DNA from: an uncultured Clostridia bacterium | GTDB taxonomy: Bacteria; Bacillota; Clostridia; Oscillospirales; JAAYOS01 | Assembly: GCA_947631015.1 (NCBI GenBank) | Contig: CANRJS010000001.1 | Coordinates: 95,561 to 159,560 of the forward strand | Length of the DNA stretch: 64,000 bases | Direction: 5' to 3' | Shown: positions 1-64,000 of the stretch, in pieces | Layout: every line of letters starts with the position of its first letter | Numbering within the stretch: the first letter of the stretch is position 1 | The notes under the pieces: generated by a model | Database searches by the model: none | What the model saw: only the letters and a program-made list of their open reading frames with translations | What the model was told of the DNA's origin: nothing | Made by a program: the position numbers and the translations under genes

Positions 1-34
1 AGCATGCCTGTCTACACTTGTCAACAGCTTTTTC

Positions 35-69
35 AAAAAATGTCCGGCCGATCCGAAGAACCGGCCGGA
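35..69 (-). terminator. intrinsic-terminator-like hairpin at the window edge
   Basis: An 8-bp GC stem TCCGGCCG/CGGCCGGA (43-50/62-69). On the minus strand it is followed by T6 (plus-strand A35-40). Confidence 0.4.
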
Positions 70-191
70 TAAGGTCAGCGGTCGCCCGTACCGCCTCTCT
101 TTGCGGTATTAAGCGAGGCTATCGGGATACGTTTTATCTCCTGCAAAGCGGTAAAAACAAACATAGATTGCATCAGGTCTTTGCAGGAGAG

Positions 192-220
192 TGGACAAAG
201 CTGCCCATTTATGTTATACT
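192..220 (+). promoter_or_regulatory. sigma-70-type promoter of the ABC exporter gene
   Basis: TGGACA, 17-nt spacer, TATACT, about 40 nt upstream of ATG 262. AAGGTG SD lies before the ATG. Confidence 0.45.
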
Positions 221-261
221 GAGAACATCTTAACGAGATTTTTGCTTATGAAGGTGCAACA

Positions 262-1890
262 ATGATAACAAAACGTTTCACTATGCTTCTCGGTACCAAT
301 AAGGCTTTTTTCTGTCTCGCTGCATTTATCGGAGTGATATACTGCGCAGTGTCTGTGATCGTTCCGGCAGTTTCGGGAGATGTGGTGAACGCAGCTTTAG
401 ATGATATTTTCTCGAGCGGCAGACTGCTTTTTACTTATCTCATGCTCAGTCTCGGGCAGATCTTGCTCGCTGCTGCCGACAGTTGGCTTGGTGACACGTT
501 CAAACTCAGACAGAAGCGGGTGATGCGGACTGCCTCTGCGGAAACCTTTATGCGGAGAAGTGACGCAGGGAAAGATGAGATTTCGGGTTTTACATCATTT
601 TTGAATAACGACATACCTTCCATCGTTGAACAGTACTTCTATGCGGTGATCGATGCGGTCAAATGCATATCATTGATTGCGTTTTCCGCATTGACTCTTT
701 TTCGTATTGATTGGGTATTTGCGATAACGATAGTCGGTATCAGTGTACTTATTGTGGTGGTTCCGCAGGCCATGCGAAAGCGGAGCGGTCGTGTTCGGGA
801 AAAGTACTCCCATGAGCTTGCGGACTATAACACCACGCTCCAATCATTGTTAAACGGTCTTAAGGTGCTGCACGCATACGGCTATCGTGCACGCGCAAAT
901 AAGCGTCTGGAAGAAAAAAACAGCAATGTTGCCTCCGGTGAGGCGGCGTTAGTAAGGCGGCGTACAGCAATATATACTTCTACTGCGGTGCTGCAAACCG
1001 CAAATACGGTTTTGATCCTGGTGGTAGGAGTTGCTTTTATTGCGGCGGGAAGAATCGACGTGGGCGGGTTACTTGCAGTGATACAAATAACGGAACTGCT
1101 TGGCTCGCCGGTGGAGGTGCTCTCTCACCTGCAGCACGGGAGGATAGAATCCGCTCCGCTTCTGAAGCGGTATGAGGAACTAATAAGCGAGAAGCAGCAC
1201 ATTGCAGCTAACGGTTTTAAGCCGCCTGTTCGAAATATTGAAGTGAAAAATCTGTCATACGAGGTTGACGGTATTGAGATATTACACAATGTCTCCGTCA
1301 CCTTCAACGCGGGGGGAAAGTATCTTCTTACCGGGCCCAGCGGCAGCGGGAAGTCAACATTGCTTCGGCTCATAGCCGGCATAGGAGACCTGTCATTCAG
1401 CGGCTACATCACCTGTAATGGCGAAGAAGCGGCAAATATTCCGAGAAATCTGTATTATAAGAGTATTTGCCCGGTGTTTCAAGAGCCCTATCTTTTCCAT
1501 GAGGATCTGGAGGAGAACATTCTGATGGGAAGAAATATTCCCAAGGAACGTTATTACGAAATTGTCGAAAAGCTGAATCTGAAGTATCTTCTTGAACGGT
1601 ATCGAGAAGAGAAAATAACCCCCGAAATCGTGGAGACGTTGTCGGGCGGCGAGAGACAGCGAATCGCTTTGGCTCGGGCAATGGTCGGTTCCCCCGAAGT
1701 GTATCTGCTGGATGAAGTGACTTCGTCGCTCGACCGGGAGAATTCGGAGATAGTAGAAAACGCGCTGCTCCGTGAAAATGCAATGGTTATTCATGTTTGT
1801 CATAAACCCGATCCAAGGTTGGCGGCTGACTATTCGGTCCGCTATACTCTGCTTGAAGGCAAGCTTGTACTGTCCCCGCCAACGATGTGA
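262..1890 (+). CDS. ABC exporter, fused permease and ATP-binding domains
   Basis: 542-aa ORF. The N-terminal half is hydrophobic (about 6 TM). Walker A is GPSGSGKST, the ABC signature is LSGGERQR and Walker B is LLDEVTSSLD. Confidence 0.9.
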   Translation: MITKRFTMLLGTNKAFFCLAAFIGVIYCAVSVIVPAVSGDVVNAALDDIFSSGRLLFTYLMLSLGQILLAAADSWLGDTFKLRQKRVMRTASAETFMRRSDAGKDEISGFTSFLNNDIPSIVEQYFYAVIDAVKCISLIAFSALTLFRIDWVFAITIVGISVLIVVVPQAMRKRSGRVREKYSHELADYNTTLQSLLNGLKVLHAYGYRARANKRLEEKNSNVASGEAALVRRRTAIYTSTAVLQTANTVLILVVGVAFIAAGRIDVGGLLAVIQITELLGSPVEVLSHLQHGRIESAPLLKRYEELISEKQHIAANGFKPPVRNIEVKNLSYEVDGIEILHNVSVTFNAGGKYLLTGPSGSGKSTLLRLIAGIGDLSFSGYITCNGEEAANIPRNLYYKSICPVFQEPYLFHEDLEENILMGRNIPKERYYEIVEKLNLKYLLERYREEKITPEIVETLSGGERQRIALARAMVGSPEVYLLDEVTSSLDRENSEIVENALLRENAMVIHVCHKPDPRLAADYSVRYTLLEGKLVLSPPTM

Positions 1891-1947
1891 AGGACCCGGT
1901 TCGACAGTGGTCAAAATAAACGGTTCGCTCAAAGTCAAGAATATACG

Positions 1948-2308
1948 TAATATATTCAGCCCTCGTGTTGGTATGCGTTCGAGCAGGAGCTTCACAAAGT
2001 CGGGCAATATTCGCGGAGCGAATATTGCAAGCGAGTGCGGCAGAATGTCGGAGGAGGAATTGGTTCGCGCCCTCGCGGTTCGCAGCGGTTAAATTCGCCA
2101 CAAGGCGGCAAATTTGCGGAGCCAAACCACAATCAAAGCCCATAAGGGCTGAATATGTTCCGATGAAGAATTGGTTGGCGCCCTCGTGTTCCGCGCCGGT
2201 TCGCGCGGTTGAAGTTGCTTGCCACGGGCAAGCAACTTCGCGCAGGCGGAATTCATTTCCGCCGAGCATTTCAATTAAAGGGCGCAGGCGGCTTCGCCGC
2301 CGGAGCCC
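1948..2308. repeat. three roughly 110-bp tandem units rich in GC hairpins (REP-like)
   Basis: The box GCCCTCG(T/C)G recurs at 1959, 2069 and 2180. Hairpins lie at 2004-2028, 2091-2115 and 2211-2239. There is no credible ORF. Confidence 0.6.
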
Positions 2309-2345
2309 AAAAAAGAAGCAGTCCCAAAGGGACTGCTTCTTTTTT
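2309..2345 (-). terminator. bidirectional intrinsic terminator, probably the pre-insertion ssrA terminator
   Basis: A6, then an 11-bp perfect stem GAAGCAGTCCC/GGGACTGCTTC (2315-2339), then T6. It directly abuts the orphan tmRNA 3' fragment. Confidence 0.8.
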
Positions 2346-2371
2346 GGTGGAGGCGGGGGGGAGTTGGACCC
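2345..2371. repeat. attL: orphan copy of the last 26 nt of tmRNA
   Basis: TGGTGGAGGC-G7-AGTTGGACCC. It is identical to 14829-14854 except for one extra G in the G run. Confidence 0.85.
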
Positions 2372-2419
2372 GCTGTAAACTCCCCCAAACCCCTTGCGCC
2401 CCAACGCTTTCACAAATCC

Positions 2420-2431
2420 GTGTGCATTTCC
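2420..2431. promoter_or_regulatory. putative integrase arm-type box (P arm)
   Basis: GTGTGCATTTCC lies 50 nt inside attL and matches the GTGTGCATTTTC triple repeat at 14671-14706. Confidence 0.5.
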
Positions 2432-2437
2432 CCCCCC

Positions 2438-5400
2438 TCACGGCGTCGGCAGACTCACCCACTCCGGCACATCTTCCTCCTCGCGGTTGAGCCTGTCCGC
2501 GACCTCCTCGCCGAGCCTTGTGTCATACGGGTTTTTCTTCGGCGACCAGTTCTTAGCCTGCGCCTGCCAAAGCACGGCCTTCTCCTCGCGCGTGAGCTGC
2601 TTCATACTGCCGAGCGCGTCCGCGACCTCTGCCTGGGTGTAGCTTCCGTTCCCGTCGTCGTAGTCCGGCAGCGCCTCCATGAGCTCGGTCCAACTCTCGG
2701 AGCTCACGCCGAACTCTCCCGCCGCCGCGACCTTGTCGTAGGCCGCCTCGGTGAGGACGGTCTTCATCGCCGCGAGCCTCGCTTCTTCTATATCAGTCGC
2801 ATTCACGACCGCGCGCATCTTCTCGGCCTTCGTCATTTCGTCCCCCTCGATCTCGCGGAGCAGCTCGAAGGCGTCCCTCTGCCCCATGCCGGCGTCGGTC
2901 ATCTCGCGGTAGGCCGTGGTCTGCTTTGCGGAGAGACTGTCAAATCCGCTTCTCACCCAGTCCTGCGCCGTGTCGAGCGAGCTCTTGCCCATTATCATCG
3001 ACTTCACGACGTCCCAGAACGAGCCCGCGCCCTCGTCCGTGTACTCCGGGTACTGAAGAATGTCCTCGCCCTTGGAGTTTACGGTGTAGCTTCCGCCAGC
3101 GGCGCTCGTCGCTGCGCCCTCTATTACGCGCCGGACGGCTCCGCCTCCGGCGGGCGGCAGGAGGTAAGTGAACGGCTTCGAGAGCTCGTCCGCCGCCGTC
3201 TTCCGGCGCTTCTCCGGCGCCCAGTCGGGATTTGTCGCGGCGCTCCAAAGGTTTGTGAAGCTCGGTTTTGCGCTGCTTACCGGAATACGCCCGCCCCCGA
3301 GCAGGCCGCCGACAAACGGCAGCTCCTCCGCGACGTTCTTTGCGAGGTTCTTGCCGGCTCCGTAGACGCCCTCCTGCTCGGTCTCAAAGCTCGGCATGTC
3401 CCCGGTTATCGCTCCTTTTGCGAGCCGGAAGACATTCGGCAGCTCGTAGCCGGTGAGGTCCCCGACCGTGTCGTTGAGGATGCCTATCGGGTCGAGCGCC
3501 GGGCGGTAGCCCGTCAGCAGCTCGCTGGCCTCGTTGAAGAGCCACGCCCCTATCGCGAACTTGAGCAGCGCCCACGCGAGGCTTGCCATGCCCTTCTCCC
3601 TGTGTTCGCGCGGAACGTCCTTCATTAAGTAGCTGAACTGATTGTTGACTTCAAGCTGGAACTGCGTGAAGAGCTTCGTCACGGGATTTGCGCGGCTGAA
3701 GAGCGTCGGCATGGAGCCCTTCGACCGCGCCGCCATGACTCCCGCCGCCCACGCGTCCGCCTCGTCCATCGCGCTCTGCTCGGAGAGGCCGCGCTTCACG
3801 TTCTGCGCGTACCGCGCGCGCACGAGCGTCTCGCTCGAGAAGCGGTCTACCGTCTCCATCAGGTCGCGCGCCATGCGGAGCGGCGTCTTCCCGACTATTT
3901 CCTGCGTCCTCGTCTGCACGAGCCGCTCGCTCCCGCGGCGGTTCGTGAGGAACTCGCTCATGTCCGAGAAGTCGTCTAGCGGCATATTGTCCGAGAGCGC
4001 TTCGATGATGCCGCCGACGCTCCACCCGCCGTTCCTTACCGCCTGCATGAACTTGGCGCGCGGGCTGTGCGCCTTGAGCGTGTCCCACATTCCGCGCAGC
4101 ACCGTCCCGCCTCCGAGGTCCGCCCAGCCCTGGGTTATCGGGATGAAGTTCGTCGTGGCGCTCCGGACGTTGAAGCCGACCATGTTCGCACCGACACGGC
4201 TCTCGAGCGCCTTGAGTACGTTGTACATCCCGCGCCCGGCGTCCGCCTCCATCTGACGGTCCGCGCGGCTCTTCTTCCCGGCAAGGAGGTTCGTGTACTC
4301 ATCTATCCACCCCGCGAAGTTGCTGAGCTCATACGGTCCTTTATCCACCTTGGTGCGTATCTGGTCCTGCTTTTCCTCCTCGGTGAGCTTGTCGTCCGCC
4401 CGTATCCTCTCGATGTCTGCCTGAATGCTCTCGTCCGTCGTCCGCTCTCGCGTGGCCGTGGCGAGCGCGCGGAGGCGCTGTATGTCGTCCGTGTGCCATA
4501 TCACGTCCGCCGCGACCTCGAGATAGCGGTCGAAGCCCTCTACCGCGTCGAAGGTAGTGGCGTTGCCCTTCCGTTCGAGCGCCGCGCCCATCCAACGTAT
4601 ACCCGGCTTGAAGTCCTCGGTCCTGCCGTTTATCGTCGTCGGGAGGTTTGTCACCTCGGTCTGCACGCCGAACGCCTTTCCGAGCCACCCGAGCACGCCG
4701 GAGCGCTGCTCGCTTTGGAAGTGCGGGAAGTACCCGCGCCGGTAGCTTATCGGCTCGTAGCCGTTTCGGACGCGCACCTCGTTTATCTTCTTGAACAGGT
4801 AGTCGTAGAGCTCGCGGAACGTCTCGACGGCGTTCTCTATCTTCGCGCGGTCGATGTTCGGGTTCTCCTTCCACGCGTTTTCGAGCGCGCCGCGCCACTC
4901 TTCGAGCGTCATGCCGCCGCGCTTCGCCTGCGGATCGCGCGCGTTCGCGCCTGTCGAGAGGACGGCTATGTTGTCCTCCGCCTCGCCGACGAACTGCACC
5001 AAAGCGGCCGCGCTCATGCTGTTCCCCTTCTTCACTCTGCGGGAAAGGTTGAGCTCGCGCACCTTGTCGCGCAGACGGTTCTTCATCTTGGTGCTCTCGG
5101 CCTCGTTCTTGTGTACCGGCGTGAAGTAGGTGTCGATGATCTCCTGCGCCTTCTCGTCGTCTCCGACGACGTCGCGGACGTTCCGCTCCGCCGTCTCGCG
5201 GGAATACAGGACGCCCATCTTCTTGTCGTGCCACTTCTCCGCGCCCTTGAGCATCTCCTTCGCTTCGTCGCGAAGCGTGGCCGCGCGGCCTTCGTTGTAC
5301 TCGCGGAGCTTGCCGACTATTTCCTCGTGTTTGCGTGCGGCCTCATAAACTGCCTGTATCCCCTTGACGTTATCCTTTGCGGGGTCAAGGTCTTCGATCT

Positions 5401-8400
5401 GTATGTCCCCCTTGAGCAGGCGTCCGACCTTTGTTTTGTCCTCGTCGATAAGCAGATTCCGCGCCTTGGCTTTTTCGAGTGCGCGGCGCGTCTCCTTCAT
5501 CTCAGCATAGAGCGCCGCTGCTTCCTCTGCGGTCATTGACCGGAGCTGCTTTCTCGCCTCCCTTGCCGCTTCCTCAGCGGCTCGTTTTGCCTCGCTCGCC
5601 TGTGCGTATCGCTTTATGTCACGGAGCTTTGGCACCGTATCGTAGACCGCCTCGTTGAAGTTGTGCCGGAGTATGCTCTTGTACGCCTCGGCATTTGTCC
5701 CGCCGTTCTCGTCCAGAGTGCGCTCGGTTCGCGCTATCGCCTGTGAGACAAACGCCATTCTCTCAATGCGGTTTATTTCACCCGTTATACTTTCGGGGAA
5801 CAATTCGGGCGCCGCCGAACTCAGTTCCTCGTAGAAATCACCCGCCGAACGCGCCGTACCGTCCGCGGCGTTCTCGGCTTTTACAAGCGTCAACCGGCCA
5901 AACACGCTTTTCCGGAACTGCTCCCAGTTCGGCATGCTCTCTCTAAGCTCCGGCCCTACGCTTATCTTTGTATCTCGGAGATACGTTTTCACCGGCTTGT
6001 ACATCTCGTAGAACGCGCTGTCGATTATCCTGCCCGCATTGTATGCCTGCTCGAATGCGTCCGAAAGCGACTCCTCCGAAATGCTTCCGTTCCCGAGATA
6101 TTCGTCCGCAAGCGTCTCGACAAGGTTTCCGACGACGGTTCTCTGTGCGGCCTTCGGAATCGAGAGTGCGTTCCCTATCGCGGCGCGCATATAACTTTCA
6201 GCCGAACGCAGATAACTCCGCGCCTTTGTCGGCAGCTTTGCCCGTTCGGTTCCGGCGGCATCGGCAGTTTCTCCGCTTTCCGCAGCATCCGGGGCGGTAT
6301 TGTCTCCGTTTCTTTTGCGGAAGAAATCTGCCCACATCTCATTTTCCACCATCTGCGCCGGTATCCTCTGCCGTTCTTCTTCGTCCCGTTCTGCTCTTAT
6401 TTCCGCATCCTCCCTTGCAAGGTTTATCGCATTCTGCCTCGCAGCGGAGAGCTTAGAGAGTGACGAGTCTACCGCGTCGTCGAAGTGGTGGCGCATAAAC
6501 TGCCTGTCTATCTCCTCCGACAGTCCGTTTCCCGCCGCTTTTCTCGCTGCGCCCTCTGCTGCTCTGACCGTATAAAGAAGCCGCGAAAGTTTGTCTGCCG
6601 TGTTGAGCTCCTCGCTATGACCATTCCCGTCCGATATTATGTCCGGAAGCATCTGCGGATCTATTCTCTGCGCTTCTTTGTAGACTTCGCGGAAGGGGAT
6701 TCCGTTTTCCCCGAAAGTCATCAGCCCGGAGGCGCTTCGCTCAAAGCTCGCCCAATGCTCCATTTCTGCGCGCTCTTTCGGGTCAACCGCTATTGTCACG
6801 CCGCTCACATAGTCCTTTATTTTCCCATACTTTTCGGCAACCTCGCTTTCGCTCTGTCTTGTCGCTTCATACGCTTTATCAAAGGCCGTATTTCTCGCCT
6901 CATCGGTGAGTGTCCCCGATTTATAATAGTTTTGTGCAAGCTCGCCTACCGCTTCGCCGATTATCTCGGCTTGAACGCCGCGCGGTACTCCGAGGCTGTT
7001 TCCGACCGCGCGGAGCAGATAAGTCTCCGCGCTTTTCAGTTCCTTTCTTGCTGAGTATGGAAGATGGCTCTGTGCCGGAAGCGTTTGTTCTTCCGTTCCC
7101 GCATCTGCATTTTCTGCTATTTCACGGCTCTGCACATCTGTGTCCGGCGACGGAAGGTGTATCCACTCCGGCCACGCATCCTGCTCTGCGGACGGCTCGT
7201 TTGCCTCAAGGCTATTCCAGTCTTCATCCTCCGACAGCTCGCGCCCCTCGCTGTCCTCGCTGATGCTGTACTCAGGGACACTCGGTTTCGGAATATATTT
7301 TGCAGCGTCACCCTTGACAAGCGCGAGCAAATCCTTTACACTAATTGTAGAAGAAGATTCCGAAGGGTGCTTAACGGCGACGTTTGTCGCGTCCGTGGGT
7401 GCTGAACTGGAGGAATCTTCTTTTTCTATTTCTTCCAGTACGAGCACATTACCATCATACAGGCTTGCATAAGTCTCTGACTGCATCTTGTCCTCAAGGT
7501 ATTCCCTGACTGTTCTCGGAATATCCTGTCCGGCAAGATTATATTCTTTGACCTTCAGCTTTACCGGTTTACTCCCTTGCTCTGTCCTCGCAGCAGCGAA
7601 AAGAGTATACACTCCGGTAGTATGGTCTCCGGGTGCGTTTCTGCTCTGCTCAGCGTGGGTAAATACTGCTTCTTCCAAAAGCTCCCTCAGATGCTTAGCT
7701 ACACCGATCTGGTCTCTGCCAAGGTTGGAAAACGTATGTGTAATACTCTGCGGTGTAATGAATATACTCTCGCCCGTATCCCGGTTCACTACCGGCGCGG
7801 AATACATCTCACGAGCTGCGTCGCTTGCGAGGAAAGCCCGCCGCTGCTCCGCTATGCGTTCGGTGCTTGTCCCCCGTATGTCCACTATGGCTATGTCCGG
7901 CTTCGCTATCAGGTCTTCATAAGTCGGTTCGCTGACTTCCGAAAAGCTGTACTCCGGCCCGTTTCTGAGCGCGTCTTCGGCGCTGTAATTCTCGTCGAAC
8001 TCGCGGTCGTACTCCTCCTCGCTCATCTCTCCCGCGGCGAGGCGCTCCCCGGCCTGACGCAGTCTCTCGCGGCGCGTCTCGGCGGCGGTCTCCTCCGCGC
8101 GTGCGGATACTGCCGCGTCCGCCCTCGCCCTCGCATCGACGGTGCGCCGTCTCGCGCGCCCCTTGACGTTCTCCGCGTCATCCAGAGCGCGGGCATACAG
8201 ATTGACCGCCCGGCGCACGAACGCGCGCTCGCGCGCCGCGTCGCTTCCGAGCTTCGCGAGAAGGGAGTCGAGCCGGTTTTTTATCCGGACGGCGAGCCCG
8301 CGGTTCTCCCGCACCATCCTGATAACGGCGTCCTCGTCTGTGAGGAGGTGCTTTTCGATGTACTCCGCGACGAGCTCGCGGTCTACGGCGGCGTTGTCCG

Positions 8401-11368
8401 CAAGCGCCGCGCCGCTTCTCTCGTAGAGCGCCGCCTTCTGCTTCCTCGCGTCCTCCACACTCTCGCCGCTCTCGCGCATCCGCGAGAGCACCATGTCCGA
8501 GAGCTGACTGTACAGCTTGGAGCCCTCTAGCGAGTGCGTCAGCTCGTGGCTTATTATCTGCGCCACGGGGTTTCCGCTCTCCGCGTTGACGTATATCACG
8601 CCGCCCTTGTAGTACCCGTTCGCTCCCGCGGCGGTGCTGCTCTCCGCCGAGCGGCTGTCGTAGAAGCGCACCTCCCGCCCGACGGCGCGGCTTATCCGCT
8701 CCGCCGCCGATATGTCCTCGTCCCTCGCGCCCGCGAGTATCCCTGTTTTCTCGACCTCGCTCCGCGCCAGGGCCGCGCGGTTGCGGCGGTTGAACTCCTC
8801 GCCCACCGTCAGCGGCATGGGCTCCGCCGAAGTCGCGCTTCGCTCCGGCGAACTCTCGCTTCGTTCCTGCGAAGTCCCGCCGCTTTCCCGCGCTCTGTCC
8901 CATTGGCGCGTAATCTCATCCGAGAGCGTCTGCGCCGTCGGACGCGCCTGTTCCGTGTTGACATTCTGTCCCGGCTGTGATATACTATCATTGAAAGAAC
9001 CAGACGACGGCACGTTTCGGACGTTCTCCCCAGGGGCGGAAGCAATTCCGGCATTGGGGGTCGTATCAGTAGGTTCTTTCTTTTTTTGTACCCACATGGA
9101 GTCTGTCGCCAGCGCGTGCCGCCCGTCCGTTACTGCCTGCGCCGTGACAATGTTGTCCCCGATTTGCTTTTCAAATATGAGGACTTGCCGACCATACGCA
9201 TCTGTATCCGGAGAAAGAGCCACAGAATCAGGCGCAGCGAGCACCTGCGAGATCAGGGGGAAGTCGTCCGGTGTTACCGCCCGTTGCCCCCTTGCGGCCT
9301 CGGTCCGCTCGTTGCCGTGGTGATTGAAGATATGCTGTACCACGCTCCCTTGCAATATCGCGTTGTAACCCGCGACGTTGACGCCCGTGGACTCCATTAC
9401 CGTCTGCGCGGCGGAATCGGGTATCGTACCCATATAGAGCCGCTCCGAGCCGCCCTTCTTCCTCAAGGCATTTCGGACAAACGCGACAATATCGTCTTTT
9501 GTCCTTGCGATGATGTTGTTTTTCCCTGTCGCCAGACGGCTTGCCGCCTTTTCCGACACGGGCACTAGCTCAGGCACCGCTTCCGCGTTTTCGCTCTGCC
9601 GCACCTCCGCAGCATTTCCGGCTTCCTGCTGCACCTCCGCAGCGCGTTCCGCCGCCCTCGCGCGGCGGTTTATTGTGCCCTGATATATCGAGCCGGGCGC
9701 GCCCATAATACCGCCGGAGATCATTCCGCCAAGTACGTCCATGCCTATATCGCCGAGTTTGTCCGCCATGGCCTGTCCGAAGGCTTTGCCCTCGCTCATG
9801 CCCTGTTCTTCGTATTTGCGGACAGCCGTGCGCCACTCGCTTTCGTCTCCCGCGATAAGCACGTCAAAGAACGTGTTGATTATGTTGGACGCGCCTTCCT
9901 CGCTGCCTTCCACCCCTACCTGAGCGAGCCAACGAAGGAACGCGCTCTTTCCCGGTTCCGCTTTCTTGAACAGTTGGTCGAGGCTGAACTTCTCGGTGAA
10001 CACCTCGGCAGCTCCGGCAATAATACCGAGCGCAAGCGCCTGACCGTCTCCGAGACCGCGGTCAAGCGCACTCTGTACCTTGCTCGCGCCCGCGTCCGCG
10101 GCCATAAGCGCGAGACCCGAACCTTCGCCGAACAGCACTCCGCGCATGGCGTTGTCGCCGATGCTCATCAGCTGGTCATACGCATACGCCCACCCCGAGC
10201 CGTAATTCTCTGTTATGTACTCGTTTACGGCGCTTCTTGCCGCCGTCGTCCGGTTTATCGAGCTGTAATAGCCCGCGTCCCGTTCAAGCCGCCCGTCCTC
10301 GAGGAAGTCCCCGATTGCTCCGGCGGCAGGCGCTATTCCCCTGTACGGGGAGAGCATGACGCTCGCGATGCTCGTCCCTACCGGGTCCTCTTTTGCGTAC
10401 TCGGCCATCCTCTGCTCCTCGTACTCGCGTTCCCGCGCGTTGAGGCTCCCGCCTGTGTAATTCGGGTCGGTCGCTATGAACTCGATAAACTCGTCTGCGG
10501 CTGCTTCTCCCTGCTTGTTATACAGGTAGTTGTAGATAGCTATCTCGTCCGGCGTCATGCGCTGGAGGCGGTCGCTGCCTATGCCCGCCTCCGATATTCC
10601 GAGGAGCTGTTCGTTTGCTCCCGCAACGTCCCGCGCCGCCTCGTTGCCGTTTATGTAGTCATACTTCACGTCTCCGAAGCCCGTGTCGGTGTACATCCCC
10701 GCGAGCGCGTTATACTTCGGCTCGCCGTGCTGTGTGCTCCTATACTGCGACGCCGCCGCGAAGTCCGGCTCCCGCATCAGCGCGGCGTATTCGGCGGCGC
10801 GCTTGCCGGTTGCCTGCTTCGCTTTCGCGTCCTCGAGTAGGTTTTCCGCGGCCTGCCTCCGCTCGTAGTCGCGGCTCGTCTCGTAGGCGTTTATCCTCTC
10901 GGCGATGTCCCGCGCGCGGTTTGCCTCCTCGTCCGAAACGACGTGGCTCTCCGCGCGCTCCCGCATCTGCTTCTGCTCGTTCTTCAGCCGCTCGTACTCC
11001 TGCGCCTCCGGCGTCGCCGTGACCCGCCGGACGGTGTTCCGCGCGCGGTTGCGGCTGTCGAAGTCGTCCCGGCTCGCGCCGTACTTCGCCGCCCTCTCCG
11101 CCGCGTAGTTCCAATTCGAGTATTCCGTCTGCCGGGCGGCGCTTTCGCTCCGCTCGGCTTTTCTCGCCGCTATTCTCTCTTCCGCCTCTGCCCGCGCCGC
11201 AGTCTGCCGCTCCTGTATCAGCTTCTGCCTGTCGCTTGCAGTACCGGCAGCGGTGCCGGAGGCGGCGGCCTTCCGCCCGGCTATTCTCTTTTGAGCGTCG
11301 CTTCTTGCCGTTGCCTGCCTCTCCCGAAGGAGATTCTTCCGTTCTTCTTCCGTAAGCCTTACCGCCAT
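2438..11368 (-). CDS. giant polyvalent-type protein (2976 aa) with a zincin HExxH module
   Basis: An uninterrupted 8.9-kb ORF with SD GAGGTG 5 nt before the ATG. It has a HELTH motif (nt 8534-8548), two globular nuclease/LPD-like modules, an internal roughly 215-aa duplication and Gly-rich hydrophobic segments. Confidence 0.85.
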   Translation of the reverse strand: MAVRLTEEERKNLLRERQATARSDAQKRIAGRKAAASGTAAGTASDRQKLIQERQTAARAEAEERIAARKAERSESAARQTEYSNWNYAAERAAKYGASRDDFDSRNRARNTVRRVTATPEAQEYERLKNEQKQMRERAESHVVSDEEANRARDIAERINAYETSRDYERRQAAENLLEDAKAKQATGKRAAEYAALMREPDFAAASQYRSTQHGEPKYNALAGMYTDTGFGDVKYDYINGNEAARDVAGANEQLLGISEAGIGSDRLQRMTPDEIAIYNYLYNKQGEAAADEFIEFIATDPNYTGGSLNAREREYEEQRMAEYAKEDPVGTSIASVMLSPYRGIAPAAGAIGDFLEDGRLERDAGYYSSINRTTAARSAVNEYITENYGSGWAYAYDQLMSIGDNAMRGVLFGEGSGLALMAADAGASKVQSALDRGLGDGQALALGIIAGAAEVFTEKFSLDQLFKKAEPGKSAFLRWLAQVGVEGSEEGASNIINTFFDVLIAGDESEWRTAVRKYEEQGMSEGKAFGQAMADKLGDIGMDVLGGMISGGIMGAPGSIYQGTINRRARAAERAAEVQQEAGNAAEVRQSENAEAVPELVPVSEKAASRLATGKNNIIARTKDDIVAFVRNALRKKGGSERLYMGTIPDSAAQTVMESTGVNVAGYNAILQGSVVQHIFNHHGNERTEAARGQRAVTPDDFPLISQVLAAPDSVALSPDTDAYGRQVLIFEKQIGDNIVTAQAVTDGRHALATDSMWVQKKKEPTDTTPNAGIASAPGENVRNVPSSGSFNDSISQPGQNVNTEQARPTAQTLSDEITRQWDRARESGGTSQERSESSPERSATSAEPMPLTVGEEFNRRNRAALARSEVEKTGILAGARDEDISAAERISRAVGREVRFYDSRSAESSTAAGANGYYKGGVIYVNAESGNPVAQIISHELTHSLEGSKLYSQLSDMVLSRMRESGESVEDARKQKAALYERSGAALADNAAVDRELVAEYIEKHLLTDEDAVIRMVRENRGLAVRIKNRLDSLLAKLGSDAARERAFVRRAVNLYARALDDAENVKGRARRRTVDARARADAAVSARAEETAAETRRERLRQAGERLAAGEMSEEEYDREFDENYSAEDALRNGPEYSFSEVSEPTYEDLIAKPDIAIVDIRGTSTERIAEQRRAFLASDAAREMYSAPVVNRDTGESIFITPQSITHTFSNLGRDQIGVAKHLRELLEEAVFTHAEQSRNAPGDHTTGVYTLFAAARTEQGSKPVKLKVKEYNLAGQDIPRTVREYLEDKMQSETYASLYDGNVLVLEEIEKEDSSSSAPTDATNVAVKHPSESSSTISVKDLLALVKGDAAKYIPKPSVPEYSISEDSEGRELSEDEDWNSLEANEPSAEQDAWPEWIHLPSPDTDVQSREIAENADAGTEEQTLPAQSHLPYSARKELKSAETYLLRAVGNSLGVPRGVQAEIIGEAVGELAQNYYKSGTLTDEARNTAFDKAYEATRQSESEVAEKYGKIKDYVSGVTIAVDPKERAEMEHWASFERSASGLMTFGENGIPFREVYKEAQRIDPQMLPDIISDGNGHSEELNTADKLSRLLYTVRAAEGAARKAAGNGLSEEIDRQFMRHHFDDAVDSSLSKLSAARQNAINLAREDAEIRAERDEEERQRIPAQMVENEMWADFFRKRNGDNTAPDAAESGETADAAGTERAKLPTKARSYLRSAESYMRAAIGNALSIPKAAQRTVVGNLVETLADEYLGNGSISEESLSDAFEQAYNAGRIIDSAFYEMYKPVKTYLRDTKISVGPELRESMPNWEQFRKSVFGRLTLVKAENAADGTARSAGDFYEELSSAAPELFPESITGEINRIERMAFVSQAIARTERTLDENGGTNAEAYKSILRHNFNEAVYDTVPKLRDIKRYAQASEAKRAAEEAAREARKQLRSMTAEEAAALYAEMKETRRALEKAKARNLLIDEDKTKVGRLLKGDIQIEDLDPAKDNVKGIQAVYEAARKHEEIVGKLREYNEGRAATLRDEAKEMLKGAEKWHDKKMGVLYSRETAERNVRDVVGDDEKAQEIIDTYFTPVHKNEAESTKMKNRLRDKVRELNLSRRVKKGNSMSAAALVQFVGEAEDNIAVLSTGANARDPQAKRGGMTLEEWRGALENAWKENPNIDRAKIENAVETFRELYDYLFKKINEVRVRNGYEPISYRRGYFPHFQSEQRSGVLGWLGKAFGVQTEVTNLPTTINGRTEDFKPGIRWMGAALERKGNATTFDAVEGFDRYLEVAADVIWHTDDIQRLRALATATRERTTDESIQADIERIRADDKLTEEEKQDQIRTKVDKGPYELSNFAGWIDEYTNLLAGKKSRADRQMEADAGRGMYNVLKALESRVGANMVGFNVRSATTNFIPITQGWADLGGGTVLRGMWDTLKAHSPRAKFMQAVRNGGWSVGGIIEALSDNMPLDDFSDMSEFLTNRRGSERLVQTRTQEIVGKTPLRMARDLMETVDRFSSETLVRARYAQNVKRGLSEQSAMDEADAWAAGVMAARSKGSMPTLFSRANPVTKLFTQFQLEVNNQFSYLMKDVPREHREKGMASLAWALLKFAIGAWLFNEASELLTGYRPALDPIGILNDTVGDLTGYELPNVFRLAKGAITGDMPSFETEQEGVYGAGKNLAKNVAEELPFVGGLLGGGRIPVSSAKPSFTNLWSAATNPDWAPEKRRKTAADELSKPFTYLLPPAGGGAVRRVIEGAATSAAGGSYTVNSKGEDILQYPEYTDEGAGSFWDVVKSMIMGKSSLDTAQDWVRSGFDSLSAKQTTAYREMTDAGMGQRDAFELLREIEGDEMTKAEKMRAVVNATDIEEARLAAMKTVLTEAAYDKVAAAGEFGVSSESWTELMEALPDYDDGNGSYTQAEVADALGSMKQLTREEKAVLWQAQAKNWSPKKNPYDTRLGEEVADRLNREEEDVPEWVSLPTP

Positions 11369-11377
11369 ATCCGCACC

Positions 11378-12250
11378 TCACAGAACTCCGACATATTTTT
11401 TCGTGCTCCCGCATACGTTGTTGCCGTATTCGTCCACGTCAATGACAACGACTTCGCCGCGCGCCAGCATCTCGTCGAGGTCTTCCTGTGTCACCCTGCC
11501 GTAGCCCTCCACCGTGACATAGCTTCTGCCGGACGGGGTTTTCCCGCTCGTTTCATTCGGCACGTTCTTCAACTCCTCCGAGGCTCTGCGCGCCTTCTCG
11601 GTCTTGTAGAACTCCCACATCTGTTCTATCTGGCTCTGTGTCCAGCCCTGCCTTACGAGATATTCATACGCCCGAGCGTCGTCGCCGTAGGAGATCATCG
11701 CGTCGATGAGGCTCTGCGTCTCGCCGTTCTCCGCGCTCTCGGAGCTCCCGCTTCCGCCGCTTCCGCTCGCCGCCCTCGCCGCACGGTCAAGCGCGTCCTG
11801 CCGGAGGTTATAGTCCCATTCGCGCTGACGCCATTCGTCTTCGACTGCATCCCTTCCGACGCCGTAGTCGAACTCCTTCTGCCTCCACTCGTCGTCGAGG
11901 GCGTCCCTCTGCGCCTGATACTCGCGGTCAAGGCGGTCCTGCTCGCGGTTGTAGGCCGTCTCGTCCTCGTAGCGGCGGCGGTCCTCCTCTTCGAGCAGCC
12001 CCGTGTGATAGCGGTCATAGTCGGTCTGCTCCTGACCCTGAAGTGCCGCAAGCGTGCTCTGCATCCGGCTGTAATCGTCCAGATACTGCCCGTAGGCGAA
12101 ATTGCGGTCGGCGTTGTACTGGTTGAGCTCGTCGAGGTACTTCGCGTACTCGTTCTGCTCCTGCGTGTTGACGTCTCCGAGCGCCTGCCGCTTCATCGAG
12201 TAGTCGTCCAGATACTTCTGATATGCCTGCTGGTAGAGCTGCGGGATCAT
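11378..12250 (-). CDS. aromatic/acidic repeat protein (290 aa), function unknown
   Basis: Its TGA stop overlaps the SD of the giant gene, indicating translational coupling. It has periodic D/E-x-Y/W repeats, including DEWRQKEFDY and DEWRQREWDY. There is no SD before ATG 12250, so the start is uncertain. Confidence 0.6.
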   Translation of the reverse strand: MIPQLYQQAYQKYLDDYSMKRQALGDVNTQEQNEYAKYLDELNQYNADRNFAYGQYLDDYSRMQSTLAALQGQEQTDYDRYHTGLLEEEDRRRYEDETAYNREQDRLDREYQAQRDALDDEWRQKEFDYGVGRDAVEDEWRQREWDYNLRQDALDRAARAASGSGGSGSSESAENGETQSLIDAMISYGDDARAYEYLVRQGWTQSQIEQMWEFYKTEKARRASEELKNVPNETSGKTPSGRSYVTVEGYGRVTQEDLDEMLARGEVVVIDVDEYGNNVCGSTKKYVGVL

Positions 12251-12500
12251 GTCATTCAGCTGCGCCGCATAGTAGTCCCCGGCCTGTCCCGCGGCGGCGA
12301 CGGCATAGCTCGAGGGACGTCCCGCGCTCGCGGCGTGCTCATCTCGCTCAACCCTGACTATTCGCCCGTCCCCATGACCGAGGATACCTGGTGCAACGGC
12401 CGCGTCATAGGCGTCCTCGACCCCTCCGACATCGCCCGGCTCTGAGAGTACAGCCGCAACATCTTGTTTACAAGTGAATAACCCAGCCTATATCTTGCTG

Positions 12501-12529
12501 TTGATTTTTTGCTTCTCCCCGCGTATAAT
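12501..12529 (+). promoter_or_regulatory. near-consensus sigma-70 promoter facing the tandem repeats
   Basis: TTGATT (12501-12506), 17-nt spacer, TATAAT (12524-12529). No ORF follows it. Confidence 0.5.
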
Positions 12530-12600
12530 ATAGACGTGGAGTGATCCACGGGTGAGAATGTAACGCCCAATCGCCGTTATCATCTTCACCACTCGTCCAA

Positions 12601-12710
12601 GCGGAGAGTCCGAGCCGAAAATCGGAACCGGAAAAAGCGGTGAGCTCCTGCCGTTAAACGGAGCCTCAAAAAAGCGGAGAGTCCCTGCCGTCAAGTGGGA
12701 ACCGGAAAAA
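12601..12710. repeat. three tandem 36/37-nt repeats with covarying stems
   Basis: The units are 12601-12636, 12637-12673 and 12674-12710. Each starts GCGG(A/T)GAG and ends in A5-6. Internal stems are TCCGA/TCGGA, GCTCC/GGAGC and TCCC/GGGA. Confidence 0.75.
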
Positions 12711-12744
12711 GCAAGATTGGCATCACTGCCGGTCTTGCTTTTTT
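12711..12744 (+). terminator. intrinsic terminator, also usable on the minus strand
   Basis: Stem GCAAGA..GGCA-TCAC-TGCC..TCTTGC followed by T6 (12739-12744). A5 precedes it, so the reverse strand also reads as a hairpin followed by a T run. Confidence 0.65.
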
Positions 12745-12769
12745 CTGTCGGGAAAACTCACGAACACAT

Positions 12770-12798
12770 ATTTAAATGTTTGTATTTCCTCTTGACAA
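12770..12798 (-). promoter_or_regulatory. possible leftward promoter of the 290-aa/giant-gene operon
   Basis: On the minus strand: TTGTCA, 17-nt spacer, TTAAAT. Its -35 box overlaps the -35 box of the hicA promoter (back-to-back arrangement). Confidence 0.3.
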
Positions 12799-12820
12799 AT
12801 ACTTTTATATGTGTTATTAT
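12792..12820 (+). promoter_or_regulatory. hicAB promoter
   Basis: TTGACA (12792-12797), 17-nt spacer, TATTAT (12815-12820). SD GGAGGGGAGG lies before ATG 12843. Confidence 0.65.
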
Positions 12821-12842
12821 TGTTTTGTCAGGAGGGGAGGAT

Positions 12843-13040
12843 ATGAAAAGCTACTCATCGCGGGAGGTCATTAAGATTCTGAACGCGGACGGATGGTACG
12901 AGGTCAGATGTGTCGGCGACCATCACCAGTTCAGACATCCGACGAAGCCCGGGCTCGTCACGGTGACTCACCCGGTCAAGGACATCCCGAGAAGGACCCC
13001 CGGCAGCATAGAGAAGCAGGCCGGCATCAAGCTCCCCTGA
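12843..13040 (+). CDS. hicA: HicA-family mRNA interferase toxin
   Basis: 65 aa: MKSYSSREVIKILNADGWYEV...GDHHQFRHP...VTVTHP. This is the typical HicA length and motif pattern. The internal ATG of the 107-aa ORF was chosen because of the SD. Confidence 0.85.
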   Translation: MKSYSSREVIKILNADGWYEVRCVGDHHQFRHPTKPGLVTVTHPVKDIPRRTPGSIEKQAGIKLP

Positions 13041-13080
13041 TGCCGGCGCTCCCCCGATTTTCTCGAAAGGAGCTATTGAT

Positions 13081-13482
13081 ATGGAGAAGACCTACTACTC
13101 TTATCCCGCTTATTTTTACTACGATGAAGACGGCATATCCATCGAATTTCCCGACCTTCCCGGCTGTCTGCCCTGCGGTGCCTCCACCGAGGAGGCTTTC
13201 AAAAACGCCAGGGAAGCGCTCGGCCTTCACCTGTTCGGGCTGGAGCAGGAGCACGAGCCCATCCCGGCGCCCACGCCCGTGAAGGATCTTCATCCCGAGC
13301 CCGGCGCAGTCGCCGCCATGGTGGAGGTCTATATGCCGTCCGTTCGCTATGCCGCTGTCAACAAAGCGGTAAACCGCACCGTCACCCTCCCCGCATGGCT
13401 CAACGCCGCGGCGGTCGAGAGAAACGTCAACTTCTCGCAGGTGCTTCAGGACGCGCTGAAGCGTCAGCTCGGCGTGCGATAA
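13081..13482 (+). CDS. hicB: HicB-family antitoxin with a C-terminal RHH/CopG-like tail
   Basis: 133 aa. The N-terminus (YPAYFYYDEDGISIEFPDLPGC...EEAFKNAREAL) is HicB-like. The C-terminus (NRTVTLPAWLN...FSQVLQDALK) is ribbon-helix-helix-like. Confidence 0.85.
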   Translation: MEKTYYSYPAYFYYDEDGISIEFPDLPGCLPCGASTEEAFKNAREALGLHLFGLEQEHEPIPAPTPVKDLHPEPGAVAAMVEVYMPSVRYAAVNKAVNRTVTLPAWLNAAAVERNVNFSQVLQDALKRQLGVR

Positions 13483-13484
13483 AC

Positions 13485-13521
13485 AAAAAAATCTCCCCCG
13501 GGGCGGCCACCCCGGAGGAGA
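13485..13521 (-). terminator. strong minus-strand intrinsic terminator between hicB and int
   Basis: A 12-bp stem TCTCCCCCGGGG/CCCCGGAGGAGA with one mismatch. On the minus strand it is followed by T7 (plus-strand A13485-13491). Confidence 0.55.
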
Positions 13522-13611
13522 CGTGCAAAAGTCGTATACCCACAAAGCACGGCACCTTTGCGCCCTTATTGTACCACACGGGGCGCTTCGGTGCAAGGAG
13601 AAGGAGAAAAT

Positions 13612-14664
13612 ATGCCCCGCAAATCGAAAATAAGAGTTCCCGAGCCGACACGCCTCCCCTCCGGGCGCTGGAGGATACAGCTCCAGATAGACGGCCGGCG
13701 TCTCTCCGTCACGGAGGACGACCCGAAGGAGTGCCAGGCTCGAGCCGTCGCTCTGAAGGCCGGCCTCATAGAGCAGGCGGCGAAACCGAACCGGATAACG
13801 CTCCGCGCCGCGATAGATAAATATATCGACTCGCGCTCTGCCGTCCTCTCGCCCTCCACGATACGCGGCTACCGCGTCATCCAGCGCAACAGGTTCAAGG
13901 CGCTGATGGATAGGCCGGTTTCCGAGATAACAAAAGAGACGATGCAGCGCGCAGTAAACTCGGAGGCCCGTCGGCTCTCCCCCAAAAGCGTAACAAACGC
14001 GTACTTATTTGTTTCGTCGGTTATCTATAATGAGACAGGGAACCGCTATGATGTTGCCCTTCCGCGCCTCATGCCGCACGAGCGGCCTTTTCTCTCGGCC
14101 GATGAGATCACCGTGCTGCTCAATGCTATCCGCGGCACCGAAGCCGAGGCGCCCATACTGTTTGGCCTGCAAAGCCTCCGCCGGTCGGAAATCCTCGGGC
14201 TTCGGTGGTGCGACGTGGACCTCGCTCGCGGCACGGCACACATCCGGCACACCCGCGTCCAAGGTGAAAAAGGAATGGCGGACAAGAACACAGCGAAGAA
14301 CAGTTCGTCCTACCGAACCATTCGACTGCCTCAAAGACTCGTTGATCTCCTTCGCGATATGCCTCATGGTGATGACGACAGCGAACGCATCTTCTCCTTC
14401 GGCCCCAACTATATAAGAGCCAATGTTAATCGAGTTTGTAAGCGTCTCGGCCTTCCGGAGGTAGGCACGCACGGGCTTCGGCACAGCTTCGCCTCGCTCG
14501 GCTATTACCTCGAAGTTCCGGCGAAGGTCATTCAGAAGGCCGGCGGATGGTCGGACGATCACACCATGCTGAAAATATATACCCATGTCTCCGAGAAGTA
14601 CGTCGAGCGTCAACGCACGGCGCTTAGTAACTTCTTCGACGAGGCCGACAAGCCCACCGGGTGA
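13612..14664 (+). CDS. tyrosine recombinase / phage-type integrase
   Basis: 350 aa from the ATG that follows SD AAGGAGAAGGAG. Catalytic signature: LRRSEILGLRW (R), HGLRHSFAS (H-x-x-R), GWSDDHTMLKIYTH (W/H and Y). Confidence 0.9.
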   Translation: MPRKSKIRVPEPTRLPSGRWRIQLQIDGRRLSVTEDDPKECQARAVALKAGLIEQAAKPNRITLRAAIDKYIDSRSAVLSPSTIRGYRVIQRNRFKALMDRPVSEITKETMQRAVNSEARRLSPKSVTNAYLFVSSVIYNETGNRYDVALPRLMPHERPFLSADEITVLLNAIRGTEAEAPILFGLQSLRRSEILGLRWCDVDLARGTAHIRHTRVQGEKGMADKNTAKNSSSYRTIRLPQRLVDLLRDMPHGDDDSERIFSFGPNYIRANVNRVCKRLGLPEVGTHGLRHSFASLGYYLEVPAKVIQKAGGWSDDHTMLKIYTHVSEKYVERQRTALSNFFDEADKPTG

Positions 14665-14670
14665 TTCGCC

Positions 14671-14706
14671 GTGTGCATTTTCGTGTGCATTTTCGTGTGC
14701 ATTTTG
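14671..14706. repeat. three tandem 12-bp GTGTGCATTTTC boxes (putative integrase arm-type sites, P' arm)
   Basis: Perfect head-to-tail copies at 14671, 14683 and 14695, lying between the int stop codon and attR. A related copy lies at 2420-2431. Confidence 0.6.
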
Positions 14707-14828
14707 TACCTCGAAACGGCTGTAAATACCTTCTCAGTTTCAAAACCCGTTTCGCGGCGGCGAAAGCTGAAACCGTTGCGAGAGTAGGATTAGAGCCCGA
14801 AACCTTTGCGGTTTCGGGCTCTTAAAAA

Positions 14829-14854
14829 TGGTGGAGGCGGGGGGAGTTGGACCC
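14829..14854. repeat. attR core (inside the functional tmRNA 3' end)
   Basis: TGGTGGAGGC-G6-AGTTGGACCC, the direct-repeat partner of 2345-2371. Confidence 0.85.
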
Positions 14855-15179
14855 CCGTCCGAAAACACTTCCTCGTGATCTTCTCCGGGTGCAGCCGAAT
14901 GTTTAAGTTTCCCTCCCCGCATCGCCGATCGGCGGGCTATGCGGGTAGGTAGTCCGATAATTCATGCACCCCGCTCAGGACGTTGCGGGGGCACGTTCAC
15001 CGCTTAGTCACGCCCGAGCCGGAGCCGCGGTACTCTCCGGGCGGACGGCAGCCTTTAGTTAGGCCGCGTAAGCAAGACTATTGTCGTTACTTAATTTATA
15101 AAGGTTGCCCTTTTAACGTGGTGGGCGCCACGACCCGCTTATCACGCACCCGCGTCCCCGTCGAAACCGGTACGCCCCC
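14829..15179 (-). ncRNA. ssrA: tmRNA (transfer-messenger RNA)
   Basis: On the minus strand the 5' end reads GGGGGCGTACCGGTTTCGACGGGGAC and the 3' end reads GGACGGGGGTCCAACTCCCCCCGCCTCCACCA. The acceptor stem has the G3:U pair. The tag ORF ends ...SNDNSLAYAA-TAA (stop at 15059-15061). Total length is 351 nt. Confidence 0.92.
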
Positions 15180-15226
15180 GTATGCGGGCGGAGCCTGGGC
15201 TCCGCCTCTGACAGTACAGACAATAG

Positions 15227-15925
15227 TTACTTTATCGTCTCCGGCTCGGGATAGTCCACGCCGAAGGTATCGACCGTCACGGTGGAAATCTTCTGGTCGG
15301 TGGTAGGACGGTCATAGTAGTCGGTTTTTACCGTCTCTATATTATACACGACGTCCATGCCCTCTATGACCTTGCCGAAGGCGGCGTAATTCCCGTCGAG
15401 GTGCGGCGAATTGCTCGTCATGATGAAGAACTGACTTCCCGCGCTGTCCGGATCGTTCGCGCGCGCCATCGAGAGCACGCCCGGCGTGTGCTTGAGGTCG
15501 TTCTCAAAGCCGTTGGACGTAAACTCGCCCTTTATCGAGTAGTCCGGACCGCCCGAGCCGGTCCCGTCCGGCGAACCGCCCTGAATCATGAAGCCTTCAA
15601 CGACGCGGTGGAATATGACTCCGTCATAAAATCCGCTCTTTACAAGGCTTATGAAGTTGTTGACGGTGTTCGGCGCGACGTCCGGATACAGCTCCGCGAC
15701 TATCACTCCCCCGTCCTCCATGGTTATCGTTACCTGTGGATTCTGCACTTCTTCTTCCTCCCCGTTGTTATCTTCCGCCTCTTCCGAGGGGTTTTCCGTG
15801 TTTTCTCCGACTATGACCTTCGTCGGACCGTCCTCACTGCTGATGACGCCCGCCGAACAGCCGCCGACGGCGACCGCTCCGAGCAGCATAGCAAGCAAAA
15901 TGAGTACCGAAACCGTCCTCTTCAT
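15227..15925 (-). CDS. cyclophilin-type peptidyl-prolyl isomerase lipoprotein
   Basis: The signal peptide has the lipobox AVGGC. Cyclophilin motifs FHRVVEGFMIQGG and GSQFFI are present. Confidence 0.9.
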   Translation of the reverse strand: MKRTVSVLILLAMLLGAVAVGGCSAGVISSEDGPTKVIVGENTENPSEEAEDNNGEEEEVQNPQVTITMEDGGVIVAELYPDVAPNTVNNFISLVKSGFYDGVIFHRVVEGFMIQGGSPDGTGSGGPDYSIKGEFTSNGFENDLKHTPGVLSMARANDPDSAGSQFFIMTSNSPHLDGNYAAFGKVIEGMDVVYNIETVKTDYYDRPTTDQKISTVTVDTFGVDYPEPETIK

Positions 15926-15940
15926 TATACGTCCTCCGTG

Positions 15941-16408
15941 TTACCTGTTTCGCGATTTCATCACTCTGTCCATCTCGCGCTTCGCGTCCCGCTCGGCGGC
16001 GGCGGCGCGCTTGTCGTGCAGATGCTTGCCCTTCGCGAGCGCTATTTCGACCTTAACGCGCGGCCCCTTGAGATACACCGATATCGGCACCAATGTATAT
16101 CCGTCCTGCTCGACCTTTGCCGCGAGCTTCCAAATCTCCCGCTTGTGCAGGAGCAGACGCTTGGGACGGAGCGGGTCGCGGTTGAAGATGTTTCCCTTCT
16201 CGTATGGGCTGATGTGCATACCGCGCACCCACATCTCGCCGTCCTTAACGGTACAGAACGCGTCGCGCAGGTTGACGGCGCCCAGACGTATCGACTTCAC
16301 CTCGGTGCCGTACAGCTCCACGCCCGCCTCGTACCTGTCCTCAATGAAATAGTCGTGGAACGCCTTGCGGTTGGTGGCAAGGCTCTTGATATTCTCTTTC
16401 CCGGCCAC
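15941..16408 (-). CDS. smpB: SsrA-binding protein SmpB
   Basis: 155 aa: NRKAFHDYFIEDRYEAGVELYGTEVKS...LLLHKREI. It lies 0.8 kb from ssrA. Confidence 0.95.
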   Translation of the reverse strand: MAGKENIKSLATNRKAFHDYFIEDRYEAGVELYGTEVKSIRLGAVNLRDAFCTVKDGEMWVRGMHISPYEKGNIFNRDPLRPKRLLLHKREIWKLAAKVEQDGYTLVPISVYLKGPRVKVEIALAKGKHLHDKRAAAAERDAKREMDRVMKSRNR

Positions 16409-16442
16409 GGAACCGCCTCCTTTTGGGTTCGTATGCCGCCGC

Positions 16443-16988
16443 TCAGACCTTCGCCCGCACGGCCGCCTCGATCACGTCTACGCCCTTGCAGTCGTCGAGC
16501 GTGCCGTTCAGCACGAGGTCGGCATGCCAGCGCGTCGGCTCGATAAGCTCGTCGTGGCGGTAGCGGACGGTGTCAAGATAGCGGTCGGTGACCTCGTCCA
16601 TCGTCTGCCCGAAGCTCATGAAGCGCTTTATGCGGCGGACTATCCGCTCGTCGCTCCTGAGGTCTACGAACACCTTGAGGTCGAGCCTATCTCTGATTCT
16701 GTCCAGATGCAGGGCAAATAAACCCTCGATTATCACCACGTCCGCGTCGGAACCGCACGCCGCGTCGAAGTCCGCATACATCCGGTCGAGCTCGAGCGCG
16801 TCGGGGTGGTTGTGCTCGACGTACACCTTCCGCGTCACCGGCGCGACGGTGTTGATAAACGGACGGCGGAAGTAGGCGTCCATGTGCAGGACGGTGACCT
16901 TGAGGCCGTCGAGACGTTCGGCAAGTCTCTCCGCCGCCGTGCTCTTGCCGGAGCAGGTGCCGCCGGCTATTCCCACTATGTACGGCAT
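16443..16988 (-). CDS. uridine kinase-family P-loop kinase
   Basis: IVGIAGGTCSGKST P-loop and uridine/cytidine kinase-like layout; 181 aa. Confidence 0.75.
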   Translation of the reverse strand: MPYIVGIAGGTCSGKSTAAERLAERLDGLKVTVLHMDAYFRRPFINTVAPVTRKVYVEHNHPDALELDRMYADFDAACGSDADVVIIEGLFALHLDRIRDRLDLKVFVDLRSDERIVRRIKRFMSFGQTMDEVTDRYLDTVRYRHDELIEPTRWHADLVLNGTLDDCKGVDVIEAAVRAKV

Positions 16989-17027
16989 GGCGTTCGCCCT
17001 CCTTTGCCCGAAGATAAATAGAACCGT

Positions 17028-17477
17028 TCAGAACTCTATCCTGTGGAGCACCCACTGAGGAAGCGCCTCCGCGCCCATTCCCCGGTAGAACTCGAGGGAC
17101 GGACTGTTCCAATCGAGGCAGACCCACTCCATTCGCGGGCAGCCTCTCCTCTGCGCCTCGGCTTTCAGATACTCGAAGGTCTTTGTGCCGAAGCCGCGTC
17201 CCCTGTACTGCGGGCGGACGTATATGTCCTCGAGGTACAGCCCGGCGCGCCCCTTGAAGGTCGAGAAATTGAAGCAGTATATCGCGTACCCGACTGCCTC
17301 TCCGTCGAGCGTGAGGAGCAGCGCCTCCGCCTCGTGCCGGTCAAATATCGAGGCTTCAAGGGTCTCCGCCGTGGCTGTCACCATGTCGGTCATCTTTTCG
17401 TACTCTGCAAGCTCGTTTATAAGCGCCATAATGAGCGGCGCGTCTCCGCGCACCGCCGCGCGTATCTCAAACGGCAT
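17028..17477 (-). CDS. GNAT N-acetyltransferase (diamine acetyltransferase-like)
   Basis: 149 aa with the acetyl-CoA motif RGRGFGTKTFEYL. Confidence 0.8.
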   Translation of the reverse strand: MPFEIRAAVRGDAPLIMALINELAEYEKMTDMVTATAETLEASIFDRHEAEALLLTLDGEAVGYAIYCFNFSTFKGRAGLYLEDIYVRPQYRGRGFGTKTFEYLKAEAQRRGCPRMEWVCLDWNSPSLEFYRGMGAEALPQWVLHRIEF

Positions 17478-17541
17478 ATCATCCCTCCAAGCGTCGAATT
17501 ACATTGTAGCACATTATATGCGATTTGTCCATAGAAAAAGT

Positions 17542-18213
17542 TCAGCGCGCGAGCCACGCTATGGCGCGGGCAATACGCCCATCCGGGTCACGGAAGTGGC
17601 TCCCCGGCTCATTCCTGAAAACGACCCTCTCCGCCGAAGCAAGGCAGAGCCGCTTTGTTCGCTCGGTGGTCTCCGGATTTGCCGCCATCAGCGGGTCGCG
17701 GGTGTTCTTCTCCTTGCCGCCGAGGCTGAGGTAGACCGCGCCGCGCGCCGGGTGCTCCGCGAGAAATTCACACCAGCCGGGATACCACAGCGAGCCGGAG
17801 CAGCTTCCGCAGCCGTCCGAAAGCCCGAGCGTGAGGTGAAAGTACATCGCGGCGAGGCCGCCGAGCGAGTACCCGACGATGTACACCGCGCCGGGACGCA
17901 GCTCCTCCAGGAGCGCGTTTATCGCCGCCGCGACGCTGTGCCCGAATTCGTCCGCGCCGCCGGAGAAGCGCCGTCCGTTCGACCCGTCCGCCGGCCACGG
18001 CGTGAAGTCTCCGTCCCAGTCTACATCGCACGGGACGGCGAAGTTCGCGGGCGGCGCTCCCTCCGCCGAGAGCTTTGCGAAAAACTCCTCCGAAAGCTCG
18101 TCCTCGCCCGCGAGCAGTATCACGAGCGGAGCGCCGTCACGCGGCTCCCCAAAGCGCTCCGTGCGCCATTCTCTGCCTCCGAAGCTTCTCATCTGCGTAT
18201 GTACTCCTGTCAA
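17542..18213 (-). CDS. alpha/beta-hydrolase esterase
   Basis: 223 aa with a GYSLGG nucleophile elbow. Confidence 0.75.
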   Translation of the reverse strand: MTGVHTQMRSFGGREWRTERFGEPRDGAPLVILLAGEDELSEEFFAKLSAEGAPPANFAVPCDVDWDGDFTPWPADGSNGRRFSGGADEFGHSVAAAINALLEELRPGAVYIVGYSLGGLAAMYFHLTLGLSDGCGSCSGSLWYPGWCEFLAEHPARGAVYLSLGGKEKNTRDPLMAANPETTERTKRLCLASAERVVFRNEPGSHFRDPDGRIARAIAWLAR

Positions 18214-18266
18214 ATCCGTAATGTTGATTGCTTTACACTGTTTGCGCTACGTCAAGTTGTTTCGCT

Positions 18267-19106
18267 TTACAACGTTTTGCCGCCCATCCACTGGTGTCCC
18301 GTGACCTCGAAGCCTATCCGGCTGTACCAGTCCACGAGCTCGACATAGCGCAGCTCGACCGACCTGTATCCCCTTTCCTTCAGCCACCGGCACCCTTCCG
18401 CGACCATGCGGAGACCGGTTCCCTTTCTTCTTGCGGAGTGAACGACGCCCACGCAGCCCACCGAGCCGACAGCTTCCCGCTCCGGGTGGAATCTCCCTCT
18501 GCCTAGTATCAGGAAGCCGACCGTCTCGCCGCCCTGACGGGCTATCATCACCGGGTCTACGCAGTCCTCAAAGATATCTACCCAGTCCGGCTCCGCGTCC
18601 TCCACGGCGCGGAGCACCGACGCCTTCTCCTCCGGGCGGGCTATGCGGAACTCGGTTCCCTCCGGCGCGGGATATATTTTCAACGAATCAGCGTCAAACG
18701 TATCAAGAAACATCCCCATATTCGCGCTCGTCCACTCCGCCGAGTACCCGCGCTTCTCAAAGAAGTCCACCGCGTTGTGCCCCTCGACCGGCACTCCCTG
18801 GAGGATACAGCCCGGACCTCTCCCGAGCGTCACGCTTCCGAAGCCGTTCTTTCGGATGATGTGCTCGCTCTCGGAGAGCAGTCGCGAGCCTATGCCGCGG
18901 CGGCGATACCTCCCGTCCACGCAGAGTAGGGATATAGAGCTCTCGTGGATGAGCGAATATCCGACGAGCGCATTTCCGTCGCGCTCCTCGACCGTTTCCG
19001 CCGTCTCCGGCGCGGTCAGCTCGCGGAATATCTCAAACGTCGTATTGTAGTCCGGAAAGCAGCTGTTATACAGCGAAAAGAGCTCCGAAATTTTGTTCTC
19101 AGTCAT
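18267..19106 (-). CDS. two-domain GNAT acetyltransferase
   Basis: 279 aa with two acetyl-CoA motifs, RRRGIGSRLL and RRKGTGLRMV. Confidence 0.8.
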   Translation of the reverse strand: MTENKISELFSLYNSCFPDYNTTFEIFRELTAPETAETVEERDGNALVGYSLIHESSISLLCVDGRYRRRGIGSRLLSESEHIIRKNGFGSVTLGRGPGCILQGVPVEGHNAVDFFEKRGYSAEWTSANMGMFLDTFDADSLKIYPAPEGTEFRIARPEEKASVLRAVEDAEPDWVDIFEDCVDPVMIARQGGETVGFLILGRGRFHPEREAVGSVGCVGVVHSARRKGTGLRMVAEGCRWLKERGYRSVELRYVELVDWYSRIGFEVTGHQWMGGKTL

Positions 19107-19338
19107 GTATTTTCCTCCGTCCCTGTTGTCTTTGCCAACCCGAAGCTTCGCCGGGAAGTGGCGTCGCTTCCGTTAAAAGTATGTTAAAAGTATTAAATAT
19201 GCAAATCCCTCTTGCTTTTTTGAAAAAAAGCTGTATTATTATAAGGTATGCCCGAGTGACCGATGCTTCCACCTTTCGGTACACGGTCTATTATATCGGG
19301 CGCACTTTCCAATGTCAACAGTATGAAAGGAAGGTTTT

Positions 19339-20202
19339 ATGCAGAAAATCAAGATATCGACCGACTCGACAGCCGATATTCCGAATAATTTTTGTGAAGA
19401 GCTGAATATCAGCGTCCTCCCGCTGACGATACTCGCGGGTGACAAAGAGTACCGCGACGGCATTGACATAAGCAAGGAGGAGTTCTACAATATACTCGAC
19501 ACGGCGGCGACGCTGCCGGTATCCAGCCAGGTGACGTCGGTGCTATATGCGGAACTCTTTCTTGAGACGTGGAAGGCGGGCTACACCGACCTCATACATA
19601 TTTCGATAAACTCCAAGGGCTCCGGAACCTATCAGGCGGCGGTCATAACCCGCGATATGTTCTATGAGGAGCATCCCGAGGCAAAGGAGACCTTTGCCAT
19701 ACATCTCATCGACTCAAAGACGTACAGCATGGCCTACGGCATCCCCGTCATCGAGGCGGCGCGCATGGCGAAAAGCGGCAGCAGCCCGGACGAGATACTT
19801 TCGCACCTTGGCGACTGGCTCGAGCACGCGCGTCCGCTCTTCGTGCCGCTCAACCTCAAATGCGTCAAGAAGTCGGGACGCATCTCCCCCGCCGCCGCGT
19901 TCCTCGGGGACGCGATAGGCCTCAAGCCGCTTATAACCTTTGAGGACGGCGAGGCGAAGATACTCTCCAAGGCTCGCGGAGACAACAAGGCGATAGCCGC
20001 GCTGGTAGAGACCTGCCTGCGCGAGCGCAAACAGGGCACGAACTACGCGCTCGTCTACGGCAGCAACCGCGCCGCCTTTGAGCAGCTGCGCGAAGCCTGC
20101 GCTAAGGCGTTCGACATTCCTCCGATAACTGAGTATCAGGTGGGCTGCGTCATCGGCATAAATACCGGCCCCAACATGATAGGCATTCTCTACCGCACCT
20201 GA
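19339..20202 (+). CDS. DegV-family fatty-acid-binding protein
   Basis: 287 aa: IKISTDSTADIP...LPLTI...DG; a typical DegV N-terminus. Confidence 0.9.
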   Translation: MQKIKISTDSTADIPNNFCEELNISVLPLTILAGDKEYRDGIDISKEEFYNILDTAATLPVSSQVTSVLYAELFLETWKAGYTDLIHISINSKGSGTYQAAVITRDMFYEEHPEAKETFAIHLIDSKTYSMAYGIPVIEAARMAKSGSSPDEILSHLGDWLEHARPLFVPLNLKCVKKSGRISPAAAFLGDAIGLKPLITFEDGEAKILSKARGDNKAIAALVETCLRERKQGTNYALVYGSNRAAFEQLREACAKAFDIPPITEYQVGCVIGINTGPNMIGILYRT

Positions 20203-20207
20203 CCGAT

Positions 20208-20921
20208 ATGCTTACTACCGTACTTTTTGATTTGGACGGCACCCTTCTCCCGATGGACCAGGACGAATTCGTCGCGGGCTACTTCGGTCTTCTCGCAAAG
20301 AAGGCCGCGCCTTACGGCTACGAGGCGAAGCGGCTCATAAATACCGTCTGGGCGGGCACCGCCGCGATGGTCCGTAACGACGGCTCGCGCACAAACGAGG
20401 AGGCGTTCTGGCGGAGGTTTGCGGAGGAATACGGCGAGGAGCGCCTTCGCGACAAGGCGGTTTTTGACGACTTCTACGCAAACGAGTTTGCGGGCGCGCG
20501 GAGCTTCTGCGGTTTCAACCCCGAGGCGGCGGAGCTCGTGCGCGCATGCCGGCGGGACGGGCTCCATGTACTGCTTGCGACAAACCCCATCTTCCCCGCC
20601 GTCGCCACCGAGACGCGGATACGCTGGGCGGGGCTCGAACCGGACGACTTCGAGCTCATCACCACCTACGAGAGCGACCGCTTCTGCAAGCCGAACCCCG
20701 ACTACTACCGCGACATACTCCGGCGCACCGGCGTCCCCGCTGCCGAGTGTTTGATGGTCGGAAACGACGTCTCGGAGGACATGGCGGCGTCGGCGCTCGG
20801 GATGGAGGTCTTTCTTCTCACCGACTGCCTCATAAACAAGAATCAAAAGGACATCTCGGTCTACCCGAACGGAGGCTTCACTCGTCTCGCCGCGCATATC
20901 CGCCGGCTTCGAGGCGCGTAA
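20208..20921 (+). CDS. HAD-superfamily hydrolase
   Basis: DxD motif LFDLDGTL at the N-terminus and MVGNDVSEDM near the C-terminus. Confidence 0.85.
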   Translation: MLTTVLFDLDGTLLPMDQDEFVAGYFGLLAKKAAPYGYEAKRLINTVWAGTAAMVRNDGSRTNEEAFWRRFAEEYGEERLRDKAVFDDFYANEFAGARSFCGFNPEAAELVRACRRDGLHVLLATNPIFPAVATETRIRWAGLEPDDFELITTYESDRFCKPNPDYYRDILRRTGVPAAECLMVGNDVSEDMAASALGMEVFLLTDCLINKNQKDISVYPNGGFTRLAAHIRRLRGA

Positions 20922-20947
20922 AAATCCCGGAAAGAGCAATTTGCCTA

Positions 20948-20976
20948 TTGACAGACTGAATTTCATGTGATATACT
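20948..20976 (+). promoter_or_regulatory. trp operon promoter
   Basis: TTGACA, 17-nt spacer, TATACT. Confidence 0.6.
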
Positions 20977-20989
20977 CTGCTAAACCGTT

Positions 20990-21254
20990 GAAGAAGAGTA
21001 AGTAGGTCTTTTCCCTTTTCTCAAAGAGAGCCGCGGGCGGTGGGATCGCGGCAGAAAACATCAGACCGAATGGGCTTCCGAGGGCGCGGTGAAAGGCGTA
21101 TGGCGCCGAGTAGCATGCGACGTGTTGGCATACGTCAGTTGCCGGGGATATGCCTGTATCCCGCTAAGTGCGCGGCCTCTGCGCCGCGAATCAGGGTGGC
21201 ACCGCGGATCATATTCGCCCCTGACAGAAGATGATCTTCTGTCAGGGGCGTTTT
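20990..21254 (+). promoter_or_regulatory. T-box riboswitch leader, Trp (UGG) specifier
   Basis: AGAGAG box and GGTGGGA are present, with GAA-TGG-G in the specifier region. The T-box sequence AATCAGGGTGGCACCGCGG lies at 21189-21207. The terminator stem is 21217-21249, followed by T4. Confidence 0.85.
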
Positions 21255-21294
21255 CGCACCCCGGCGGGAGAAACGCTTGCGAGGAGGTATGTAC

Positions 21295-22773
21295 ATGAAC
21301 ATCAGACCCGGTCCCGAGGAGGTCAAAGCGATAGCCGCCGAGGGACGCTGCAAGGTACTGCCGGTCAGCTGTGAAATGCTCTCCGACGTCTGCACCCCGA
21401 TCGAAGCTCTGAAAATCCTGAAAAACGTCTCCGCCCACTGCTACATTCTGGAATCGGTGGCCGAACAGGAAAAATGGGGGCGCTACACATTCCTGGGCTT
21501 CGATCCGACTCTTGAGATAACCTGCACCGACGGGATAATGCGTGTCAAGGGCGGCGCGCAGGACAGCTGCCGCCTAGTCAAGGATCCGTCGGAGGAGCTG
21601 CGGAAGATACTGCGCAATTACACAAGCCCCCGGTTTGACTACCTTCCCTCCTTCACCGGCGGACTTGTGGGCTACTTCTCCTACGACTACCTCGGATACA
21701 GCGAGCCCGCCGCCCGCACCGGGGCGCTCAATACGGAGGGCTTCAAGGACGTCGATCTGATGCTCTTCGACAAGGTGATAGCCTTTGACAACGTCCGTCA
21801 GAAAATCATCCTTATAGTCAACATGCCGCTTGACGACCCGGAGACCGGCTACAACAAGGCATGCCTCGAGCTAAAGCAGCTCCGCGACCTGCTCCGTACC
21901 GGTACGCAGAAGCATGAGCCGGGCGGCCGGCTTGGTGGCGAGGTCACTCCTCTCTTCGACAAAGAGGAATACTGCTCCATGGTGGAGCGGGCAAAGCGCC
22001 ACATCCGCGAGGGCGACATCTTCCAGATAGTGCTTTCAAACCGTCTCTCCGCGCCGTTTGATGGGAGCCTGCTCAACACCTACCGTGTACTGCGCACACT
22101 CAACCCCTCCCCGTATATGTTCTACTTCTCCGGCACCGATGTGGAGGTCGCGGGCGCATCGCCGGAGACGCTCGTGAAGCTTGAAAACGGAGTTCTCCAC
22201 ACCTTCCCTCTCGCCGGCACACGTCCGCGCGGAAGGACCGAGGAGGAGGACGCCGCGTTGGAGGCAGAGCTGCTATCCGACGAAAAGGAGCTCGCCGAGC
22301 ACAACATGCTCGTGGATCTCGGACGGAACGACCTCGGCAAGGTCAGCCGGTTCGGTACCGTCCGCGTGGAGACCCTCCACTCTGTCGAGCGTTACTCGCA
22401 CGTCATGCACATCGGCTCGACCGTCCGCGGAGAGATCCGTCCCGAGTTTGACGCGCTGGACGCCATCGAGGCGGTCCTGCCGGCGGGGACGCTGTCCGGC
22501 GCTCCGAAGATACGCGCCTGCCAGCTTATCGGCGAGCTCGAGAACAACAAGCGCGGCATTTACGGCGGCGCTATCGGCTACATCGACTTTACCGGAAATA
22601 TGGACACCTGCATAGCGATACGCATCGCGTACAGGAAGAACGGACAGGTCTTTATACGCAGCGGCGCCGGCATAGTGGCAGACTCGGTGCCGGAAAAGGA
22701 GTATCAGGAGTGCATCAACAAGGCTCAGGCGGTCGTGAGCGCGCTGAAGCTCGCTCAGGAGGAGGATCTATGA
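21295..22773 (+). CDS. trpE: anthranilate synthase component I
   Basis: Chorismate-binding family; LSGAPK and GGAIGY motifs. ATG 21295 was chosen for its spacing from SD GAGGAGG. Confidence 0.92.
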   Translation: MNIRPGPEEVKAIAAEGRCKVLPVSCEMLSDVCTPIEALKILKNVSAHCYILESVAEQEKWGRYTFLGFDPTLEITCTDGIMRVKGGAQDSCRLVKDPSEELRKILRNYTSPRFDYLPSFTGGLVGYFSYDYLGYSEPAARTGALNTEGFKDVDLMLFDKVIAFDNVRQKIILIVNMPLDDPETGYNKACLELKQLRDLLRTGTQKHEPGGRLGGEVTPLFDKEEYCSMVERAKRHIREGDIFQIVLSNRLSAPFDGSLLNTYRVLRTLNPSPYMFYFSGTDVEVAGASPETLVKLENGVLHTFPLAGTRPRGRTEEEDAALEAELLSDEKELAEHNMLVDLGRNDLGKVSRFGTVRVETLHSVERYSHVMHIGSTVRGEIRPEFDALDAIEAVLPAGTLSGAPKIRACQLIGELENNKRGIYGGAIGYIDFTGNMDTCIAIRIAYRKNGQVFIRSGAGIVADSVPEKEYQECINKAQAVVSALKLAQEEDL

Positions 22774-23336
22774 TACTGCTTATAGATAACTACGACAGCT
22801 TTTCCTACAACCTCTATCAGCTTGTCGGGGAGATAGACCCCGATATAAAGGTCATCCGAAACGACGAGCTAGCCACCGGCGAGATACGCGAGCTGCGTCC
22901 CTCCCGCATCATTCTCTCCCCCGGCCCCGGACGCCCGGAGGACGCGGGTGTGATAATTCAGGTAGTGCAGGAGCTGGGCTCTGAAATTCCCGTTCTCGGC
23001 GTGTGTCTCGGTCATCAGGCTATTTGCGCCGCGTTCGGAGCGACCGTCACTTACGCAAAGGAGCTCATGCACGGCAAGCAGTCGGTGGTTCGCTTTTCTC
23101 GGGACTGTCCCCTGTTCCGAGGGTGCCCCGAGTCCGCCCCCGTCGCCCGATACCACTCCCTTGCCGCCGACCCGGACACTATCCCGGATTGTCTCTGCGT
23201 CACCGCCCGCACCTGCGAAGGCGAGGTCATGGCCGTGCAACACAGGGAGTACCCCATCTACGGGGTACAGTTCCACCCCGAGTCGATAATGACTCCGGAC
23301 GGGAAAACAATGCTGAGAAATTTCATAGAACTTTAA
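22770..23336 (+). CDS. trpG: anthranilate synthase component II (glutamine amidotransferase)
   Basis: [22 protein letters not shown] and FHPES motifs. ATGA overlap with the trpE stop. Confidence 0.92.
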
Positions 23337-23362
23337 CAACAAAACGAAAAGGAGTGCTTTTC

Positions 23363-24379
23363 ATGATCAAGGATGCGATCGCGAAAATCGTTGACAAGCA
23401 GGATCTGACATACGACGAGGCGTATGCCGTCATGAACGAGATAATGAGCGGAGAGACCACGCAAACCCAGAACGCGGCGTTCCTTGCCGCCCTCTCCACC
23501 AAGAGCGCAAAAGCCGAGACATCCGACGAGATAGCCGGATGCGCCGCTGCTATGCGCGACCACGCCACCCGCGTCGACGCCGGAATGCCCGTTTTTGAGA
23601 TAGTCGGCACCGGCGGCGACGGAGCTCACAGCTTCAACATATCCACGACCTCCGCGCTCGTCGCCGCCGCCGGAGGGATAAAGGTGGCCAAACACGGCAA
23701 CCGGGCCGCGTCCTCGAAGTGCGGCACGGCCGACTGCCTCGAGGCGTTGGGAGTAAATATCGAGCAGGATCCGGAGAAGTGTGTCGAGCTGCTGCGCGAG
23801 GTCGGCATGTGCTTCTTCTTTGCGCAGAAGTATCACACCTCGATGAAATACGTCGGTGCCGTCCGCAAGGAGCTGGGCTTCCGCACGGTGTTCAACATTC
23901 TCGGACCGCTCACAAATCCGGCGGGCCCCAAGATGCAGCTTCTCGGCGTATACGACGAGTATCTCGTGGAGCCGCTGGCGCAGGTGCTGATAAGCCTCGG
24001 CGTGGAACGTGGCATGGTAGTCTACGGCAGGGACAGGCTCGACGAGATCTCCGCTTCCGCCCCCACCGCCGTCTGCGAGTTCAAGGACGGTTGGTTTAAG
24101 AGCTACACCGTCTCCCCCGAGGACTTCGGCATCACCCGCTGCCAAAAGAGCGACCTCGTGGGCGGCACGCCGGAGGAGAACGCCGCCATCACCCGTTCGA
24201 TACTCGCGGGCAAAAAGGGTCCCGCCCGGGACGCCGTCCTGCTAAACGCCGGCGCGGCGCTCTACATCGGCGGCAAAGCGGCGACGTGGAAGGACGGCGT
24301 TGCGCTCGCGGCGGAGCTTATCGACAGCGGCGCCGCGGCGTCGGTACTCGAAAAGCTGATAGAAGTCAGCAACAGATAG
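23363..24379 (+). CDS. trpD: anthranilate phosphoribosyltransferase
   Basis: GTGGDG and KHGNRAASS motifs. SD AAAGGAG precedes ATG 23363. Confidence 0.92.
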
Positions 24380-24397
24380 TCCCTAAAGCGATTTTAG

Positions 24398-25201
24398 GTG
24401 ATAACGATGCGTCAAACGATTTTAGACCGGCTTGCGGCTCACGCGAGGGATCGTGTGGCGGCAAAGAAGGCAGAGCTTCCCCTGGACAAGTTGCGGGCGC
24501 TTGCGGAAAACAGCGCGGGAGGCAGCGGCACAGCCTTTTCCGACGCCCTGAAAAAGCCGGGACTGTCCTTTATATGCGAGGTCAAGCGCGCGTCCCCGTC
24601 CAAGGGACTGATAGCGCCGTCCTTTCCCTATCTCGACATCTCCCGGGAGTACGAGTCAGCCGGGGCGGACGCGCTGTCCTGCCTGACGGAACCGAAGTGG
24701 TTTTTGGGCTCCGACGAGATATTCGGGGAGATTCGCGCGGAGATAAATATACCCATGCTCCGCAAGGATTTTACCGTAGACGAGTACCAGATATACGAAG
24801 CAAAGGCGATGGGCGCGGACGCCGTGCTGCTCATATGCGCCCTGCTCGACACCGAAACGGTATCAAAATACCTCGAACTCTGCTCGTCTCTCGGGCTTTC
24901 CGCGCTTGTAGAGGCGCACGACGAGGCGGAGGTGCGATCCGCCGTCAGCGCCGGGGCAGAAATAATCGGAGTAAACAACCGCAACCTGAAGGACTTTTCG
25001 GTGGACTTTTCCAACGCCGCCCGGCTGCGGGAACTGATCCCTCCCGAGTGCGTGTACGTGGCGGAGAGCGGCGTCTCCCGCCCGGAGGACGCCGAAGTAT
25101 TGCGGAAAATCGGCGCGGACGCCGTACTTGTAGGCGAGATGCTGATGCGCTCCGAGGACAGGGTCGGTCTCCTCCGCAAAATGCGGGAGGCGGCTATATG
25201 A
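24398..25201 (+). CDS. trpC: indole-3-glycerol-phosphate synthase
   Basis: CEVKRASPSKG and LRKDF motifs. Confidence 0.92.
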   Translation: MITMRQTILDRLAAHARDRVAAKKAELPLDKLRALAENSAGGSGTAFSDALKKPGLSFICEVKRASPSKGLIAPSFPYLDISREYESAGADALSCLTEPKWFLGSDEIFGEIRAEINIPMLRKDFTVDEYQIYEAKAMGADAVLLICALLDTETVSKYLELCSSLGLSALVEAHDEAEVRSAVSAGAEIIGVNNRNLKDFSVDFSNAARLRELIPPECVYVAESGVSRPEDAEVLRKIGADAVLVGEMLMRSEDRVGLLRKMREAAI

Positions 25202-25818
25202 CGAAGATTAAGATATGCGGCCTGTTCCGCCCGGAGGACATCGAATTTGTCAACTTCGCCCTCCCCGACTGGTGCGGCTTTATCATCAACTTTCCCAAGA
25301 GCCACCGAAGCATTACCCCGGAGCAGGTTCGCGCGCTGCGCGCGGGACTGTCGAACGGAATTACTCCCGTAGGCGTGTTTGTGGACCGTCCCGCGGAGGA
25401 GGTGGCGGCGCTTCTGAACGACGGGACCGTCTCGGCAGCTCAGCTTCACGGCAGCGAGGATGACGGGTATATCGCGCGTCTCCGCTCACTTGTGGCGCGC
25501 ACTCCCGCGCCTTGCGATGTTCAAATCTGGAAGGCGTTCAAGGTTCGCTCGCCCGCAGACCTTACTGCGGCGGAAGCCTCTGCCGCCGACCTTGTCCTGC
25601 TCGACAACGGATACGGCACGGGCGAGACGTTTGACTGGTCCGTCGCGCGCGGCATAAAGCGCCCTTTCATCCTCGCCGGCGGACTGACCCCGGAGAACAT
25701 CCCCCGCGCCGTCGAGGCGCTCCATCCCTACGGGCTAGACCTCTCCAGCGGAGTAGAGGTCGAAAAAAAGAAGGACTTCGGCAGGATCGTGGCGGCGGTC
25801 GCCGCCGCCCGCCGGTGA
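25198..25818 (+). CDS. trpF: phosphoribosylanthranilate isomerase
   Basis: MTKIKICGL start, an ATGA overlap with trpC, and QLHG and LDNG motifs. Confidence 0.9.
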   Translation: MTKIKICGLFRPEDIEFVNFALPDWCGFIINFPKSHRSITPEQVRALRAGLSNGITPVGVFVDRPAEEVAALLNDGTVSAAQLHGSEDDGYIARLRSLVARTPAPCDVQIWKAFKVRSPADLTAAEASAADLVLLDNGYGTGETFDWSVARGIKRPFILAGGLTPENIPRAVEALHPYGLDLSSGVEVEKKKDFGRIVAAVAAARR

Positions 25819-25903
25819 AAGGCGGCGCTTTTGTCCGGCCGCGCGTCGGATGGCGGGTAAGCTCCGCCGATAATCGTTTTAATCTCGATAAGGAGAGTTT
25901 GCA

Positions 25904-27088
25904 ATGAGCAAGGGAAGATTCGGAATACACGGAGGACAGTACATCCCCGAGACACTGATGAACGCCGTAAGCGAGGTCGAGGCGGCGTATATGAAATACA
26001 GGGACGACCCGGAGTTTCTGCGGGAGCTCGACGAGCTGTACCGCAACTACGCCGGCCGTCCGAGCCTCCTCTACTACGCGGAGAGGATGACGCGCGACCT
26101 CGGCGGCGCGAAGATATATCTCAAGCGCGAGGATCTCAACCACACCGGCGCGCACAAGATAAACAACGTCCTCGGTCAGATGCTCCTCGCAAAGCGCATG
26201 GGCAAGACGCGAGTGATTGCCGAAACCGGCGCAGGTCAGCACGGAGTCGCTACCGCGACGGTCGCCGCGATGATGGGCATGGAGTGCGAGGTGTTCATGG
26301 GCCGCGAGGACTGCGAGCGGCAGGCGCTGAACGTCTACCGCATGAAGCTCCTCGGCGCGAAGGTACACCCCGTCGACACCGGCACGAAGACCCTCAAGGA
26401 CGCTGTGAGCGAGACCTTCCGCGAGTGGACCCGCCGCATAGACGATACGCACTACGTTCTCGGCTCGGTGATGGGCCCGCACCCCTTCCCCACCATGGTG
26501 CGCGACTTTCAGGCGGTGATAAGCCGCGAGATAAAGCAGCAGCTTGCGGAGCGCGAGGGACGTCTGCCGGACGCCGTGATAGCCTGCGTCGGCGGCGGCT
26601 CAAACGCGATAGGCGCGTTCTACCACTTCATAGCGGACAAAAGCGTCCGCCTCATCGGATGTGAGGCGGCGGGGCGCGGCATAGACACCTTCGAGACCGC
26701 CGCGACGATAAGCACCGGGCGGCTCGGAATATTCCACGGCATGAAGAGCTACTTCTGCCAGGACGAGTACGGCCAGATAGCGCCGGTCTACTCCATCTCC
26801 GCAGGTCTCGACTATCCCGGCATCGGCCCGGAGCACGCGGCGCTTCACGACAGCGGCAGGGCCGAGTACGTCCCCGTCACCGACGAGGAAGCGGTCACGG
26901 CGTTCGAGTACCTCTCCCGCACCGAGGGGATAATCCCCGCGATAGAGAGTGCGCACGCGGTCTCATACGCATGTAAGCTGGCGCCCACAATGCCGCGCGA
27001 CAGTATCATCGTCGTCAACATCTCCGGGCGGGGCGACAAGGACGTCGCCGCGATAGCAAGATACAGAGGTGAGTCGCTTTATGAGTAA
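25904..27088 (+). CDS. trpB: tryptophan synthase beta chain
   Basis: [12 protein letters not shown]-lysine motif and GGGSNA. Confidence 0.95.
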
Positions 27089-27857
27089 CATTTCACGCGC
27101 GTTCGACCACGGGAAGGCGTTTATACCGTTCATAACCTGCGGCGACCCGTCGCTCGACGTTACGGCGGAGACGGTGCGCGCCATGGAGCGCGCGGGTGCC
27201 GACCTCATAGAGCTCGGCATCCCTTTCTCCGACCCGACGGCGGAGGGTGCAACCATTATGAACGCCAACCTCCACGCGCTCGCCGCCGGAACGACGACCG
27301 ACAGGGTGTTTGACATGGTGCGTGAGCTCCGTAAAACGGTGAAAGTCCCGATGGTTTTCATGACCTACGCGAACGTGCTCTTTTCCTACGGCTCGGAGCA
27401 GTTCATCGCAAAGAGCGCGGAGATAGGCATGGACGGGTTCATTATCCCGGACGTGCCGTTTGAGGAGCGGGACGAGTTCCTTCCGCTCTGCCGCAAGTAC
27501 GGCCTCGACCTCATCTCGATGATAGCGCCGACCTCCGATGCGCGCGCCGAGACGATAGCGCGCGAGGCGCAGGGATTTCTCTACTGCGTATCCTCGCTCG
27601 GCGTGACCGGCGCGCGAAGCACGGTAAGCACCGATATCGCCGCCTCGATAGCGAGGGTGAAGAAGGTCAGCGCCGTCCCCTGCGCGATAGGCTTCGGCAT
27701 ATCCAACGCGGAACAGGCGGCGGAGATGGCGCGGTACGCGGACGGCGTCATAATCGGCTCCGCGATAGTTTCGCTCTGCGAGAAGTACGGTGAGGATGCA
27801 CCGAAGTACATCGAAGAATTTGTGCGCGGCATCAAAACCGCGATATCAAAGGTATAG
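27081..27857 (+). CDS. trpA: tryptophan synthase alpha chain
   Basis: [10 protein letters not shown] and ELGIPFSDP motifs. ATG 27081 overlaps the end of trpB, and SD AGAGGTGAG precedes it. Confidence 0.92.
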
Positions 27858-27877
27858 AGCAGAGCTCTACCTAATAT

Positions 27878-28147
27878 GTGGGCGAAGCCCGCCACCCTGC
27901 AGGGCAACCCGCACCCGTATAGTGGGGAAGCCCCGCAGGAATCTGCGGGGCGAGACCCCGCGTCCCTGAGTGAGGCAGAGCCTCACGGGTACTTTGCGGG
28001 GATTACATCCCCGCCGCCCCATCAGCGGGCGGAGCCCACACCCATCTAGCGGGGAAACCCCGCAGGAATCTGCGGGGGCGACCCCGCGTCCCTAAGTGAG
28101 GCTGAGCCTCACCGGCACCTTGCGGGGGTTGCGCCCCCGCGCCCCGC
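27878..28147. repeat. two tandem roughly 122-bp GC-hairpin repeat units
   Basis: 27899-28020 and 28025-28146 are about 85% identical. Each holds the hairpins CCCCGCAG-GAAT-CTGCGGGG, GTGAGGC-NGA-GCCTCAC and GCGGGG-N7-CCCCGC. Confidence 0.75.
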
Positions 28148-28646
28148 GTTACTTTTTGCTTGTGCAAAAAGTAACCAAAAAGCACACAAAGGGGAGAAAA
28201 CTTTGTTTTCTCCCCTTTGTACCCCTCTTTCCTTTGACCGGAAGGTCTTTACCACGCGGGGCATCTGTCCGTAGCTTAGTACGAGAGTTCACGCTTATGC
28301 TTTCGCCCAAAACTGAAAGTTTCGTTTTCTCAAGGAAGTGTCTGCATTACGCTTATAGTGTGAGCGTAGGACCGGACTTTTGTATCTACTACGCAGGAAC
28401 TGTTCAATGTTGTCGGATACAGTGGGAAAGTCGGATATTCTTTCCCCAGAAACTCACCCGGTTGGATGATAGATTTGTTGGATACAGAGTGTGCCCTGTT
28501 ATGCGGGTTACGGTTGTATGTCGTATTCAGGAGAGGGATTATTAAGGGAGAGGGCTTCGCCCTCTCCCTTAAGCGCGCTTTTTGGTTACTTTTTGCGCGA
28601 GCAAAAAGTAACGCAGGGGTGCGGGGCGGCACAGCCCCGCATGCCT
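28121..28646. mobile_element. MITE-like non-coding module with roughly 60-nt terminal inverted repeats
   Basis: The ends share CTTTTTGGTTACTTTTTGC-N4-GCAAAAAGTAACGC-GGGG.GCGGGG in inverted orientation (28121-28181 and 28577-28646). Inward-facing terminator-like hairpins lie at 28186-28220 and 28543-28573. The 320-bp core is AT-richer and has no ORF. Confidence 0.45.
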
Positions 28647-28704
28647 TCGGAACCTCTTGGTTCCGCATAATCCCGCGAAGTTTTACTCCGCAAATAAAAA
28701 GCCT

Positions 28705-29889
28705 TTATTTCCAAAGAATATTCTTTGCAAACTCGGTAAACATCTGCGGCCAGCAGTACCAGTCGTGCCCGCCGGGGACGAAGTATGTGACGTGCGGCAC
28801 GCCCTTCTTCTCCAGCTCGTCTATCGTCGGCGGAACGCCGATCTCGCGGAAGTTCCACGCGATGTCCTCCTCCGCGCAGCCTATCATGAGCATCCTCTGC
28901 ATGAGGTTCGGGTCGTCGAGCGAGAAGTGCTCGCCGCCCGCTATGCCGCCGCTGAACGCGCCGTAGTAGTGGAACGCCGTGTTGTGGTGCATGTACATAT
29001 ACAGCGTCGTCATGCTGCCCATCGAGAGACCGCAGAACGCGTTCTTCATCGGGTCGCAGGACACCGGGAACAGCTTGCGGACAAACGGGATGACGCATTC
29101 GTAGAGGTTCTTTGCTATCTTCTCGAAGTCCCACCCGTAGACCGAGTTGTTCATCGTGACGAGTATGGCTTCCTCGGTCTTGCCCTCGGCGATGAGGGTG
29201 TCCATGTTCCAATGGATGCCGCCCTGATGGAACCAGTCGGCCTCGTTTCCGCCGCCGCCGTGCGAGACGAACACGGCGGGATAGGTCTTTGTGCGGTCGT
29301 AACCCGCCGGGAGGTGCACACCGAGCGACTGCGGCCTGCCGTCCACGTCGGTGTAGGAGACGTAGGTGACGGCGCCGCGCTTCTCCTCCGGCACGCCCGG
29401 GAGCCACGGCAGGTCGGCGCAGGTTCCGACGACGCGGACGCTTTCCGCCTGCGCTCCGGTGACGGTCGGTATCAGCGGAGGATTTGCCGGGTCGGGCAGG
29501 TACACGGTGTCCTTCGAGAGAACGTGCATCTTCCCGTCATGCCCCACCGCCGGGAACCTGCCGCTGCGGAAGTCCGGCTCGCCCTCCTCGAGCTCCGCGT
29601 TTATGGCGAAGCGGTAGTTGTAAAGTCCGGGCGGGAGCATGAATTCGACGGTATAGACGCCGTCGCAAAGCTCCATCTCCTCGTAACAGCCCATTCCGAT
29701 GCGCTCCATGCCCTCTTTGTACATGTGGGGCGGGAAGAACTCCTTGTTGTCGCCCATGCCGGTCTCGCAGGTGTTGCCGGTGAGGTTGCTGTTGTAGAAC
29801 AGGAAGGTCCCGACTATCCCGACGTGTTTTATCTCGCCCTGAAAGCTCTCCGGCGAGAATGTGAACCTGACCTTTTCAAGCCTTGGCAT
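28705..29889 (-). CDS. esterase (putative-esterase/CE1-like) with an N-terminal Ig/CBM48-like domain
   Basis: 394 aa with GLSMGS nucleophile motif and a beta-rich N-terminal domain of about 100 aa. Confidence 0.8.
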   Translation of the reverse strand: MPRLEKVRFTFSPESFQGEIKHVGIVGTFLFYNSNLTGNTCETGMGDNKEFFPPHMYKEGMERIGMGCYEEMELCDGVYTVEFMLPPGLYNYRFAINAELEEGEPDFRSGRFPAVGHDGKMHVLSKDTVYLPDPANPPLIPTVTGAQAESVRVVGTCADLPWLPGVPEEKRGAVTYVSYTDVDGRPQSLGVHLPAGYDRTKTYPAVFVSHGGGGNEADWFHQGGIHWNMDTLIAEGKTEEAILVTMNNSVYGWDFEKIAKNLYECVIPFVRKLFPVSCDPMKNAFCGLSMGSMTTLYMYMHHNTAFHYYGAFSGGIAGGEHFSLDDPNLMQRMLMIGCAEEDIAWNFREIGVPPTIDELEKKGVPHVTYFVPGGHDWYCWPQMFTEFAKNILWK

Positions 29890-30034
29890 AAGCCCACTCC
29901 CCTTTCAAAATCGTCGTCCGGCCGAGGCGGAAGCGCTTCGGCCCGCTTCATCCTTTTAGAAAAGTTTACCACAATTTATTCGGAGTGTCAACGTATCCGG
30001 CGCGAGACCGCGCGGCGCTCCGCGTGAGCGCCGC

Positions 30035-30613
30035 CTACTCGTCGAACGGCGCGGGTCCCGGCACCTCGGATATAAACGCTACAAGTCCGCCCGTGTCCTC
30101 GCAGAATGCCTTCAGATCGCCCATCTGCTCGCCGTCAAGCGGGGTGTCAAGCCCGTCGAGAGCCTCCGGCGGCTGTATGTCCACGTCTATGCCCAGCTCC
30201 TCCGCGGTGCTTGTCGAGAAAAACACGTCCTCCCAGCCCTCGCTCCTCACCACTATCGCTATCACCTTGAGCTCCGGCAGATATTTGTACAGGTAGAAGT
30301 GGAAGCCGCTCATGTCCTCCGCGTCTACGCACAGCCCGGGCGACGGACGGCCGTCTATCTGCTCCTGAAGAAGGTAGTTCATAAGCACGGAATCGGTCAC
30401 CACCGTCAGGCGGCGGTCGTATATCTCCGCCACGCTCAGACCCGGCTCGGAGCTTTGTTCCTCCGACGGGTCGGCTTCCCCCGGCGCGGTCTCCCCCGCC
30501 GCAGAGCTTACCTCCGCCGGCGTGACTTCCGACGTCCCGGACGTTCCTTCCGCGCATCCCGCCGCCTGGATCGCAAGCGCGAATATCAGAACAAACACAA
30601 CGAGCTTCTTCAT
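30035..30613 (-). CDS. lipoprotein, function unknown
   Basis: Signal peptide with lipobox AAGC. SD GGAGGAA precedes it. It is the last gene of the sigma/ABC operon. Confidence 0.7.
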   Translation of the reverse strand: MKKLVVFVLIFALAIQAAGCAEGTSGTSEVTPAEVSSAAGETAPGEADPSEEQSSEPGLSVAEIYDRRLTVVTDSVLMNYLLQEQIDGRPSPGLCVDAEDMSGFHFYLYKYLPELKVIAIVVRSEGWEDVFFSTSTAEELGIDVDIQPPEALDGLDTPLDGEQMGDLKAFCEDTGGLVAFISEVPGPAPFDE

Positions 30614-30629
30614 ATTCCGTTCCTCCGTT

Positions 30630-31844
30630 TCATTCCCCGGACTGCAAAAGCTTCAGCGCGCTTCCCGCGCTCACGAACGCCGACGCCGCAATACATACCG
30701 CCGCAGACAGCAGAGCGCAGGCCGCAAAGTATTCGTAAGCTCCGGCGAGGTTTGCCGCCGTCTCCGTTCCAAAGCCGTGCGCCGCGAAAAGTCCGAATAC
30801 TCCGAGCGCCAGCCCCGCGAGCGTGAGGAGCATCTGCTCGCACACTAGCATAGCTATAACTCGCCTGCGCGTCGTACCGAGCGCACGCATCGTCGCCGCC
30901 TCCTTGGAGGACTGCAGGATAACAAGCCCCGGTATCGCCGCGCCTATCGCGACGACCGCCGCGCCGACGAACGGAAGCAGCAGCTCGAGCAGGTCGGTGT
31001 TCTCCTCGAGCGGCTTTATGACGTTCTGTACCTCGTCGTCAAAGACGCGGAGCGTCAGCGTCGAAATTCTCTGCGACGACGACGTTGCAAGCAGCTCGTT
31101 CGGGAGGTCGCGGTAAGCGCGTTCGTCGCGCAGGAGGTCGTTTCGCACGCGGAACTGCACCGCCGTCTGCACCGTGCCGTCTCCGTCGCCCACCCCGGGA
31201 TAGAATCTGTCATACAGCCGCTTTATCGTTCCCCACGGCATAAGGACGTCGTAGTCGCCGAGTCCCGTCCTAAAGGAGCCTACGACGGTAAACCTCGCCC
31301 CCTCCACGAAAGCGTCGCCGTATATATTCACATATATCCGGCGGAGAGACTCGTCCGCGCCGCTGAGGTTCACCTCATCCCCGAGCTTCAGTCCAAACCT
31401 GTCAAGCGCCGCCTCGCTTAGGAAGCACACGTTGTCACGCGACGCGGCAAAAACGTCCGCGTCGTACCCCTCGGCGTAGGTCAGTCCGGCGGCTCTGCCG
31501 AAAAGCTCCGGGTCGGTCGTGGCGTACAAGGAGGCGGCGCCGTCCTCAAGCGACGGCGTCACCCAGTAACACTGACCCGTCGACTCGCCGTAGAATCCGC
31601 TCGAGAAGTCCGCCGAGAGCAGGAGGTCTACCGCTCCGAACGGGATGTTGGTCACGACGACCCCGGAACGGTTCGCCGGCGAGGCGTACACCTCCGCCGT
31701 GTCGTACATCTCATCCACAAGCGCGCGGTTGGAGCGGACTATCGCAATAAACTGCCCGAGCGAGGCCGTGAGCGCCGCCGCAAGCAGGAGCGAAAGCAGA
31801 CTTCTCATCGGCGCGCGCGGGATATGCCGCAGAACATACTTCAT
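30630..31844 (-). CDS. FtsX-family ABC permease
   Basis: An N-terminal TM, a large extracytoplasmic loop and a C-terminal 3-TM FtsX domain. The start was trimmed to MKYVLRH. Confidence 0.8.
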   Translation of the reverse strand: MKYVLRHIPRAPMRSLLSLLLAAALTASLGQFIAIVRSNRALVDEMYDTAEVYASPANRSGVVVTNIPFGAVDLLLSADFSSGFYGESTGQCYWVTPSLEDGAASLYATTDPELFGRAAGLTYAEGYDADVFAASRDNVCFLSEAALDRFGLKLGDEVNLSGADESLRRIYVNIYGDAFVEGARFTVVGSFRTGLGDYDVLMPWGTIKRLYDRFYPGVGDGDGTVQTAVQFRVRNDLLRDERAYRDLPNELLATSSSQRISTLTLRVFDDEVQNVIKPLEENTDLLELLLPFVGAAVVAIGAAIPGLVILQSSKEAATMRALGTTRRRVIAMLVCEQMLLTLAGLALGVFGLFAAHGFGTETAANLAGAYEYFAACALLSAAVCIAASAFVSAGSALKLLQSGE

Positions 31845-31854
31845 CACCATAATT

Positions 31855-32520
31855 TCACCTCTCGCGCGTAAGCACACCGTCCTTCATGCGGTAGACGACG
31901 TCGGTCATGTCCGCCACCTCCGCGTCGTGGGTGACGACTATCACACAGTAGTCCTGCTCGTCCGCGAGCGAGGCGAGGATGTCTATGACCGTCTGCGTGT
32001 TCTCGACGTCGAGGTTGCCTGTAGGCTCGTCGGCGAGTATCACCTTCGCGCCGGAGGCGAGCGCCCTCGCTATCGCGACGCGCTGCTGCTGTCCGCCGGA
32101 GAGGTTTGCGGGGAAGCGCTGCATCTCCTCCTCGGTTATGCTGACGCTTGCGAGCAGTTCCCGCGCCCTCCGCTTTGCCTCCGCGCTCTTTACGCCGACA
32201 AGTTCGAGCGGATAGCACACGTTCTCGAGGGCGGTGAGCAGTGGGAACAGCCGGAACGCCTGAAATATCATCGAGATGTACTCGCGGCGGTAGAGGTCGA
32301 GGTCGAGCGCCGCGATATTCTCCCCGCCGAACAGGACCTCTCCCTCGTCCGGCAGGTCGAGCCCCGCGAGCAGCGCGAGAAGCGTGCTCTTGCCCGACCC
32401 GCTCGGGCCGACAACGGCGTACAGCGTTCCCGCCTCAAAACTGCAAGAGACCGAGTTCACGGCGGGCTTTGCCGCGCCCTTGTAGCTGTAAGTCACGTTT
32501 TTAAGCGAAATGACTGCCAT
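31855..32520 (-). CDS. ABC ATP-binding protein (MacB/LolD-like)
   Basis: GPSGSGKST, LSGGQQQRVAIARAL and ILADEPTGNLD motifs. The start is MAVISLKN, after SD GGAGGGGG. Confidence 0.9.
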   Translation of the reverse strand: MAVISLKNVTYSYKGAAKPAVNSVSCSFEAGTLYAVVGPSGSGKSTLLALLAGLDLPDEGEVLFGGENIAALDLDLYRREYISMIFQAFRLFPLLTALENVCYPLELVGVKSAEAKRRARELLASVSITEEEMQRFPANLSGGQQQRVAIARALASGAKVILADEPTGNLDVENTQTVIDILASLADEQDYCVIVVTHDAEVADMTDVVYRMKDGVLTRER

Positions 32521-32536
32521 TTTCTTTCCCCCTCCG

Positions 32537-34522
32537 TTATTTTTCGCCCTGAAGCAGTTCAAGCGGCGGCTTTCTGCCGACGCGGCGCAGTCCGAACGCC
32601 GCAGCGAGCATCAGCAGGACAAGCTCGCCCGCGCCGAACGCGCACACCGTCAGATATGAGAGCGACGCGCGGACGTCCTCGCCGGTCAACTCCGTGAGCC
32701 GCGCGGCGAGCTCCGCTCCGGCGTCCCGCGTTATGACCGTCGCCGCCGCGCATCCGACGCAGATTGCCGCCGCCGCAAGGACAAACAATCCTACGAAGAG
32801 CGACATATTCGCGCGGCGCACAGACGTCCCCATCGCGCGCATCACCGCATAGTCCTGCTTTCTGCGCGTGATAAAGAGATAGACCGTGACCGCGAGGGCG
32901 AGCATCAGCGCCCCGCTCATGGCGGCAAAGCCGACGAGCGCCGATGTCTTCATCATCTCAAGCGAATGGCGCGTCTCCGCGTAGCCCATGTCGTCTATCA
33001 CAAGCTCGTACCCGAGCTCCGCGAGTTCTTGCGAGAGCTCGCTCTCTATCTTTTCCACGTCCCCCGGGTGTTTCAGAGTAAAGTTGAAGGTCGAGGGCAT
33101 CAGCGGCTGCTCCACGCTGTCCGGCCAAGGGTAAGCGTCCTCGGGCAGGAACACCGTGTTTATCGGGTATGCGTAAGGGTCGCGCTCGCGGAGCGACGTG
33201 ATGCTGTCCGCCCACAGTCCGACTATCTCGAAGGTCTCCATCACCGGCTCGAGACCGAGGTCGCTGTATGCCTGTATTTCAAGAAAGGCGATGTCCGGCA
33301 TGTACCCGTCCACGACGGGCAGGCGGCGCGCGAACAGCTTTCCGCTGTGCATCATCGTGTCCGCGCTCACCGTGAACTCCACGCTGTCCCCCAGCGTGAA
33401 GCCGTTCTGCTGCGCCCACAGCGCATTCACGACGCAGACGTTCCCGCTGTCCGAGGGTCCGAGCGCCCTGCCTTCCGTGATGTACTCCTTGCCGTCCCGG
33501 AAGCGCATGAGGCTTTCCATGTCCCCGGTGTAGACGAGCTCCTGCGTGTGCGCGTTGAAGTTCAGCCGCTCCATGTAGGTCCCGACCGAGACGAGCTGTT
33601 TGTCCTTTATCTCCCGCACGGAGGGATAGCTGTTGTCGCCCTTGAACTCGACCAGCCCGTATTCCTCCGGGTCGGCGAGCGCCGCGCGCCAGTCGTCCGT
33701 GCCGTGCTCCTCCTCGAGGCGAGTAAGGTCTATGAGCGGATAGTCCACCTTCGTGCTAAGCTTTCTCTCGTCCGAAGCAGGACGCTGACCCACGCTCTCC
33801 GCCTCCACGACCAAAAAGTATCGGTGTCCCGGCACTATCTGGTCGACTATTGCGGAGTTATCCACGCTGTACTCGCCCCACTCGGACACCTCCGGGTCGG
33901 CAAACCACGTCTCCGACTCCTTCCAGCCGCGGGCAAAGGACTTTAAGACAAGCTCCCTTCCCTCACCGTTCCACTGCGGCATTCCCGCTATAAGCTCCTC
34001 GACCTTTATCTCGGCGTCGAGATGGCCCGGCGCCTCCCCGCCGTCGAGATGCTTCACCGCCCCGCGGCTCACATCCGTGCAGGACGCTATGAGCGCCGCC
34101 GCGCACCCGCGCAGATCGTCGCCCAGCAGCTCGCCGCTTCCGTTCGTGGCCGCCTCATAGAGCGGCTGTTCTACTACGTCGAAATACCCGTCCGACGTTC
34201 TGCCGCCCGCCGTGCGGCGCACCTCGCTCCGCTCAACATACTTCGAGCTTTGCACCAGGTCCACCGCCTCCTGCGCGAGCGGCATGAACTCCGGGAAAAA
34301 GTCCGGCGAATACAGCACGTAACCTTCGTAGTTTTCCTGCGTGGCGCGTATCGTTCCGCCGGCCTCGTAGTATCCCTCCGCCGAGCCGACGGCGCGGAGC
34401 GTCGTCACAAACTCGGCTCCCCTGCTCACAAAAGCCGCGCTAACCGCCGCGAGCAGCAGGAAGGTAACGACAGTCTTTATCGGCGAGCGAAGAAGCACTT
34501 TGAGTGAGAATTTCGCTTCCAT
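32537..34522 (-). CDS. large FtsX-family ABC permease
   Basis: 661 aa: an N-terminal TM, an extracytoplasmic domain of about 480 aa and a C-terminal FtsX 3-TM bundle. Confidence 0.8.
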   Translation of the reverse strand: MEAKFSLKVLLRSPIKTVVTFLLLAAVSAAFVSRGAEFVTTLRAVGSAEGYYEAGGTIRATQENYEGYVLYSPDFFPEFMPLAQEAVDLVQSSKYVERSEVRRTAGGRTSDGYFDVVEQPLYEAATNGSGELLGDDLRGCAAALIASCTDVSRGAVKHLDGGEAPGHLDAEIKVEELIAGMPQWNGEGRELVLKSFARGWKESETWFADPEVSEWGEYSVDNSAIVDQIVPGHRYFLVVEAESVGQRPASDERKLSTKVDYPLIDLTRLEEEHGTDDWRAALADPEEYGLVEFKGDNSYPSVREIKDKQLVSVGTYMERLNFNAHTQELVYTGDMESLMRFRDGKEYITEGRALGPSDSGNVCVVNALWAQQNGFTLGDSVEFTVSADTMMHSGKLFARRLPVVDGYMPDIAFLEIQAYSDLGLEPVMETFEIVGLWADSITSLRERDPYAYPINTVFLPEDAYPWPDSVEQPLMPSTFNFTLKHPGDVEKIESELSQELAELGYELVIDDMGYAETRHSLEMMKTSALVGFAAMSGALMLALAVTVYLFITRRKQDYAVMRAMGTSVRRANMSLFVGLFVLAAAAICVGCAAATVITRDAGAELAARLTELTGEDVRASLSYLTVCAFGAGELVLLMLAAAFGLRRVGRKPPLELLQGEK

Positions 34523-34526
34523 CCTT

Positions 34527-35402
34527 TCACCTCCCGCTGTCCGCCGGATACGGCGGCGTCTTTTCTATCGAGCTAAGCATTTTCTCAAGCTCCGCAAGCG
34601 GACATTCGCCGTACAGCGCGCACTCGTACCTTCCGTCCTTCCAATACGCCTCGGACGAGCCGCCGGAATCACCTACAAAGTATGTCGCAGGCGCATTTCC
34701 GTCCGGAATGTACTTCTTGAGCGCGTCGTTCCGCTTCGGGAAGGCGCTCCCGACGCCCTCGCCGGATACCGCGACGCTCATCGTTATCTCCGCGCCGCCG
34801 TTGGAACAGCGAAGCAGGAGCACACTGCGTATCCGCGTGCCCACGGTCTGCGCGCCGGTGCATATAAACCCCTCCGGCAGAGTTTTCGGCGCTGACAGGT
34901 CGGATACGCCGAGGAAATAGAGCGCGCTCTGTAAGTTTGTGTACTCAAATTCACAGCAGGCGCTCTCCGCCGTCTCGTACTCCCACGGCGCGGCGGCGCG
35001 GGAGTCCGCTCCGGCGGCATACGCCGACACCGAAGCGGCGGATATGAGCGCCACGGTCACGAGCGCCGCCGCGGCCGCCTTGAGATTCGACCCGCCGACG
35101 CTCCGCGTCCACGCCGGCCGCCGCCTCGGCGGACGGCGGCGCAGCGACGGCGGCAGCGTCTCCGCCGCCGTTCTGCGCTCCATCGGCTCGAGGTAACTCC
35201 GCCGGAAACGCTCCCACGCGGTATCCGCCGGAGTGTACAGCGGCGACTGCTTCTTTTCGCTGAGAGCCTCCAAGACCTCCCACGCCTCCTCCGGCTCGAG
35301 CGCTCTCTCCGCACCCGCTTCGGCGTCCGCGCGGAGGAGCGCTTTCAGCTCGTCTGAGCTCTTGCTGCGGTAGTATTCCTTCACGGATATGCCTCCCTTC
35401 AC
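34527..35402 (-). CDS. membrane anti-sigma factor (DUF4367-like C-terminus)
   Basis: A 4-nt overlap with the sigma factor gene. It has a single TM (AAAAALVTVALISAASVSAYAA). Confidence 0.65.
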   Translation of the reverse strand: MKGGISVKEYYRSKSSDELKALLRADAEAGAERALEPEEAWEVLEALSEKKQSPLYTPADTAWERFRRSYLEPMERRTAAETLPPSLRRRPPRRRPAWTRSVGGSNLKAAAAALVTVALISAASVSAYAAGADSRAAAPWEYETAESACCEFEYTNLQSALYFLGVSDLSAPKTLPEGFICTGAQTVGTRIRSVLLLRCSNGGAEITMSVAVSGEGVGSAFPKRNDALKKYIPDGNAPATYFVGDSGGSSEAYWKDGRYECALYGECPLAELEKMLSSIEKTPPYPADSGR

Positions 35403-35884
35403 TCTCTGAAATACCGTTTCAAACGGTTCCTTGCCCGCTGGAGCCGCTTTTTGCAGGCTTCGGCGGATATTCCCATGGTCTCCGCGAACTCCGCCACCGT
35501 CCTGCCGCAGTCCACATAGCCGCGCAGGAGACGGTATTCCGGCAGGTCGAGCAGATCGCCGTAGAGGATGTCGGGGTCGGTCTCGTCGCTGTGTACGTTC
35601 TCGCCCGCCGCCGCGCGGCTTTGCAGACGTTCGAGCAGCATGACGTCCCCCGCGCGCTCCTTTGCCGACGTCTTAACGAGATTTCGGAAGGTGACGAATA
35701 CCCAACCCTCCGGCGCGGGGTGGCGCGTCAGCGCCGCGACGTTCAGACAGGCGAGCTCGAAGGTGCTCTGTACTACGTCCTCCGCCCTCGCCGCGTCCCC
35801 GAGTGTTTCCATGGCGTAGCGCATAAGGCGGTCGTACATCCTGCGGTAGAGCGCTTCGATAAACCGAAGCTCCTCCGTTGTCAT
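35399..35884 (-). CDS. ECF-type RNA polymerase sigma-70 factor
   Basis: 161 aa. Region 2 (DVVQSTF) and a region 4 HTH (TVAEFAETMGISAEACKKRLQRAR). Confidence 0.85.
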   Translation of the reverse strand: MTTEELRFIEALYRRMYDRLMRYAMETLGDAARAEDVVQSTFELACLNVAALTRHPAPEGWVFVTFRNLVKTSAKERAGDVMLLERLQSRAAAGENVHSDETDPDILYGDLLDLPEYRLLRGYVDCGRTVAEFAETMGISAEACKKRLQRARNRLKRYFRE

Positions 35885-36079
35885 CGAAACGCCCTCCCTT
35901 CAAAAAACTTTGAGACTATTTTACCCCTACATTCCTTAAATGGAAATACCCCGCCCCGAGGGGACAACTTTTTTGCAATTTTTCAAATTTTTCCGTTTTG
36001 GGGCCCCGCGTCTATGGAAAATGCTCCGCGCGGGTGTTATAATAATTACAATACATTAGCATACAAGGGAGGCCGGTCT

Positions 36080-37132
36080 ATGAAGCTTTCGTTCCGGTGG
36101 TACGGTGAGAGCGACCCGATACCGCTTCAATACATACGTCAGATACCGGGCATGCGCTCGGTGGTGTCCGCCGTCTACGACGTGAAGCCCGGCGAGGTCT
36201 GGCCGGAGGCGTCGCTCGCGCGGCTCAAGGAGCAGTGCGAGGAAAACGGCCTCGTCTTCGACGTCGTAGAATCTATTCCCGTAAGCGAGGACATCAAGCT
36301 CGGCACCGAAAAGCGCGCTGAGCACCTCGAGGCGTACTGCGAGAATATCCGCCGCTGCGCCAAATACGGCGTGAATTGCGTCACCTACAACTTCATGCCG
36401 GTGTTTGACTGGACGCGGACGCAGCTCGACCGAACGGCGCCGGACGGTTCGACGAGCCTTGTCATGTATTGGGACCAGCTTCGCGGGCTCGACCCGCTCA
36501 AGGACGACATACATCTCCCCGGCTGGGACGCGAGCTACACCCGGGACGAGGTGCGCGGCCTCATCCGCGCCTACGGCGAGCTCGGCGAGGACGGGCTTTG
36601 GAAGAACATCGAGGTGTTCCTGAAGAAGGTCATACCCGTGGCGGAGGATTGCGGCGTCACGATGGCGCTTCACCCGGACGACCCGCCCTACCCCATATTC
36701 GGACTTCCCCGCGTCGTCACCTGCGAGGACAACATCGACCGCTATCTCTCTATCGTTGACAGCCCCGCGAACTCCCTCTGCCTCTGCACCGGCTCGCTCG
36801 GGTGCGCGAAGTCGAACGACGTCACGGCGATGGTGCGGAAATACGCCTCGATGGGTCGGATAGGCTTTATGCACATGCGAAACGTGCGCGTCCTCGAGGA
36901 CGGGAGCTTTGAGGAGAGCGGACACCTCTCCGCCTGCGGCGACCTCGACATGAGCGAGATAGTGCGTGCGCTCGTGGAGAGCGGCTTTGACGGCTACGTC
37001 CGCCCCGACCACGGCAGAATGATCTGGGGCGAGACCGGCAAGGCCGGCTACGGACTCTACGACCGCGCGCTCGGCGCGGCGTATATAAACGGTCTCTTTG
37101 AGGCGTGGGAAAAGGCATTGCGGCGCGGCTGA
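36080..37132 (+). CDS. uxuA: mannonate dehydratase
   Basis: MKLSFRWYGESDPIPLQYIRQIPG, the canonical UxuA N-terminus. SD AAGGGAGG precedes it. Confidence 0.92.
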   Translation: MKLSFRWYGESDPIPLQYIRQIPGMRSVVSAVYDVKPGEVWPEASLARLKEQCEENGLVFDVVESIPVSEDIKLGTEKRAEHLEAYCENIRRCAKYGVNCVTYNFMPVFDWTRTQLDRTAPDGSTSLVMYWDQLRGLDPLKDDIHLPGWDASYTRDEVRGLIRAYGELGEDGLWKNIEVFLKKVIPVAEDCGVTMALHPDDPPYPIFGLPRVVTCEDNIDRYLSIVDSPANSLCLCTGSLGCAKSNDVTAMVRKYASMGRIGFMHMRNVRVLEDGSFEESGHLSACGDLDMSEIVRALVESGFDGYVRPDHGRMIWGETGKAGYGLYDRALGAAYINGLFEAWEKALRRG

Positions 37133-37177
37133 GTGTTCTCGGTCGCGCGAATCGGATATTGCAAGGAGGAAAACAGT

Positions 37178-38032
37178 ATGCAGAAGAATGTTCTCAACAC
37201 CAACCTCACTGGCAAGGTCGCGGTCGTCACCGGCGCGGGCGGCGTGCTCTGTTCGTCGTTTGCAAAGGTGCTTGCGAGGGCGGGCGCGAAGGTCGCGCTC
37301 CTTGACCTCAACCTCCCGGCGGCGGAGGGCTTTGCGGAGGAGATACGCGCCGAGGGCGGAGCCGCAAGGGCGTATGAATGCGACGTGCTCGACCGCGAGG
37401 TCTGCTATGCCGTCGCGGACGCGGTGCTCCGCGACCTCGGCCCCTGCGACATACTTATAAACGGCGCGGGCGGGAACAACCCGCGCGCCACCACCGACAA
37501 GGAATACTTCGAGCCGGGCGACCTCGACGGTGATGTCAAGAGCTTCTTCGATTTGGACAAGAGCGGCGTGGAGTTCGTGTTCAACCTCAACTTCATCGGC
37601 ACGCTGATACCCACTCAGGCATTCGCGCGGCAGATGATTGGCCGCGAGGGGTGCAACATCCTCAACATATCCTCAATGAACGCCTACACCCCGCTCACGA
37701 AGATACCCGCTTACTCCGGCGCGAAGGCGGCGGTGTCAAACTTCACTCAATGGCTTGCAGTCCACTTCTCAAAGGTTGGGATACGCGTAAACGCGATAGC
37801 GCCCGGCTTCTTTTCGACAAAGCAGAACGCTTCCCTCCTCTTTGACCCGGACGGCACTCCCACCGCGCGCACCGGCAAGATACTCGCCGCGACGCCGATG
37901 GGCCGCTTCGGAGACAGTGAGAAAGAGCTCGCGGGCGCGGTGCTCTTTCTGCTGAACAACGACGCCGCGAGTTTCATCACCGGCGTCTGCATACCGATAG
38001 ACGGAGGTTTCTCCGCCTACTCCGGCGTCTGA
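37178..38032 (+). CDS. SDR-family D-mannonate oxidoreductase-like
   Basis: TGAGGVLC Rossmann motif and YSGAK catalytic motif, in a uxuA/eda/kdgK context. Confidence 0.8.
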   Translation: MQKNVLNTNLTGKVAVVTGAGGVLCSSFAKVLARAGAKVALLDLNLPAAEGFAEEIRAEGGAARAYECDVLDREVCYAVADAVLRDLGPCDILINGAGGNNPRATTDKEYFEPGDLDGDVKSFFDLDKSGVEFVFNLNFIGTLIPTQAFARQMIGREGCNILNISSMNAYTPLTKIPAYSGAKAAVSNFTQWLAVHFSKVGIRVNAIAPGFFSTKQNASLLFDPDGTPTARTGKILAATPMGRFGDSEKELAGAVLFLLNNDAASFITGVCIPIDGGFSAYSGV

Positions 38033-38076
38033 ACCGCGAGAGCGCGGACTACTACTGCATATCGGAGGTAATTTTC

Positions 38077-38724
38077 ATGGACAGCGTTTCCGAGAGAATA
38101 ACCGAGACCGGCGTTGTGCCGGTGATAAAGCTGAATCACCCCGAGCGGGACGCCGCGCCGCTCGCGCGGGCACTCCTCGCGGGCGGCGTGCCTGTGGCGG
38201 AGGTGACCTTCCGCGCGGAAGGCGCGGCAAAGGCCATAGCCATCATGACAGAGACCTGCCCCGAGATGCTCGTCGGCGCAGGCACCGTCCTCACGACAGA
38301 ACAAGCGGGCGAGGCTGCGGCGGCAGGCGCGAAGTTTATCGTCACGCCCGGCCTCGACCCGGAGATAGTTACTCACTGTCAGAAGAAGGGTCTGCCGGTC
38401 TTTCCCGGATGCACCACACCGACCGACTATCACACGGCGTTCAAGCTCGGGCTGAAGGTGCTGAAGTTCTTCCCCGCCGAGCAGTCCGGCGGGCTCGCGA
38501 AGATAAAGGCGATGAACGCGCCCTTCCCAATGTTCAAAATAATGCCGACCGGCGGCATTACGCTAAAAAACCTCGCGGAGTACATGGCGTGCCCCGTCGT
38601 GTGCGCATGCGGCGGAAGCTACATGGTGTCCTCCGACCTCATAGAGGGCGGTCGCTGGGACGAGATAACGGAGCTCTGCCGGAAGTCCCGCGAGATCGTT
38701 AAGGAGGCGCGGACAAATGGCTAA
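38077..38724 (+). CDS. eda: KDPG / KHG aldolase
   Basis: VPVIKL, VAEVTFR, GAGTVL and FPA motifs typical of Eda. Confidence 0.9.
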   Translation: MDSVSERITETGVVPVIKLNHPERDAAPLARALLAGGVPVAEVTFRAEGAAKAIAIMTETCPEMLVGAGTVLTTEQAGEAAAAGAKFIVTPGLDPEIVTHCQKKGLPVFPGCTTPTDYHTAFKLGLKVLKFFPAEQSGGLAKIKAMNAPFPMFKIMPTGGITLKNLAEYMACPVVCACGGSYMVSSDLIEGGRWDEITELCRKSREIVKEARTNG

Positions 38725-39745
38725 GGTAGTCACCTTCGGCGAACTGATGGTTCGCCTTCAACCCTACAACTACGAGCGCTTCGTGCAGGCGAGCACGCTC
38801 GAATTCACCTTCGGCGGCGGCGAGGCGAACGTCGCGGTGTCGCTTGCAAATTTCGGTGTGGACTCTGTGTACGTCACGAAGCTCCCCTCTCACGCCATCG
38901 GACAGGCCGCCCTCAACTCGCTCCGCCGCTACGGTGTGGACACGACGAAAATTGTGCGCGGCGGCGAGCGCGTCGGCATCTACTACAACGAGAAGGGCGC
39001 GAGCCAGCGTCCGAGCGTCTGCATCTATGACCGCGCGCATTCCGCCATACAGGAGGCAGACCCCTCCGAGTTCGACTGGGATACGATTTTCGATGGCGCG
39101 GACTGGTTCCACTTCACCGGCATCACCCCCGCGCTCGGCCCGAACATGGTGGAGGCGTGTCTTGACGCGTGCAAGGCCGCCAAGGCGCGTGGCGTGAAGG
39201 TCTCCTGCGACCTCAACTACCGCGGAAAGCTCTGGACGCGCGGCGAGGCGCGCGAGGCGATGATGCAGCTCTGCCGGTATGTCGACCTCTGCATAGCAAA
39301 CGAGGAGGACGCGAAGGACGTCTTCGGCATCGAGGCGGAAAGGACCGACATCACGGCGGGCGCTCTCAACCGTGAGGGGTATATCTCCGTTGCGCGTCAG
39401 CTTGCGGAGAGGTTCGGCTTTGAGAAGGTCGCGATAACCCTCCGTGAGAGCCGTTCCGCCTCCGACAACGACTGGAGCGGGATGCTCTACGACGCACAGA
39501 GCGGCGAAGCTCACTTCTCCAGGCGGTACAGCCTGCACATCGTCGACCGCATAGGCGGCGGAGACAGCTTCGCCGGCGGGCTCATCTACTCGCTGCAGGG
39601 CGGCAGGAGCGACGAGGACGCTATTGAGTTTGCCGTGGCGGCGTCCGCGCTCAAACATTCGGTGGAGGGCGACTTCAATTTTGCCACCGTCGCGGAGGTC
39701 GAAAAGCTCGCCTCCGGCGACGGCTCCGGGAGAGTTCAGCGGTAG
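38717..39745 (+). CDS. kdgK: 2-dehydro-3-deoxygluconokinase (PfkB family)
   Basis: VVTFGELMVRL, GGGEANVAV and GGGDSFAGG motifs. Confidence 0.9.
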   Translation: MAKVVTFGELMVRLQPYNYERFVQASTLEFTFGGGEANVAVSLANFGVDSVYVTKLPSHAIGQAALNSLRRYGVDTTKIVRGGERVGIYYNEKGASQRPSVCIYDRAHSAIQEADPSEFDWDTIFDGADWFHFTGITPALGPNMVEACLDACKAAKARGVKVSCDLNYRGKLWTRGEAREAMMQLCRYVDLCIANEEDAKDVFGIEAERTDITAGALNREGYISVARQLAERFGFEKVAITLRESRSASDNDWSGMLYDAQSGEAHFSRRYSLHIVDRIGGGDSFAGGLIYSLQGGRSDEDAIEFAVAASALKHSVEGDFNFATVAEVEKLASGDGSGRVQR

Positions 39746-39781
39746 CCGTCCGCCAGAGATTCATTCGGAAGGGAGCACGGG

Positions 39782-41203
39782 ATGCGAAAATTCGACAACA
39801 AGATACAGTATCTCAAGTATCAGGTCAGGCGCGAGGTCGCACGGCATGCGTGGAACGGTACTCTTCTCGAAAACATGCTCGACATTCCCCACATGATAGT
39901 CCCCGGGAAAAAGCCCACCATGCGCTGCTGCGTCTACATGGAGCGCGCCATCCTCTCCGAGCGGGTAAAGATTGCCATGGGCGGAGACCGAAGCGACCCG
40001 AACGTCATCGAGGTCATCGACATTGCCTGCGACGGATGCCCCGCCGCAGGCTACGAGATAACCGACTCCTGCCGGGGATGCCTCGCTCACCGCTGTATGG
40101 AGGTCTGCCCGCGCGGAGCGATAGTCCTCGACCACAACCACATAGCGCACATCGACAAGACAAATTGCGTCGAGTGCGGGCAGTGCGCTAAGGTCTGCCC
40201 TTACACCGCGATAATCAACCGCAAGCGCCCGTGCCAGAGCGCGTGCAGGCTGAAGGCCATTTCCTTTGACGAGGACAACGCCGCCGTCATTGAAGGCGAC
40301 AGGTGCATCGCCTGCGGCGCGTGCATAAACCAGTGTCCCTTCGGCGCGATGATGGACAAGAGCTTTATGCTTGAAGTGATAGACATGCTGAAAAAGAGCG
40401 ACGCCGGCAGGAACTTCCGCCTCTATGCGATAGTCGCGCCGTCCGTTGCAAGTCAGTTTGCCTATGTCCGGCTCGGGCAGGTCATGAGCGGACTGCGCGA
40501 GCTCGGCTTCAGCGACGTCGTGGAGGCGGCGCTCGGTGCGGACATGGTCGCCCATGCGGAGGCGCGCGAGCTTGCGGAGAAGGGATTCCTCACGAGCTCC
40601 TGCTGTCCGGCGTTCGTGGAATACGTAAAAACGGAATTTCCCGACCTCGCGGAGCACATCTCGCACAACCTCTCCCCCATGGCGACGATAGCGAAGTACA
40701 TAAAAGAGAAGGATCCGTCGGCCATGACGGTGTTTATCGGCCCGTGCACAGCGAAAAAAACGGAGATCCGCCGCGAGGAGGTGCGCCCGTATGTCGATTC
40801 CGTGCTCACCTTTGAGGAGCTTCAGGCGCTCTTTGACAGCCGGGACATCGACCTCGGGGAGCTTGAGGACGCCTCGCCGGACAATGCCTCCTACTTCGGC
40901 AGAAGCTTTGCCCGAAGCGGCGGCGTCTCCGCCGCCGTAAAGCAGGCTCTCGCGGAACAGAATATCGACTTTGAGCTGAAGCCGATAGCCTGCGACGGTA
41001 TCGAGGCCTGCCGCGCCGCCCTCCTGAAGAAGCGCGCCGGTACGCTCGACGCAAACTTCATTGAAGGCATGGCCTGCCCCGACGGGTGCATCGGCGGCGC
41101 AGGATGTCTTACATACGCCGCGCGCAACCGCGCAAAAGTCGAGAGCTACGGCCGGGACGCCGGCGACAGGACCATTACGGACGCGATATCCGCGCTGAAA
41201 TAA
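39782..41203 (+). CDS. [FeFe] hydrogenase with N-terminal 4Fe-4S ferredoxin domains
   Basis: H-cluster motifs TSSCCP, GPCTAKK and MACPDGCIGGAG, plus several CxxCxxCxxxCP clusters. Confidence 0.85.
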   Translation: MRKFDNKIQYLKYQVRREVARHAWNGTLLENMLDIPHMIVPGKKPTMRCCVYMERAILSERVKIAMGGDRSDPNVIEVIDIACDGCPAAGYEITDSCRGCLAHRCMEVCPRGAIVLDHNHIAHIDKTNCVECGQCAKVCPYTAIINRKRPCQSACRLKAISFDEDNAAVIEGDRCIACGACINQCPFGAMMDKSFMLEVIDMLKKSDAGRNFRLYAIVAPSVASQFAYVRLGQVMSGLRELGFSDVVEAALGADMVAHAEARELAEKGFLTSSCCPAFVEYVKTEFPDLAEHISHNLSPMATIAKYIKEKDPSAMTVFIGPCTAKKTEIRREEVRPYVDSVLTFEELQALFDSRDIDLGELEDASPDNASYFGRSFARSGGVSAAVKQALAEQNIDFELKPIACDGIEACRAALLKKRAGTLDANFIEGMACPDGCIGGAGCLTYAARNRAKVESYGRDAGDRTITDAISALK

Positions 41204-41222
41204 TTGCACGAATAACCGAAAA

Positions 41223-41262
41223 ACAGAGCCATGAAGCGCTGCTTCACGGCTCTGTTTGTTTT
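41223..41262. terminator. terminator between convergent genes
   Basis: Stem ACAGAGCC/GGCTCTGT followed by TTGTTTT. Confidence 0.55.
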
Positions 41263-41294
41263 AAGTATCTGCAAAACGCGGCTTTGCGTATCCG

Positions 41295-41894
41295 TTAAGT
41301 ATGACTCTCATCGGAGTAGCGCCCTATCACTTCCTCCGCGACGGCTCTGCGCGGGACGCACATATCCATCGCGCGCTTCTCTATGTAACGGTGCGCCGCA
41401 GGCTCGTCCATCTTCTCGCGGTCAATAAGCAGCCACTTTGCTCGGTTGACAAGGCGTATCTCCTCCATCTTCTCACCGATGGAGAGCTCCTTGCGCTCGA
41501 GGCCGCGCAGACGTTCCCGCGCGCTCGCCATCCAGCCGAGAGCGAGTGCGAACGCCGAGCGCGACACCGGCTTCGGAAGCAGGAAAACTCCGTGCTCCGC
41601 CGCCGCCTCGTACACCTCGCCGTATACGTCCTCGCGCGCGAGCAGGAGCACGACCGTACCCGGCCGCCCGCATGCGTCCACGGCGAAGTCTATGCCGCCG
41701 TCGTCCGGCAGAGGGGAGTTTACGATGACAAAGTCGTAGGAGCGCTCGGCCGCCGCACGGCGCGCCGCGCCCACGCTCGAGACGGTGCGCACCGGGTCGT
41801 AGGAGGTCTCGGGGAGCATGGACTTCACGGAGGAGTTCAGATTTCCGGACGCAGAGACAAGAAGAACGCTGTACACGCGCTCCTTCAGGCTCAT
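41295..41894 (-). CDS. ANTAR-domain RNA-binding antiterminator with a pseudo-receiver domain
   Basis: The C-terminal ANTAR region is RLVNRAKWLLIDREKMDEPAAHRYIEKRAMD. The receiver-like N-terminus has N where the phospho-Asp is expected (FVIVNSPLPDDGG). Confidence 0.85.
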   Translation of the reverse strand: MSLKERVYSVLLVSASGNLNSSVKSMLPETSYDPVRTVSSVGAARRAAAERSYDFVIVNSPLPDDGGIDFAVDACGRPGTVVLLLAREDVYGEVYEAAAEHGVFLLPKPVSRSAFALALGWMASARERLRGLERKELSIGEKMEEIRLVNRAKWLLIDREKMDEPAAHRYIEKRAMDMCVPRRAVAEEVIGRYSDESHT

Positions 41895-41933
41895 GGCTCT
41901 CCCCTCCTCCCGAGTTTGGTTTAAGTCCCGGCG

Positions 41934-43145
41934 CTATTTCCCGCAGTAGATGTCCAGAATAGCCTTTGGAACATGGTTCCTTATGAATTCGCTCTCCCTC
42001 GCCGCGCGGCGCGCCTCGTCGAGGCTTTCCGGCAGCTTTTCAAAGTCCGCAAGCGTCTCCTCGGACGCCTGGTAGAGGTTGAAGTCCGCCACCATCGGCA
42101 GAGAGAGCTTGCGCTCTATGCCCTGAAGCCCCGCGTATATCATCAGCGCGTAGGCGAGGTACGGGTTCGAGAGCGGGTCGGGCGAACGGAGCTCCGCCCT
42201 GCGGTACTCACCCTCCGCCGCCGGTATGCGCACCAGCTGCGAGCGGTTCTCGCTCGACCAGGAGATGTACTTCGGCGCCTTGTGACCTCCGAAGCGGCGG
42301 TAGGAGTCCTCCGTCGGGTTGAGGAACGCGGTCATGCAGCGGACGTTTGCGAGTATGCCCGCTATCGTCTCCGGCAGGACGTCCGCGCCGTCCTTCGACT
42401 TCACCGACATATTTATGTGGCAGCCGTTGCCCGGCGCGTCCTCGAGCGGCTTCGGGCCGAAGTCGGCGACGAGGCCGTTCCTGTGCGCCACCGTCCGCAC
42501 AACGGTCTGGAAGGTCATGGCGTCGTCCGCCGCAGTCAGCGGGTCAGAGTAGCGGAAGTCTATTTCGTTCTGCCCCGGTCCCTCCTCGTGGTGCGAGCGC
42601 TCGGGGCGTATTCCCATCTTCTCAAGGGTAAGGCATATCTCGCGGCGGATGTTCTCCCCCTTGTCGTCCGGCGCGAGGTCCATGTAGCCCGCGCAGTCGT
42701 AGGGTATCTTTGTCGGCTCGCCGTTCTCGTCCTGCATAAACAGGTAGAACTCCTGCTCCGCGCCGAAGGAGAAGCTGTAACCTGCCCTCTCCGCGTCCTC
42801 GACGGCGCGGATGAGCAGGCGGCGCGTGTCGCACTCAAACGGCCGTCCGAAGGGATAGGTCACCGTGCAGTACATCCGCACGACCCGTCCGTGCTCCGGC
42901 CGCCACGGCAGGACCGCGAGCGTGTGCGGGTCAGGGTGCAGCAGCAAATCGGAATGTGTCTCGTCGCCGAATCCGCGCACGGCGGAGCCGTCAAAGGTTA
43001 TCCCGTTCCCGAACGCGCGCGGAAGCTCCCCCGGCATCAGCGAGATGTTCTTCTGCCGCCCGAACACGTCGCAGAACGCGAGGCGGATGAACTTCACATC
43101 CTCCTCGTTCACATATTGGATTACTTCCTGTTCCGTGTATTTCAT
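41934..43145 (-). CDS. glnA: glutamine synthetase, type I-like (403 aa)
   Basis: The N-terminus VKFIRLAFCDVFG and the catalytic-domain motifs are GS-I-like. Confidence 0.85.
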   Translation of the reverse strand: MKYTEQEVIQYVNEEDVKFIRLAFCDVFGRQKNISLMPGELPRAFGNGITFDGSAVRGFGDETHSDLLLHPDPHTLAVLPWRPEHGRVVRMYCTVTYPFGRPFECDTRRLLIRAVEDAERAGYSFSFGAEQEFYLFMQDENGEPTKIPYDCAGYMDLAPDDKGENIRREICLTLEKMGIRPERSHHEEGPGQNEIDFRYSDPLTAADDAMTFQTVVRTVAHRNGLVADFGPKPLEDAPGNGCHINMSVKSKDGADVLPETIAGILANVRCMTAFLNPTEDSYRRFGGHKAPKYISWSSENRSQLVRIPAAEGEYRRAELRSPDPLSNPYLAYALMIYAGLQGIERKLSLPMVADFNLYQASEETLADFEKLPESLDEARRAARESEFIRNHVPKAILDIYCGK

Positions 43146-43163
43146 AGCCCTGCCTCTCTTTAC

Positions 43164-43886
43164 TCAGTTTGAGACATACATACGCTTGTATGGGTTTTTG
43201 CTGTCCGGCGTGACGACGGTGAACGGAGACGCGAGTATCTCCCCCGCTTCCGCGCCGAAGAGCGAGCAGTATTCCGCGACGTACTTTCGGAGCTCCGCCA
43301 TGTCCGCTTCCTCTGCGGGGCGTGCCGTCACCTGCGCCGGGAAGAGGACGTCGCGCCCGTCTCCGCGAAGGAAGAGCTTCCCACCGTGCATACCCGTACA
43401 CGAGAAGTTGCCGACTGTCCTCCGTCCGTTCGCGCCGATCCCAAGGACGACTATGACGCCGCCCGCCTGATACTCCCCGAGGAAGCTCCCGGTGCATCCG
43501 CCTATGACCATCAGCGGTACCTTGTCCCTGTACTCCTTCATGTGTATGCCCGCGCGGTAGCCGGCGTTGCCCCGGACGAAGATGCTTCCCCCGCGCATGG
43601 CGTATCCGACGGCGTCTCCGACGCTTCCGTGGATGACTATCCTTCCGTCGTTCATCGTGTCCCCGACGGCGTCCTGCGCGTTGCCGTGAACGGTTATCTC
43701 CGCGCCGTCCAGATACGCGCCGAGCGCGTTGCCGGGGATGCCGTCTATACGGATATTCCTCGCGGACATTCCTGCGCCTATGAACCTCTGTCCGCAGCAG
43801 TTATTTATCTCGACGTCGCCCTCGGCGGCTCTCACGCGCTCGCCGAGTGTCCTGAAGTCGAGGCCGTTCGCGTCCAGTACAGTCAT
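43164..43886 (-). CDS. glutamate synthase GXGXG-repeat (GltB C-terminal-like) subunit
   Basis: Repeated GxxxG beta-helix motifs (HGNAQDAVGDTM, HGSVGDAVGYAM, RGNAGYRAG). TAATG start/stop overlap with the upstream gene. Confidence 0.8.
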   Translation of the reverse strand: MTVLDANGLDFRTLGERVRAAEGDVEINNCCGQRFIGAGMSARNIRIDGIPGNALGAYLDGAEITVHGNAQDAVGDTMNDGRIVIHGSVGDAVGYAMRGGSIFVRGNAGYRAGIHMKEYRDKVPLMVIGGCTGSFLGEYQAGGVIVVLGIGANGRRTVGNFSCTGMHGGKLFLRGDGRDVLFPAQVTARPAEEADMAELRKYVAEYCSLFGAEAGEILASPFTVVTPDSKNPYKRMYVSN

Positions 43887-45127
43887 TATACCACACCTCC
43901 GAACTTTTTTCTGCGGGTTTCGGGAGAAAATGCGGCGGTCGTCGCGGTTTTTTTCAGCAGCTCGAAGTCGACCTCCGAGAGCGGCGTCCTCTCCCGTATG
44001 AGGGACGTGTATATGCCCGCTCTCTCCGCGCCGCCGACGATGATGAATCCGACAAGGCGTCCGTCCTTCAGATAGAACCGTTTCAGCCCGCCGTCCGACT
44101 CTTCCTCGAATACCTCCGAGTCCTCGGCGGAGCATGTCCCGGCGCTCATTATGTGCAGACCGAAGAAACCTATCGAGTTCATCGGTACGGCCTTGTCAAA
44201 CGTCTCGTCTCCGCCCGCCATGTTTACTCCGGCGCAGTGTCCCTGAATATAGGCGTTCGGGAGGATCGCCATGACCTTCCGCTTGCCGCAGGATATGTCC
44301 TCGCTCTCGGTGCAGTCTCCCGCGGCGAAAATCTCCGGCAGACTTGTGCGCATCCGAGGGTCGACGACTATGCCGCGCCCGGTCTCTCCGCCGGCGTCAC
44401 TTACGATCGCGCTGTTCGCGCGGACGCCTACCGCGAGGACGAGCAGGTCAAAGTCCACCGTCCCGCCGCCGGTCATGACGGCGCGGTTTTCTTCAAAGCG
44501 CGCGACGCTCTCCGAAAGCAGGAGGCGTATTCCGTTTGCTTTCAGACACTCCTCCACCGGCGCGGCGGCGCTGTCGTCAAGGATGCTCGAGAGCACCCTT
44601 GGCGCGAGGTCGCAGACCGTTATCTCCGCGACGCGGCCGTGCAGCCCCTCCGCGCATTTCAGCCCGATGAGTCCCGCGCCGACTATGAGCACGCGGCTCT
44701 TTTCGTCCGCCGCCGCGTCGAGGGCGAACATGTCGTCCATCGTCATGAACGGGAAGCGGTTCTTCACCGTCTCCAGTCCCTCGAACTTCGGCACGAACGG
44801 CGAGGAGCCGGAGGCGACGCACAGCGCGTCATACGGGAGTGCCGTGCCGTCGTCAAGCGCGACGGTCTTATGCTCCGCGTCTATGCGGACTGCTCTCCTG
44901 CCGTAGAGCACCTCGCAGCCGTTCTTTTCGTAGAAGTCGTCCGGGCGGTAGTTCATCTTTTCCGGCGTCGTCTTGCCCTCGAGGAAGTAGGATACAAGCG
45001 GGCGGCAGTAGACCGGGCGGCGTTCCTCGGAGATGACGGTTATAGCGCCCTCCGCGTCCGCCAAGCGTATGCCCTCTATGCAGCCCGCGGCGGCGGTCCC
45101 GTTCCCGATTATCACATATTTCTTCAT
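43886..45127 (-). CDS. FAD-dependent pyridine-nucleotide-disulfide oxidoreductase
   Basis: Two dinucleotide-binding motifs, IIGNGTAAAG and VGAGLIG. Confidence 0.85.
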   Translation of the reverse strand: MKKYVIIGNGTAAAGCIEGIRLADAEGAITVISEERRPVYCRPLVSYFLEGKTTPEKMNYRPDDFYEKNGCEVLYGRRAVRIDAEHKTVALDDGTALPYDALCVASGSSPFVPKFEGLETVKNRFPFMTMDDMFALDAAADEKSRVLIVGAGLIGLKCAEGLHGRVAEITVCDLAPRVLSSILDDSAAAPVEECLKANGIRLLLSESVARFEENRAVMTGGGTVDFDLLVLAVGVRANSAIVSDAGGETGRGIVVDPRMRTSLPEIFAAGDCTESEDISCGKRKVMAILPNAYIQGHCAGVNMAGGDETFDKAVPMNSIGFFGLHIMSAGTCSAEDSEVFEEESDGGLKRFYLKDGRLVGFIIVGGAERAGIYTSLIRERTPLSEVDFELLKKTATTAAFSPETRRKKFGGVV

Positions 45128-45131
45128 CCCG

Positions 45132-45560
45132 TCACCTCTCCTCGTAGACTATCGCTCTGTTCGGGCATCCCGTGACGCACGCCGGCTCGCCGCAGGAGTT
45201 TTGCAGGCAGAGCTCGCATTTCTGCATGACGCCGTCCCCATCCGGCGCAAGCGCGCCATAGGGGCAGACGAGGACGCAGGTGAGACATCCGACGCATTTC
45301 TCGCGGTCTATGCGTATCACGCCGTCCTCCTGTCGGAGCGCCCCCGCGATACAGCTTTTCACGCAGATCGGGTCGGTGCAGTGGCGGCAGGACACGGCGT
45401 AGGAGATTTTGTCGTTCTCCTCGATGTGTATCCTCGGATATATAGGCTTGCCCTTCAGCGCCGTCGCCATATCCGGCTTGCCGGAGTTTGCGAAAGCGCA
45501 GTTGTACTCGCAGAGGTGACAGCCGAGGCACCATTCCTCGTTCACATATACTCTTTTCAT
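45132..45560 (-). CDS. 4Fe-4S dicluster protein
   Basis: 142 aa with CLGCHLCEYNC, CRHCTDPIC, CVGCLTCVLVCP and CELCL...C...C motifs. This is the sensible frame at the 3' end of the 597-aa ORF in the track. Confidence 0.8.
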   Translation of the reverse strand: MKRVYVNEEWCLGCHLCEYNCAFANSGKPDMATALKGKPIYPRIHIEENDKISYAVSCRHCTDPICVKSCIAGALRQEDGVIRIDREKCVGCLTCVLVCPYGALAPDGDGVMQKCELCLQNSCGEPACVTGCPNRAIVYEER

Positions 45561-45565
45561 TCTCT

Positions 45566-47074
45566 CTACTCCCCCGCGTGCGAGATACCGAGTATCCCGA
45601 GTTCTTTTTCGTTGAGACCGACGCCCCGGAGCATCATGCGGTTGCCCTTCAGCGCCTCTATCGAATTTATGCCCATGCCGCCCATCAGCTCCATTATCTC
45701 GTGCCGCCACGCGGTCATGAGGTTTATGAGCCGCTCGCTGCCTATATCCGGGTTCAGACGCTTCACGAGCTCCGGGCGCTGTGTGGCTATTCCCCAGTTG
45801 CAGTTGCCGGTGTTGCAGGTGCGGCAGAGGTGGCACCCGAGCGCGAGCAGCGCCGCCGTCGCGACGTAGCACGCGTCCGCGCCCAAAGCTATCGCCTTGA
45901 CGACGTCTGCGGCGCTGCGGATGCTTCCGCCGACGACGAGCGACACGTTGCCGCGTATTCCCTCGTCGCGCAGGCGGCTGTCTACGGCGGCAAGCGCAAG
46001 CTCTATCGGTATACCGACGTTCTCGCGAATGAGCGTCGGCGCGGCGCCGGTGCCGCCCCGGTAGCCGTCTATCGCGATGATGTCCGCGCCGCTCCGCGCG
46101 ATGCCGCTCGCTATGGCGGCGATATTGTGAACCGCCGCGACCTTGACTATGACGGGCTTCCTGTATGCCGTCGCCTCCTTGAGCGAGTAGACGAGCTGTC
46201 TGAGGTCCTCTATCGAGTAGATGTCGTGATGCGGCGCAGGGGATATGGCGTCCGAGCCCTCGGGGATCATCCTCGTGCGCGAGACGTCGCCCACTATCTT
46301 CGTGCCGGGCAGGTGTCCGCCGATGCCGGGCTTTGCGCCCTGACCCATCTTTATCTCTATCGCCGCGCCGGCCTCGAGGTAGTCCTTGTGGACGCCGAAG
46401 CGTCCGGACGCCACCTGGACTATCGTGTTCTTTCCGTAGCGGTAGAAGTCCTCGTGAAGTCCGCCCTCGCCGGTGTTGTAGCATATCCCGAGCGCCTCGG
46501 CGGCGCGCGCGAGCGACGCGTGCGCGTTGTAGCTTATCGAGCCGTAGCTCATCGCCGAAAACATCACCGGCATGGAGAGGTCTATCTGCGGGGAGAGCTC
46601 GGTTTTGAGCTTTCCGTCCGGGCCGCGCTCGGTGCGCGAGGGCTTCTTGCCTAGGAACACGCGCGTCTCCATCGGCTCGCGGAGCGGGTCGATGGAGGGG
46701 TTCGTGACCTGCGAGGCGTTTATCAGTATCCTGTCCCAGTAGACCGGCTGGGGCTTGGGGTTGCCCATGGCCGAGAGCAGCACGCCGCCGCTCGACGCCT
46801 GCCGGTACACCTGCTTTATCGTGTCCGGCTGCCAGTTCGCGTTCTCGCGGAAGGTGCAGTCGCTCTTTATTATCTTCAAAGCCCGCGTCGGGCAGAGCGA
46901 GACGCAGCGCTGACAGTTGACGCATTTCGTCTCATCCGAGAGCATCGCGCCGCGCTCCTCGTTGTAGCTGTGTACCTTGTTCGAGCATTGCCGCTCGCAG
47001 ACGCGGCAGGCGATGCACCTGTCGCTGTTCCGAACGACCTCGAACTCGGGGAATATGAAATCGACCGCGCTCAA
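45566..47074 (-). CDS. FMN-dependent glutamate synthase domain protein with N-terminal 4Fe-4S
   Basis: GltB central-domain motifs (GEGG, KMGQGAKPG, GGTGA) plus two Cx2Cx2Cx3C clusters. Confidence 0.88.
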   Translation of the reverse strand: MSAVDFIFPEFEVVRNSDRCIACRVCERQCSNKVHSYNEERGAMLSDETKCVNCQRCVSLCPTRALKIIKSDCTFRENANWQPDTIKQVYRQASSGGVLLSAMGNPKPQPVYWDRILINASQVTNPSIDPLREPMETRVFLGKKPSRTERGPDGKLKTELSPQIDLSMPVMFSAMSYGSISYNAHASLARAAEALGICYNTGEGGLHEDFYRYGKNTIVQVASGRFGVHKDYLEAGAAIEIKMGQGAKPGIGGHLPGTKIVGDVSRTRMIPEGSDAISPAPHHDIYSIEDLRQLVYSLKEATAYRKPVIVKVAAVHNIAAIASGIARSGADIIAIDGYRGGTGAAPTLIRENVGIPIELALAAVDSRLRDEGIRGNVSLVVGGSIRSAADVVKAIALGADACYVATAALLALGCHLCRTCNTGNCNWGIATQRPELVKRLNPDIGSERLINLMTAWRHEIMELMGGMGINSIEALKGNRMMLRGVGLNEKELGILGISHAGE

Positions 47075-48168
47075 AGCTCCACACCCTCCTTCACTCTGAC
47101 TATGACCGGCTCGCCGCCGAACGGCGCGCGTATCTCGCCGACGTCCGGCTCCATCGTGCGTATGGCGGCCTCCTCGCTTGCGATAAACACCCGGTCGTCC
47201 TTCTCGCCCACGACCATCGAGCGGAGCTTGAGGCGGTCATTGAGGGCCATCAGTCCGCCGGTGAAGCCGAAGACTATCGAGAACGGCCCCGTCACAAGCA
47301 GGCTCGAATACACCGTGCGGAGGTAGGTGTTGAGCCTCCTGTCCTCCTCGCTCGGCTTGTTCGCTATCGTGCTCCAGAACGGCGCCGCTATGACGGCGGA
47401 CGCCTCCTCGAGTGTGAGACTCTGCACCCGAAGCAGATAGTCCATAATGTAGGTCATGACCTCCGTGTCGGTCTGGAGGGTGCATTTGTAGCCGAACATC
47501 TCTATGTAGCGGCGGTTCGCGTCGTAAGAGGAAATTTCACCGTTGTGGATTATCGAGTAGTCGAGCAGCGTGAACGGGTGCGCGCCGCCCCACCATCCGG
47601 GGGTGTTTGTGGGGTATCGACCGTGACCCGTCCAGGAGTAGCCCTCGTACTCCTCGAGCTTGTAGAACTCGCCGACGTCCTCGGGAAATCCCACCGCCTT
47701 GAACGCGCCCATGTTCTTCCCGCTCGAAAAGACGTAAGCGCCCTCAGCCTCCGAGTTTATCTTCATCACCGTCTCCGCGACGAACGCCTTCTCGTCTAGC
47801 TGCACCGACGCGAGGACGCTCTTCAGCGGCGCGACGAAGTAGCGCCAGATTATCGGCTCGTCGGTGATGGCGGGTATCTTCCGCGTGGGGATTATCTCGG
47901 ACTGGACTATCTCGAACCGCTTCTCAAGGAAGCGCTCGCAGTTCTCGCGCGCCGTGCGGTCGTCAAAGAAGATGTGCAGCGCATACAGTTCCCTGTATTC
48001 GGGGTATATCCCGTAGCCCGCAAAGCCTCCGCCGAGTCCGTTTGAACGGTCGTGCATCGGCTTCATGGCGTTTGTTATGAGTTCGCCCGTCATCTTCTTC
48101 CCGTCCCGCGAGATGACGGCGGCTATCGCACACCCGGAGGGGATGCGCACCTCGCCTTCCAGCTTCAT
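47071..48168 (-). CDS. class-II glutamine amidotransferase (GltB domain-1-like)
   Basis: 365 aa with SGCAIAAV near the N-terminus and HGRYPTNT / HNGEI motifs. First gene of the operon. Confidence 0.8.
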   Translation of the reverse strand: MKLEGEVRIPSGCAIAAVISRDGKKMTGELITNAMKPMHDRSNGLGGGFAGYGIYPEYRELYALHIFFDDRTARENCERFLEKRFEIVQSEIIPTRKIPAITDEPIIWRYFVAPLKSVLASVQLDEKAFVAETVMKINSEAEGAYVFSSGKNMGAFKAVGFPEDVGEFYKLEEYEGYSWTGHGRYPTNTPGWWGGAHPFTLLDYSIIHNGEISSYDANRRYIEMFGYKCTLQTDTEVMTYIMDYLLRVQSLTLEEASAVIAAPFWSTIANKPSEEDRRLNTYLRTVYSSLLVTGPFSIVFGFTGGLMALNDRLKLRSMVVGEKDDRVFIASEEAAIRTMEPDVGEIRAPFGGEPVIVRVKEGVEL

Positions 48169-48187
48169 TCCGTCTCATTCCTTTCGG

Positions 48188-48236
48188 AAAAAATAAAAGC
48201 GCCCATTTCGGCGCGGCAAGCTGCCACGCCGAAATG
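48188..48236 (-). terminator. leader terminator (attenuator) of the GOGAT-glnA-ANTAR operon
   Basis: On the minus strand: stem CATTTCGGCG/CGCCGAAATG followed by TTTTATTTTTT, lying between the promoter and the SD. An alternative upstream stem GAAATGA/TCATTTC competes with it. Confidence 0.6.
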
Positions 48237-48260
48237 AACGCCATTGCTCATTTCCTCTAC

Positions 48261-48289
48261 ATTATATCCCGCCGCCGCAGGGTTGTCAA
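48261..48289 (-). promoter_or_regulatory. consensus sigma-70 promoter (leftward)
   Basis: On the minus strand: TTGACA, 17-nt spacer, TATAAT. Confidence 0.7.
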
Positions 48290-48328
48290 TACAAAGCCGC
48301 ATTTATCCTCCGACCCGAAAAAAATCTG

Positions 48329-48357
48329 TTGACAAACGGAATTTTCCGGCGTATAAT
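48329..48357 (+). promoter_or_regulatory. consensus sigma-70 promoter (rightward, GS-III)
   Basis: TTGACA, 17-nt spacer, TATAAT. Confidence 0.7.
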
Positions 48358-48374
48358 TCCTTCCGTAAAGGCAA

Positions 48375-48416
48375 AGGCGTCTTTGGTGCTCCGGCACCGA
48401 AGACGCCTCATTTTTT
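48375..48416 (+). terminator. leader terminator (attenuator) of the GS-III gene
   Basis: A 15-bp stem AGGCGTCTTTGGTGC/GCACCGAAGACGCCT followed by CATTTTTT, 50 nt upstream of ATG 48465. Confidence 0.65.
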
Positions 48417-48464
48417 GTCCGTAAGCAGCGCTTCGGACATTCGCGAAAGGGAGAAGCAAAGAAT

Positions 48465-50561
48465 ATGAGCAACATACCCGACTATTTTGGCAGCCTTGTT
48501 TTCGACGACCGCGTCATGAAGGCGACTCTCGCCGCAGACGTATACGGCTCCCTCAGGAGAACGATAGACGAGGGCGCGCAGCTCGACCCGGAGGTGGCGG
48601 ACGCCGTTGCCGTCGCTATGAAGGACTGGGCTGTCGCCCACGGCGCGACGCACTACACCCACTGGTTCCAGCCGCTCACCGGCATCACGGCGGAGAAGCA
48701 TGACAGCTTCATCTCCCCCTCCCCGGACGGCGGCGTCATCATGTACTTCTCCGGCAAGGAGCTGATAAAGGGCGAGCCGGACGCGTCGAGCTTCCCCTCC
48801 GGCGGCATCCGCGCCACCTTTGAGGCTCGTGGCTACACCGCGTGGGACCCGACCTCCTACGCCTTCATCAAGGGCAAGACCCTCTGCATACCGACGGCGT
48901 TCTGCTCCTACGGCGGCGAGGCGCTCGACAAGAAGACGCCGCTCCTCCGCTCGATGGACGCGCTCAACCGGCAGGCGCTCCGCATTCTCCGGCTGTTCGG
49001 CAACGACACGGTGAAGTGCGTCCGCAGCTCGGTTGGGCCGGAGCAGGAATACTTCCTTGTCACAAAGGAGATGTACGACAAGCGCCCCGACCTACGCTTC
49101 ACCGGCCGCACGCTCTTCGGCGTGAAGCCGCCGAAGGGTCAGGAGATGGACGACCACTACTTCGGCGCGATAAAGCCGCGCGTGCTTGAGTACATGGAGG
49201 ATCTTAACGAGGAGCTGTGGAAGCTCGGCATCCTCGCAAAGACCGAGCACAACGAAGTGGCGCCTGCCCAGCACGAGCTCGCGCCGATATACTCCACGAC
49301 AAATATCGCCACCGACCACAACCAGCTCACCATGGAGATAATGCAGAAGGTCGCGGAGAGGCACGGACTTGTCTGCCTGCTGCACGAGAAACCCTTCGAC
49401 GGCGTCAACGGCTCGGGCAAGCACAACAACTGGTCTATATCCACCGACACCGGCGTGAACCTTCTCTCCCCCGGCGAAACGCCGTATGACAACGCGCAGT
49501 TTCTTCTGTTCCTCTGCGCCGTCATAAAGGCGGTGGACGACTATCAGGACCTCCTCCGCATCTCCGTTGCGACCGCAGGAAACGACCACCGTCTCGGCGC
49601 GAACGAGGCTCCGCCCGCCGTCGTGTCGATGTTCCTCGGCGACGAGCTGAACGCCGTCCTCGAAGCCATAGAGAGCGACACGCCGTACAAGGGCGTCGAA
49701 AAGACGACGATGAAGCTCGGCGTCGACGTTCTGCCTACCTTCAGCCGCGACACCACCGACCGCAACCGCACCTCGCCCTTCGCGTTCACCGGCAACAAGT
49801 TCGAGTTCCGCATGGTCGGCTCCTCGGACAGCATAGCGTGTGCAAACGTCATGCTGAACACCGCCGTCGCGGAGAGCCTGCGAATATATGCCGACCGTCT
49901 CGAGGCCGCTGATGACTTCAAGACCGCCCTCGGCGAGATGATAAAAAAGACGATAAAGGACCATAAGAAGATAATCTTCAACGGCAACGGCTATGACGAC
50001 GCGTGGATAGAGGAAGCCACCGAGAAACGCGGTCTTCTCAACTACCGCACCACGCCGGACTGCCTGCCGCACCTGCTCGACAAGAAGAACGTCGATATGC
50101 TAACCTCGCACGGCGTCTACACCCTCACAGAGCTCAGGAGCCGCTACGAGATAATCCTCGAGAACTACTGCAAGACCGTCACCATCGAGGCAAATACCAT
50201 GAGCGGCATGGCAAGGACACAGATAGCCCCCGCAGTCGAGGCGTACTCCGCAGAGCTCGCGGGCTCGGTCGCGGCGAAGCGCGCCGTCGACCCCTCGATA
50301 GCGTGCGTCTACGAGAGCTCGCTTGTGCGTAAGCTCAGCGGCCTCCTTGACGGCATAGCCGAGGCCGCCGACGCGCTCGACGCAGCTGTAGCCGAGATAG
50401 GCTCCAAGGGCGAGATCGGCGACGAGGCCAACTACATCCGCGACGTCGTTATCGCAAGGATGGCCGACCTCCGCAGTGTCTGCGACGAGGCCGAGACCGT
50501 CACCTCCAAGAAGTACTGGCCGTTCCCGTCGTATGCGGATTTGTTGTTCAGTGTAAGGTAG
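48465..50561 (+). CDS. glnN: glutamine synthetase type III
   Basis: 698 aa with a GS-III-type N-terminus ([12 protein letters not shown]...[11 protein letters not shown]) and a long C-terminal extension. Confidence 0.88.
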
Positions 50562-50574
50562 TCTAAGAAAACAG

Positions 50575-50608
50575 CAGGTCGCGGGCTTCGCCCGCGACCT
50601 GTTTCTTT
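50575..50608 (+). terminator. intrinsic terminator
   Basis: A 12-bp stem CAGGTCGCGGGC/GCCCGCGACCTG followed by TTTCTTT. Confidence 0.7.
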
Positions 50609-50620
50609 ACTAGGCTTTTG

Positions 50621-52075
50621 TTAAGACGTTCTTTCGACACACAGCAGGTACCGGAAGCGGTACTCATCTTGCCCGTCTTCCGCGAGAAGCCAGACGCCAT
50701 CAACGGGAATGTATCCCTCGGTCTCGAGAGTACACGTCACGCTCCACCCGTCTCCCGAGGCGGAATAGGTCCCTTCACGGGGGCGGGTCACATTATCTAT
50801 CACATTTTTCCACTCGCCAAGCGCCACGGCGCCGTGTCCCGTAAAGGCGCTCATCATGGCGGTTATCCTGTCAGCCGGTATAATCACCATAGATCGTACC
50901 GGGTCTACACTTTCGACCGGCGCCGTATATGTGTAGGTGACAGACTTCAGCAGGTCTCCCTCGGTCTTGTACTCGAACCCGGCAACGTCGGCATAACCGA
51001 CGTTTGCGCCGCGTTCCAGCGTTCCGTCGTCCGCCATTCTTTCGTCGGACGGTTCAAAGCCGATAAAGCCGCAGTATTGGTTGTAATTTTCGGCAAACTC
51101 CGCTATCGTAAGACTTCCCGTATGAACCGGCCGCGCCGCCGCAAATATCAGCCCGACGGCTGCAAGGGTTTGGAGAAGATTTGCCGCCACAAAACCGGCG
51201 GCGCGGAGCCTGCTTCCCTTGACACTCCAGAAGCCGTAGGGACTTTTTGCCGCGAAGTCGTCCCACACCTCATCCTCATTTTCCCACGGCTGTCCCCACT
51301 CATTCCGGCACCGCCTGTAGGCGAGGATGTTGGTTATGATTCCGACGACAGGCAGATCGAGTCCCATGCCGGAGATGATGACGTTTGCCGTCCGCCTCGC
51401 CGCCTCGTGATAACTAAGGAGGCTCCCGTCCGAGCGGGTGAGCTTCAGCCCCAGCAGCGCCTTTCCCGGCGTGGTACCCAGCTTCGAGAGAAAGATCGGC
51501 TCCGCCGCAAGCATCAGAAGCAGCGACACGACGGTACCGAGGATATCGAGCACCAACTCCCAAGCTCCGCCCGCCGCAGGGTTTACACGCAGGAGCGCGA
51601 GTATCGCGATCCAGACGAGATTACAGAGCGCATAGTCGAGCATCCTCGCGAAGTACCGCCTGAATGGTATAAAGTGCCGCACGTCCCGCACCTCCGGCTC
51701 GGGGAACCGAGCCGCCGGAGCAACGTCTGCATAGCGCTCCGGTTCGAGACGTTCCCAGCTTGTACGGTCGCTCCTTATCCTCTCGCAGAGGGTCTGGGCG
51801 CGCTCTATGCGTTCGCGGTCACCTTTGAGCCGCATAAGGCATGCGTCGAGAACGTCGTCAAGCCGGCGCGTTCCGTTTTTCACCGCCGCGATGTCTTCTA
51901 TCGGACAGTCCAGCTCCCGCAGCAGCTTTATCTTCTTCAGGTCTTCGAGGTCCCGCTCCGAGTAGTTCCTGTACCCGTTTTCTCCTCGCGAGGGCGAGAT
52001 CAGCCCCTCGCTCTCGTAATACCTGATGCTCGCGCGCGGGAGGCCGACGGCGGTCTCTACCTCTTTTATCGTCAC
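50621..52075 (-). CDS. membrane-anchored MerR-family regulator with an RDD domain
   Basis: GTG start after SD AAGGAG. The N-terminus carries a MerR HTH (IKEVETAVGLPRASIRYYESEGL). An RDD-like multi-TM segment lies in the middle, followed by a C-terminal domain of about 180 aa with unknown function. Confidence 0.8.
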   Translation of the reverse strand: MTIKEVETAVGLPRASIRYYESEGLISPSRGENGYRNYSERDLEDLKKIKLLRELDCPIEDIAAVKNGTRRLDDVLDACLMRLKGDRERIERAQTLCERIRSDRTSWERLEPERYADVAPAARFPEPEVRDVRHFIPFRRYFARMLDYALCNLVWIAILALLRVNPAAGGAWELVLDILGTVVSLLLMLAAEPIFLSKLGTTPGKALLGLKLTRSDGSLLSYHEAARRTANVIISGMGLDLPVVGIITNILAYRRCRNEWGQPWENEDEVWDDFAAKSPYGFWSVKGSRLRAAGFVAANLLQTLAAVGLIFAAARPVHTGSLTIAEFAENYNQYCGFIGFEPSDERMADDGTLERGANVGYADVAGFEYKTEGDLLKSVTYTYTAPVESVDPVRSMVIIPADRITAMMSAFTGHGAVALGEWKNVIDNVTRPREGTYSASGDGWSVTCTLETEGYIPVDGVWLLAEDGQDEYRFRYLLCVERTS

Positions 52076-52119
52076 CTTGCCGCACTCCTTTCCGGGAAAA
52101 GGACTTCCCGTTTTCCATC

Positions 52120-52150
52120 ATTATAGAGTATAAAGCAGGTTTACAGTCAA
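52120..52150 (-). promoter_or_regulatory. MerR-style promoter with a 19-nt spacer
   Basis: On the minus strand: TTGACT, 19-nt spacer, TATAAT. The imperfect dyad ACTGTAAA-N5-TTTATACT overlaps the end of the -35 box and most of the spacer. Confidence 0.45.
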
Positions 52151-52333
52151 GAGGAAAAGTGAGAATTTCTCGAAATTCCCCGGTTTTTTCCTATTATCGG
52201 AAGAGGCGTTCGCCCGAAAGGCGAACGCCTCTTTGTGCGGTAGTGCAGCAGGGTCTCTATGTCCGAACGCGTACCGAATCAGCAAATGCCGCTGTTCGCC
52301 GGAACGGTTTACGCAGTTCCGGGAAAGCGCTGC

Positions 52334-53512
52334 TCACCCGTTGAGAAATCCGATAAGCTCGCTGCTTACGTTCTCCTGATGGAACATGAATATAACGGCG
52401 TCTATATTGCGCGTCTTCACGAGCTCCTGCAAAGGGATATCCCTATATGCCCGCGGGTCGATAACGTTCACCTCGCGGAACAGCTCGGTGAAGTAGTCGG
52501 TCGTCAGGTTCTGGTAGGAGTCCTTCAGGATAAGGACGCGCTTATCGCTGCGCGCGTCGGGATTTATCACGCGGAAGTATCCGAGGTTGTCGGTAGAGAG
52601 CGTACTATAGTTCAGCTCCGTGCTTCCGAGTCCGCGCGCAACTATCTCGCTCCGTTCGACCTTCACGGAGTCGTCTACGGATGTGTAATATTCAATGCGT
52701 TCAGCGTTCTTTACGCCGTAATACGGTATGAACTCCCGGGTCGAAAGCAAATTCGAGAACCGGCGGTTGAGGTCGCCCATATACTCTGCTTTGCTGGTGA
52801 GGTCCCGCCACTCGAAGTCGTCCTCCCTCGGGATGTCCGCATTTGATATTATCCCCTCGTGCGCAAGTTCCTCCGCGACGCTCTCCGCCGCCCGAAACGC
52901 GCCAAGCGCGTTCCAGTGGAAGTCGGTGCGGTAGTACATCCGCTCCGCCTCATTCTCTCCGTAAAGCTCGAGAAAATCACCGCTGACGTCTGCCGCCGTG
53001 ACTCCGTTTGCCGACGCTATCGCGTCGAGCAGCCGGGTACGGTTTGACGACGTATTGGCCGCGTCCAGATATGGCTCCGCCAGCCCCGCAAGCATATCGT
53101 TCTTCTGCGGGAGCAGAGCATACACGAAGGGCACGCCGGTCCTCCCCGCCGCCCCCTCGAGCGCGGAAGCAAGGTCTTGCAGAGAGCTGTCAGTCAAGGT
53201 GTATGGAAACGTGAGAAGCCAGCCGTCCGACGTGACGTAGGTGTTCCGCGCGAAGCGCTTTCCCTGAATCAGCTCGAGCGCGGAGTAGACGCCGAGAAGC
53301 CTCTCCCTCATCGGGAACTGGTCGACTGCGTAGTTGTTCCAGTTTTCGGTAAGCGCCTCAAGGTCGCTCAGGTCGTTTACGGGACGTGCCGTGAGGGTGC
53401 GGTTCTCCGCAAGACTGCTCTGCGCGTCCGGGAGGGCAATTCCGAGCAGCGCACAGCCGGCGAGTATTCCGAAAAAGGCGATAACAGTAAGATATGCCGT
53501 TATTTTTCTCAT
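52334..53512 (-). CDS. DHHW/AlgJ-like SGNH O-acetyltransferase accessory protein
   Basis: An N-terminal TM and a YRTDFHWN motif. It is paired with the MBOAT gene. Confidence 0.75.
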   Translation of the reverse strand: MRKITAYLTVIAFFGILAGCALLGIALPDAQSSLAENRTLTARPVNDLSDLEALTENWNNYAVDQFPMRERLLGVYSALELIQGKRFARNTYVTSDGWLLTFPYTLTDSSLQDLASALEGAAGRTGVPFVYALLPQKNDMLAGLAEPYLDAANTSSNRTRLLDAIASANGVTAADVSGDFLELYGENEAERMYYRTDFHWNALGAFRAAESVAEELAHEGIISNADIPREDDFEWRDLTSKAEYMGDLNRRFSNLLSTREFIPYYGVKNAERIEYYTSVDDSVKVERSEIVARGLGSTELNYSTLSTDNLGYFRVINPDARSDKRVLILKDSYQNLTTDYFTELFREVNVIDPRAYRDIPLQELVKTRNIDAVIFMFHQENVSSELIGFLNG

Positions 53513-53521
53513 ACCCTCACC

Positions 53522-54955
53522 TCAGAAGCGCGCATAGAGCTGCGGCTGATATGTTGAATTTACAAGGAACACCGTGCAGAGCAGAAGGAGCAGCACCGCT
53601 GCCGCGCATCTGAGCGCGCCGGCGAGCGTGGGACGTTTTTCTCCGAGGCGCGAGCAAAGCTTCGAGACAAGCGGGGTGCATCCGACCGCCGCGATAAGTA
53701 TGAGCGGCAGGTAGTCGTGCAGATACAGCAGCGCCGCACTGTCGACGGCGGCGCCCGCGCCGAACATCCTTGCAAAGTAAGCGGACATCTCCCCCACTCC
53801 GGCGCTGCGGAACGGCACCCACCCAAGCATGACAAGGAGCATACAGACTATATGGCGCACGGCGGAGGGTATCTTCCGCTTTTCTAGACCCGCCAGTTTC
53901 TCAATACAGATAACCACTCCGTGGAAAAGTCCCCAGATAATGAAGGTCCAGCCTGCGCCGTGCCAAAGGCCGGTGAGCAGCCAGACTACAAGGAGATTCC
54001 GCACAAGCTTCGGCTTTGTTGTGCGGCTCCCACCCAGCGGGAAATAGACGTAGTCCCGAAACCACGCTCCCAGCGTTATGTGCCAGCGCCGCCAGAAGTC
54101 GGATATGGAGCGCGAGCAGTACGGATAGCGGAAGTTTTCGGGGAAGGAAAAGCCCATCATCCCACCGAGGCCGAGCGCCATGTCGGTGTAGCCGCTGAAG
54201 TCAAAGTAAAGCTGCAGCGTATACGCCGCAAGTCCAAGCCAGGCTCCCGCAACGGTGTCCGGAACCGCGCCCAAACCCGCAGACGCCGTACCGAGCACGT
54301 CGGCAATAAGCACCTTCTTCGCAAGTCCGATAATGAAGCGGAAGATACCGCCCGCCATACGCTCCGCGTCGACAGTCCGCGCGTCCAGCTGCGGCGCAAG
54401 GTCCTCGTAGCGCATGAGCGGTCCCTGCATCACGCGCGGGAACATCATCATATACAGCGAAAATCCCACGGGACCCGCTTTTATCCGCCGCCTGTATGCA
54501 TCCGCAAGGAAGCTTACGGCCTGGAAGGTGTAGAAGGATATGCCCATCGGCAGCGGAAGCATGGGAGTGGTTAGCTCTATGCCGATGGCAGAACATACCG
54601 TTTGGAAAACAAGGCCCGTATACTTGAACACGCCGAGCAGGAGAATGTTAAGGCAGCACCCTGCAACAAAAATGCATTTCCTCGTCCCTGCGCTTCTGTC
54701 GCCGGAAAGCAGCCGCCCGAGCAGGAAGTTCACAACTACCGACAGGGTGAGCACACAGATACAGTATGGGTCTCCCCAAGCGTAGAAGGCAAGGCTGAAA
54801 AGAAGCAGAGCCGCATTGCGAAACCGCTTCGGTAAGAGGTAATATATCAGAAAGAAAGCAGGGCAGAATCCGTATAGAAATATTATGCTGCCTAAACCCA
54901 TTGCAAACACTCCCGGCGCCGGTATGCCGTATAACGGACAGACGGCATATAGCAT
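53522..54955 (-). CDS. MBOAT-family O-acyltransferase (AlgI/DltB-like)
   Basis: 477 aa, polytopic, with WRRWHITL and conserved His motifs. Confidence 0.88.
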   Translation of the reverse strand: MLYAVCPLYGIPAPGVFAMGLGSIIFLYGFCPAFFLIYYLLPKRFRNAALLLFSLAFYAWGDPYCICVLTLSVVVNFLLGRLLSGDRSAGTRKCIFVAGCCLNILLLGVFKYTGLVFQTVCSAIGIELTTPMLPLPMGISFYTFQAVSFLADAYRRRIKAGPVGFSLYMMMFPRVMQGPLMRYEDLAPQLDARTVDAERMAGGIFRFIIGLAKKVLIADVLGTASAGLGAVPDTVAGAWLGLAAYTLQLYFDFSGYTDMALGLGGMMGFSFPENFRYPYCSRSISDFWRRWHITLGAWFRDYVYFPLGGSRTTKPKLVRNLLVVWLLTGLWHGAGWTFIIWGLFHGVVICIEKLAGLEKRKIPSAVRHIVCMLLVMLGWVPFRSAGVGEMSAYFARMFGAGAAVDSAALLYLHDYLPLILIAAVGCTPLVSKLCSRLGEKRPTLAGALRCAAAVLLLLLCTVFLVNSTYQPQLYARF

Positions 54956-55015
54956 ATCCGGCGCGATTTTCCGCGATTGCAGCTATTTCCCGCGATAAAT
55001 GTCACTTGCCGCGAA

Positions 55016-55543
55016 TTATTCCTCCGCGAGCACCTTCACTATCTCGCCGACATACATGGTGTGGAAGTCCTTCTTGGGATAGTTGCAGTCCGCTATCTCC
55101 TTATCGGTAAATCCTTCCTCCGTTATCGGCGCGGCGTACAGCTTCCGGCAGACGAACACCAGCTTTGCCTCGGAAAAGTAGGTCGTTCCGTCCTCAAACA
55201 CCGGCGTGAGACCCGCCGCCGCGACCTTGTCGCCGTCCCGGCCGGAGTGAGAACCGAGGTACGCGAGCGCCTCGTGGCGCTCCGGAGGAAATACAGACAG
55301 CGTGAACAGGTCCTCCCTGTCCGTAAACTCCTTGGTGTAGCGCTGCGGACGGATGAACACTATTGCGGTCGGCAGACCGTGGCCGCCGGCGCCGGGACGT
55401 CCCCACAGCGAGCCGAGATGGCCCCACGACGCGGTCATGGTGTTATAGCCGCGCTCCCTGTTCCCCGCCGTGATGAGCCACCAGTCGCTGCTCACCATCG
55501 TCATCGGGTTAAGGCTGAGGTCCTTCAGAGACACTTCTTTCAT
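55016..55543 (-). CDS. flavin reductase-like FMN-binding split-barrel protein
   Basis: 175 aa with NTMTASWG motif. Confidence 0.75.
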   Translation of the reverse strand: MKEVSLKDLSLNPMTMVSSDWWLITAGNRERGYNTMTASWGHLGSLWGRPGAGGHGLPTAIVFIRPQRYTKEFTDREDLFTLSVFPPERHEALAYLGSHSGRDGDKVAAAGLTPVFEDGTTYFSEAKLVFVCRKLYAAPITEEGFTDKEIADCNYPKKDFHTMYVGEIVKVLAEE

Positions 55544-55620
55544 ACGCTGCTTCTCCTCTCTGCATCAGAATTATGAATCATGCGATACATCCGAAAATAA
55601 GTATGCTCCGTGAGCGGGAT

Positions 55621-57009
55621 TTATCCTGCGTTCGCCGCCGCAGGCTCGGCCTTGCGGAGCTTTGCGCGGACGTAGAAATAGTACGCGATGCCGCTCGCCG
55701 CCGCAAAGACCTTAGACACCGGCCACGCCGCGAACAGCACGTCCACCGTGTGCCAATGCTGGAAAACCGTGTATATCCAGATTATGCGGAGCACACAGAC
55801 GCAGAAGATCGTGCTTATCGTCGGATAGAGCGAGCGCCCCATACCGCGCACGACGTTTGCCGGGATGTTCATTATCGCGTTCGTGAAGCCGAAGACGCAG
55901 AGAATGAACATTATCTGCTGTGCAAGCGAGATGACCTCCGGGTCGTCGGTGTAAATGCGCAGGAGCTGCGGGGCGAATATGTACGCGGCGATGCCGAGGA
56001 CGAGGCTTATGCCGCAGCCCATGCTCAGCGTGTAGGCAAAGATCCTGTCTATGCGCCTGTAGTTCCCCGCGCCGTAGTTCTGCCCGGTGAAGCTTATCGA
56101 CGCCTGCGCCAATGCGTCGACCGCGACATAGCAGAACGAGTCGATATTGTTTGCTATCGTGCTTGCCGCCATCGTCGACTCGCCGAACCGGTTTATCGAC
56201 GACTGTATGAGCATATTCGCTATCGAAAACGCCGAGCTCTGTATCCCTGCCGGTATGCCGACGCGGAGTATCGCCATGAGCTTGCTCCTGTGTATGCGGA
56301 GCCGCCTCAGCTCGATGTGATAGTCGGTGTCCGAGCGCACCATCGTTATTATGACGAGCACCGCCGAGAGAGTCTGGGAAATGGAGGTCGCGGCCGCGAC
56401 GCCGTCCACACCCATCTTGCAGACTATGACAAAGAACAGGTTGAGTATGACGTTCAGCACGCCCGCCGCCGTGAGATAGTAGAGCGGACGGCGCGTGTCT
56501 CCGAGCGCGCGGAGCACCGCCGCGCCGAAGTTGTAGACCATCATACTCGGCACGCCCACAAAGTATATCACGAGATACCGCTTCGCGAGCGGCAGGACGC
56601 CCTCCGGGGTGTCCAGAGCCTCGAGGAGCGGTCCCGCGACGAACAGTCCGAGCAGCATTATCATGACGCCGACGCAGACCGACATCGTTATCGCCGTGTG
56701 GACGGCGTCGTGCAGGTCGTCCTTCCTGCCCGCGCCGGCAAGCTGGGCGCATATCACGTTCGCGCCGACGGCAAGCCCCATGAACGTCATGACTATCAAT
56801 CCGGTGACCGGTCCCGCCGCGCTGACGGCGGCGAGCGCGTCCGAGCCGGTGAACTTACCGACGACGGCGATGTCCGCCGCGTTGAAAAGCAGCTGGAGAA
56901 GCCCCGAGAACATCATCGGTATGCTGAAAATGATAAGCTTCGAGAGCAGCGGCCCCGAGACCATGTCCATGTTCACGCCGGAGCCGGTCTTTGTCAGTTC
57001 CTTTGCCAT
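55621..57009 (-). CDS. MATE-family efflux transporter
   Basis: 462 aa from MAKELTK, with 12 predicted TM. The 54-codon upstream extension in the ORF track has no support. Confidence 0.88.
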   Translation of the reverse strand: MAKELTKTGSGVNMDMVSGPLLSKLIIFSIPMMFSGLLQLLFNAADIAVVGKFTGSDALAAVSAAGPVTGLIVMTFMGLAVGANVICAQLAGAGRKDDLHDAVHTAITMSVCVGVMIMLLGLFVAGPLLEALDTPEGVLPLAKRYLVIYFVGVPSMMVYNFGAAVLRALGDTRRPLYYLTAAGVLNVILNLFFVIVCKMGVDGVAAATSISQTLSAVLVIITMVRSDTDYHIELRRLRIHRSKLMAILRVGIPAGIQSSAFSIANMLIQSSINRFGESTMAASTIANNIDSFCYVAVDALAQASISFTGQNYGAGNYRRIDRIFAYTLSMGCGISLVLGIAAYIFAPQLLRIYTDDPEVISLAQQIMFILCVFGFTNAIMNIPANVVRGMGRSLYPTISTIFCVCVLRIIWIYTVFQHWHTVDVLFAAWPVSKVFAAASGIAYYFYVRAKLRKAEPAAANAG

Positions 57010-57352
57010 CTTTGTCCTTTCCGGAAAGCACGGCGGCCTCACGCCGCCCGCATCCTTCACTGAAATTCCAGTTAGTATTATAGTGGGTTCCCCCTTAGGA
57101 TTCAAGAGGATAATCCGCCAAAACATCATATTGCGCGGCGCGTTCTTTTGTCGTTTCTCGACGCGCGGCATTTTTCGCTCCTTAGGACTTTCGGCTCGCT
57201 CGGAAAACCCGTATTTCCCGATATTTACATCCGCCGCCGGAATGTGCTATAATAGTTTTATTGAATACACTGCAATGCGCCGTTCGTTCCTCCGGTACGC
57301 GGAGGAGAAAACGCGCGCATCTGACGAAGGTTCGGAAAGGAGAACATCAGCA

Positions 57353-58660
57353 ATGGTAGAGACCAGCTACGGCAAGATCGTCGGCATCGACTGCGGCGAC
57401 CACTACGAGTACCGCGGCGTTCCGTATGCCAAACCGCCCGTCGGCGACCTCCGTTGGAGAGCGCCTCAGCCGCTCGACACGTATAACGGAGTCTATATGG
57501 CGACCGAGTTCCCGAAAAAGGCGATGCAGGGCCCTCAGGCGGGACCTCCCTACGACAAGGACTTCTATGACGACCCCGCCTACGACCGTCCGATTAGCGA
57601 GGACTGCCTGTACCTCAACATCTGGGCGCCGAAGGACGCGCAGGACTGCCCCGTCGCCTTCTGGATACACGGGGGCGCGTTCCTCGGCGGCAACGCTAGT
57701 GAGAAGGAGTTCGGCGGCGAGGCCTACGCGAAGCGCGGCGTTGTGCTTGTCAGCGTGCAGTACCGCCTCGGCGTGTTCGGCTTCCTCGCACATCCGTGGC
57801 TGACGGCGGAGAGCGGAGTTTCCGGCAACTACGGCATCCTCGACCAGATTGCGGCGCTCAAGTGGATTCGCGAGAACATCTCCGCCTTCGGCGGCGACCC
57901 CGATAACATCACGATTTTCGGACAGAGCGCCGGCGCGATGAGCGTCCAGACTCTCATATCCTCTCCCCTCACCGACGGTATGTTCAAGCGTGCGATACTC
58001 CAGAGCGGCGGCTCCTACGGCGAGGGACTGCACCGCGACACTCCCCTTAAGGAGCAGGAGGGCTACGGCGAGATCTTCGCGGAAGTTCTCGGTGTGAACA
58101 GCCTCGCGGAGATGCGGGAGAAGTCCGCAGACGAGATAATGAAGGCGTTCGGCCCGTTCATGGGGCGCGTCATGCCGATAGCGAAGGGACTGTTCCTCGT
58201 CCCGGTCATAGACGGCTGGGTGCTCCACAGCGGGTATTACGAGCTGATGGACAGGGGCGAGATAAAGGACGTTCCGTACATGCTCGGAAGCACCAAGGAC
58301 GATATACTCGTCACCCCCGAGATGCAGTCGCCCGAGGATAAGCCGCTCTATCGCGGCAGCATGGCGTTCAGCCGCAAGCTTGAGGAGCTGGGACGCAAGC
58401 CCGCATACGTCTACTACTTCACGCGCGACCTGCCGGGCAACGACTTCGGAGCGTGGCATTCCTCCGAGCTGTGGTACATGATGGGCACCCTGAAGCGCTG
58501 CTGGCGTCCGTGGACCGAGGGCGACTACGCCCTCTCCGACCGCATGATGGATTACTGGACAAACTTCATGAAAACCGGCGACCCGAACGGCGGCTCGCTT
58601 GAGAAGTGGGAGCCCTGCTCCGGGGAAAACGGCTTCGTGATGGAGCTGGACGTTAAGTAA
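57353..58660 (+). CDS. type-B carboxylesterase (para-nitrobenzyl esterase-like)
   Basis: YRGVPYAKPPVGDLRW, HGGAF and GQSAGA motifs. The start is ATG 57353, after SD AAAGGAGAA. Confidence 0.9.
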   Translation: MVETSYGKIVGIDCGDHYEYRGVPYAKPPVGDLRWRAPQPLDTYNGVYMATEFPKKAMQGPQAGPPYDKDFYDDPAYDRPISEDCLYLNIWAPKDAQDCPVAFWIHGGAFLGGNASEKEFGGEAYAKRGVVLVSVQYRLGVFGFLAHPWLTAESGVSGNYGILDQIAALKWIRENISAFGGDPDNITIFGQSAGAMSVQTLISSPLTDGMFKRAILQSGGSYGEGLHRDTPLKEQEGYGEIFAEVLGVNSLAEMREKSADEIMKAFGPFMGRVMPIAKGLFLVPVIDGWVLHSGYYELMDRGEIKDVPYMLGSTKDDILVTPEMQSPEDKPLYRGSMAFSRKLEELGRKPAYVYYFTRDLPGNDFGAWHSSELWYMMGTLKRCWRPWTEGDYALSDRMMDYWTNFMKTGDPNGGSLEKWEPCSGENGFVMELDVK

Positions 58661-58685
58661 GCGATTGTGATAAAACACATACAAC

Positions 58686-58720
58686 ACAAGGGGGACGGTC
58701 GTATGACCGTTCCCCCTTGT
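58686..58720. terminator. hairpin between convergent genes
   Basis: A 15-bp stem ACAAGGGGGACGGTC/GACCGT(T)CCCCCTTGT. Confidence 0.5.
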
Positions 58721-58747
58721 GTTATATGAAACCCTGCCGGTTCCGTC

Positions 58748-59383
58748 TTACGATAATTTTTTCCGCATAACGATTGTGCTTCCGTGACGTTCCGTTTCTT
58801 CAAATCCGAAGTGTCTGTACATTTCCTCCGGACCGGTAAAATCAAGGACGGAATATTTCTCGGTCATCTGCGGATAAGCTTCGACAAATTCGTAACCGTC
58901 GTTTTCGGCGTCCGTGCAGACCTGCCGCAAAAGAACCTTGGCGATACCTTTTCCGCGGTACTCCGGGGCAATTTCAAAGCATACAAGAGACTTCACTTTT
59001 CCGTGCTCGCCATCCGAAATATAGTAGTCCCCGTCACGTTTCTCGTATGGCACAAACGAGCCCGCGCGGACATAATTCTGCCTGTCGTTTGCGTTGCACC
59101 AACCTATCGAAATGCCGTCCTCGTATGCGAGATAGCCCTGCATAATGCCCTTTTCTATGAGTTCTTTTGCGGATTCCTTCAACGCAACGGCAAAGCCTTC
59201 GGAGCCTCCGCCGAGCATCTCCGCGCGACTTCCTATGCTGTCGCAGACCTCCTCGGGCGTCAGATAAAATGCGTTGCAGTAACAGGGCGCAAAAGGCGAA
59301 CCGTCCGAAAAGGCCCTGTTGTCAAAGAAATCAAAGAAGTCCGGCATATTTGATTTTGAGAGCTTTTCAATAGTGATATTCAT
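58748..59383 (-). CDS. GNAT acetyltransferase
   Basis: 211 aa with the acetyl-CoA motif YRGKGIAKVLL. Confidence 0.75.
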   Translation of the reverse strand: MNITIEKLSKSNMPDFFDFFDNRAFSDGSPFAPCYCNAFYLTPEEVCDSIGSRAEMLGGGSEGFAVALKESAKELIEKGIMQGYLAYEDGISIGWCNANDRQNYVRAGSFVPYEKRDGDYYISDGEHGKVKSLVCFEIAPEYRGKGIAKVLLRQVCTDAENDGYEFVEAYPQMTEKYSVLDFTGPEEMYRHFGFEETERHGSTIVMRKKLS

Positions 59384-59483
59384 ATTTTCCCTCCGTCATA
59401 AAGCCGCATATTGTCATTTTTCCACAACGCATATATTCGTTTTCTTCGGGTTGTATCAAACCCCGCAGGATGATCCCAAGGAT

Positions 59484-59843
59484 TTATACGGGTATCGCGC
59501 GGGAGATGACGTCGACAATGCACCCTCCTGCTATCATGAACACCCCGACTATTCCGACGACCTCCGGCAGGCGGAGCACACGGAACCTCTCGCGCCATTT
59601 CTTCTCGTCCCTGACGTCGCCGAATTTGGGCTTCTTGCCCCGGGCAAGTATCGCGCCGGCGAGTATGAACATACCGAGCGCCCCGAGCACAAAAAGTATG
59701 CTCCGCGCAATTTCGAGGCTCCCCTTCATTCCCGCGAATATGCCGATAAGCGCCGCGACGACGCCTATCGCGGCGCTCGCGGCGAGACCCGCCGCCGCCG
59801 CTATCGCTATGTCCCTGAACGCACCGGACGCTTTTCCCTTCAT
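59484..59843 (-). CDS. small membrane protein, function unknown
   Basis: 119 aa from MKGKASG, after SD GGAGG. It has three or four hydrophobic helices. Confidence 0.55.
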   Translation of the reverse strand: MKGKASGAFRDIAIAAAAGLAASAAIGVVAALIGIFAGMKGSLEIARSILFVLGALGMFILAGAILARGKKPKFGDVRDEKKWRERFRVLRLPEVVGIVGVFMIAGGCIVDVISRAIPV

Positions 59844-59967
59844 ACGCGACCTCCGCAGAGCCCCGCCGTCCTGCGGGGCGTTTTTTTGGATAAGATAAGG
59901 GCGGAGGCGTGAGCCTCCGCCCTGTTTCATTATACTTCGCCGGGCAAATGCTGTCAAATGTTATTTC

Positions 59968-60942
59968 TTACTTGTCGAACAGATGGCAGGCGACGTAGTG
60001 CTCCGGCTCGACCTCCTTGAGCTGAGGCGCTTCCTCACGGCACCTGTCGGTGGCGAAGCGACACCGTCCGCAGAAGCGGCAGCCCTTCGGGGCGTTTATC
60101 GGGCTCGGAATCTCGCCCTCGAGCTTGATGCGAGTCGTCTGACGTTTGCGCTCGACCTCCGGGTCCGGCACCGGCACCGCCGAGAGCAGCGCCTGAGTGT
60201 ACGGATGGAGCGGGTTCGCGTAGAGGTCCGCCGACTTAGCGTGCTCCGCGACGACGCCGAGGTACATGACCGCGATACGGTCGGAGACGTGCTTGACCAT
60301 CGAGAGGTCGTGCGCGACGAAGAGGTACGTGAGACCCATCTCGCGCTGGAGCTTTATGAGCAGGTTGACTATCTGCGCCTGAATCGAAACGTCGAGAGCG
60401 GAGATAGGCTCGTCGCACATGATGAACTTCGGCTCGACGGCGAGCGCGCGGGCTATGCCGATACGCTGGCGCTGTCCGCCGGAGAACTCGTGGACGAAGC
60501 GGTTCGCGTGCTCTTTGTTGAGTCCGACGAGGTCGAGGTAGTGGTAGATCTTCTCGGTGCGGTCGGCCTTGTTCGCCGCAAGGTTGTGGATGTCGATGCC
60601 CTCCGCGATGATGTCCGCGACGGTCATACGCGGGTCGAGCGAGGCGTAGGGATCCTGGAATATCATCTGAACGTCCTTGCGGAGCGCCTTGCGGTCGGCG
60701 CCCTTCTGGGTGTGGACGTCCTTGCCCTCGTAGTACACCTCGCCGCCGGTCTTGTCGTAGAGGCCGATGCAGGTACGGCCGCAGGTGGTCTTGCCGCAGC
60801 CGGACTCACCGACGAGGCCGAGCGTCTCGCCGCGGTAGATGTCGAAGCTGACGTCATCGACCGCCTTGAGTATCGCGTTCTTGCCGACTTTGAAATATTT
60901 CTTGAGATTTTTGACCTCCAGGACCTTATGACTCTTGTCCAT
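59968..60942 (-). CDS. Opp/Dpp-type peptide ABC transporter ATPase (F-type)
   Basis: GESGCGKTT, SGGQRQR and the C-terminal oligopeptide-ABC Cys motif. Confidence 0.9.
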   Translation of the reverse strand: MDKSHKVLEVKNLKKYFKVGKNAILKAVDDVSFDIYRGETLGLVGESGCGKTTCGRTCIGLYDKTGGEVYYEGKDVHTQKGADRKALRKDVQMIFQDPYASLDPRMTVADIIAEGIDIHNLAANKADRTEKIYHYLDLVGLNKEHANRFVHEFSGGQRQRIGIARALAVEPKFIMCDEPISALDVSIQAQIVNLLIKLQREMGLTYLFVAHDLSMVKHVSDRIAVMYLGVVAEHAKSADLYANPLHPYTQALLSAVPVPDPEVERKRQTTRIKLEGEIPSPINAPKGCRFCGRCRFATDRCREEAPQLKEVEPEHYVACHLFDK

Positions 60943-61988
60943 TATATCACATCTCCTATCTCAAAGGGCTTTTCGATGCCGGTGCCGTCGAAGGCGTGCT
61001 TCGCCTCCGGGTGATGGAGCCAGCAGGCGGCCTGATGCGTGTCGCTGAACGTGCTCACGTCGGGAGCTTCGCGCTTGCAGATGTTCATGCAGAACTTGCA
61101 GCGCGTGCAGAACGGGCAGCCCTCGGGCGGAGCGATAAGGTCGGGCGGCGTGCCCTCTATCGCGACGAGCTCCTGCTTGTTCTCGAGGTCGAGGCGCGGG
61201 ACCGCGCCGAGTATCGACCAGGTGTAGGGGTGGCGCGGTTGATAGAATATCTCGTCACAGAGGCCGCGTTCCACTATCTTGCCGGAGTACATGACGACGA
61301 TGTGCTTTGCGACGTTCGCGACGACGCCGAGGTCATGCGTGATGAGTATGACCGACGTGCCGTGCTGCTTCTGAAGGTCGCTTATAACGTCGAGTATCTG
61401 CGCCTGAATGGTAACGTCGAGCGCCGTGGTGGGCTCGTCGGCTATCAGGAGCTTCGGGTTGCACGCGAACGCCATGGCTATCATGACGCGCTGGCGCATG
61501 CCGCCGGAGAACTCGTGCGGGTACTGGTCTACGCGCTTCTCCGGCTGAGGGATTCCGACGGCGCGGAGCATCTCTATAGCCTCGGCGCGAGCTTCCTTCT
61601 TGCTGATGTTCTTGTGGAGGCGCAGGTTCTCCATTATCTGCTTTCCGGCGGTCATCGTCGGATTCAGAGCGGTGAGCGCGTCCTGGAAGATTATCGACGC
61701 CTCCGCTCCGCGGTAGGCGGAGAGCTGCTTCTTGTCGTAGGCAAGGATGTTCTCGCCGTTGTAGTAGATGTAGCTCTCGGGCTTGACCTCGCCCGTCGGG
61801 CCCTTTATCAGGCCCATGACGGCGCGCATCGTCACCGACTTGCCGCAGCCGGACTCGCCGACTATCGCGAGCGTCTCGCCGCGCTCGACTTCAAAGTCTA
61901 CGCCGCGAACCGACTGTACCTCACCGGCATAGGTGTGGTAGGAGACATGGAGATTCTTGACTTCGAGAATGTTGTCCTTCTTATCCAT
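60942..61988 (-). CDS. Opp/Dpp-type peptide ABC transporter ATPase (D-type)
   Basis: [16 protein letters not shown] and a C-terminal CxxC...C motif. Confidence 0.9.
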
Positions 61989-62006
61989 AAGTATCCTCCC
62001 TCCCTG

Positions 62007-62972
62007 TTACTGACGAAGGCGCGGGTCGAGCGCGTCGCGCAGACCGTCGCCGAGCAGGTTGAACGCGAGAACTATCACGCAGAGCACCGCCGCCGGGCAG
62101 ATGAGCTGCGAGGGGTAGAACATCATCAGCTGCTGACCGGCGGAGAGCAGGTTGCCGAGGCTTATTGCCGGCGGCTGAAGTCCCATGCCGATGAAGCTGA
62201 GTCCGCTTTCGGTGAAGATGTATCCCGGGATGTTCGTCGCGATATTGAGTATCAGGACGCCCATGCAGTTCGGGATGAGGTGCTTTCTGATGATGCGCGC
62301 GGGCGAGGCGCCGAGCGACTCCGCCGCGAGGACGTATTCGCTCTCACGCAGCTGCATTATCATGCCGCGCATCTGACGCGCCGTGCCGCACCACGACGTT
62401 ATACACATCGCTATCAGCAGCGCGCCCATGCCGTTGCCGAGGACCATCATCATAAGGAGCGTTATAAGGAGCGACGGCAGCGACGTGATTATCTCGATGA
62501 TACGCATCATTATGTCGTCGACTATGCCCCCGAAGTAGGCCATGATGCCGCCGTAGACACATCCGACAAACGCCTGAATGAAGGTGCATGCAAGCGCGAC
62601 GAGTATCGACACACGCGCGCCCATCCAAACTCTCGTAAACAGGTCGCGGCCCATCGCGTCGGTTCCGAACAGGTGGACGGAGGACGGCGACTGGTTCTTG
62701 TTTATCGCTTCGACCTTGTAGAGGTCCCAGCCGGTGGCGTAGGGCACGACGATAGCCATTATCGCGACGATGACAAGGAGTATCAGCGACGCCATCGCTA
62801 CGGGGTTCTTGCGGAGACGCCTCCACGCGTCCTGCCAGTAGGTGATGGCCGGGCGGACTATCACGTCGGAGTCCTTGGCATTGCTGCCGATTATCGTAAA
62901 GTCGCCCTTCTGGAACTTTTTTACTTCTTCCCCTATCGGGTCTTCCACTGTGTAGTTCTTCTTGTCTGCCAT
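62007..62972 (-). CDS. Opp/Dpp-type peptide ABC permease (C-type)
   Basis: Binding-protein-dependent transport inner-membrane fold. ATG 62972 follows SD AGAGGTG (an alternative GTG lies at 62981). Confidence 0.88.
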   Translation of the reverse strand: MADKKNYTVEDPIGEEVKKFQKGDFTIIGSNAKDSDVIVRPAITYWQDAWRRLRKNPVAMASLILLVIVAIMAIVVPYATGWDLYKVEAINKNQSPSSVHLFGTDAMGRDLFTRVWMGARVSILVALACTFIQAFVGCVYGGIMAYFGGIVDDIMMRIIEIITSLPSLLITLLMMMVLGNGMGALLIAMCITSWCGTARQMRGMIMQLRESEYVLAAESLGASPARIIRKHLIPNCMGVLILNIATNIPGYIFTESGLSFIGMGLQPPAISLGNLLSAGQQLMMFYPSQLICPAAVLCVIVLAFNLLGDGLRDALDPRLRQ

Positions 62973-62977
62973 CACTG

Positions 62978-63937
62978 TCACCTCTTTCCACCGCGCAGGC
63001 GGATCCGCGGATCGACCAGCGTGTAGAGTATATCGGTAATGTAGATAACGATTATCATCATCGCGGCTATCAGCACCGTCCAGCCGAGGACGACCGCGAG
63101 GTCACGGCCCTGAACGGCCGTGGTGTAGTACATTCCGATGCCGGGTATCGAGAATATCCTCTCGACAAAGAAGGAACCGGTGATGCACATGACAACGCTC
63201 ATCGGCAGGTTCGTGAGAACCGGGATGAAGCTGTTGCGGAGAACGTGGCGGAAGATTATCTTTCTCTGCGAGAGGCCCTTCGACTCCGCCGTCATTATGT
63301 AGTCCTGATTTATGACGTCGAGCATCGAGGTCTTGAGCAGACGTGCGTAGCTTGCTATATAGCCGAAGCATCCGGTGAGGGTCGGCAGTATCGTGTACTC
63401 CCAGCCGCCGAGCCACAAATCTTTGCCCTCCGGCCATCCTATCGTCGGGAAGACTTTCCAGACACCTCCCGCAAACAGGTATTGCAGCATAAGTCCGAAG
63501 ACGAGGTTCGGTATGGATATCAATAGTATCGAAAGCGTTATGACCACGTAGTCGGGCCACGAACCCTTCTTCATTGCCGCAATTATGCCGAGCGCAAGGC
63601 CTACGGTAATACCGAGCAGCATCTGCTGTATACCAAGCCGCGCCGAAATCGGGAGCTTCTCATGCGCTATGGACCAGACGGTCTGCCCGGGGAAGGTTAT
63701 CGACTCACCGAAGTCTCCCACGAGGAAGCCCTTCATGGTGATGATGTAACGCTCCATCACGGGCTTGTCAAGGCCGTACTTGGCATACATACGATCACGC
63801 TGTTCCGCGGAAAGACGCTCCGTCTTTGCGACGAGCGGGTCGCCCGGGACAGCCTGAAGCAGGAAGAACGTAGCGGTGGCGATGATGAACAGGGTCAGTA
63901 TCATCGCAAGGAACCGCTCTATTGTGTATTTCAGCAT
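62978..63937 (-). CDS. Opp/Dpp-type peptide ABC permease (B-type)
   Basis: MLKYTIERFLAMILTLF, a typical OppB/DppB N-terminus. SD GGGAGTG precedes it. Confidence 0.88.
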   Translation of the reverse strand: MLKYTIERFLAMILTLFIIATATFFLLQAVPGDPLVAKTERLSAEQRDRMYAKYGLDKPVMERYIITMKGFLVGDFGESITFPGQTVWSIAHEKLPISARLGIQQMLLGITVGLALGIIAAMKKGSWPDYVVITLSILLISIPNLVFGLMLQYLFAGGVWKVFPTIGWPEGKDLWLGGWEYTILPTLTGCFGYIASYARLLKTSMLDVINQDYIMTAESKGLSQRKIIFRHVLRNSFIPVLTNLPMSVVMCITGSFFVERIFSIPGIGMYYTTAVQGRDLAVVLGWTVLIAAMMIIVIYITDILYTLVDPRIRLRGGKR

Positions 63938-63967
63938 CTGATTCACTCCCAGTTTCGCTTTTGTACG

Positions 63968-64000
63968 GCATCGCCGGACTTTCTTCAAGTCCGGCGATGC
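63968..64000 (-). terminator. intercistronic hairpin upstream of the permease genes
   Basis: A 13-bp stem GCATCGCCGGACT/AGTCCGGCGATGC. This is the position at which an upstream substrate-binding-protein gene usually ends (off window). Confidence 0.4.

Follow-up and report, generated by a model that had tools for sequence, protein, structure and literature searches.

The cryptic prophages CP4-57 of E. coli and CP4So of Shewanella (PMC5148205) entered the tmRNA gene at its 3' end through a tyrosine integrase, with duplication of that end, and massive loss of phage DNA has left the integrase and toxin-antitoxin genes in place. Both are P4-like remnants of Proteobacteria, and both keep the AlpA excisionase and many more genes. 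Phage satellites (P4-like, PICI, cfPICI, PLE and PICMI elements) are small and integrated, with an integrase and att sites beside a tRNA-like gene. The phage-type polyvalent proteins described by Iyer, Burroughs, Anand, de Souza and Aravind in 2017 (PMC5512222) are multi-domain giants encoded among virion genes, and are predicted to be packaged and injected together with the DNA. Copies stranded in host genomes by prophages were already noted in that work, which also proposed that hosts capture prophage polyvalent proteins to target incoming elements. Phages can escape the type III toxin-antitoxin system ToxIN by means of a pseudo-ToxI RNA (PMC5086642).

We analysed a 64-kb stretch of DNA, referred to as the window, that carries a 12.5-kb island (2345-14854) with the same mode of insertion and the same kind of retained genes as CP4-57 and CP4So. 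Unlike them, it belongs to another phage type, resides in gut Clostridia, lacks an excisionase ORF and consists to 71% of one 8.9-kb gene. Its genes are a 2976-aa ORF, a 290-aa ORF, an RNA repeat array, hicA, hicB and a tyrosine integrase (Table 1). A preliminary description had listed this gene content, which we recover as described, and had noted the lack of a phage, plasmid or conjugation backbone, which ORF, Pfam and PHROG scans bear out. It had concluded that the island is a vehicle for one gene and does not fit a prophage; the occurrence of homologues in larger phages and the presence of a truncated virion gene contradict this. Very probably the island is what is left, in cryptic form, of a ~40-kb temperate phage whose interior was lost by deletion. 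Such a remnant is a known kind of object and not a new class of mobile element.

Table 1. Features of the island and its borders, in window coordinates.
Feature	Position	Strand	Basis
Bidirectional hairpin terminator A6-stem-T6, original ssrA terminator, now adjoining attL	2309..2345	.	read from sequence
attL core, orphan copy of tmRNA 3' end (G7 not G6)	2345..2371	.	repeat search
Single GTGTGCATTT box, putative arm-type integrase site, giant-gene (P') arm	2420..2429	+	sequence count
Intact gene for predicted phage polyvalent / internal-virion protein, 2976 aa	2438..11368	-	Pfam and PHROG matches, 386 homologues
5'-truncated remnant of 327-665-aa virion-block gene (ORF as called 11378-12250, 290 aa)	11378..12334	-	homologue alignment
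Putative deletion junction, ~130 nt	12335..12465	.	no detectable homologue
Predicted orphan toxI-like type III antitoxin RNA gene	12501..12748	+	promoter, repeat and homologue analysis
toxI promoter TTGATT-17-TATAAT	12501-12529	+	promoter scan
toxI array, 3.1 tandem units of 36-37 nt	12599-12712	+	
toxI terminator hairpin	12701-12748	+	
hicAB type II toxin-antitoxin cassette	12792..13482	+	Pfam HicA_toxin 2.8e-18, HicB_lk_antitox 2.3e-13
hicAB own promoter TTGACA-17-TATTAT	12792-12820	+	promoter scan
hicA	12843-13040	+	PF07927
hicB	13081-13482	+	PF15919
Tyrosine integrase, 350 aa, apparently intact	13612..14664	+	Pfam and phrog_1 matches
Three tandem GTGTGCATTT boxes, 12-nt period, putative arm-type sites, int (P) arm	14671..14704	+	sequence count
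attR core, functional ssrA 3' end, last 26 nt of tmRNA	14829..14854	.	repeat, Rfam and empty-site alignment
tmRNA gene (ssrA), intact host gene, integration target	14829..15179	-	Rfam RF00023, 158.6 bits, E 1.3e-62, model 1-374

The borders of the island are set by the direct repeat TGGTGGAGGC-G7/G6-AGTTGGACCC. Exactly two copies are present in the window, 27 nt long on the left (G7) and 26 nt on the right (G6), against a chance expectation of 0 matches. The right copy forms the end of a tmRNA gene that Rfam detects at full length and ARAGORN missed, and smpB and a PPIase gene lie just past this gene. The left copy adjoins the hairpin terminator, and the same A6-stem-T6 hairpin directly follows the tmRNA CCA end in two relatives with an unoccupied site (L214, L216); a third (L207) has a comparable terminator at the same position behind the tmRNA. 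The window contains exactly four copies of the motif GTGTGCATTT, one inside the left border and three inside the right. Two copies occupy the position of the right-hand boxes in the phage locus L017, and in L157, a related integrated prophage, two boxes separate the giant-gene end from a tRNA gene. The preliminary description had proposed the flanking repeat, the tmRNA identity of its right copy, the placement of the orphan left copy against the pre-insertion ssrA terminator and the matching boxes just inside both ends, and each of these assignments holds.

It had also called for a search of related genomes for an empty site. A look-up with the SmpB protein exposed such sites in loci 97% identical (L214, L216) and 93% identical (L207, L211, L212), and exact-protein look-ups with PPIase and the ABC transporter returned island carriers only. 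In the empty-site loci only one 26-nt core is present and the tmRNA 3' end runs directly into the homologue of window positions 2371 to 2188, and the alignment of the window with these loci breaks exactly at the attL core. Single-core empty sites in relatives at both degrees of identity thus establish the Campbell-type insertion into the ssrA 3' end that had been suggested. The island is present in an NCBI MAG contig of 169 kb as well as in three or more independent ENA assemblies. The carriers are near-identical, and the look-ups confine the island architecture to one strain lineage and one site.

The giant protein comprises a conserved N-terminal region, a PBECR3 RNase (residues 655-764), a HELTH zincin motif, an LPD3 domain (residues 1185-1276) and a conserved C-terminal part of ~1270 aa (residues 1707-2976), which is 44% identical to protein P0007 over residues 1707-2854. 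Its length is typical: 93 complete homologues span 2270-4026 aa, the median being 2919 aa. With the phage-type polyvalent proteins (PMC5512222) it shares the combination of a PBECR RNase, a zincin peptidase motif and an LPD domain in one polypeptide, and the location of its homologues among virion genes. It differs from them in that its conserved N-terminal and C-terminal regions have no Pfam or PDB match in sequence searches, and in that the MuF_C domain, present in many homologues, is not detected. Judged by its sequence, the gene is a typical one for a phage polyvalent internal-virion protein, and packaging of the product into virions is predicted. Within the GenBank phage collection a giant homologue is found only in one unannotated faecal 'Bacteriophage sp.', so no named phage can be put forward as a relative.

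The genomic context of the giant gene was surveyed in 130 loci, comprising 80 from IMG/VR, 46 genome contigs and 4 metagenome look-ups. IMG/VR holds viral-looking contigs only, which biases it to phage contexts; no such bias affects the genome contigs or the metagenome look-ups. All four metagenome look-ups (L011, L013, L014, L015) place the giant homologue in a phage, behind a virion block that encodes a Gp58-like protein followed by proteins of ~127, ~530 and ~540 aa. The last gene of the block is 412 aa long in L014, and a portal gene separates the last two genes in L015. The ~530-aa protein matches phrog_511, an 'internal virion protein'. Contigs carrying homologues cluster at 39-43 kb, and phage relatives occur in MAGs of Oscillospiraceae, Butyricicoccaceae and Acutalibacteraceae. 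The preliminary description had called for recording whether giant homologues sit in full phages or in a minimal int-hicAB setting; they are embedded in larger phages, the outcome it had named as pointing to a simple deletion remnant.

The gene upstream of the giant ORF is uncut by a contig end in 98 loci besides the window. It is an ORF of 327-665 aa in 97 of them, with a 68-aa fragment in L168 alone, and it adjoins the giant ORF in 91. The corresponding gene of the window is the 290-aa ORF, residue 2 of which falls on residue 215 in the alignments with the 543-aa and 511-aa homologues. Homology continues in frame and start-less to position 12334 (residue 186) at 70% identity, and then ends abruptly. 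The window is the sole locus in which the upstream gene starts at residue 186/215, and the sole locus without the ~530-aa, ~127-aa and Gp58-like genes. A search for frameshifted virion-gene remains upstream of 12334 yielded insignificant matches only (E > 0.04). For the ensuing junction segment, tblastn and blastn give nothing significant against either the virion-block proteins or the loci fetched, and toxI-module homology to L118 begins at about 12465-12475. The 290-aa ORF, previously regarded as a repeat protein carried as cargo, is instead a 5'-truncated phage virion gene.

The integrase, reported earlier as an intact tyrosine recombinase, matches P0121 on L017 along its full length at 92% identity. 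The core of L017 is followed by GCTG, as on the inner side of the window attL, and other phage accessory genes (YopX) stand at the position of hicAB. A scan of viral contigs with the integrase alone revealed no relative. In L169, an unintegrated relative on a 43-kb contig, the giant stop codon is followed by arm repeats, a tRNA-3'-like core, arm repeats and int, the latter on the opposite strand, all within 280 nt. Since attP is bordered in the phage by the giant gene and int, integration puts these two at opposite ends of the prophage, and the island is what an internal deletion leaves.

What the preliminary description termed a repeat-RNA cassette is a genuine array, and its identity can now be specified as a ToxI-like array that lacks the toxin. 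A leader of ~60 nt with hairpins precedes the repeats. Homologous leader-array-terminator modules are followed by ToxN (PF13958, 8.2e-48; PADLOC AbiQ) in 11 loci, a 4-bp stem is kept in all 24 distinct repeat units, and all four of its pairs covary. The true array family came to light with a pattern of two units and with blastn searches of the fetched loci. A single-unit pattern returned isolated matches on viral contigs, most presumed to be chance, among which L102 and L118 proved to be true arrays; Rfam at a relaxed threshold gives only sub-threshold noise for the array. The module resembles toxIN and AbiQ in its promoter, tandem 36-37-nt repeats and Rho-independent terminator. Unlike in these systems, the window has no toxin gene, and hicAB with a promoter of its own comes after the terminator. 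Since tblastn finds no ToxN homologue in the 64-kb window and hicA follows instead, the cassette is best read as an orphan ToxI-like antitoxin gene, not a complete type III system.

The hicAB cassette has the expected order of HicA toxin and HicB antitoxin in one operon. Promoter and cassette are homologous to phage loci L130-L150, which have no RNA array, and hicAB sits where toxN lies in the relatives with toxI arrays. The array was also considered as a partner of hicAB; this was rejected, as it is absent upstream of the hicAB homologues in L130 and L149. None of the island proteins is matched to a defence system by PADLOC.

No head, tail, lysis, replication, repressor, excisionase or packaging-redirection gene is found in the island by ORF and Pfam scans. 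ORFs beyond the five genes, including those on the antisense strand, have no Pfam match, and there are no hidden ORFs. Pfam and PHROG scans of all ORFs detect no relaxase, oriT, coupling protein or T4SS, which sets the island apart from ICEs and IMEs. It likewise has no ORF for the regulation and replication functions (repressor or AlpA, primase or replicase, ori) expected of a satellite. Unlike phage satellites, it is devoid of a regulator and of capsid or packaging-redirection genes, contains a truncated virion gene of helper type, and does not recur as a family: no second instance of the architecture exists among 126 homologous loci (the IMG/VR and genome-contig samples). Three features of a cryptic prophage are present, namely an att-flanked insertion with an empty site, phage synteny of the homologues, and truncated or lost lytic genes. 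The only other int-hicB-giant neighbourhood, L176, has a different breakpoint, located inside the giant gene, so it is an independent decay event.

The ancestor would have belonged to a phage family common in Oscillospiraceae and related gut Clostridia that encodes a giant 'polyvalent' virion protein alongside internal virion proteins and a P22-type portal, and its attP would have lain between the 3' ends of the giant gene and int. Recombination by the integrase between ssrA and the attP core, 26 nt that match the tmRNA 3' end exactly, would have restored the host gene and left the prophage with the giant gene at one end and with int and the toxI and hicAB accessory (moron) cassettes at the other. 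A single internal deletion of ~28-30 kb, in situ after integration, then probably removed the genes for lysogeny control, replication, packaging, head, tail and lysis. One endpoint would fall within the virion gene that immediately precedes the giant gene (~12334) and the other shortly before the toxI promoter (~12465), and the survivors would be the two attP-proximal ends. No close full-length relative was recovered, and the best non-self giant homologue has only 48-50% identity across 35-41% of the query, which prevents base-by-base mapping of the deleted segment and of both breakpoints. The intactness of the giant ORF, int, hicAB and toxI implies either a recent deletion or selection for their retention.

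Selection is central to one other reading, in which a deletion remnant has been domesticated, the giant protein and the orphan ToxI acting against incoming phages or ToxN elements and hicAB stabilising the island. The intact 8.9-kb ORF and small cassettes, the promoter and terminator retained by toxI, the proposed capture of polyvalent proteins by hosts (PMC5512222) and the escape from ToxIN through pseudo-ToxI RNA (PMC5086642) are consistent with it. We nevertheless consider domestication unlikely: a promoter scan finds no sigma-70-like site upstream of the giant gene on its strand, the 64-kb window has no ToxN gene as a target for toxI, the near-identical carriers offer no divergence for testing purifying selection, and the island is absent from close relatives. 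Still less probable is a minimal element that remains mobile, with the giant gene as cargo and a helper phage of the L017 type providing excision control, replication and packaging. In its favour, the integrase is intact, as are the two att cores, the arm boxes at either end, the giant gene and the toxin-antitoxin cassettes, and L017, from another sample, has the closely similar integrase and the same attP arm. Yet such an element would have to do without a repressor, excisionase, replication or packaging-redirection gene, even a hidden one. The start-less virion-gene fragment is a signature of decay, not of design, the island is known from one lineage and one site, with none further among the 126 loci, and the only similar neighbourhood, L176, is broken elsewhere.

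A slim chance attaches to a satellite born by deletion that still excises by the intact integrase and hitch-hikes on intact L017-type phages, its payload being the giant injected effector and a ToxI decoy, with hicAB ensuring retention. If this were true, the orphan ToxI decoy RNA would neutralise ToxN-type abortive infection. A chimeric metagenome contig, fusing phage ends with the host ssrA locus, might be suspected from the low coverage of the assemblies (~7x per contig names). It is scarcely credible, since the structure and its internal junction recur in the independent ENA assemblies and the NCBI MAG contig, and the borders match the attB core of the empty sites to the base.

A deletion remnant of this kind shows that islands composed of an integrase and a giant gene can arise trivially when a phage with attP placed between int and a giant virion gene integrates and then loses its interior. 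Scans for new classes of mobile elements should test for truncated neighbours and for the gene pair flanking attP before novelty is claimed. The orphan toxI and the intact giant gene lend the remnant a modest interest of their own. A ToxI-like RNA family is defined here in phages of gut Clostridia, and its toxin-less copies could be decoys against abortive infection. The case shows a polyvalent-protein gene becoming stranded in a host chromosome, along the route proposed by Iyer et al. 2017 (PMC5512222), and points to a large uncultured family of ~40-kb phages in Oscillospiraceae with a giant protein that contains extensive unannotated conserved regions.

The core repeat TGGTGGAGGC-G(6/7)-AGTTGGACCC has exactly two copies in a pattern search of the 64-kb window, against a chance expectation of none. 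A full-length tmRNA match in Rfam (158.6 bits, E 1.3e-62, model positions 1-374) ends in the right copy, which is therefore the T-arm, acceptor and CCA end of ssrA; the smpB and cyclophilin-type PPIase neighbours are the expected surroundings of a host ssrA locus. ARAGORN called no tmRNA at this position of the window despite the full-length Rfam match, and scans based only on ARAGORN would overlook the gene. An exact-sequence look-up of SmpB led to contigs of related strains with an empty site. In L214 and L216, which share ~97% identity with the window lineage, the alignment crosses ssrA to its last base and picks up again at the equivalent of position 2371, the 26-nt core being common to both aligned blocks; L207, L211 and L212 (~93% identical) have the same junction. 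These junctions make the island borders exact. The hairpin terminator beside the left repeat directly follows CCA in L214 and L216, and the left hairpin is, by this comparison, the original ssrA terminator. The island itself is polymorphic among close relatives; three or more independent assemblies carry it, as does one NCBI MAG contig. The preliminary description had seen the repeat pair, the right copy ending a tmRNA and the left lying against a perfect pre-insertion terminator, and had called for relatives with an empty site; all of this is borne out.

The ABC-transporter gene to the left (window 1-1890 and leftward), with a GC content of 47-49% where the host has about 60%, and the adjacent BlaI/BlaR1-like genes (Penicillinase_R, Peptidase_M56) are missing in L207, L211 and L212. 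This difference is a separate indel of ~6 kb beside the ssrA site (19479-24860 of the comparison locus L009 versus L207 9580-10430). Downstream of ssrA, L207 carries tandem ~340-nt copies of a hairpin-rich repeat (9600-10340), one partial copy of which lies beside attL, the left repeat end, at window ~2150-2300. The window also holds a T-box leader (98 bits, 20979-21225) in front of a trpE-like gene for anthranilate synthase (21277-22773), and a tandem repeat at 27908-28145 (period 126 nt, 1.9 copies, 84% matches) with many CCCCGC/GCGGGG hairpins.

Features of the island and its borders, with members of the ToxI-like RNA family (window coordinates unless a comparison locus is named)
Feature	Position	Strand	Remark
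A6-stem-T6 hairpin	2309-2345		directly against left repeat
Left core repeat	2345-2371		
GTGTGCATTT box, one copy	2420-2429		
Giant ORF, 2976 aa	2438-11368	minus	
290-aa ORF	11378-12250	minus	
RNA repeat array	12599-12712		between 290-aa ORF and hicA
hicA	12843-13040		
hicB	13081-13482		
Tyrosine integrase, 350 aa	13612-14664		
GTGTGCATTT boxes, three in tandem	14671-14704		
Right core repeat	14829-14854		
tmRNA (ssrA)	14829-15179	minus	
Cyclophilin-type PPIase gene	15227-15925		beside ssrA
smpB	15941-16408		beside ssrA
ToxI-like family member	12501-12748		
ToxI-like family member	L102 8130-8887		
ToxI-like family member	L075 19746-20545		
ToxI-like family member	L206 260-500		

The gene inventory (giant gene, 290-aa ORF, RNA array, hicAB and tyrosine recombinase) stands as first listed, and the long antisense ORFs of the island have no Pfam match. 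Pfam recognises two domains in the giant protein, PBECR3 (residues 655-764), which is an RNase of the phage barnase/EndoU/RelE-like kind, and LPD3 (residues 1185-1276), with a HELTH zincin motif between them; the N-terminal 570 residues of the protein match PHROG 22978. By these domains it belongs to what Iyer et al. 2017 called 'polyvalent proteins'; the phage-type members of that class have their genes among those of the virion, and the prediction is that they are packaged with the DNA and injected along with it (PMC5512222). Among 5.8 billion proteins searched, 386 are homologues. They have in common the N-terminal region and, most markedly, the last ~1270 residues, around a variable middle; P0007, for example, shows 44% identity over residues 1707-2854. 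Many are on contigs of phage-genome size (39-43 kb). Since complete giant ORFs in the fetched loci range from 2270 to 4026 aa (median 2919), the gene of the window is full-length and typical of the family. A promoter scan found no sigma-70-like promoter left upstream of it. Two similar internal modules, 'LPYSARKELKSAETYLLRAVGNSLGVP...' and 'LPTKARSYLRSAESYMRAAIGNALSIP...', were read by eye at residues ~1390-1900 (window ~6200-7200), the second being the start of the region conserved in all homologues.

L011, L013, L014 and L015, four loci looked up in unselected assemblies of metagenomes and genomes, all have the giant gene in a phage neighbourhood, in the order lysis module or M23 peptidase, Gp58-like gene, ~127-aa gene, ~530-aa gene, ~540-aa gene, giant gene. 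For the ~530-aa protein the match is phrog_511, 'internal virion protein', and for the Gp58-like protein it is tail-needle and virion-structural families; the ~540-aa gene has 412 aa in L014, and a P22-type portal lies inside the block of L015, between the ~530-aa and ~540-aa genes. These loci were pooled with 80 IMG/VR and 46 genome-contig loci, the latter from MAGs mostly of Oscillospiraceae, Butyricicoccaceae, Acutalibacteraceae and other Clostridia. Besides the window, a ~540-aa-gene homologue uncut by a contig end is present in 98 of the pooled loci: it is an ORF of 327-665 aa in 97 and a 68-aa fragment in the single exception, L168, and it abuts the giant ORF in 91 loci. The conserved virion block, seen in the look-ups and the fetched loci alike, contradicts the earlier view that the island does not fit a prophage. 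L011 also has a reverse-transcriptase-like gene (2333-3097, weak RVT_1 match) adjoining tail-fibre-like genes, which may be a diversity-generating retroelement.

The 290-aa protein of the island is homologous to this ~540-aa upstream virion gene from residue 215 onward only, its residue 2 aligning with residue 215 of the 543-aa (L011) and 511-aa (L013) proteins. In-frame homology reaches past its ATG, without a start codon, up to window 12334 (residue 186), where it ends abruptly; the first 44 residues of the homologous stretch are 70% identical. The missing part covers half of residues ~130-270, a segment kept even in the most distant relatives, and the ~530-aa, ~127-aa and Gp58-like genes and all other phage genes are absent from the island. 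The break at 12334 is a deletion breakpoint within a gene, and what had been counted as a cargo 'repeat protein' is a 5'-truncated phage virion gene.

In L169, a 43-kb contig of a Faecousia MAG, the giant gene stops at 3418. After it come a terminator, TTCGTTGCCAATTTC repeats, a core resembling a tRNA 3' end (about 3620-3650), further TTCGTTGCCAATTTC repeats and the 3' end of the integrase gene (3694-4782, strand opposite to the giant gene). The giant gene and int here flank an attP that has arm-type repeats to its left and right. Integration at such an attP would leave the giant gene at one prophage end and int at the other, both reading outward, and the layout of the window matches this prediction exactly. 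L017, with a 92%-identical int, has GTGTGCATTT boxes and the core; after the core comes GCTG, as inside the window attL, instead of the tmRNA continuation, and the position of hicAB is taken by YopX and a further accessory gene. In the integrated relative L157 (14740-14975), two GTGTGCATTT boxes separate the end of the giant gene from a complete tRNA gene, so that related integrases with the same boxes target a tRNA gene, not the tmRNA gene. The only four mismatch-free copies of GTGTGCATTT in the 64 kb lie just within the two ends of the island, and the copies in L017 and L157 make their proposed role as arm-type integrase sites plausible. One internal deletion, between what are now ~12334 and ~12465, would turn the integrated phage into the island, with a loss of ~28-30 kb as judged from the 39-43-kb contig sizes. 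In L176 (8050-16717) host genes (scpAB, dacA-like, rluB-like) are followed by int, a solitary hicB and a giant gene lacking ~330 N-terminal codons, which shows an independent case of the same type of decay.

The RNA array has 3.1 tandem units of 36-37 nt, with a promoter (TTGATT-17-TATAAT) and structured leader upstream and a strong terminator downstream. Its leader, array and terminator recur in other loci, as shown by blastn on the fetched loci and by scanning metagenome contigs for a two-unit pattern; in 11 of these other loci, including the giant-gene phages L046, L075, L087 and L188, a ToxN-family gene (PF13958, E 8.2e-48; AbiQ in PADLOC) comes directly after. Such an arrangement matches the one that defines type III toxin-antitoxin loci (PMC5086642). 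A 4-bp Watson-Crick stem is kept in 24 of 24 distinct units, with compensatory changes at all four pairs. No ToxN homologue occurs in the whole 64-kb window. After the array terminator comes hicAB with its own promoter (TTGACA-17-TATTAT), homologous to phage hicAB cassettes without an array; the window order toxI-hicAB-int is that of toxI-toxN-int in the comparison locus L102. L206 is a further array without a toxin gene. The RNA cassette of the window is thus an orphan toxI, a minor lead. It could have been left over when a module was replaced, or it could act as a decoy like the pseudo-ToxI of phage escape mutants (PMC5086642). Across gut-Clostridia phages, this ToxI-like RNA family has a leader hairpin, GTGCGGAGnnATCCGCA, then three 36-37-nt units, and ToxN/AbiQ normally next, the window and L206 copies being toxin-less.

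A satellite would be recognised by regulator, replication and packaging genes, none of which the island has, and by an architecture that recurs, which that of the island does not; an integrative and conjugative or mobilizable element is opposed by the lack of relaxase and T4SS genes in the island. The island does show att duplication with an empty site, genes syntenic with phages, and essential modules truncated or lost, and it is therefore very probably a cryptic prophage, not a satellite or ICE/IME. Cryptic prophages at the ssrA 3' end, such as CP4-57 and CP4So, are well known and, like the island, have lost most of their phage DNA and kept int and toxin-antitoxin genes (PMC5148205). That prophages strand polyvalent-protein genes in host genomes has already been proposed (PMC5512222). 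The intactness of the giant gene may reflect either a recent deletion or selection, and its largely unannotated protein family is a minor lead.

Follow-up and report, generated by a model that had tools for sequence, protein, structure and literature searches.

A giant phage-type polyvalent protein gene in a probable defective prophage at the tmRNA gene of an uncultured Clostridia bacterium

A gene for a 2976-aa protein of the phage polyvalent type dominates a 12.5-kb island at the tmRNA gene of an uncultured Clostridia bacterium. The island is probably a defective prophage in the 3' end of ssrA, left by one internal deletion, in which the giant gene would now be idle. The puzzle it poses, a virion-delivered giant protein without a virion, would have its answer in a common form of prophage decay: the giant gene appears isolated because the prophage lost nearly everything else in a single internal deletion. 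The locus itself is ordinary, and the wider yield of the analysis is the definition of a family of giant proteins, very large and unnamed, in phages of gut Clostridia. All coordinates are those of the window, the whole 64,000-nt stretch of DNA that was analysed.

Results

Boundaries and content of the island

The island extends from about 2345 to 14854 and has the tmRNA 3' end on both flanks as a direct repeat of 26/27 nt. The features at its two ends are as follows.

2345..2371, no strand: attL core, the final 26 nt of the tmRNA in a displaced copy that has one extra G (TGGTGGAGGCGGGGGGGAGTTGGACCC)
2419..2429, + strand: candidate arm-type integrase site, a lone CGTGTGCATTT motif lying between attL core and stop of the giant gene
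13612..14664, + strand: tyrosine integrase, 350 aa as called in public assemblies (Pfam Phage_integrase, 1e-15)
14670..14704, + strand: candidate arm-type sites, with CGTGTGCATTT(T) three times in tandem after the integrase stop and ahead of the attR core
14829..15179, - strand: intact tmRNA gene (ssrA), Rfam RF00023, 158.6 bits, full model 1-374

The attR core is the 3'-terminal 26 nt of ssrA itself (14829-14854), and smpB lies at 15941-16408. A run of ARAGORN did not detect the tmRNA, although Rfam RF00023 finds the full model. The attL copy was missed by searches for the att core, exact or with 3 mismatches, owing to the 1-nt indel, and was found by direct reading of the sequence. To the left of the attL core, reading of the sequence also gave a hairpin followed by a T-run, which we take to be the original ssrA terminator; a terminator scan of 2200-2500 did not flag it. 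An ORF of 205-208 aa called across attL (1787-2413) was rejected as a gene, as it overlaps the att core and the terminator and lacks a coding-type GC3 signal. When read from its first start codon (TTG), the integrase ORF opens at 13558. The CGTGTGCATTT motif has four copies in the 64 kb, all at the island ends, and none of 100 shuffled sequences reached four. A tmRNA 3'-end repeat on both sides, with a tyrosine integrase adjoining the intact tmRNA, is the arrangement of a prophage or island integrated in an RNA gene. With integrase, both att cores and candidate arm sites looking intact, excision may still be possible.

Only five genes are left in the remnant, 71% of which is the giant ORF. Apart from this gene, the island contains a gene fragment, an RNA repeat array, hicAB and the integrase; no replication, regulator, small-terminase, packaging, capsid-redirection or recognisable pac/cos function was found in the island. 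The 40 other large ORFs scanned in the window are housekeeping genes or have no Pfam match, and the 10 kb past its left edge hold no phage genes; the earlier note had seen no particle or transfer apparatus, and this extended scan agrees. Megablast of positions 1-25000 against phage and plasmid collections gave no match.

The same arrangement occurs in at least five independent assemblies. Assemblies compared for SNPs differ at just 2 positions of the island, too few for a test of selection. Metagenome scans for an empty attB junction and for this tmRNA found nothing, and a look-up with the neighbouring PPIase gave contigs that either carry the island or stop at the tmRNA. No intact parent phage of the island is known.

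The giant protein

The gene and the parts of its product are listed below.

2438..11368, - strand: giant polyvalent protein gene, ATG start, 2976 aa, intact
9659..10768, - strand: conserved N-terminal domain with Gly/Ala-rich hydrophobic segments, aa ~200-570
9077..9406, - strand: PBECR3 (Barnase/EndoU/ColE5-D/RelE-like RNase) domain, Pfam PF18812, aa 655-764
7958..8833, - strand: predicted zincin-like HExxH...E module, aa 846-1137, with HELTH at nt 8534-8548 and E998 as third ligand candidate
7541..7816, - strand: LPD3 domain, Pfam PF18798, aa 1185-1276
5624..7123, - strand: two paralogous ~220-aa helical modules, aa 1416-1640 and aa 1697-1915
2489..5581, - strand: all-alpha C-terminal core, aa ~1930-2960, conserved

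The layout read in the earlier note from the letters alone proved accurate. The ORF is real and starts with ATG, and every motif named lies within 3 nt of where it had been placed. The duplicated RQATAR.../RQTAAR... motif occurs at aa 17 and again at aa 54; the Gly/Ala-rich hydrophobic segments GIAPAAGAIG, ALALGIIAGAAEVF and DVLGGMISGGIMGAPGS fall within aa 344-560; HELTH occupies aa 941-945, exactly as first read; and the hydrophobic helix SLAWALLKFAIGAWLF covers aa 2596-2611, nt 3536-3583 (3533 at first reading). Of the modules proposed there by recognition, the PBECR-type nuclease is Pfam PBECR3 (E=5e-16, 59 bits against a cut-off of 30), and the second LPD-like module is LPD3 (E=6e-8, 33 bits against a gathering cut-off of 27). 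The two modules judged homologous, at about 215 aa, are true paralogues with 31% identity (BLASTP, E=7e-31), and both align to one single region in homologues.

The N-terminal domain matches phrog_22978 (profile length 3513, unknown function; E=1.6e-55) and is kept in about 118 of 119 homologues. Neither it nor the C-core of about 1000 aa has a Pfam model, and the giant protein gave no useful match to NCBIfam or to PDB sequences. In the C-core, alignments show the invariant motifs GY.P.....GYFPHF (aa 2203-2217), EYTNLLAGK (aa 2357-2365) and FQLEVNN (aa 2570-2576), together with one TM-like helix (aa 2593-2612). Its AF2 model (pLDDT 70) has helices almost throughout. Foldseek against BFVD matched C-terminal pieces of giant polyvalent proteins from uncultured Caudovirales (E=7e-34 and 1e-21), while Foldseek against the PDB gave nothing significant. 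The proposed resemblance of the C-terminal 1000 aa to ejection, internal-virion or tape-measure proteins thus stood in part: the region is all-helical with one hydrophobic helix, a tape-measure signal is absent, and the likeness to ejection and internal-virion proteins comes from synteny only.

In the HExxH module, H941, E942, H945, E948 and E998 are invariant across 12 homologous segments. In the AlphaFold model (pLDDT 86.5) a helix and three strands precede the HExxH helix, and more helices follow it, in the local order H44-57, E60-64, E80-82, E85-89, H95-107 (HExxH), then H153-169; E998 (local E159) sits in this last element, the third helix past the HExxH helix. An HExxH helix after a three-stranded sheet, with a downstream Glu on a later helix, is the zincin order. 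As to sequence profiles, Pfam MPTase-PolyVal (PF18818), the family to which the note had likened the module, gave no match at E<=1 with the whole protein or with the 12 homologous segments; the only Pfam matches were weak and sub-threshold (DUF6782 putative metallopeptidase, 7e-5; DUF6055, 3e-5; eCIS_core, M91 and M76). Foldseek against the PDB returned none with E<0.5, a search in which the long helical tail dominates the model, and a PDB profile search gave spurious helical matches only. A zincin-like peptidase is predicted from the model and the invariant residues.

PBECR3 and LPD3, with the HExxH module, place at least two domains of the polyvalent network in one large polypeptide. These Pfam domains, the homologues and the BFVD matches of the C-core support the classification of the giant protein as a phage-type polyvalent protein, as had been proposed.

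The family and its gene order in related phages

The family comprises about 2,700 clusters at 50% identity (2,720 match the C-core) and was found in 144 GTDB species genomes, its hosts being Oscillospiraceae and other Clostridia. The nearest homologue is 48-50% identical over about 40% of the length. Sequence comparison describes a giant, unnamed family with a fixed N-terminal domain and an all-helical C-core that has no solved relative, between which polyvalent effector modules are swapped; ART-PolyVal, PBECR5, LPD23 and PF18819 (which we take to be MuF-C) occur in other members. The giant protein of the island retains 132 of the 139 positions invariant in other family members, which is inside the range of other singleton lineages.

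Homologues with enough context lie in Clostridia phages and prophages of about 40 kb that carry terminase, P22-type portal and capsid genes. The order of genes is Gp58-like, 127 aa, 535 aa, 543 aa and giant, and it is complete in about 30 loci with upstream context. The Gp58-like gene, four upstream of the giant gene, has needle and virion-structural PHROG matches; the 535-aa gene, two upstream, is phrog_511 'internal virion protein' (E=1e-81); the gene immediately before the giant gene encodes 400-540 aa; and the giant gene closes the late operon. The homologues stand beside needle and internal-virion-protein genes, and this synteny puts the family in the ejection-protein block. The virion and packaging setting was seen for the homologues; in the island only one truncated neighbour of the block remains.

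In the closest relatives (L007) the giant gene is the last late gene and adjoins the prophage end, and in two other loci (L034 and L035) an integrase homologue lies directly downstream of it on the opposite strand. The nearest integrase with context (48% identity) is found in temperate phages, and the layout in integrase relatives is a toxin-antitoxin or defence gene with the integrase, the presumed attP, and the end of the late operon. A scan of the viral_contigs set with the integrase gave one distant match, which was of no use.

The truncated gene and the probable deletion junction

Upstream of the giant gene lie the following.

11378..12334, - strand: 5'-truncated gene, whose homologues of 511-543 aa in related prophages stand before the giant gene; only the part from their residue ~186 is present
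12335..12450, no strand: deletion junction zone, where phage structural gene homology ends on one side and att-proximal intergenic homology to a related phage begins on the other

Read from its start codon, the ORF covers 11378-12250 (290 aa), and its residue 2 aligns by BLASTP to residue 215 of the 543- and 511-aa phage proteins. The 28 codons of 12251-12334 are homologous and in frame and have no start codon. In a tblastn search, residues 186-359 of the 543-aa protein corresponded to 12334-11822 of the window, with no match further upstream. In the other loci, about 30 in number, the alignment to the upstream gene opens at reference residue 1-6 in about two thirds; the exceptions start at 34-60 in three loci and at about 130 in a few distant ones. 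Every such locus whose contig extends that far has the phrog_511 gene upstream, and among loci whose contig reaches its position the 535-aa gene is absent only in the window's own copies. On the far side of the junction, the intergenic DNA of 12500-12750 is about 75% identical to the matching DNA in the phage of one integrase relative. Each end of the island has its counterpart in one of the two att-proximal ends of related temperate phages. A scan by consensus match found no sigma-70-like promoter on the minus strand upstream of the truncated or the giant gene.

A toxin-antitoxin module and an orphan repeat array

Between the junction and the integrase are three features.

12501..12744, + strand: orphan ToxI-like array with promoter-like site, tandem repeats, and hairpin with T-run
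12843-13040, + strand: hicA, 65 aa (Pfam HicA_toxin, 1e-17)
13081-13482, + strand: hicB (Pfam HicB_lk_antitox, 2e-13)

A strong sigma-70-like promoter at 12792-12820 precedes hicAB. The array consists of a promoter-like site (12501-12529), 3.1 tandem repeats of 36-37 nt (12599-12712) and a hairpin with T-run (12711-12744). An array that precedes a ToxN gene in a related phage locus (L091) shares about 75% identity with it, and a 4-bp stem is preserved through compensatory changes in all 4 pairs. Repeats, promoter and terminator of a type III (ToxIN-like) toxin-antitoxin system are present and ToxN is missing; the 64-kb window holds no toxN gene. An Rfam E-value search with the repeat region gave chance matches only, and a pattern for the ToxI-like unit proved too strict and matched nothing in the loci, known copies included.

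Discussion

The upstream gene is 5'-truncated at the breakpoint, the phage genes that should precede it are absent, and the island ends match the att-proximal ends of temperate phages, from which we conclude that the island is probably a remnant. A prophage would have integrated in the 3' end of ssrA, and one internal deletion, with its junction at about 12335-12450, would then have taken the other late genes, the replication genes and the immunity region. At one end a lysogeny-side accessory module (the ToxI-like array and hicAB) would have been retained with the integrase, and at the other the last 1.6 genes of the late operon. In the parent phage the giant protein was presumably packaged in the capsid and left it with the DNA, the N-terminal hydrophobic domain and all-helical C-core perhaps serving packaging and ejection. 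The swappable middle would supply effectors for the first minutes of infection, namely the PBECR3 RNase, LPD3 and the zincin-like peptidase, the last of which probably cleaves the giant polypeptide itself. In the island the protein would be undeliverable and is most likely silent.

In old junk one would not expect an 8.9-kb frame free of stop codons and frameshifts, which points to a recent deletion or to selection on the gene. The data suit both, and we lean to the former: the giant gene shows no decay, the deletion is probably recent, and the intact frame need not signify a new function. The earlier note had left three explanations for the isolation of the protein, of which the remnant is favoured by the truncation, the missing genes and the att-proximal ends; neither the hitch-hiker nor the toxin or defence effector found support, as there are no satellite genes and no PADLOC match.

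A minimal satellite would be excised by its own integrase and packaged by a helper of the same family, the polyvalent protein riding in or competing for helper capsids. The intact integrase, att cores and candidate arm-type sites suit such an element, as do an intact giant ORF with the family's invariant residues, and hicAB could stabilise it. Phage satellites (PICI, P4-like, PICMI), however, carry their own functions for replication, for regulation and for helper exploitation or packaging, and the island has no replication, regulator, small-terminase, capsid-redirection or recognisable pac/cos function. Its only other coding sequence is a fragment without the first ~185 codons, the arrangement recurs in none of about 50 loci in other genomes with usable upstream context, and the one other odd locus (L042) is likewise a truncation. 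Scans of the 64-kb window and of 10 kb beyond it gave no other phage genes. We regard a satellite as very improbable. Domestication, in which the host would express the protein to act as toxin, as abortive-infection or exclusion factor, or as decoy poisoning the assembly of related phages, is likewise very improbable. It would account for an intact ORF with no excess loss of conserved residues, for the predicted RNase and peptidase within the protein, and for the adjoining conflict genes (the toxin-antitoxin module and the orphan array). But no PADLOC defence model was matched, no promoter-like site lies upstream on the strand of the giant gene, there is no secretion or immunity partner, and the architecture equals that of homologues in virion modules; the known copies, being near-identical, give no evidence of selection.

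The least credible reading, to which we give practically no weight, is an ordinary tail tape-measure protein from a siphovirus or myovirus remnant. The protein is long, mostly helical and Gly/Ala-rich with hydrophobic segments, as such proteins are. The earlier note had set against its own reading a full-length tape-measure protein devoid of peptidase and nuclease modules; profile searches instead gave PBECR3 and LPD3, and no tape-measure family in Pfam, PHROGs or NCBIfam. Homologues have P22-type portal and internal-virion-protein genes as neighbours and do not occupy a position between tail chaperone and distal tail genes, and the true tape-measure gene (PhageMin_Tail) of L091 is unrelated to the giant gene. 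A remnant kept because it is useful would be compatible with the intact 8.9-kb frame, integrase and att sites and with the lack of excess change at conserved positions. The giant protein might be made in the lysogen and get into or obstruct capsids when a phage of the same family superinfects (Trojan-horse exclusion or piracy), or the ToxI-like RNA array might neutralise a ToxN-type abortive-infection toxin encoded elsewhere; we think either very unlikely. A defective prophage with an idle giant gene remains by far our preferred reading.

Its place in the ejection-protein block makes the family a candidate for how podovirus-like phages of Gram-positive hosts join DNA delivery with early host takeover. 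The orphan ToxI-like array stands where a related phage has a complete ToxIN-like locus, and could be a lead to RNA-based counter-defence.

Comparison with known systems

Like the phage-type polyvalent proteins described by Iyer, Burroughs, Anand, de Souza & Aravind (2017, J Bacteriol, PMC5512222), the giant protein links PBECR, LPD and HExxH peptidase modules in one polypeptide and has homologues in virion gene blocks. It differs from them in that the HExxH module has no MPTase-PolyVal match, the N-terminal domain and C-core have no Pfam model, and this copy lies outside any phage. The 2811-aa polyvalent protein gp47 of the Stx phage phi24B, a podovirus, has LPD domains and a metallopeptidase, was detected by virion proteomics and is a proposed ejection protein (bioRxiv 10.64898/2026.04.10.717836). 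By description the two are alike as giant proteins with LPD and metallopeptidase domains, whereas phi24B has other LPD types, a Gram-negative host and an intact phage. Prophages phi1 and phi4 of Clostridium clostridioforme LM41 have an LPD3-like ORF of about 8 kb as the last gene at the 3' end, about 20% of the genome (PMC11318856). Again by description, these share with the island a Clostridia prophage setting and a terminal position, as in L007 and as we infer for the parent of the island; the LM41 prophages, however, are complete.

In phage P22 the ejection (E) proteins are gp7, gp20 and gp16, and the needle is gp26. The phages of the homologues, with their P22-type portal, resemble it in the order of a needle-like gene, a small gene, an internal-virion-protein gene, one further gene and, closing the late operon, the giant gene. 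Unlike the E proteins, to which no similarity was found among PDB sequences or folds, the giant protein contains effector modules, and its size is about 5 times theirs. CP4-57 of E. coli K-12 is a cryptic prophage at ssrA, and as in that element the integrase adjoins an intact tmRNA, the opposite end has a copy of the tmRNA 3' end and most functions of a phage are gone; the present island differs in being down to five genes, with 71% of it in one ORF.

Island layout and attachment sites

The island of about 12.5 kb is a cryptic prophage of a familiar kind at the tmRNA gene, ssrA.

Features of the island and its surroundings (window positions)
2345-2371, attL core, repeat of the last 26 nt of the tmRNA with one G more
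2419-2429, one copy of CGTGTGCATTT, between attL core and the giant gene stop
2438..11368, minus, giant gene, ATG start, 2976 codons
12501-12529, plus, promoter-like site
12599-12712, plus, 3.1 tandem repeats of 36-37 nt
12711-12744, plus, hairpin with T-run
14670-14704, three tandem copies of CGTGTGCATTT, between integrase stop and attR core
14829-14854, attR core, last 26 nt of the tmRNA, TGGTGGAGGCGGGGGGAGTTGGACCC
14829-15179, minus, tmRNA, complete (Rfam)
20979-21225, plus, T-box leader (Rfam, 98 bits) preceding the trpE-trpA operon; ordinary

Along the plus strand the island carries the giant gene (-), a 290-aa ORF (11378-12250, -), the tandem repeats, hicA and hicB (+) and a tyrosine integrase (+). 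The integrase and the tmRNA are separated by 165 nt, and smpB lies just beyond the tmRNA. The stretch after the attL core looks like the original ssrA terminator. All four copies of CGTGTGCATTT in the 64 kb are at the island ends and in one orientation, a number reached in none of 100 shuffles, and they are plausible candidates for arm-type integrase sites.

The earlier note had described the giant gene as the sole large cargo, with no particle or transfer apparatus, and this was correct. The 40 ORFs scanned elsewhere in the window are housekeeping genes, including a trp operon with T-box, glutamine and glutamate synthases and ABC transporters, or are without a Pfam match, and public contigs contain no phage genes in the 10 kb past the window's left edge.

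Just outside attL, a gene for an ABC transporter with permease and ATPase fused (262-1890, +) has 48% GC, compared to about 60% for the genome. BlaI/BlaR1-like genes come after it in public contigs, and it may have been acquired separately. Between this gene and attL (1965-2340) is repeat- and hairpin-rich intergenic DNA with two similar units of about 100 nt (GAGGAATTGGTTCGCGCCCTCGCGGTTCGC...), and the 205-aa gene called over it and the att core by public annotation is probably spurious. At the other side, three contigs from related samples (Logan ERR10663674, ERR10663677 and ERR10663676; L094, L095 and L097, respectively) stop about 76 nt past the PPIase gene, where the tmRNA gene starts or just short of it. 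These ends might conceivably mark an assembly-graph branch, with the island both present and absent in the population.

The proposed deletion junction

The 290-aa ORF is a homologue of the gene preceding the giant gene in comparison loci L007 (543 aa) and L006 (511 aa). It aligns only from residue 215 of those proteins (35-36% identity, E=1e-22 and 2e-19). By tblastn, in-frame homology runs a further 28 codons upstream of its ATG, to residue 186 at window 12334, and no start codon is present in those 28 codons. Upstream of 12334 tblastn found none of the missing block, ie the first 185 or so codons and the 535-aa, 127-aa and Gp58-like genes. The block is complete in about 30 other loci reaching far enough upstream, all of which have the phrog_511 gene; in approximately two-thirds of them the 543-aa-type gene aligns from reference residue 1-6 onward, and in some distant loci from further in.

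Window 12500-12750 is about 75% identical to intergenic DNA just upstream of an accessory toxin gene in a temperate-phage contig, L091, with weaker similarity extending back to about 12450. The two integrases are 48% identical. In L091 and a second contig, L090, an accessory TA or defence gene and the integrase lie on one side of the presumed attP; on its other side is the late operon end, holin and endolysin, on the other strand. In two further loci (L034 and L035) the giant gene is followed directly by an integrase homologue on the other strand. The parent prophage would have run from attL and the giant gene through the other late genes, the early genes and the immunity region to the accessory module, the integrase and attR, and everything from the middle of the second-last late gene to the accessory module would have been lost. 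A single deletion that joined the two sides at about 12335-12450 is sufficient to account for the island. The identical arrangement is found in at least five independent assemblies, and is therefore not a mis-assembly. A remnant was among the explanations offered earlier, and the 5'-truncated neighbour, the missing upstream block and the att-proximal ends, which are as in relatives, bear it out.

The repeat array (12501-12744) is about 75% identical to L091 9240-9432, where an array immediately precedes a Pfam ToxN_toxin gene. Across the six repeats, compensatory changes in all four pairs preserve a 4-bp stem in the repeat unit. There is no toxN in the window, hicAB standing in its place. The orphan ToxI-like array could be what is left of a type III TA locus that was replaced, or it could act in RNA-based counter-defence.

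Domains of the giant protein

Features of the giant protein
aa 17 and aa 54, duplicated RQ..AR motif
aa 344-560, Gly/Ala-rich segments
aa 941-945 (nt 8534-8548), HELTH
aa 2203-2217 (window 4718-4762), GY.P.....GYFPHF, strictly invariant, C-core
aa 2357-2365 (window 4274-4300), EYTNLLAGK, strictly invariant, C-core
aa 2570-2576 (window 3641-3661), FQLEVNN, strictly invariant, C-core
aa 2596-2611 (nt 3536-3583), hydrophobic helix SLAWALLKFAIGAWLF

By domain content this is a phage-type polyvalent protein (Iyer et al. 2017). All motifs quoted in the earlier note were found, none more than 3 nt out of place. Two of its domain names were upheld by Pfam: PBECR3 at aa 655-764 (E=5e-16, 59 bits against a cut-off of 30) and LPD3 at aa 1185-1276 (E=6e-8, 33 bits against 27). 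The two homologous modules of about 215 aa are true paralogues (aa 1416-1640 and aa 1697-1915, 31% identity, E=7e-31). A PHROGs profile of 3513 positions and unknown function, phrog_22978, matches aa 54-567 (E=1.6e-55).

HExxH is retained in all 16 closer homologues, among which the module at aa 846-1137 is conserved, and an alignment of 12 segments shows no variation at H941, E942, H945, E948 or E998. In the AlphaFold model from that alignment (pLDDT 86.5) a helix is followed by three strands, then by the HExxH helix and, later, by the helix bearing E998, the same order as described for zincins (PMC5512222). The module does not match Pfam MPTase-PolyVal, and neither a PDB profile search nor Foldseek against PDB gave anything meaningful. 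Other zincin-type Pfam families match below threshold (DUF6782 'putative metallopeptidase', 7e-5; DUF6055, 3e-5; eCIS_core; M91; M76). By motif and predicted topology, aa 846-1137 is zincin-like.

A word-indexed search with the giant protein gave 392 homologues of 2400-4000 aa; exhaustive phmmer with the C-terminal 1047 aa matched 2,720 clusters at 50% identity, 1,625 of them at E<=1e-30. Relatives occur in 144 GTDB representative genomes, and those listed are nearly all Clostridia MAGs (Oscillospiraceae, Butyricicoccaceae, Faecousia, Anaerotignum, Christensenellaceae). Two separate parts are conserved: nearly all of the 119 homologues listed share aa ~300-570 and aa ~1700-2960. Few share aa 600-1400, and the homologues' variable middle holds other polyvalent modules (ART-PolyVal, PBECR5, LPD23, PF18819). 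The conserved C-terminal part, or C-core, is predicted to be nearly all helix (pLDDT 70) and has no relative in PDB. In BFVD it matches C-terminal pieces of giant polyvalent proteins from uncultured Caudovirales (E=7e-34, 1e-21 and 7e-12), with 22 further matches below 1e-3. About 100 of its columns are invariant across 38 sequences, and the three motifs in an otherwise plain helical domain suggest a specific binding or catalytic site. The conserved scaffold of this very large Clostridia-phage family (N-terminal domain and C-core) has no name yet.

State of the giant gene

The giant gene's frame is intact. In a leave-one-out comparison its product departs from 7 of the 139 columns invariant in the other 19 sequences (5%), inside the 4-10% range of other singleton lineages. 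Over 12.5 kb the known island copies differ by 2 SNPs, too few for a selection test; the one in the giant gene is synonymous and the one in the 290-aa ORF is non-synonymous. A consensus scan of the minus strand from the junction to the giant gene found no promoter; those of the repeat array and hicAB are strong and point the opposite way. PADLOC gave no match for any island protein. We therefore read the gene as probably a recently stranded, silent passenger; that the remnant is functional and kept by selection seems very improbable.

There is similarly little to recommend a domesticated toxin or defence factor, an option in the earlier note, since the consensus scan gave no promoter on its strand, it has no partner gene, and PADLOC matched no defence model. 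The integrase and att sites look functional, as would be expected of a phage satellite, but the island is without replication, regulation and packaging functions, one of its 'genes' is a fragment, and the layout was not seen again in about 50 loci of other genomes, making a satellite highly unlikely. The sole other odd locus, L042 8050-16717 (Clostridiales bacterium UBA4696, DHKK01000152.1), is a second deletion-type arrangement and also a truncation. There, an integrase (-) and a hicB homologue are directly upstream of a giant-gene homologue lacking its first ~430 codons (ORF 2256 aa), with tail-like genes still downstream. The C-terminal 1000 aa had also been likened to tape-measure-like proteins; domain content and gene context contradict this, and the chance of a tape-measure protein is negligible.

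Comparison with phage relatives

The virion context of polyvalent proteins is found around the homologues, and only vestigially at the island. The P0086 clade (L003-L005), in contigs of about 35-42 kb, has the order terminase, phrog_511 protein, P22-type portal, capsid, two small genes, a 395-aa gene and the giant gene, followed by tail-like genes, an amidase and a serine recombinase. In the clade nearest the window (P0002 and P0012; L006-L009 and about 25 GTDB loci) the order is holin and amidase or M23 peptidase, Gp58-like, ~127-aa, ~535-aa, ~543-aa and giant gene, then the prophage end, or small genes and an integrase. Beside tail-fibre-like genes (Big_3, DUF6273, CBM_5_12) in two of these relatives of the parent phage type is an RVT_1 reverse-transcriptase gene (L007 2333-3097, L009 105-2039), presumably of a diversity-generating retroelement.

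PHROGs identifies the 535-aa protein as phrog_511 'internal virion protein' (E=1e-81) and matches the Gp58-like protein to 'tail needle' and 'virion structural protein' families. In P22, genes 26-14-7-20-16 encode the needle and then the ejection proteins, and the P0002/P0012 late genes are reminiscent of this in order only. From synteny, we infer that the giant-protein family is packaged and ejected. The phi24B protein gp47, of 2811 aa, combines LPD domains with a metallopeptidase; proteomics showed it to be abundant in virions, yet the reconstruction does not reveal it, and a role as ejection protein was proposed (bioRxiv 10.64898/2026.04.10.717836). Prophages of C. clostridioforme LM41 have an LPD3-like ORF of about 8 kb at the 3' end (PMC11318856). 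Both sets of published data agree with a virion or ejection placement of the homologues.
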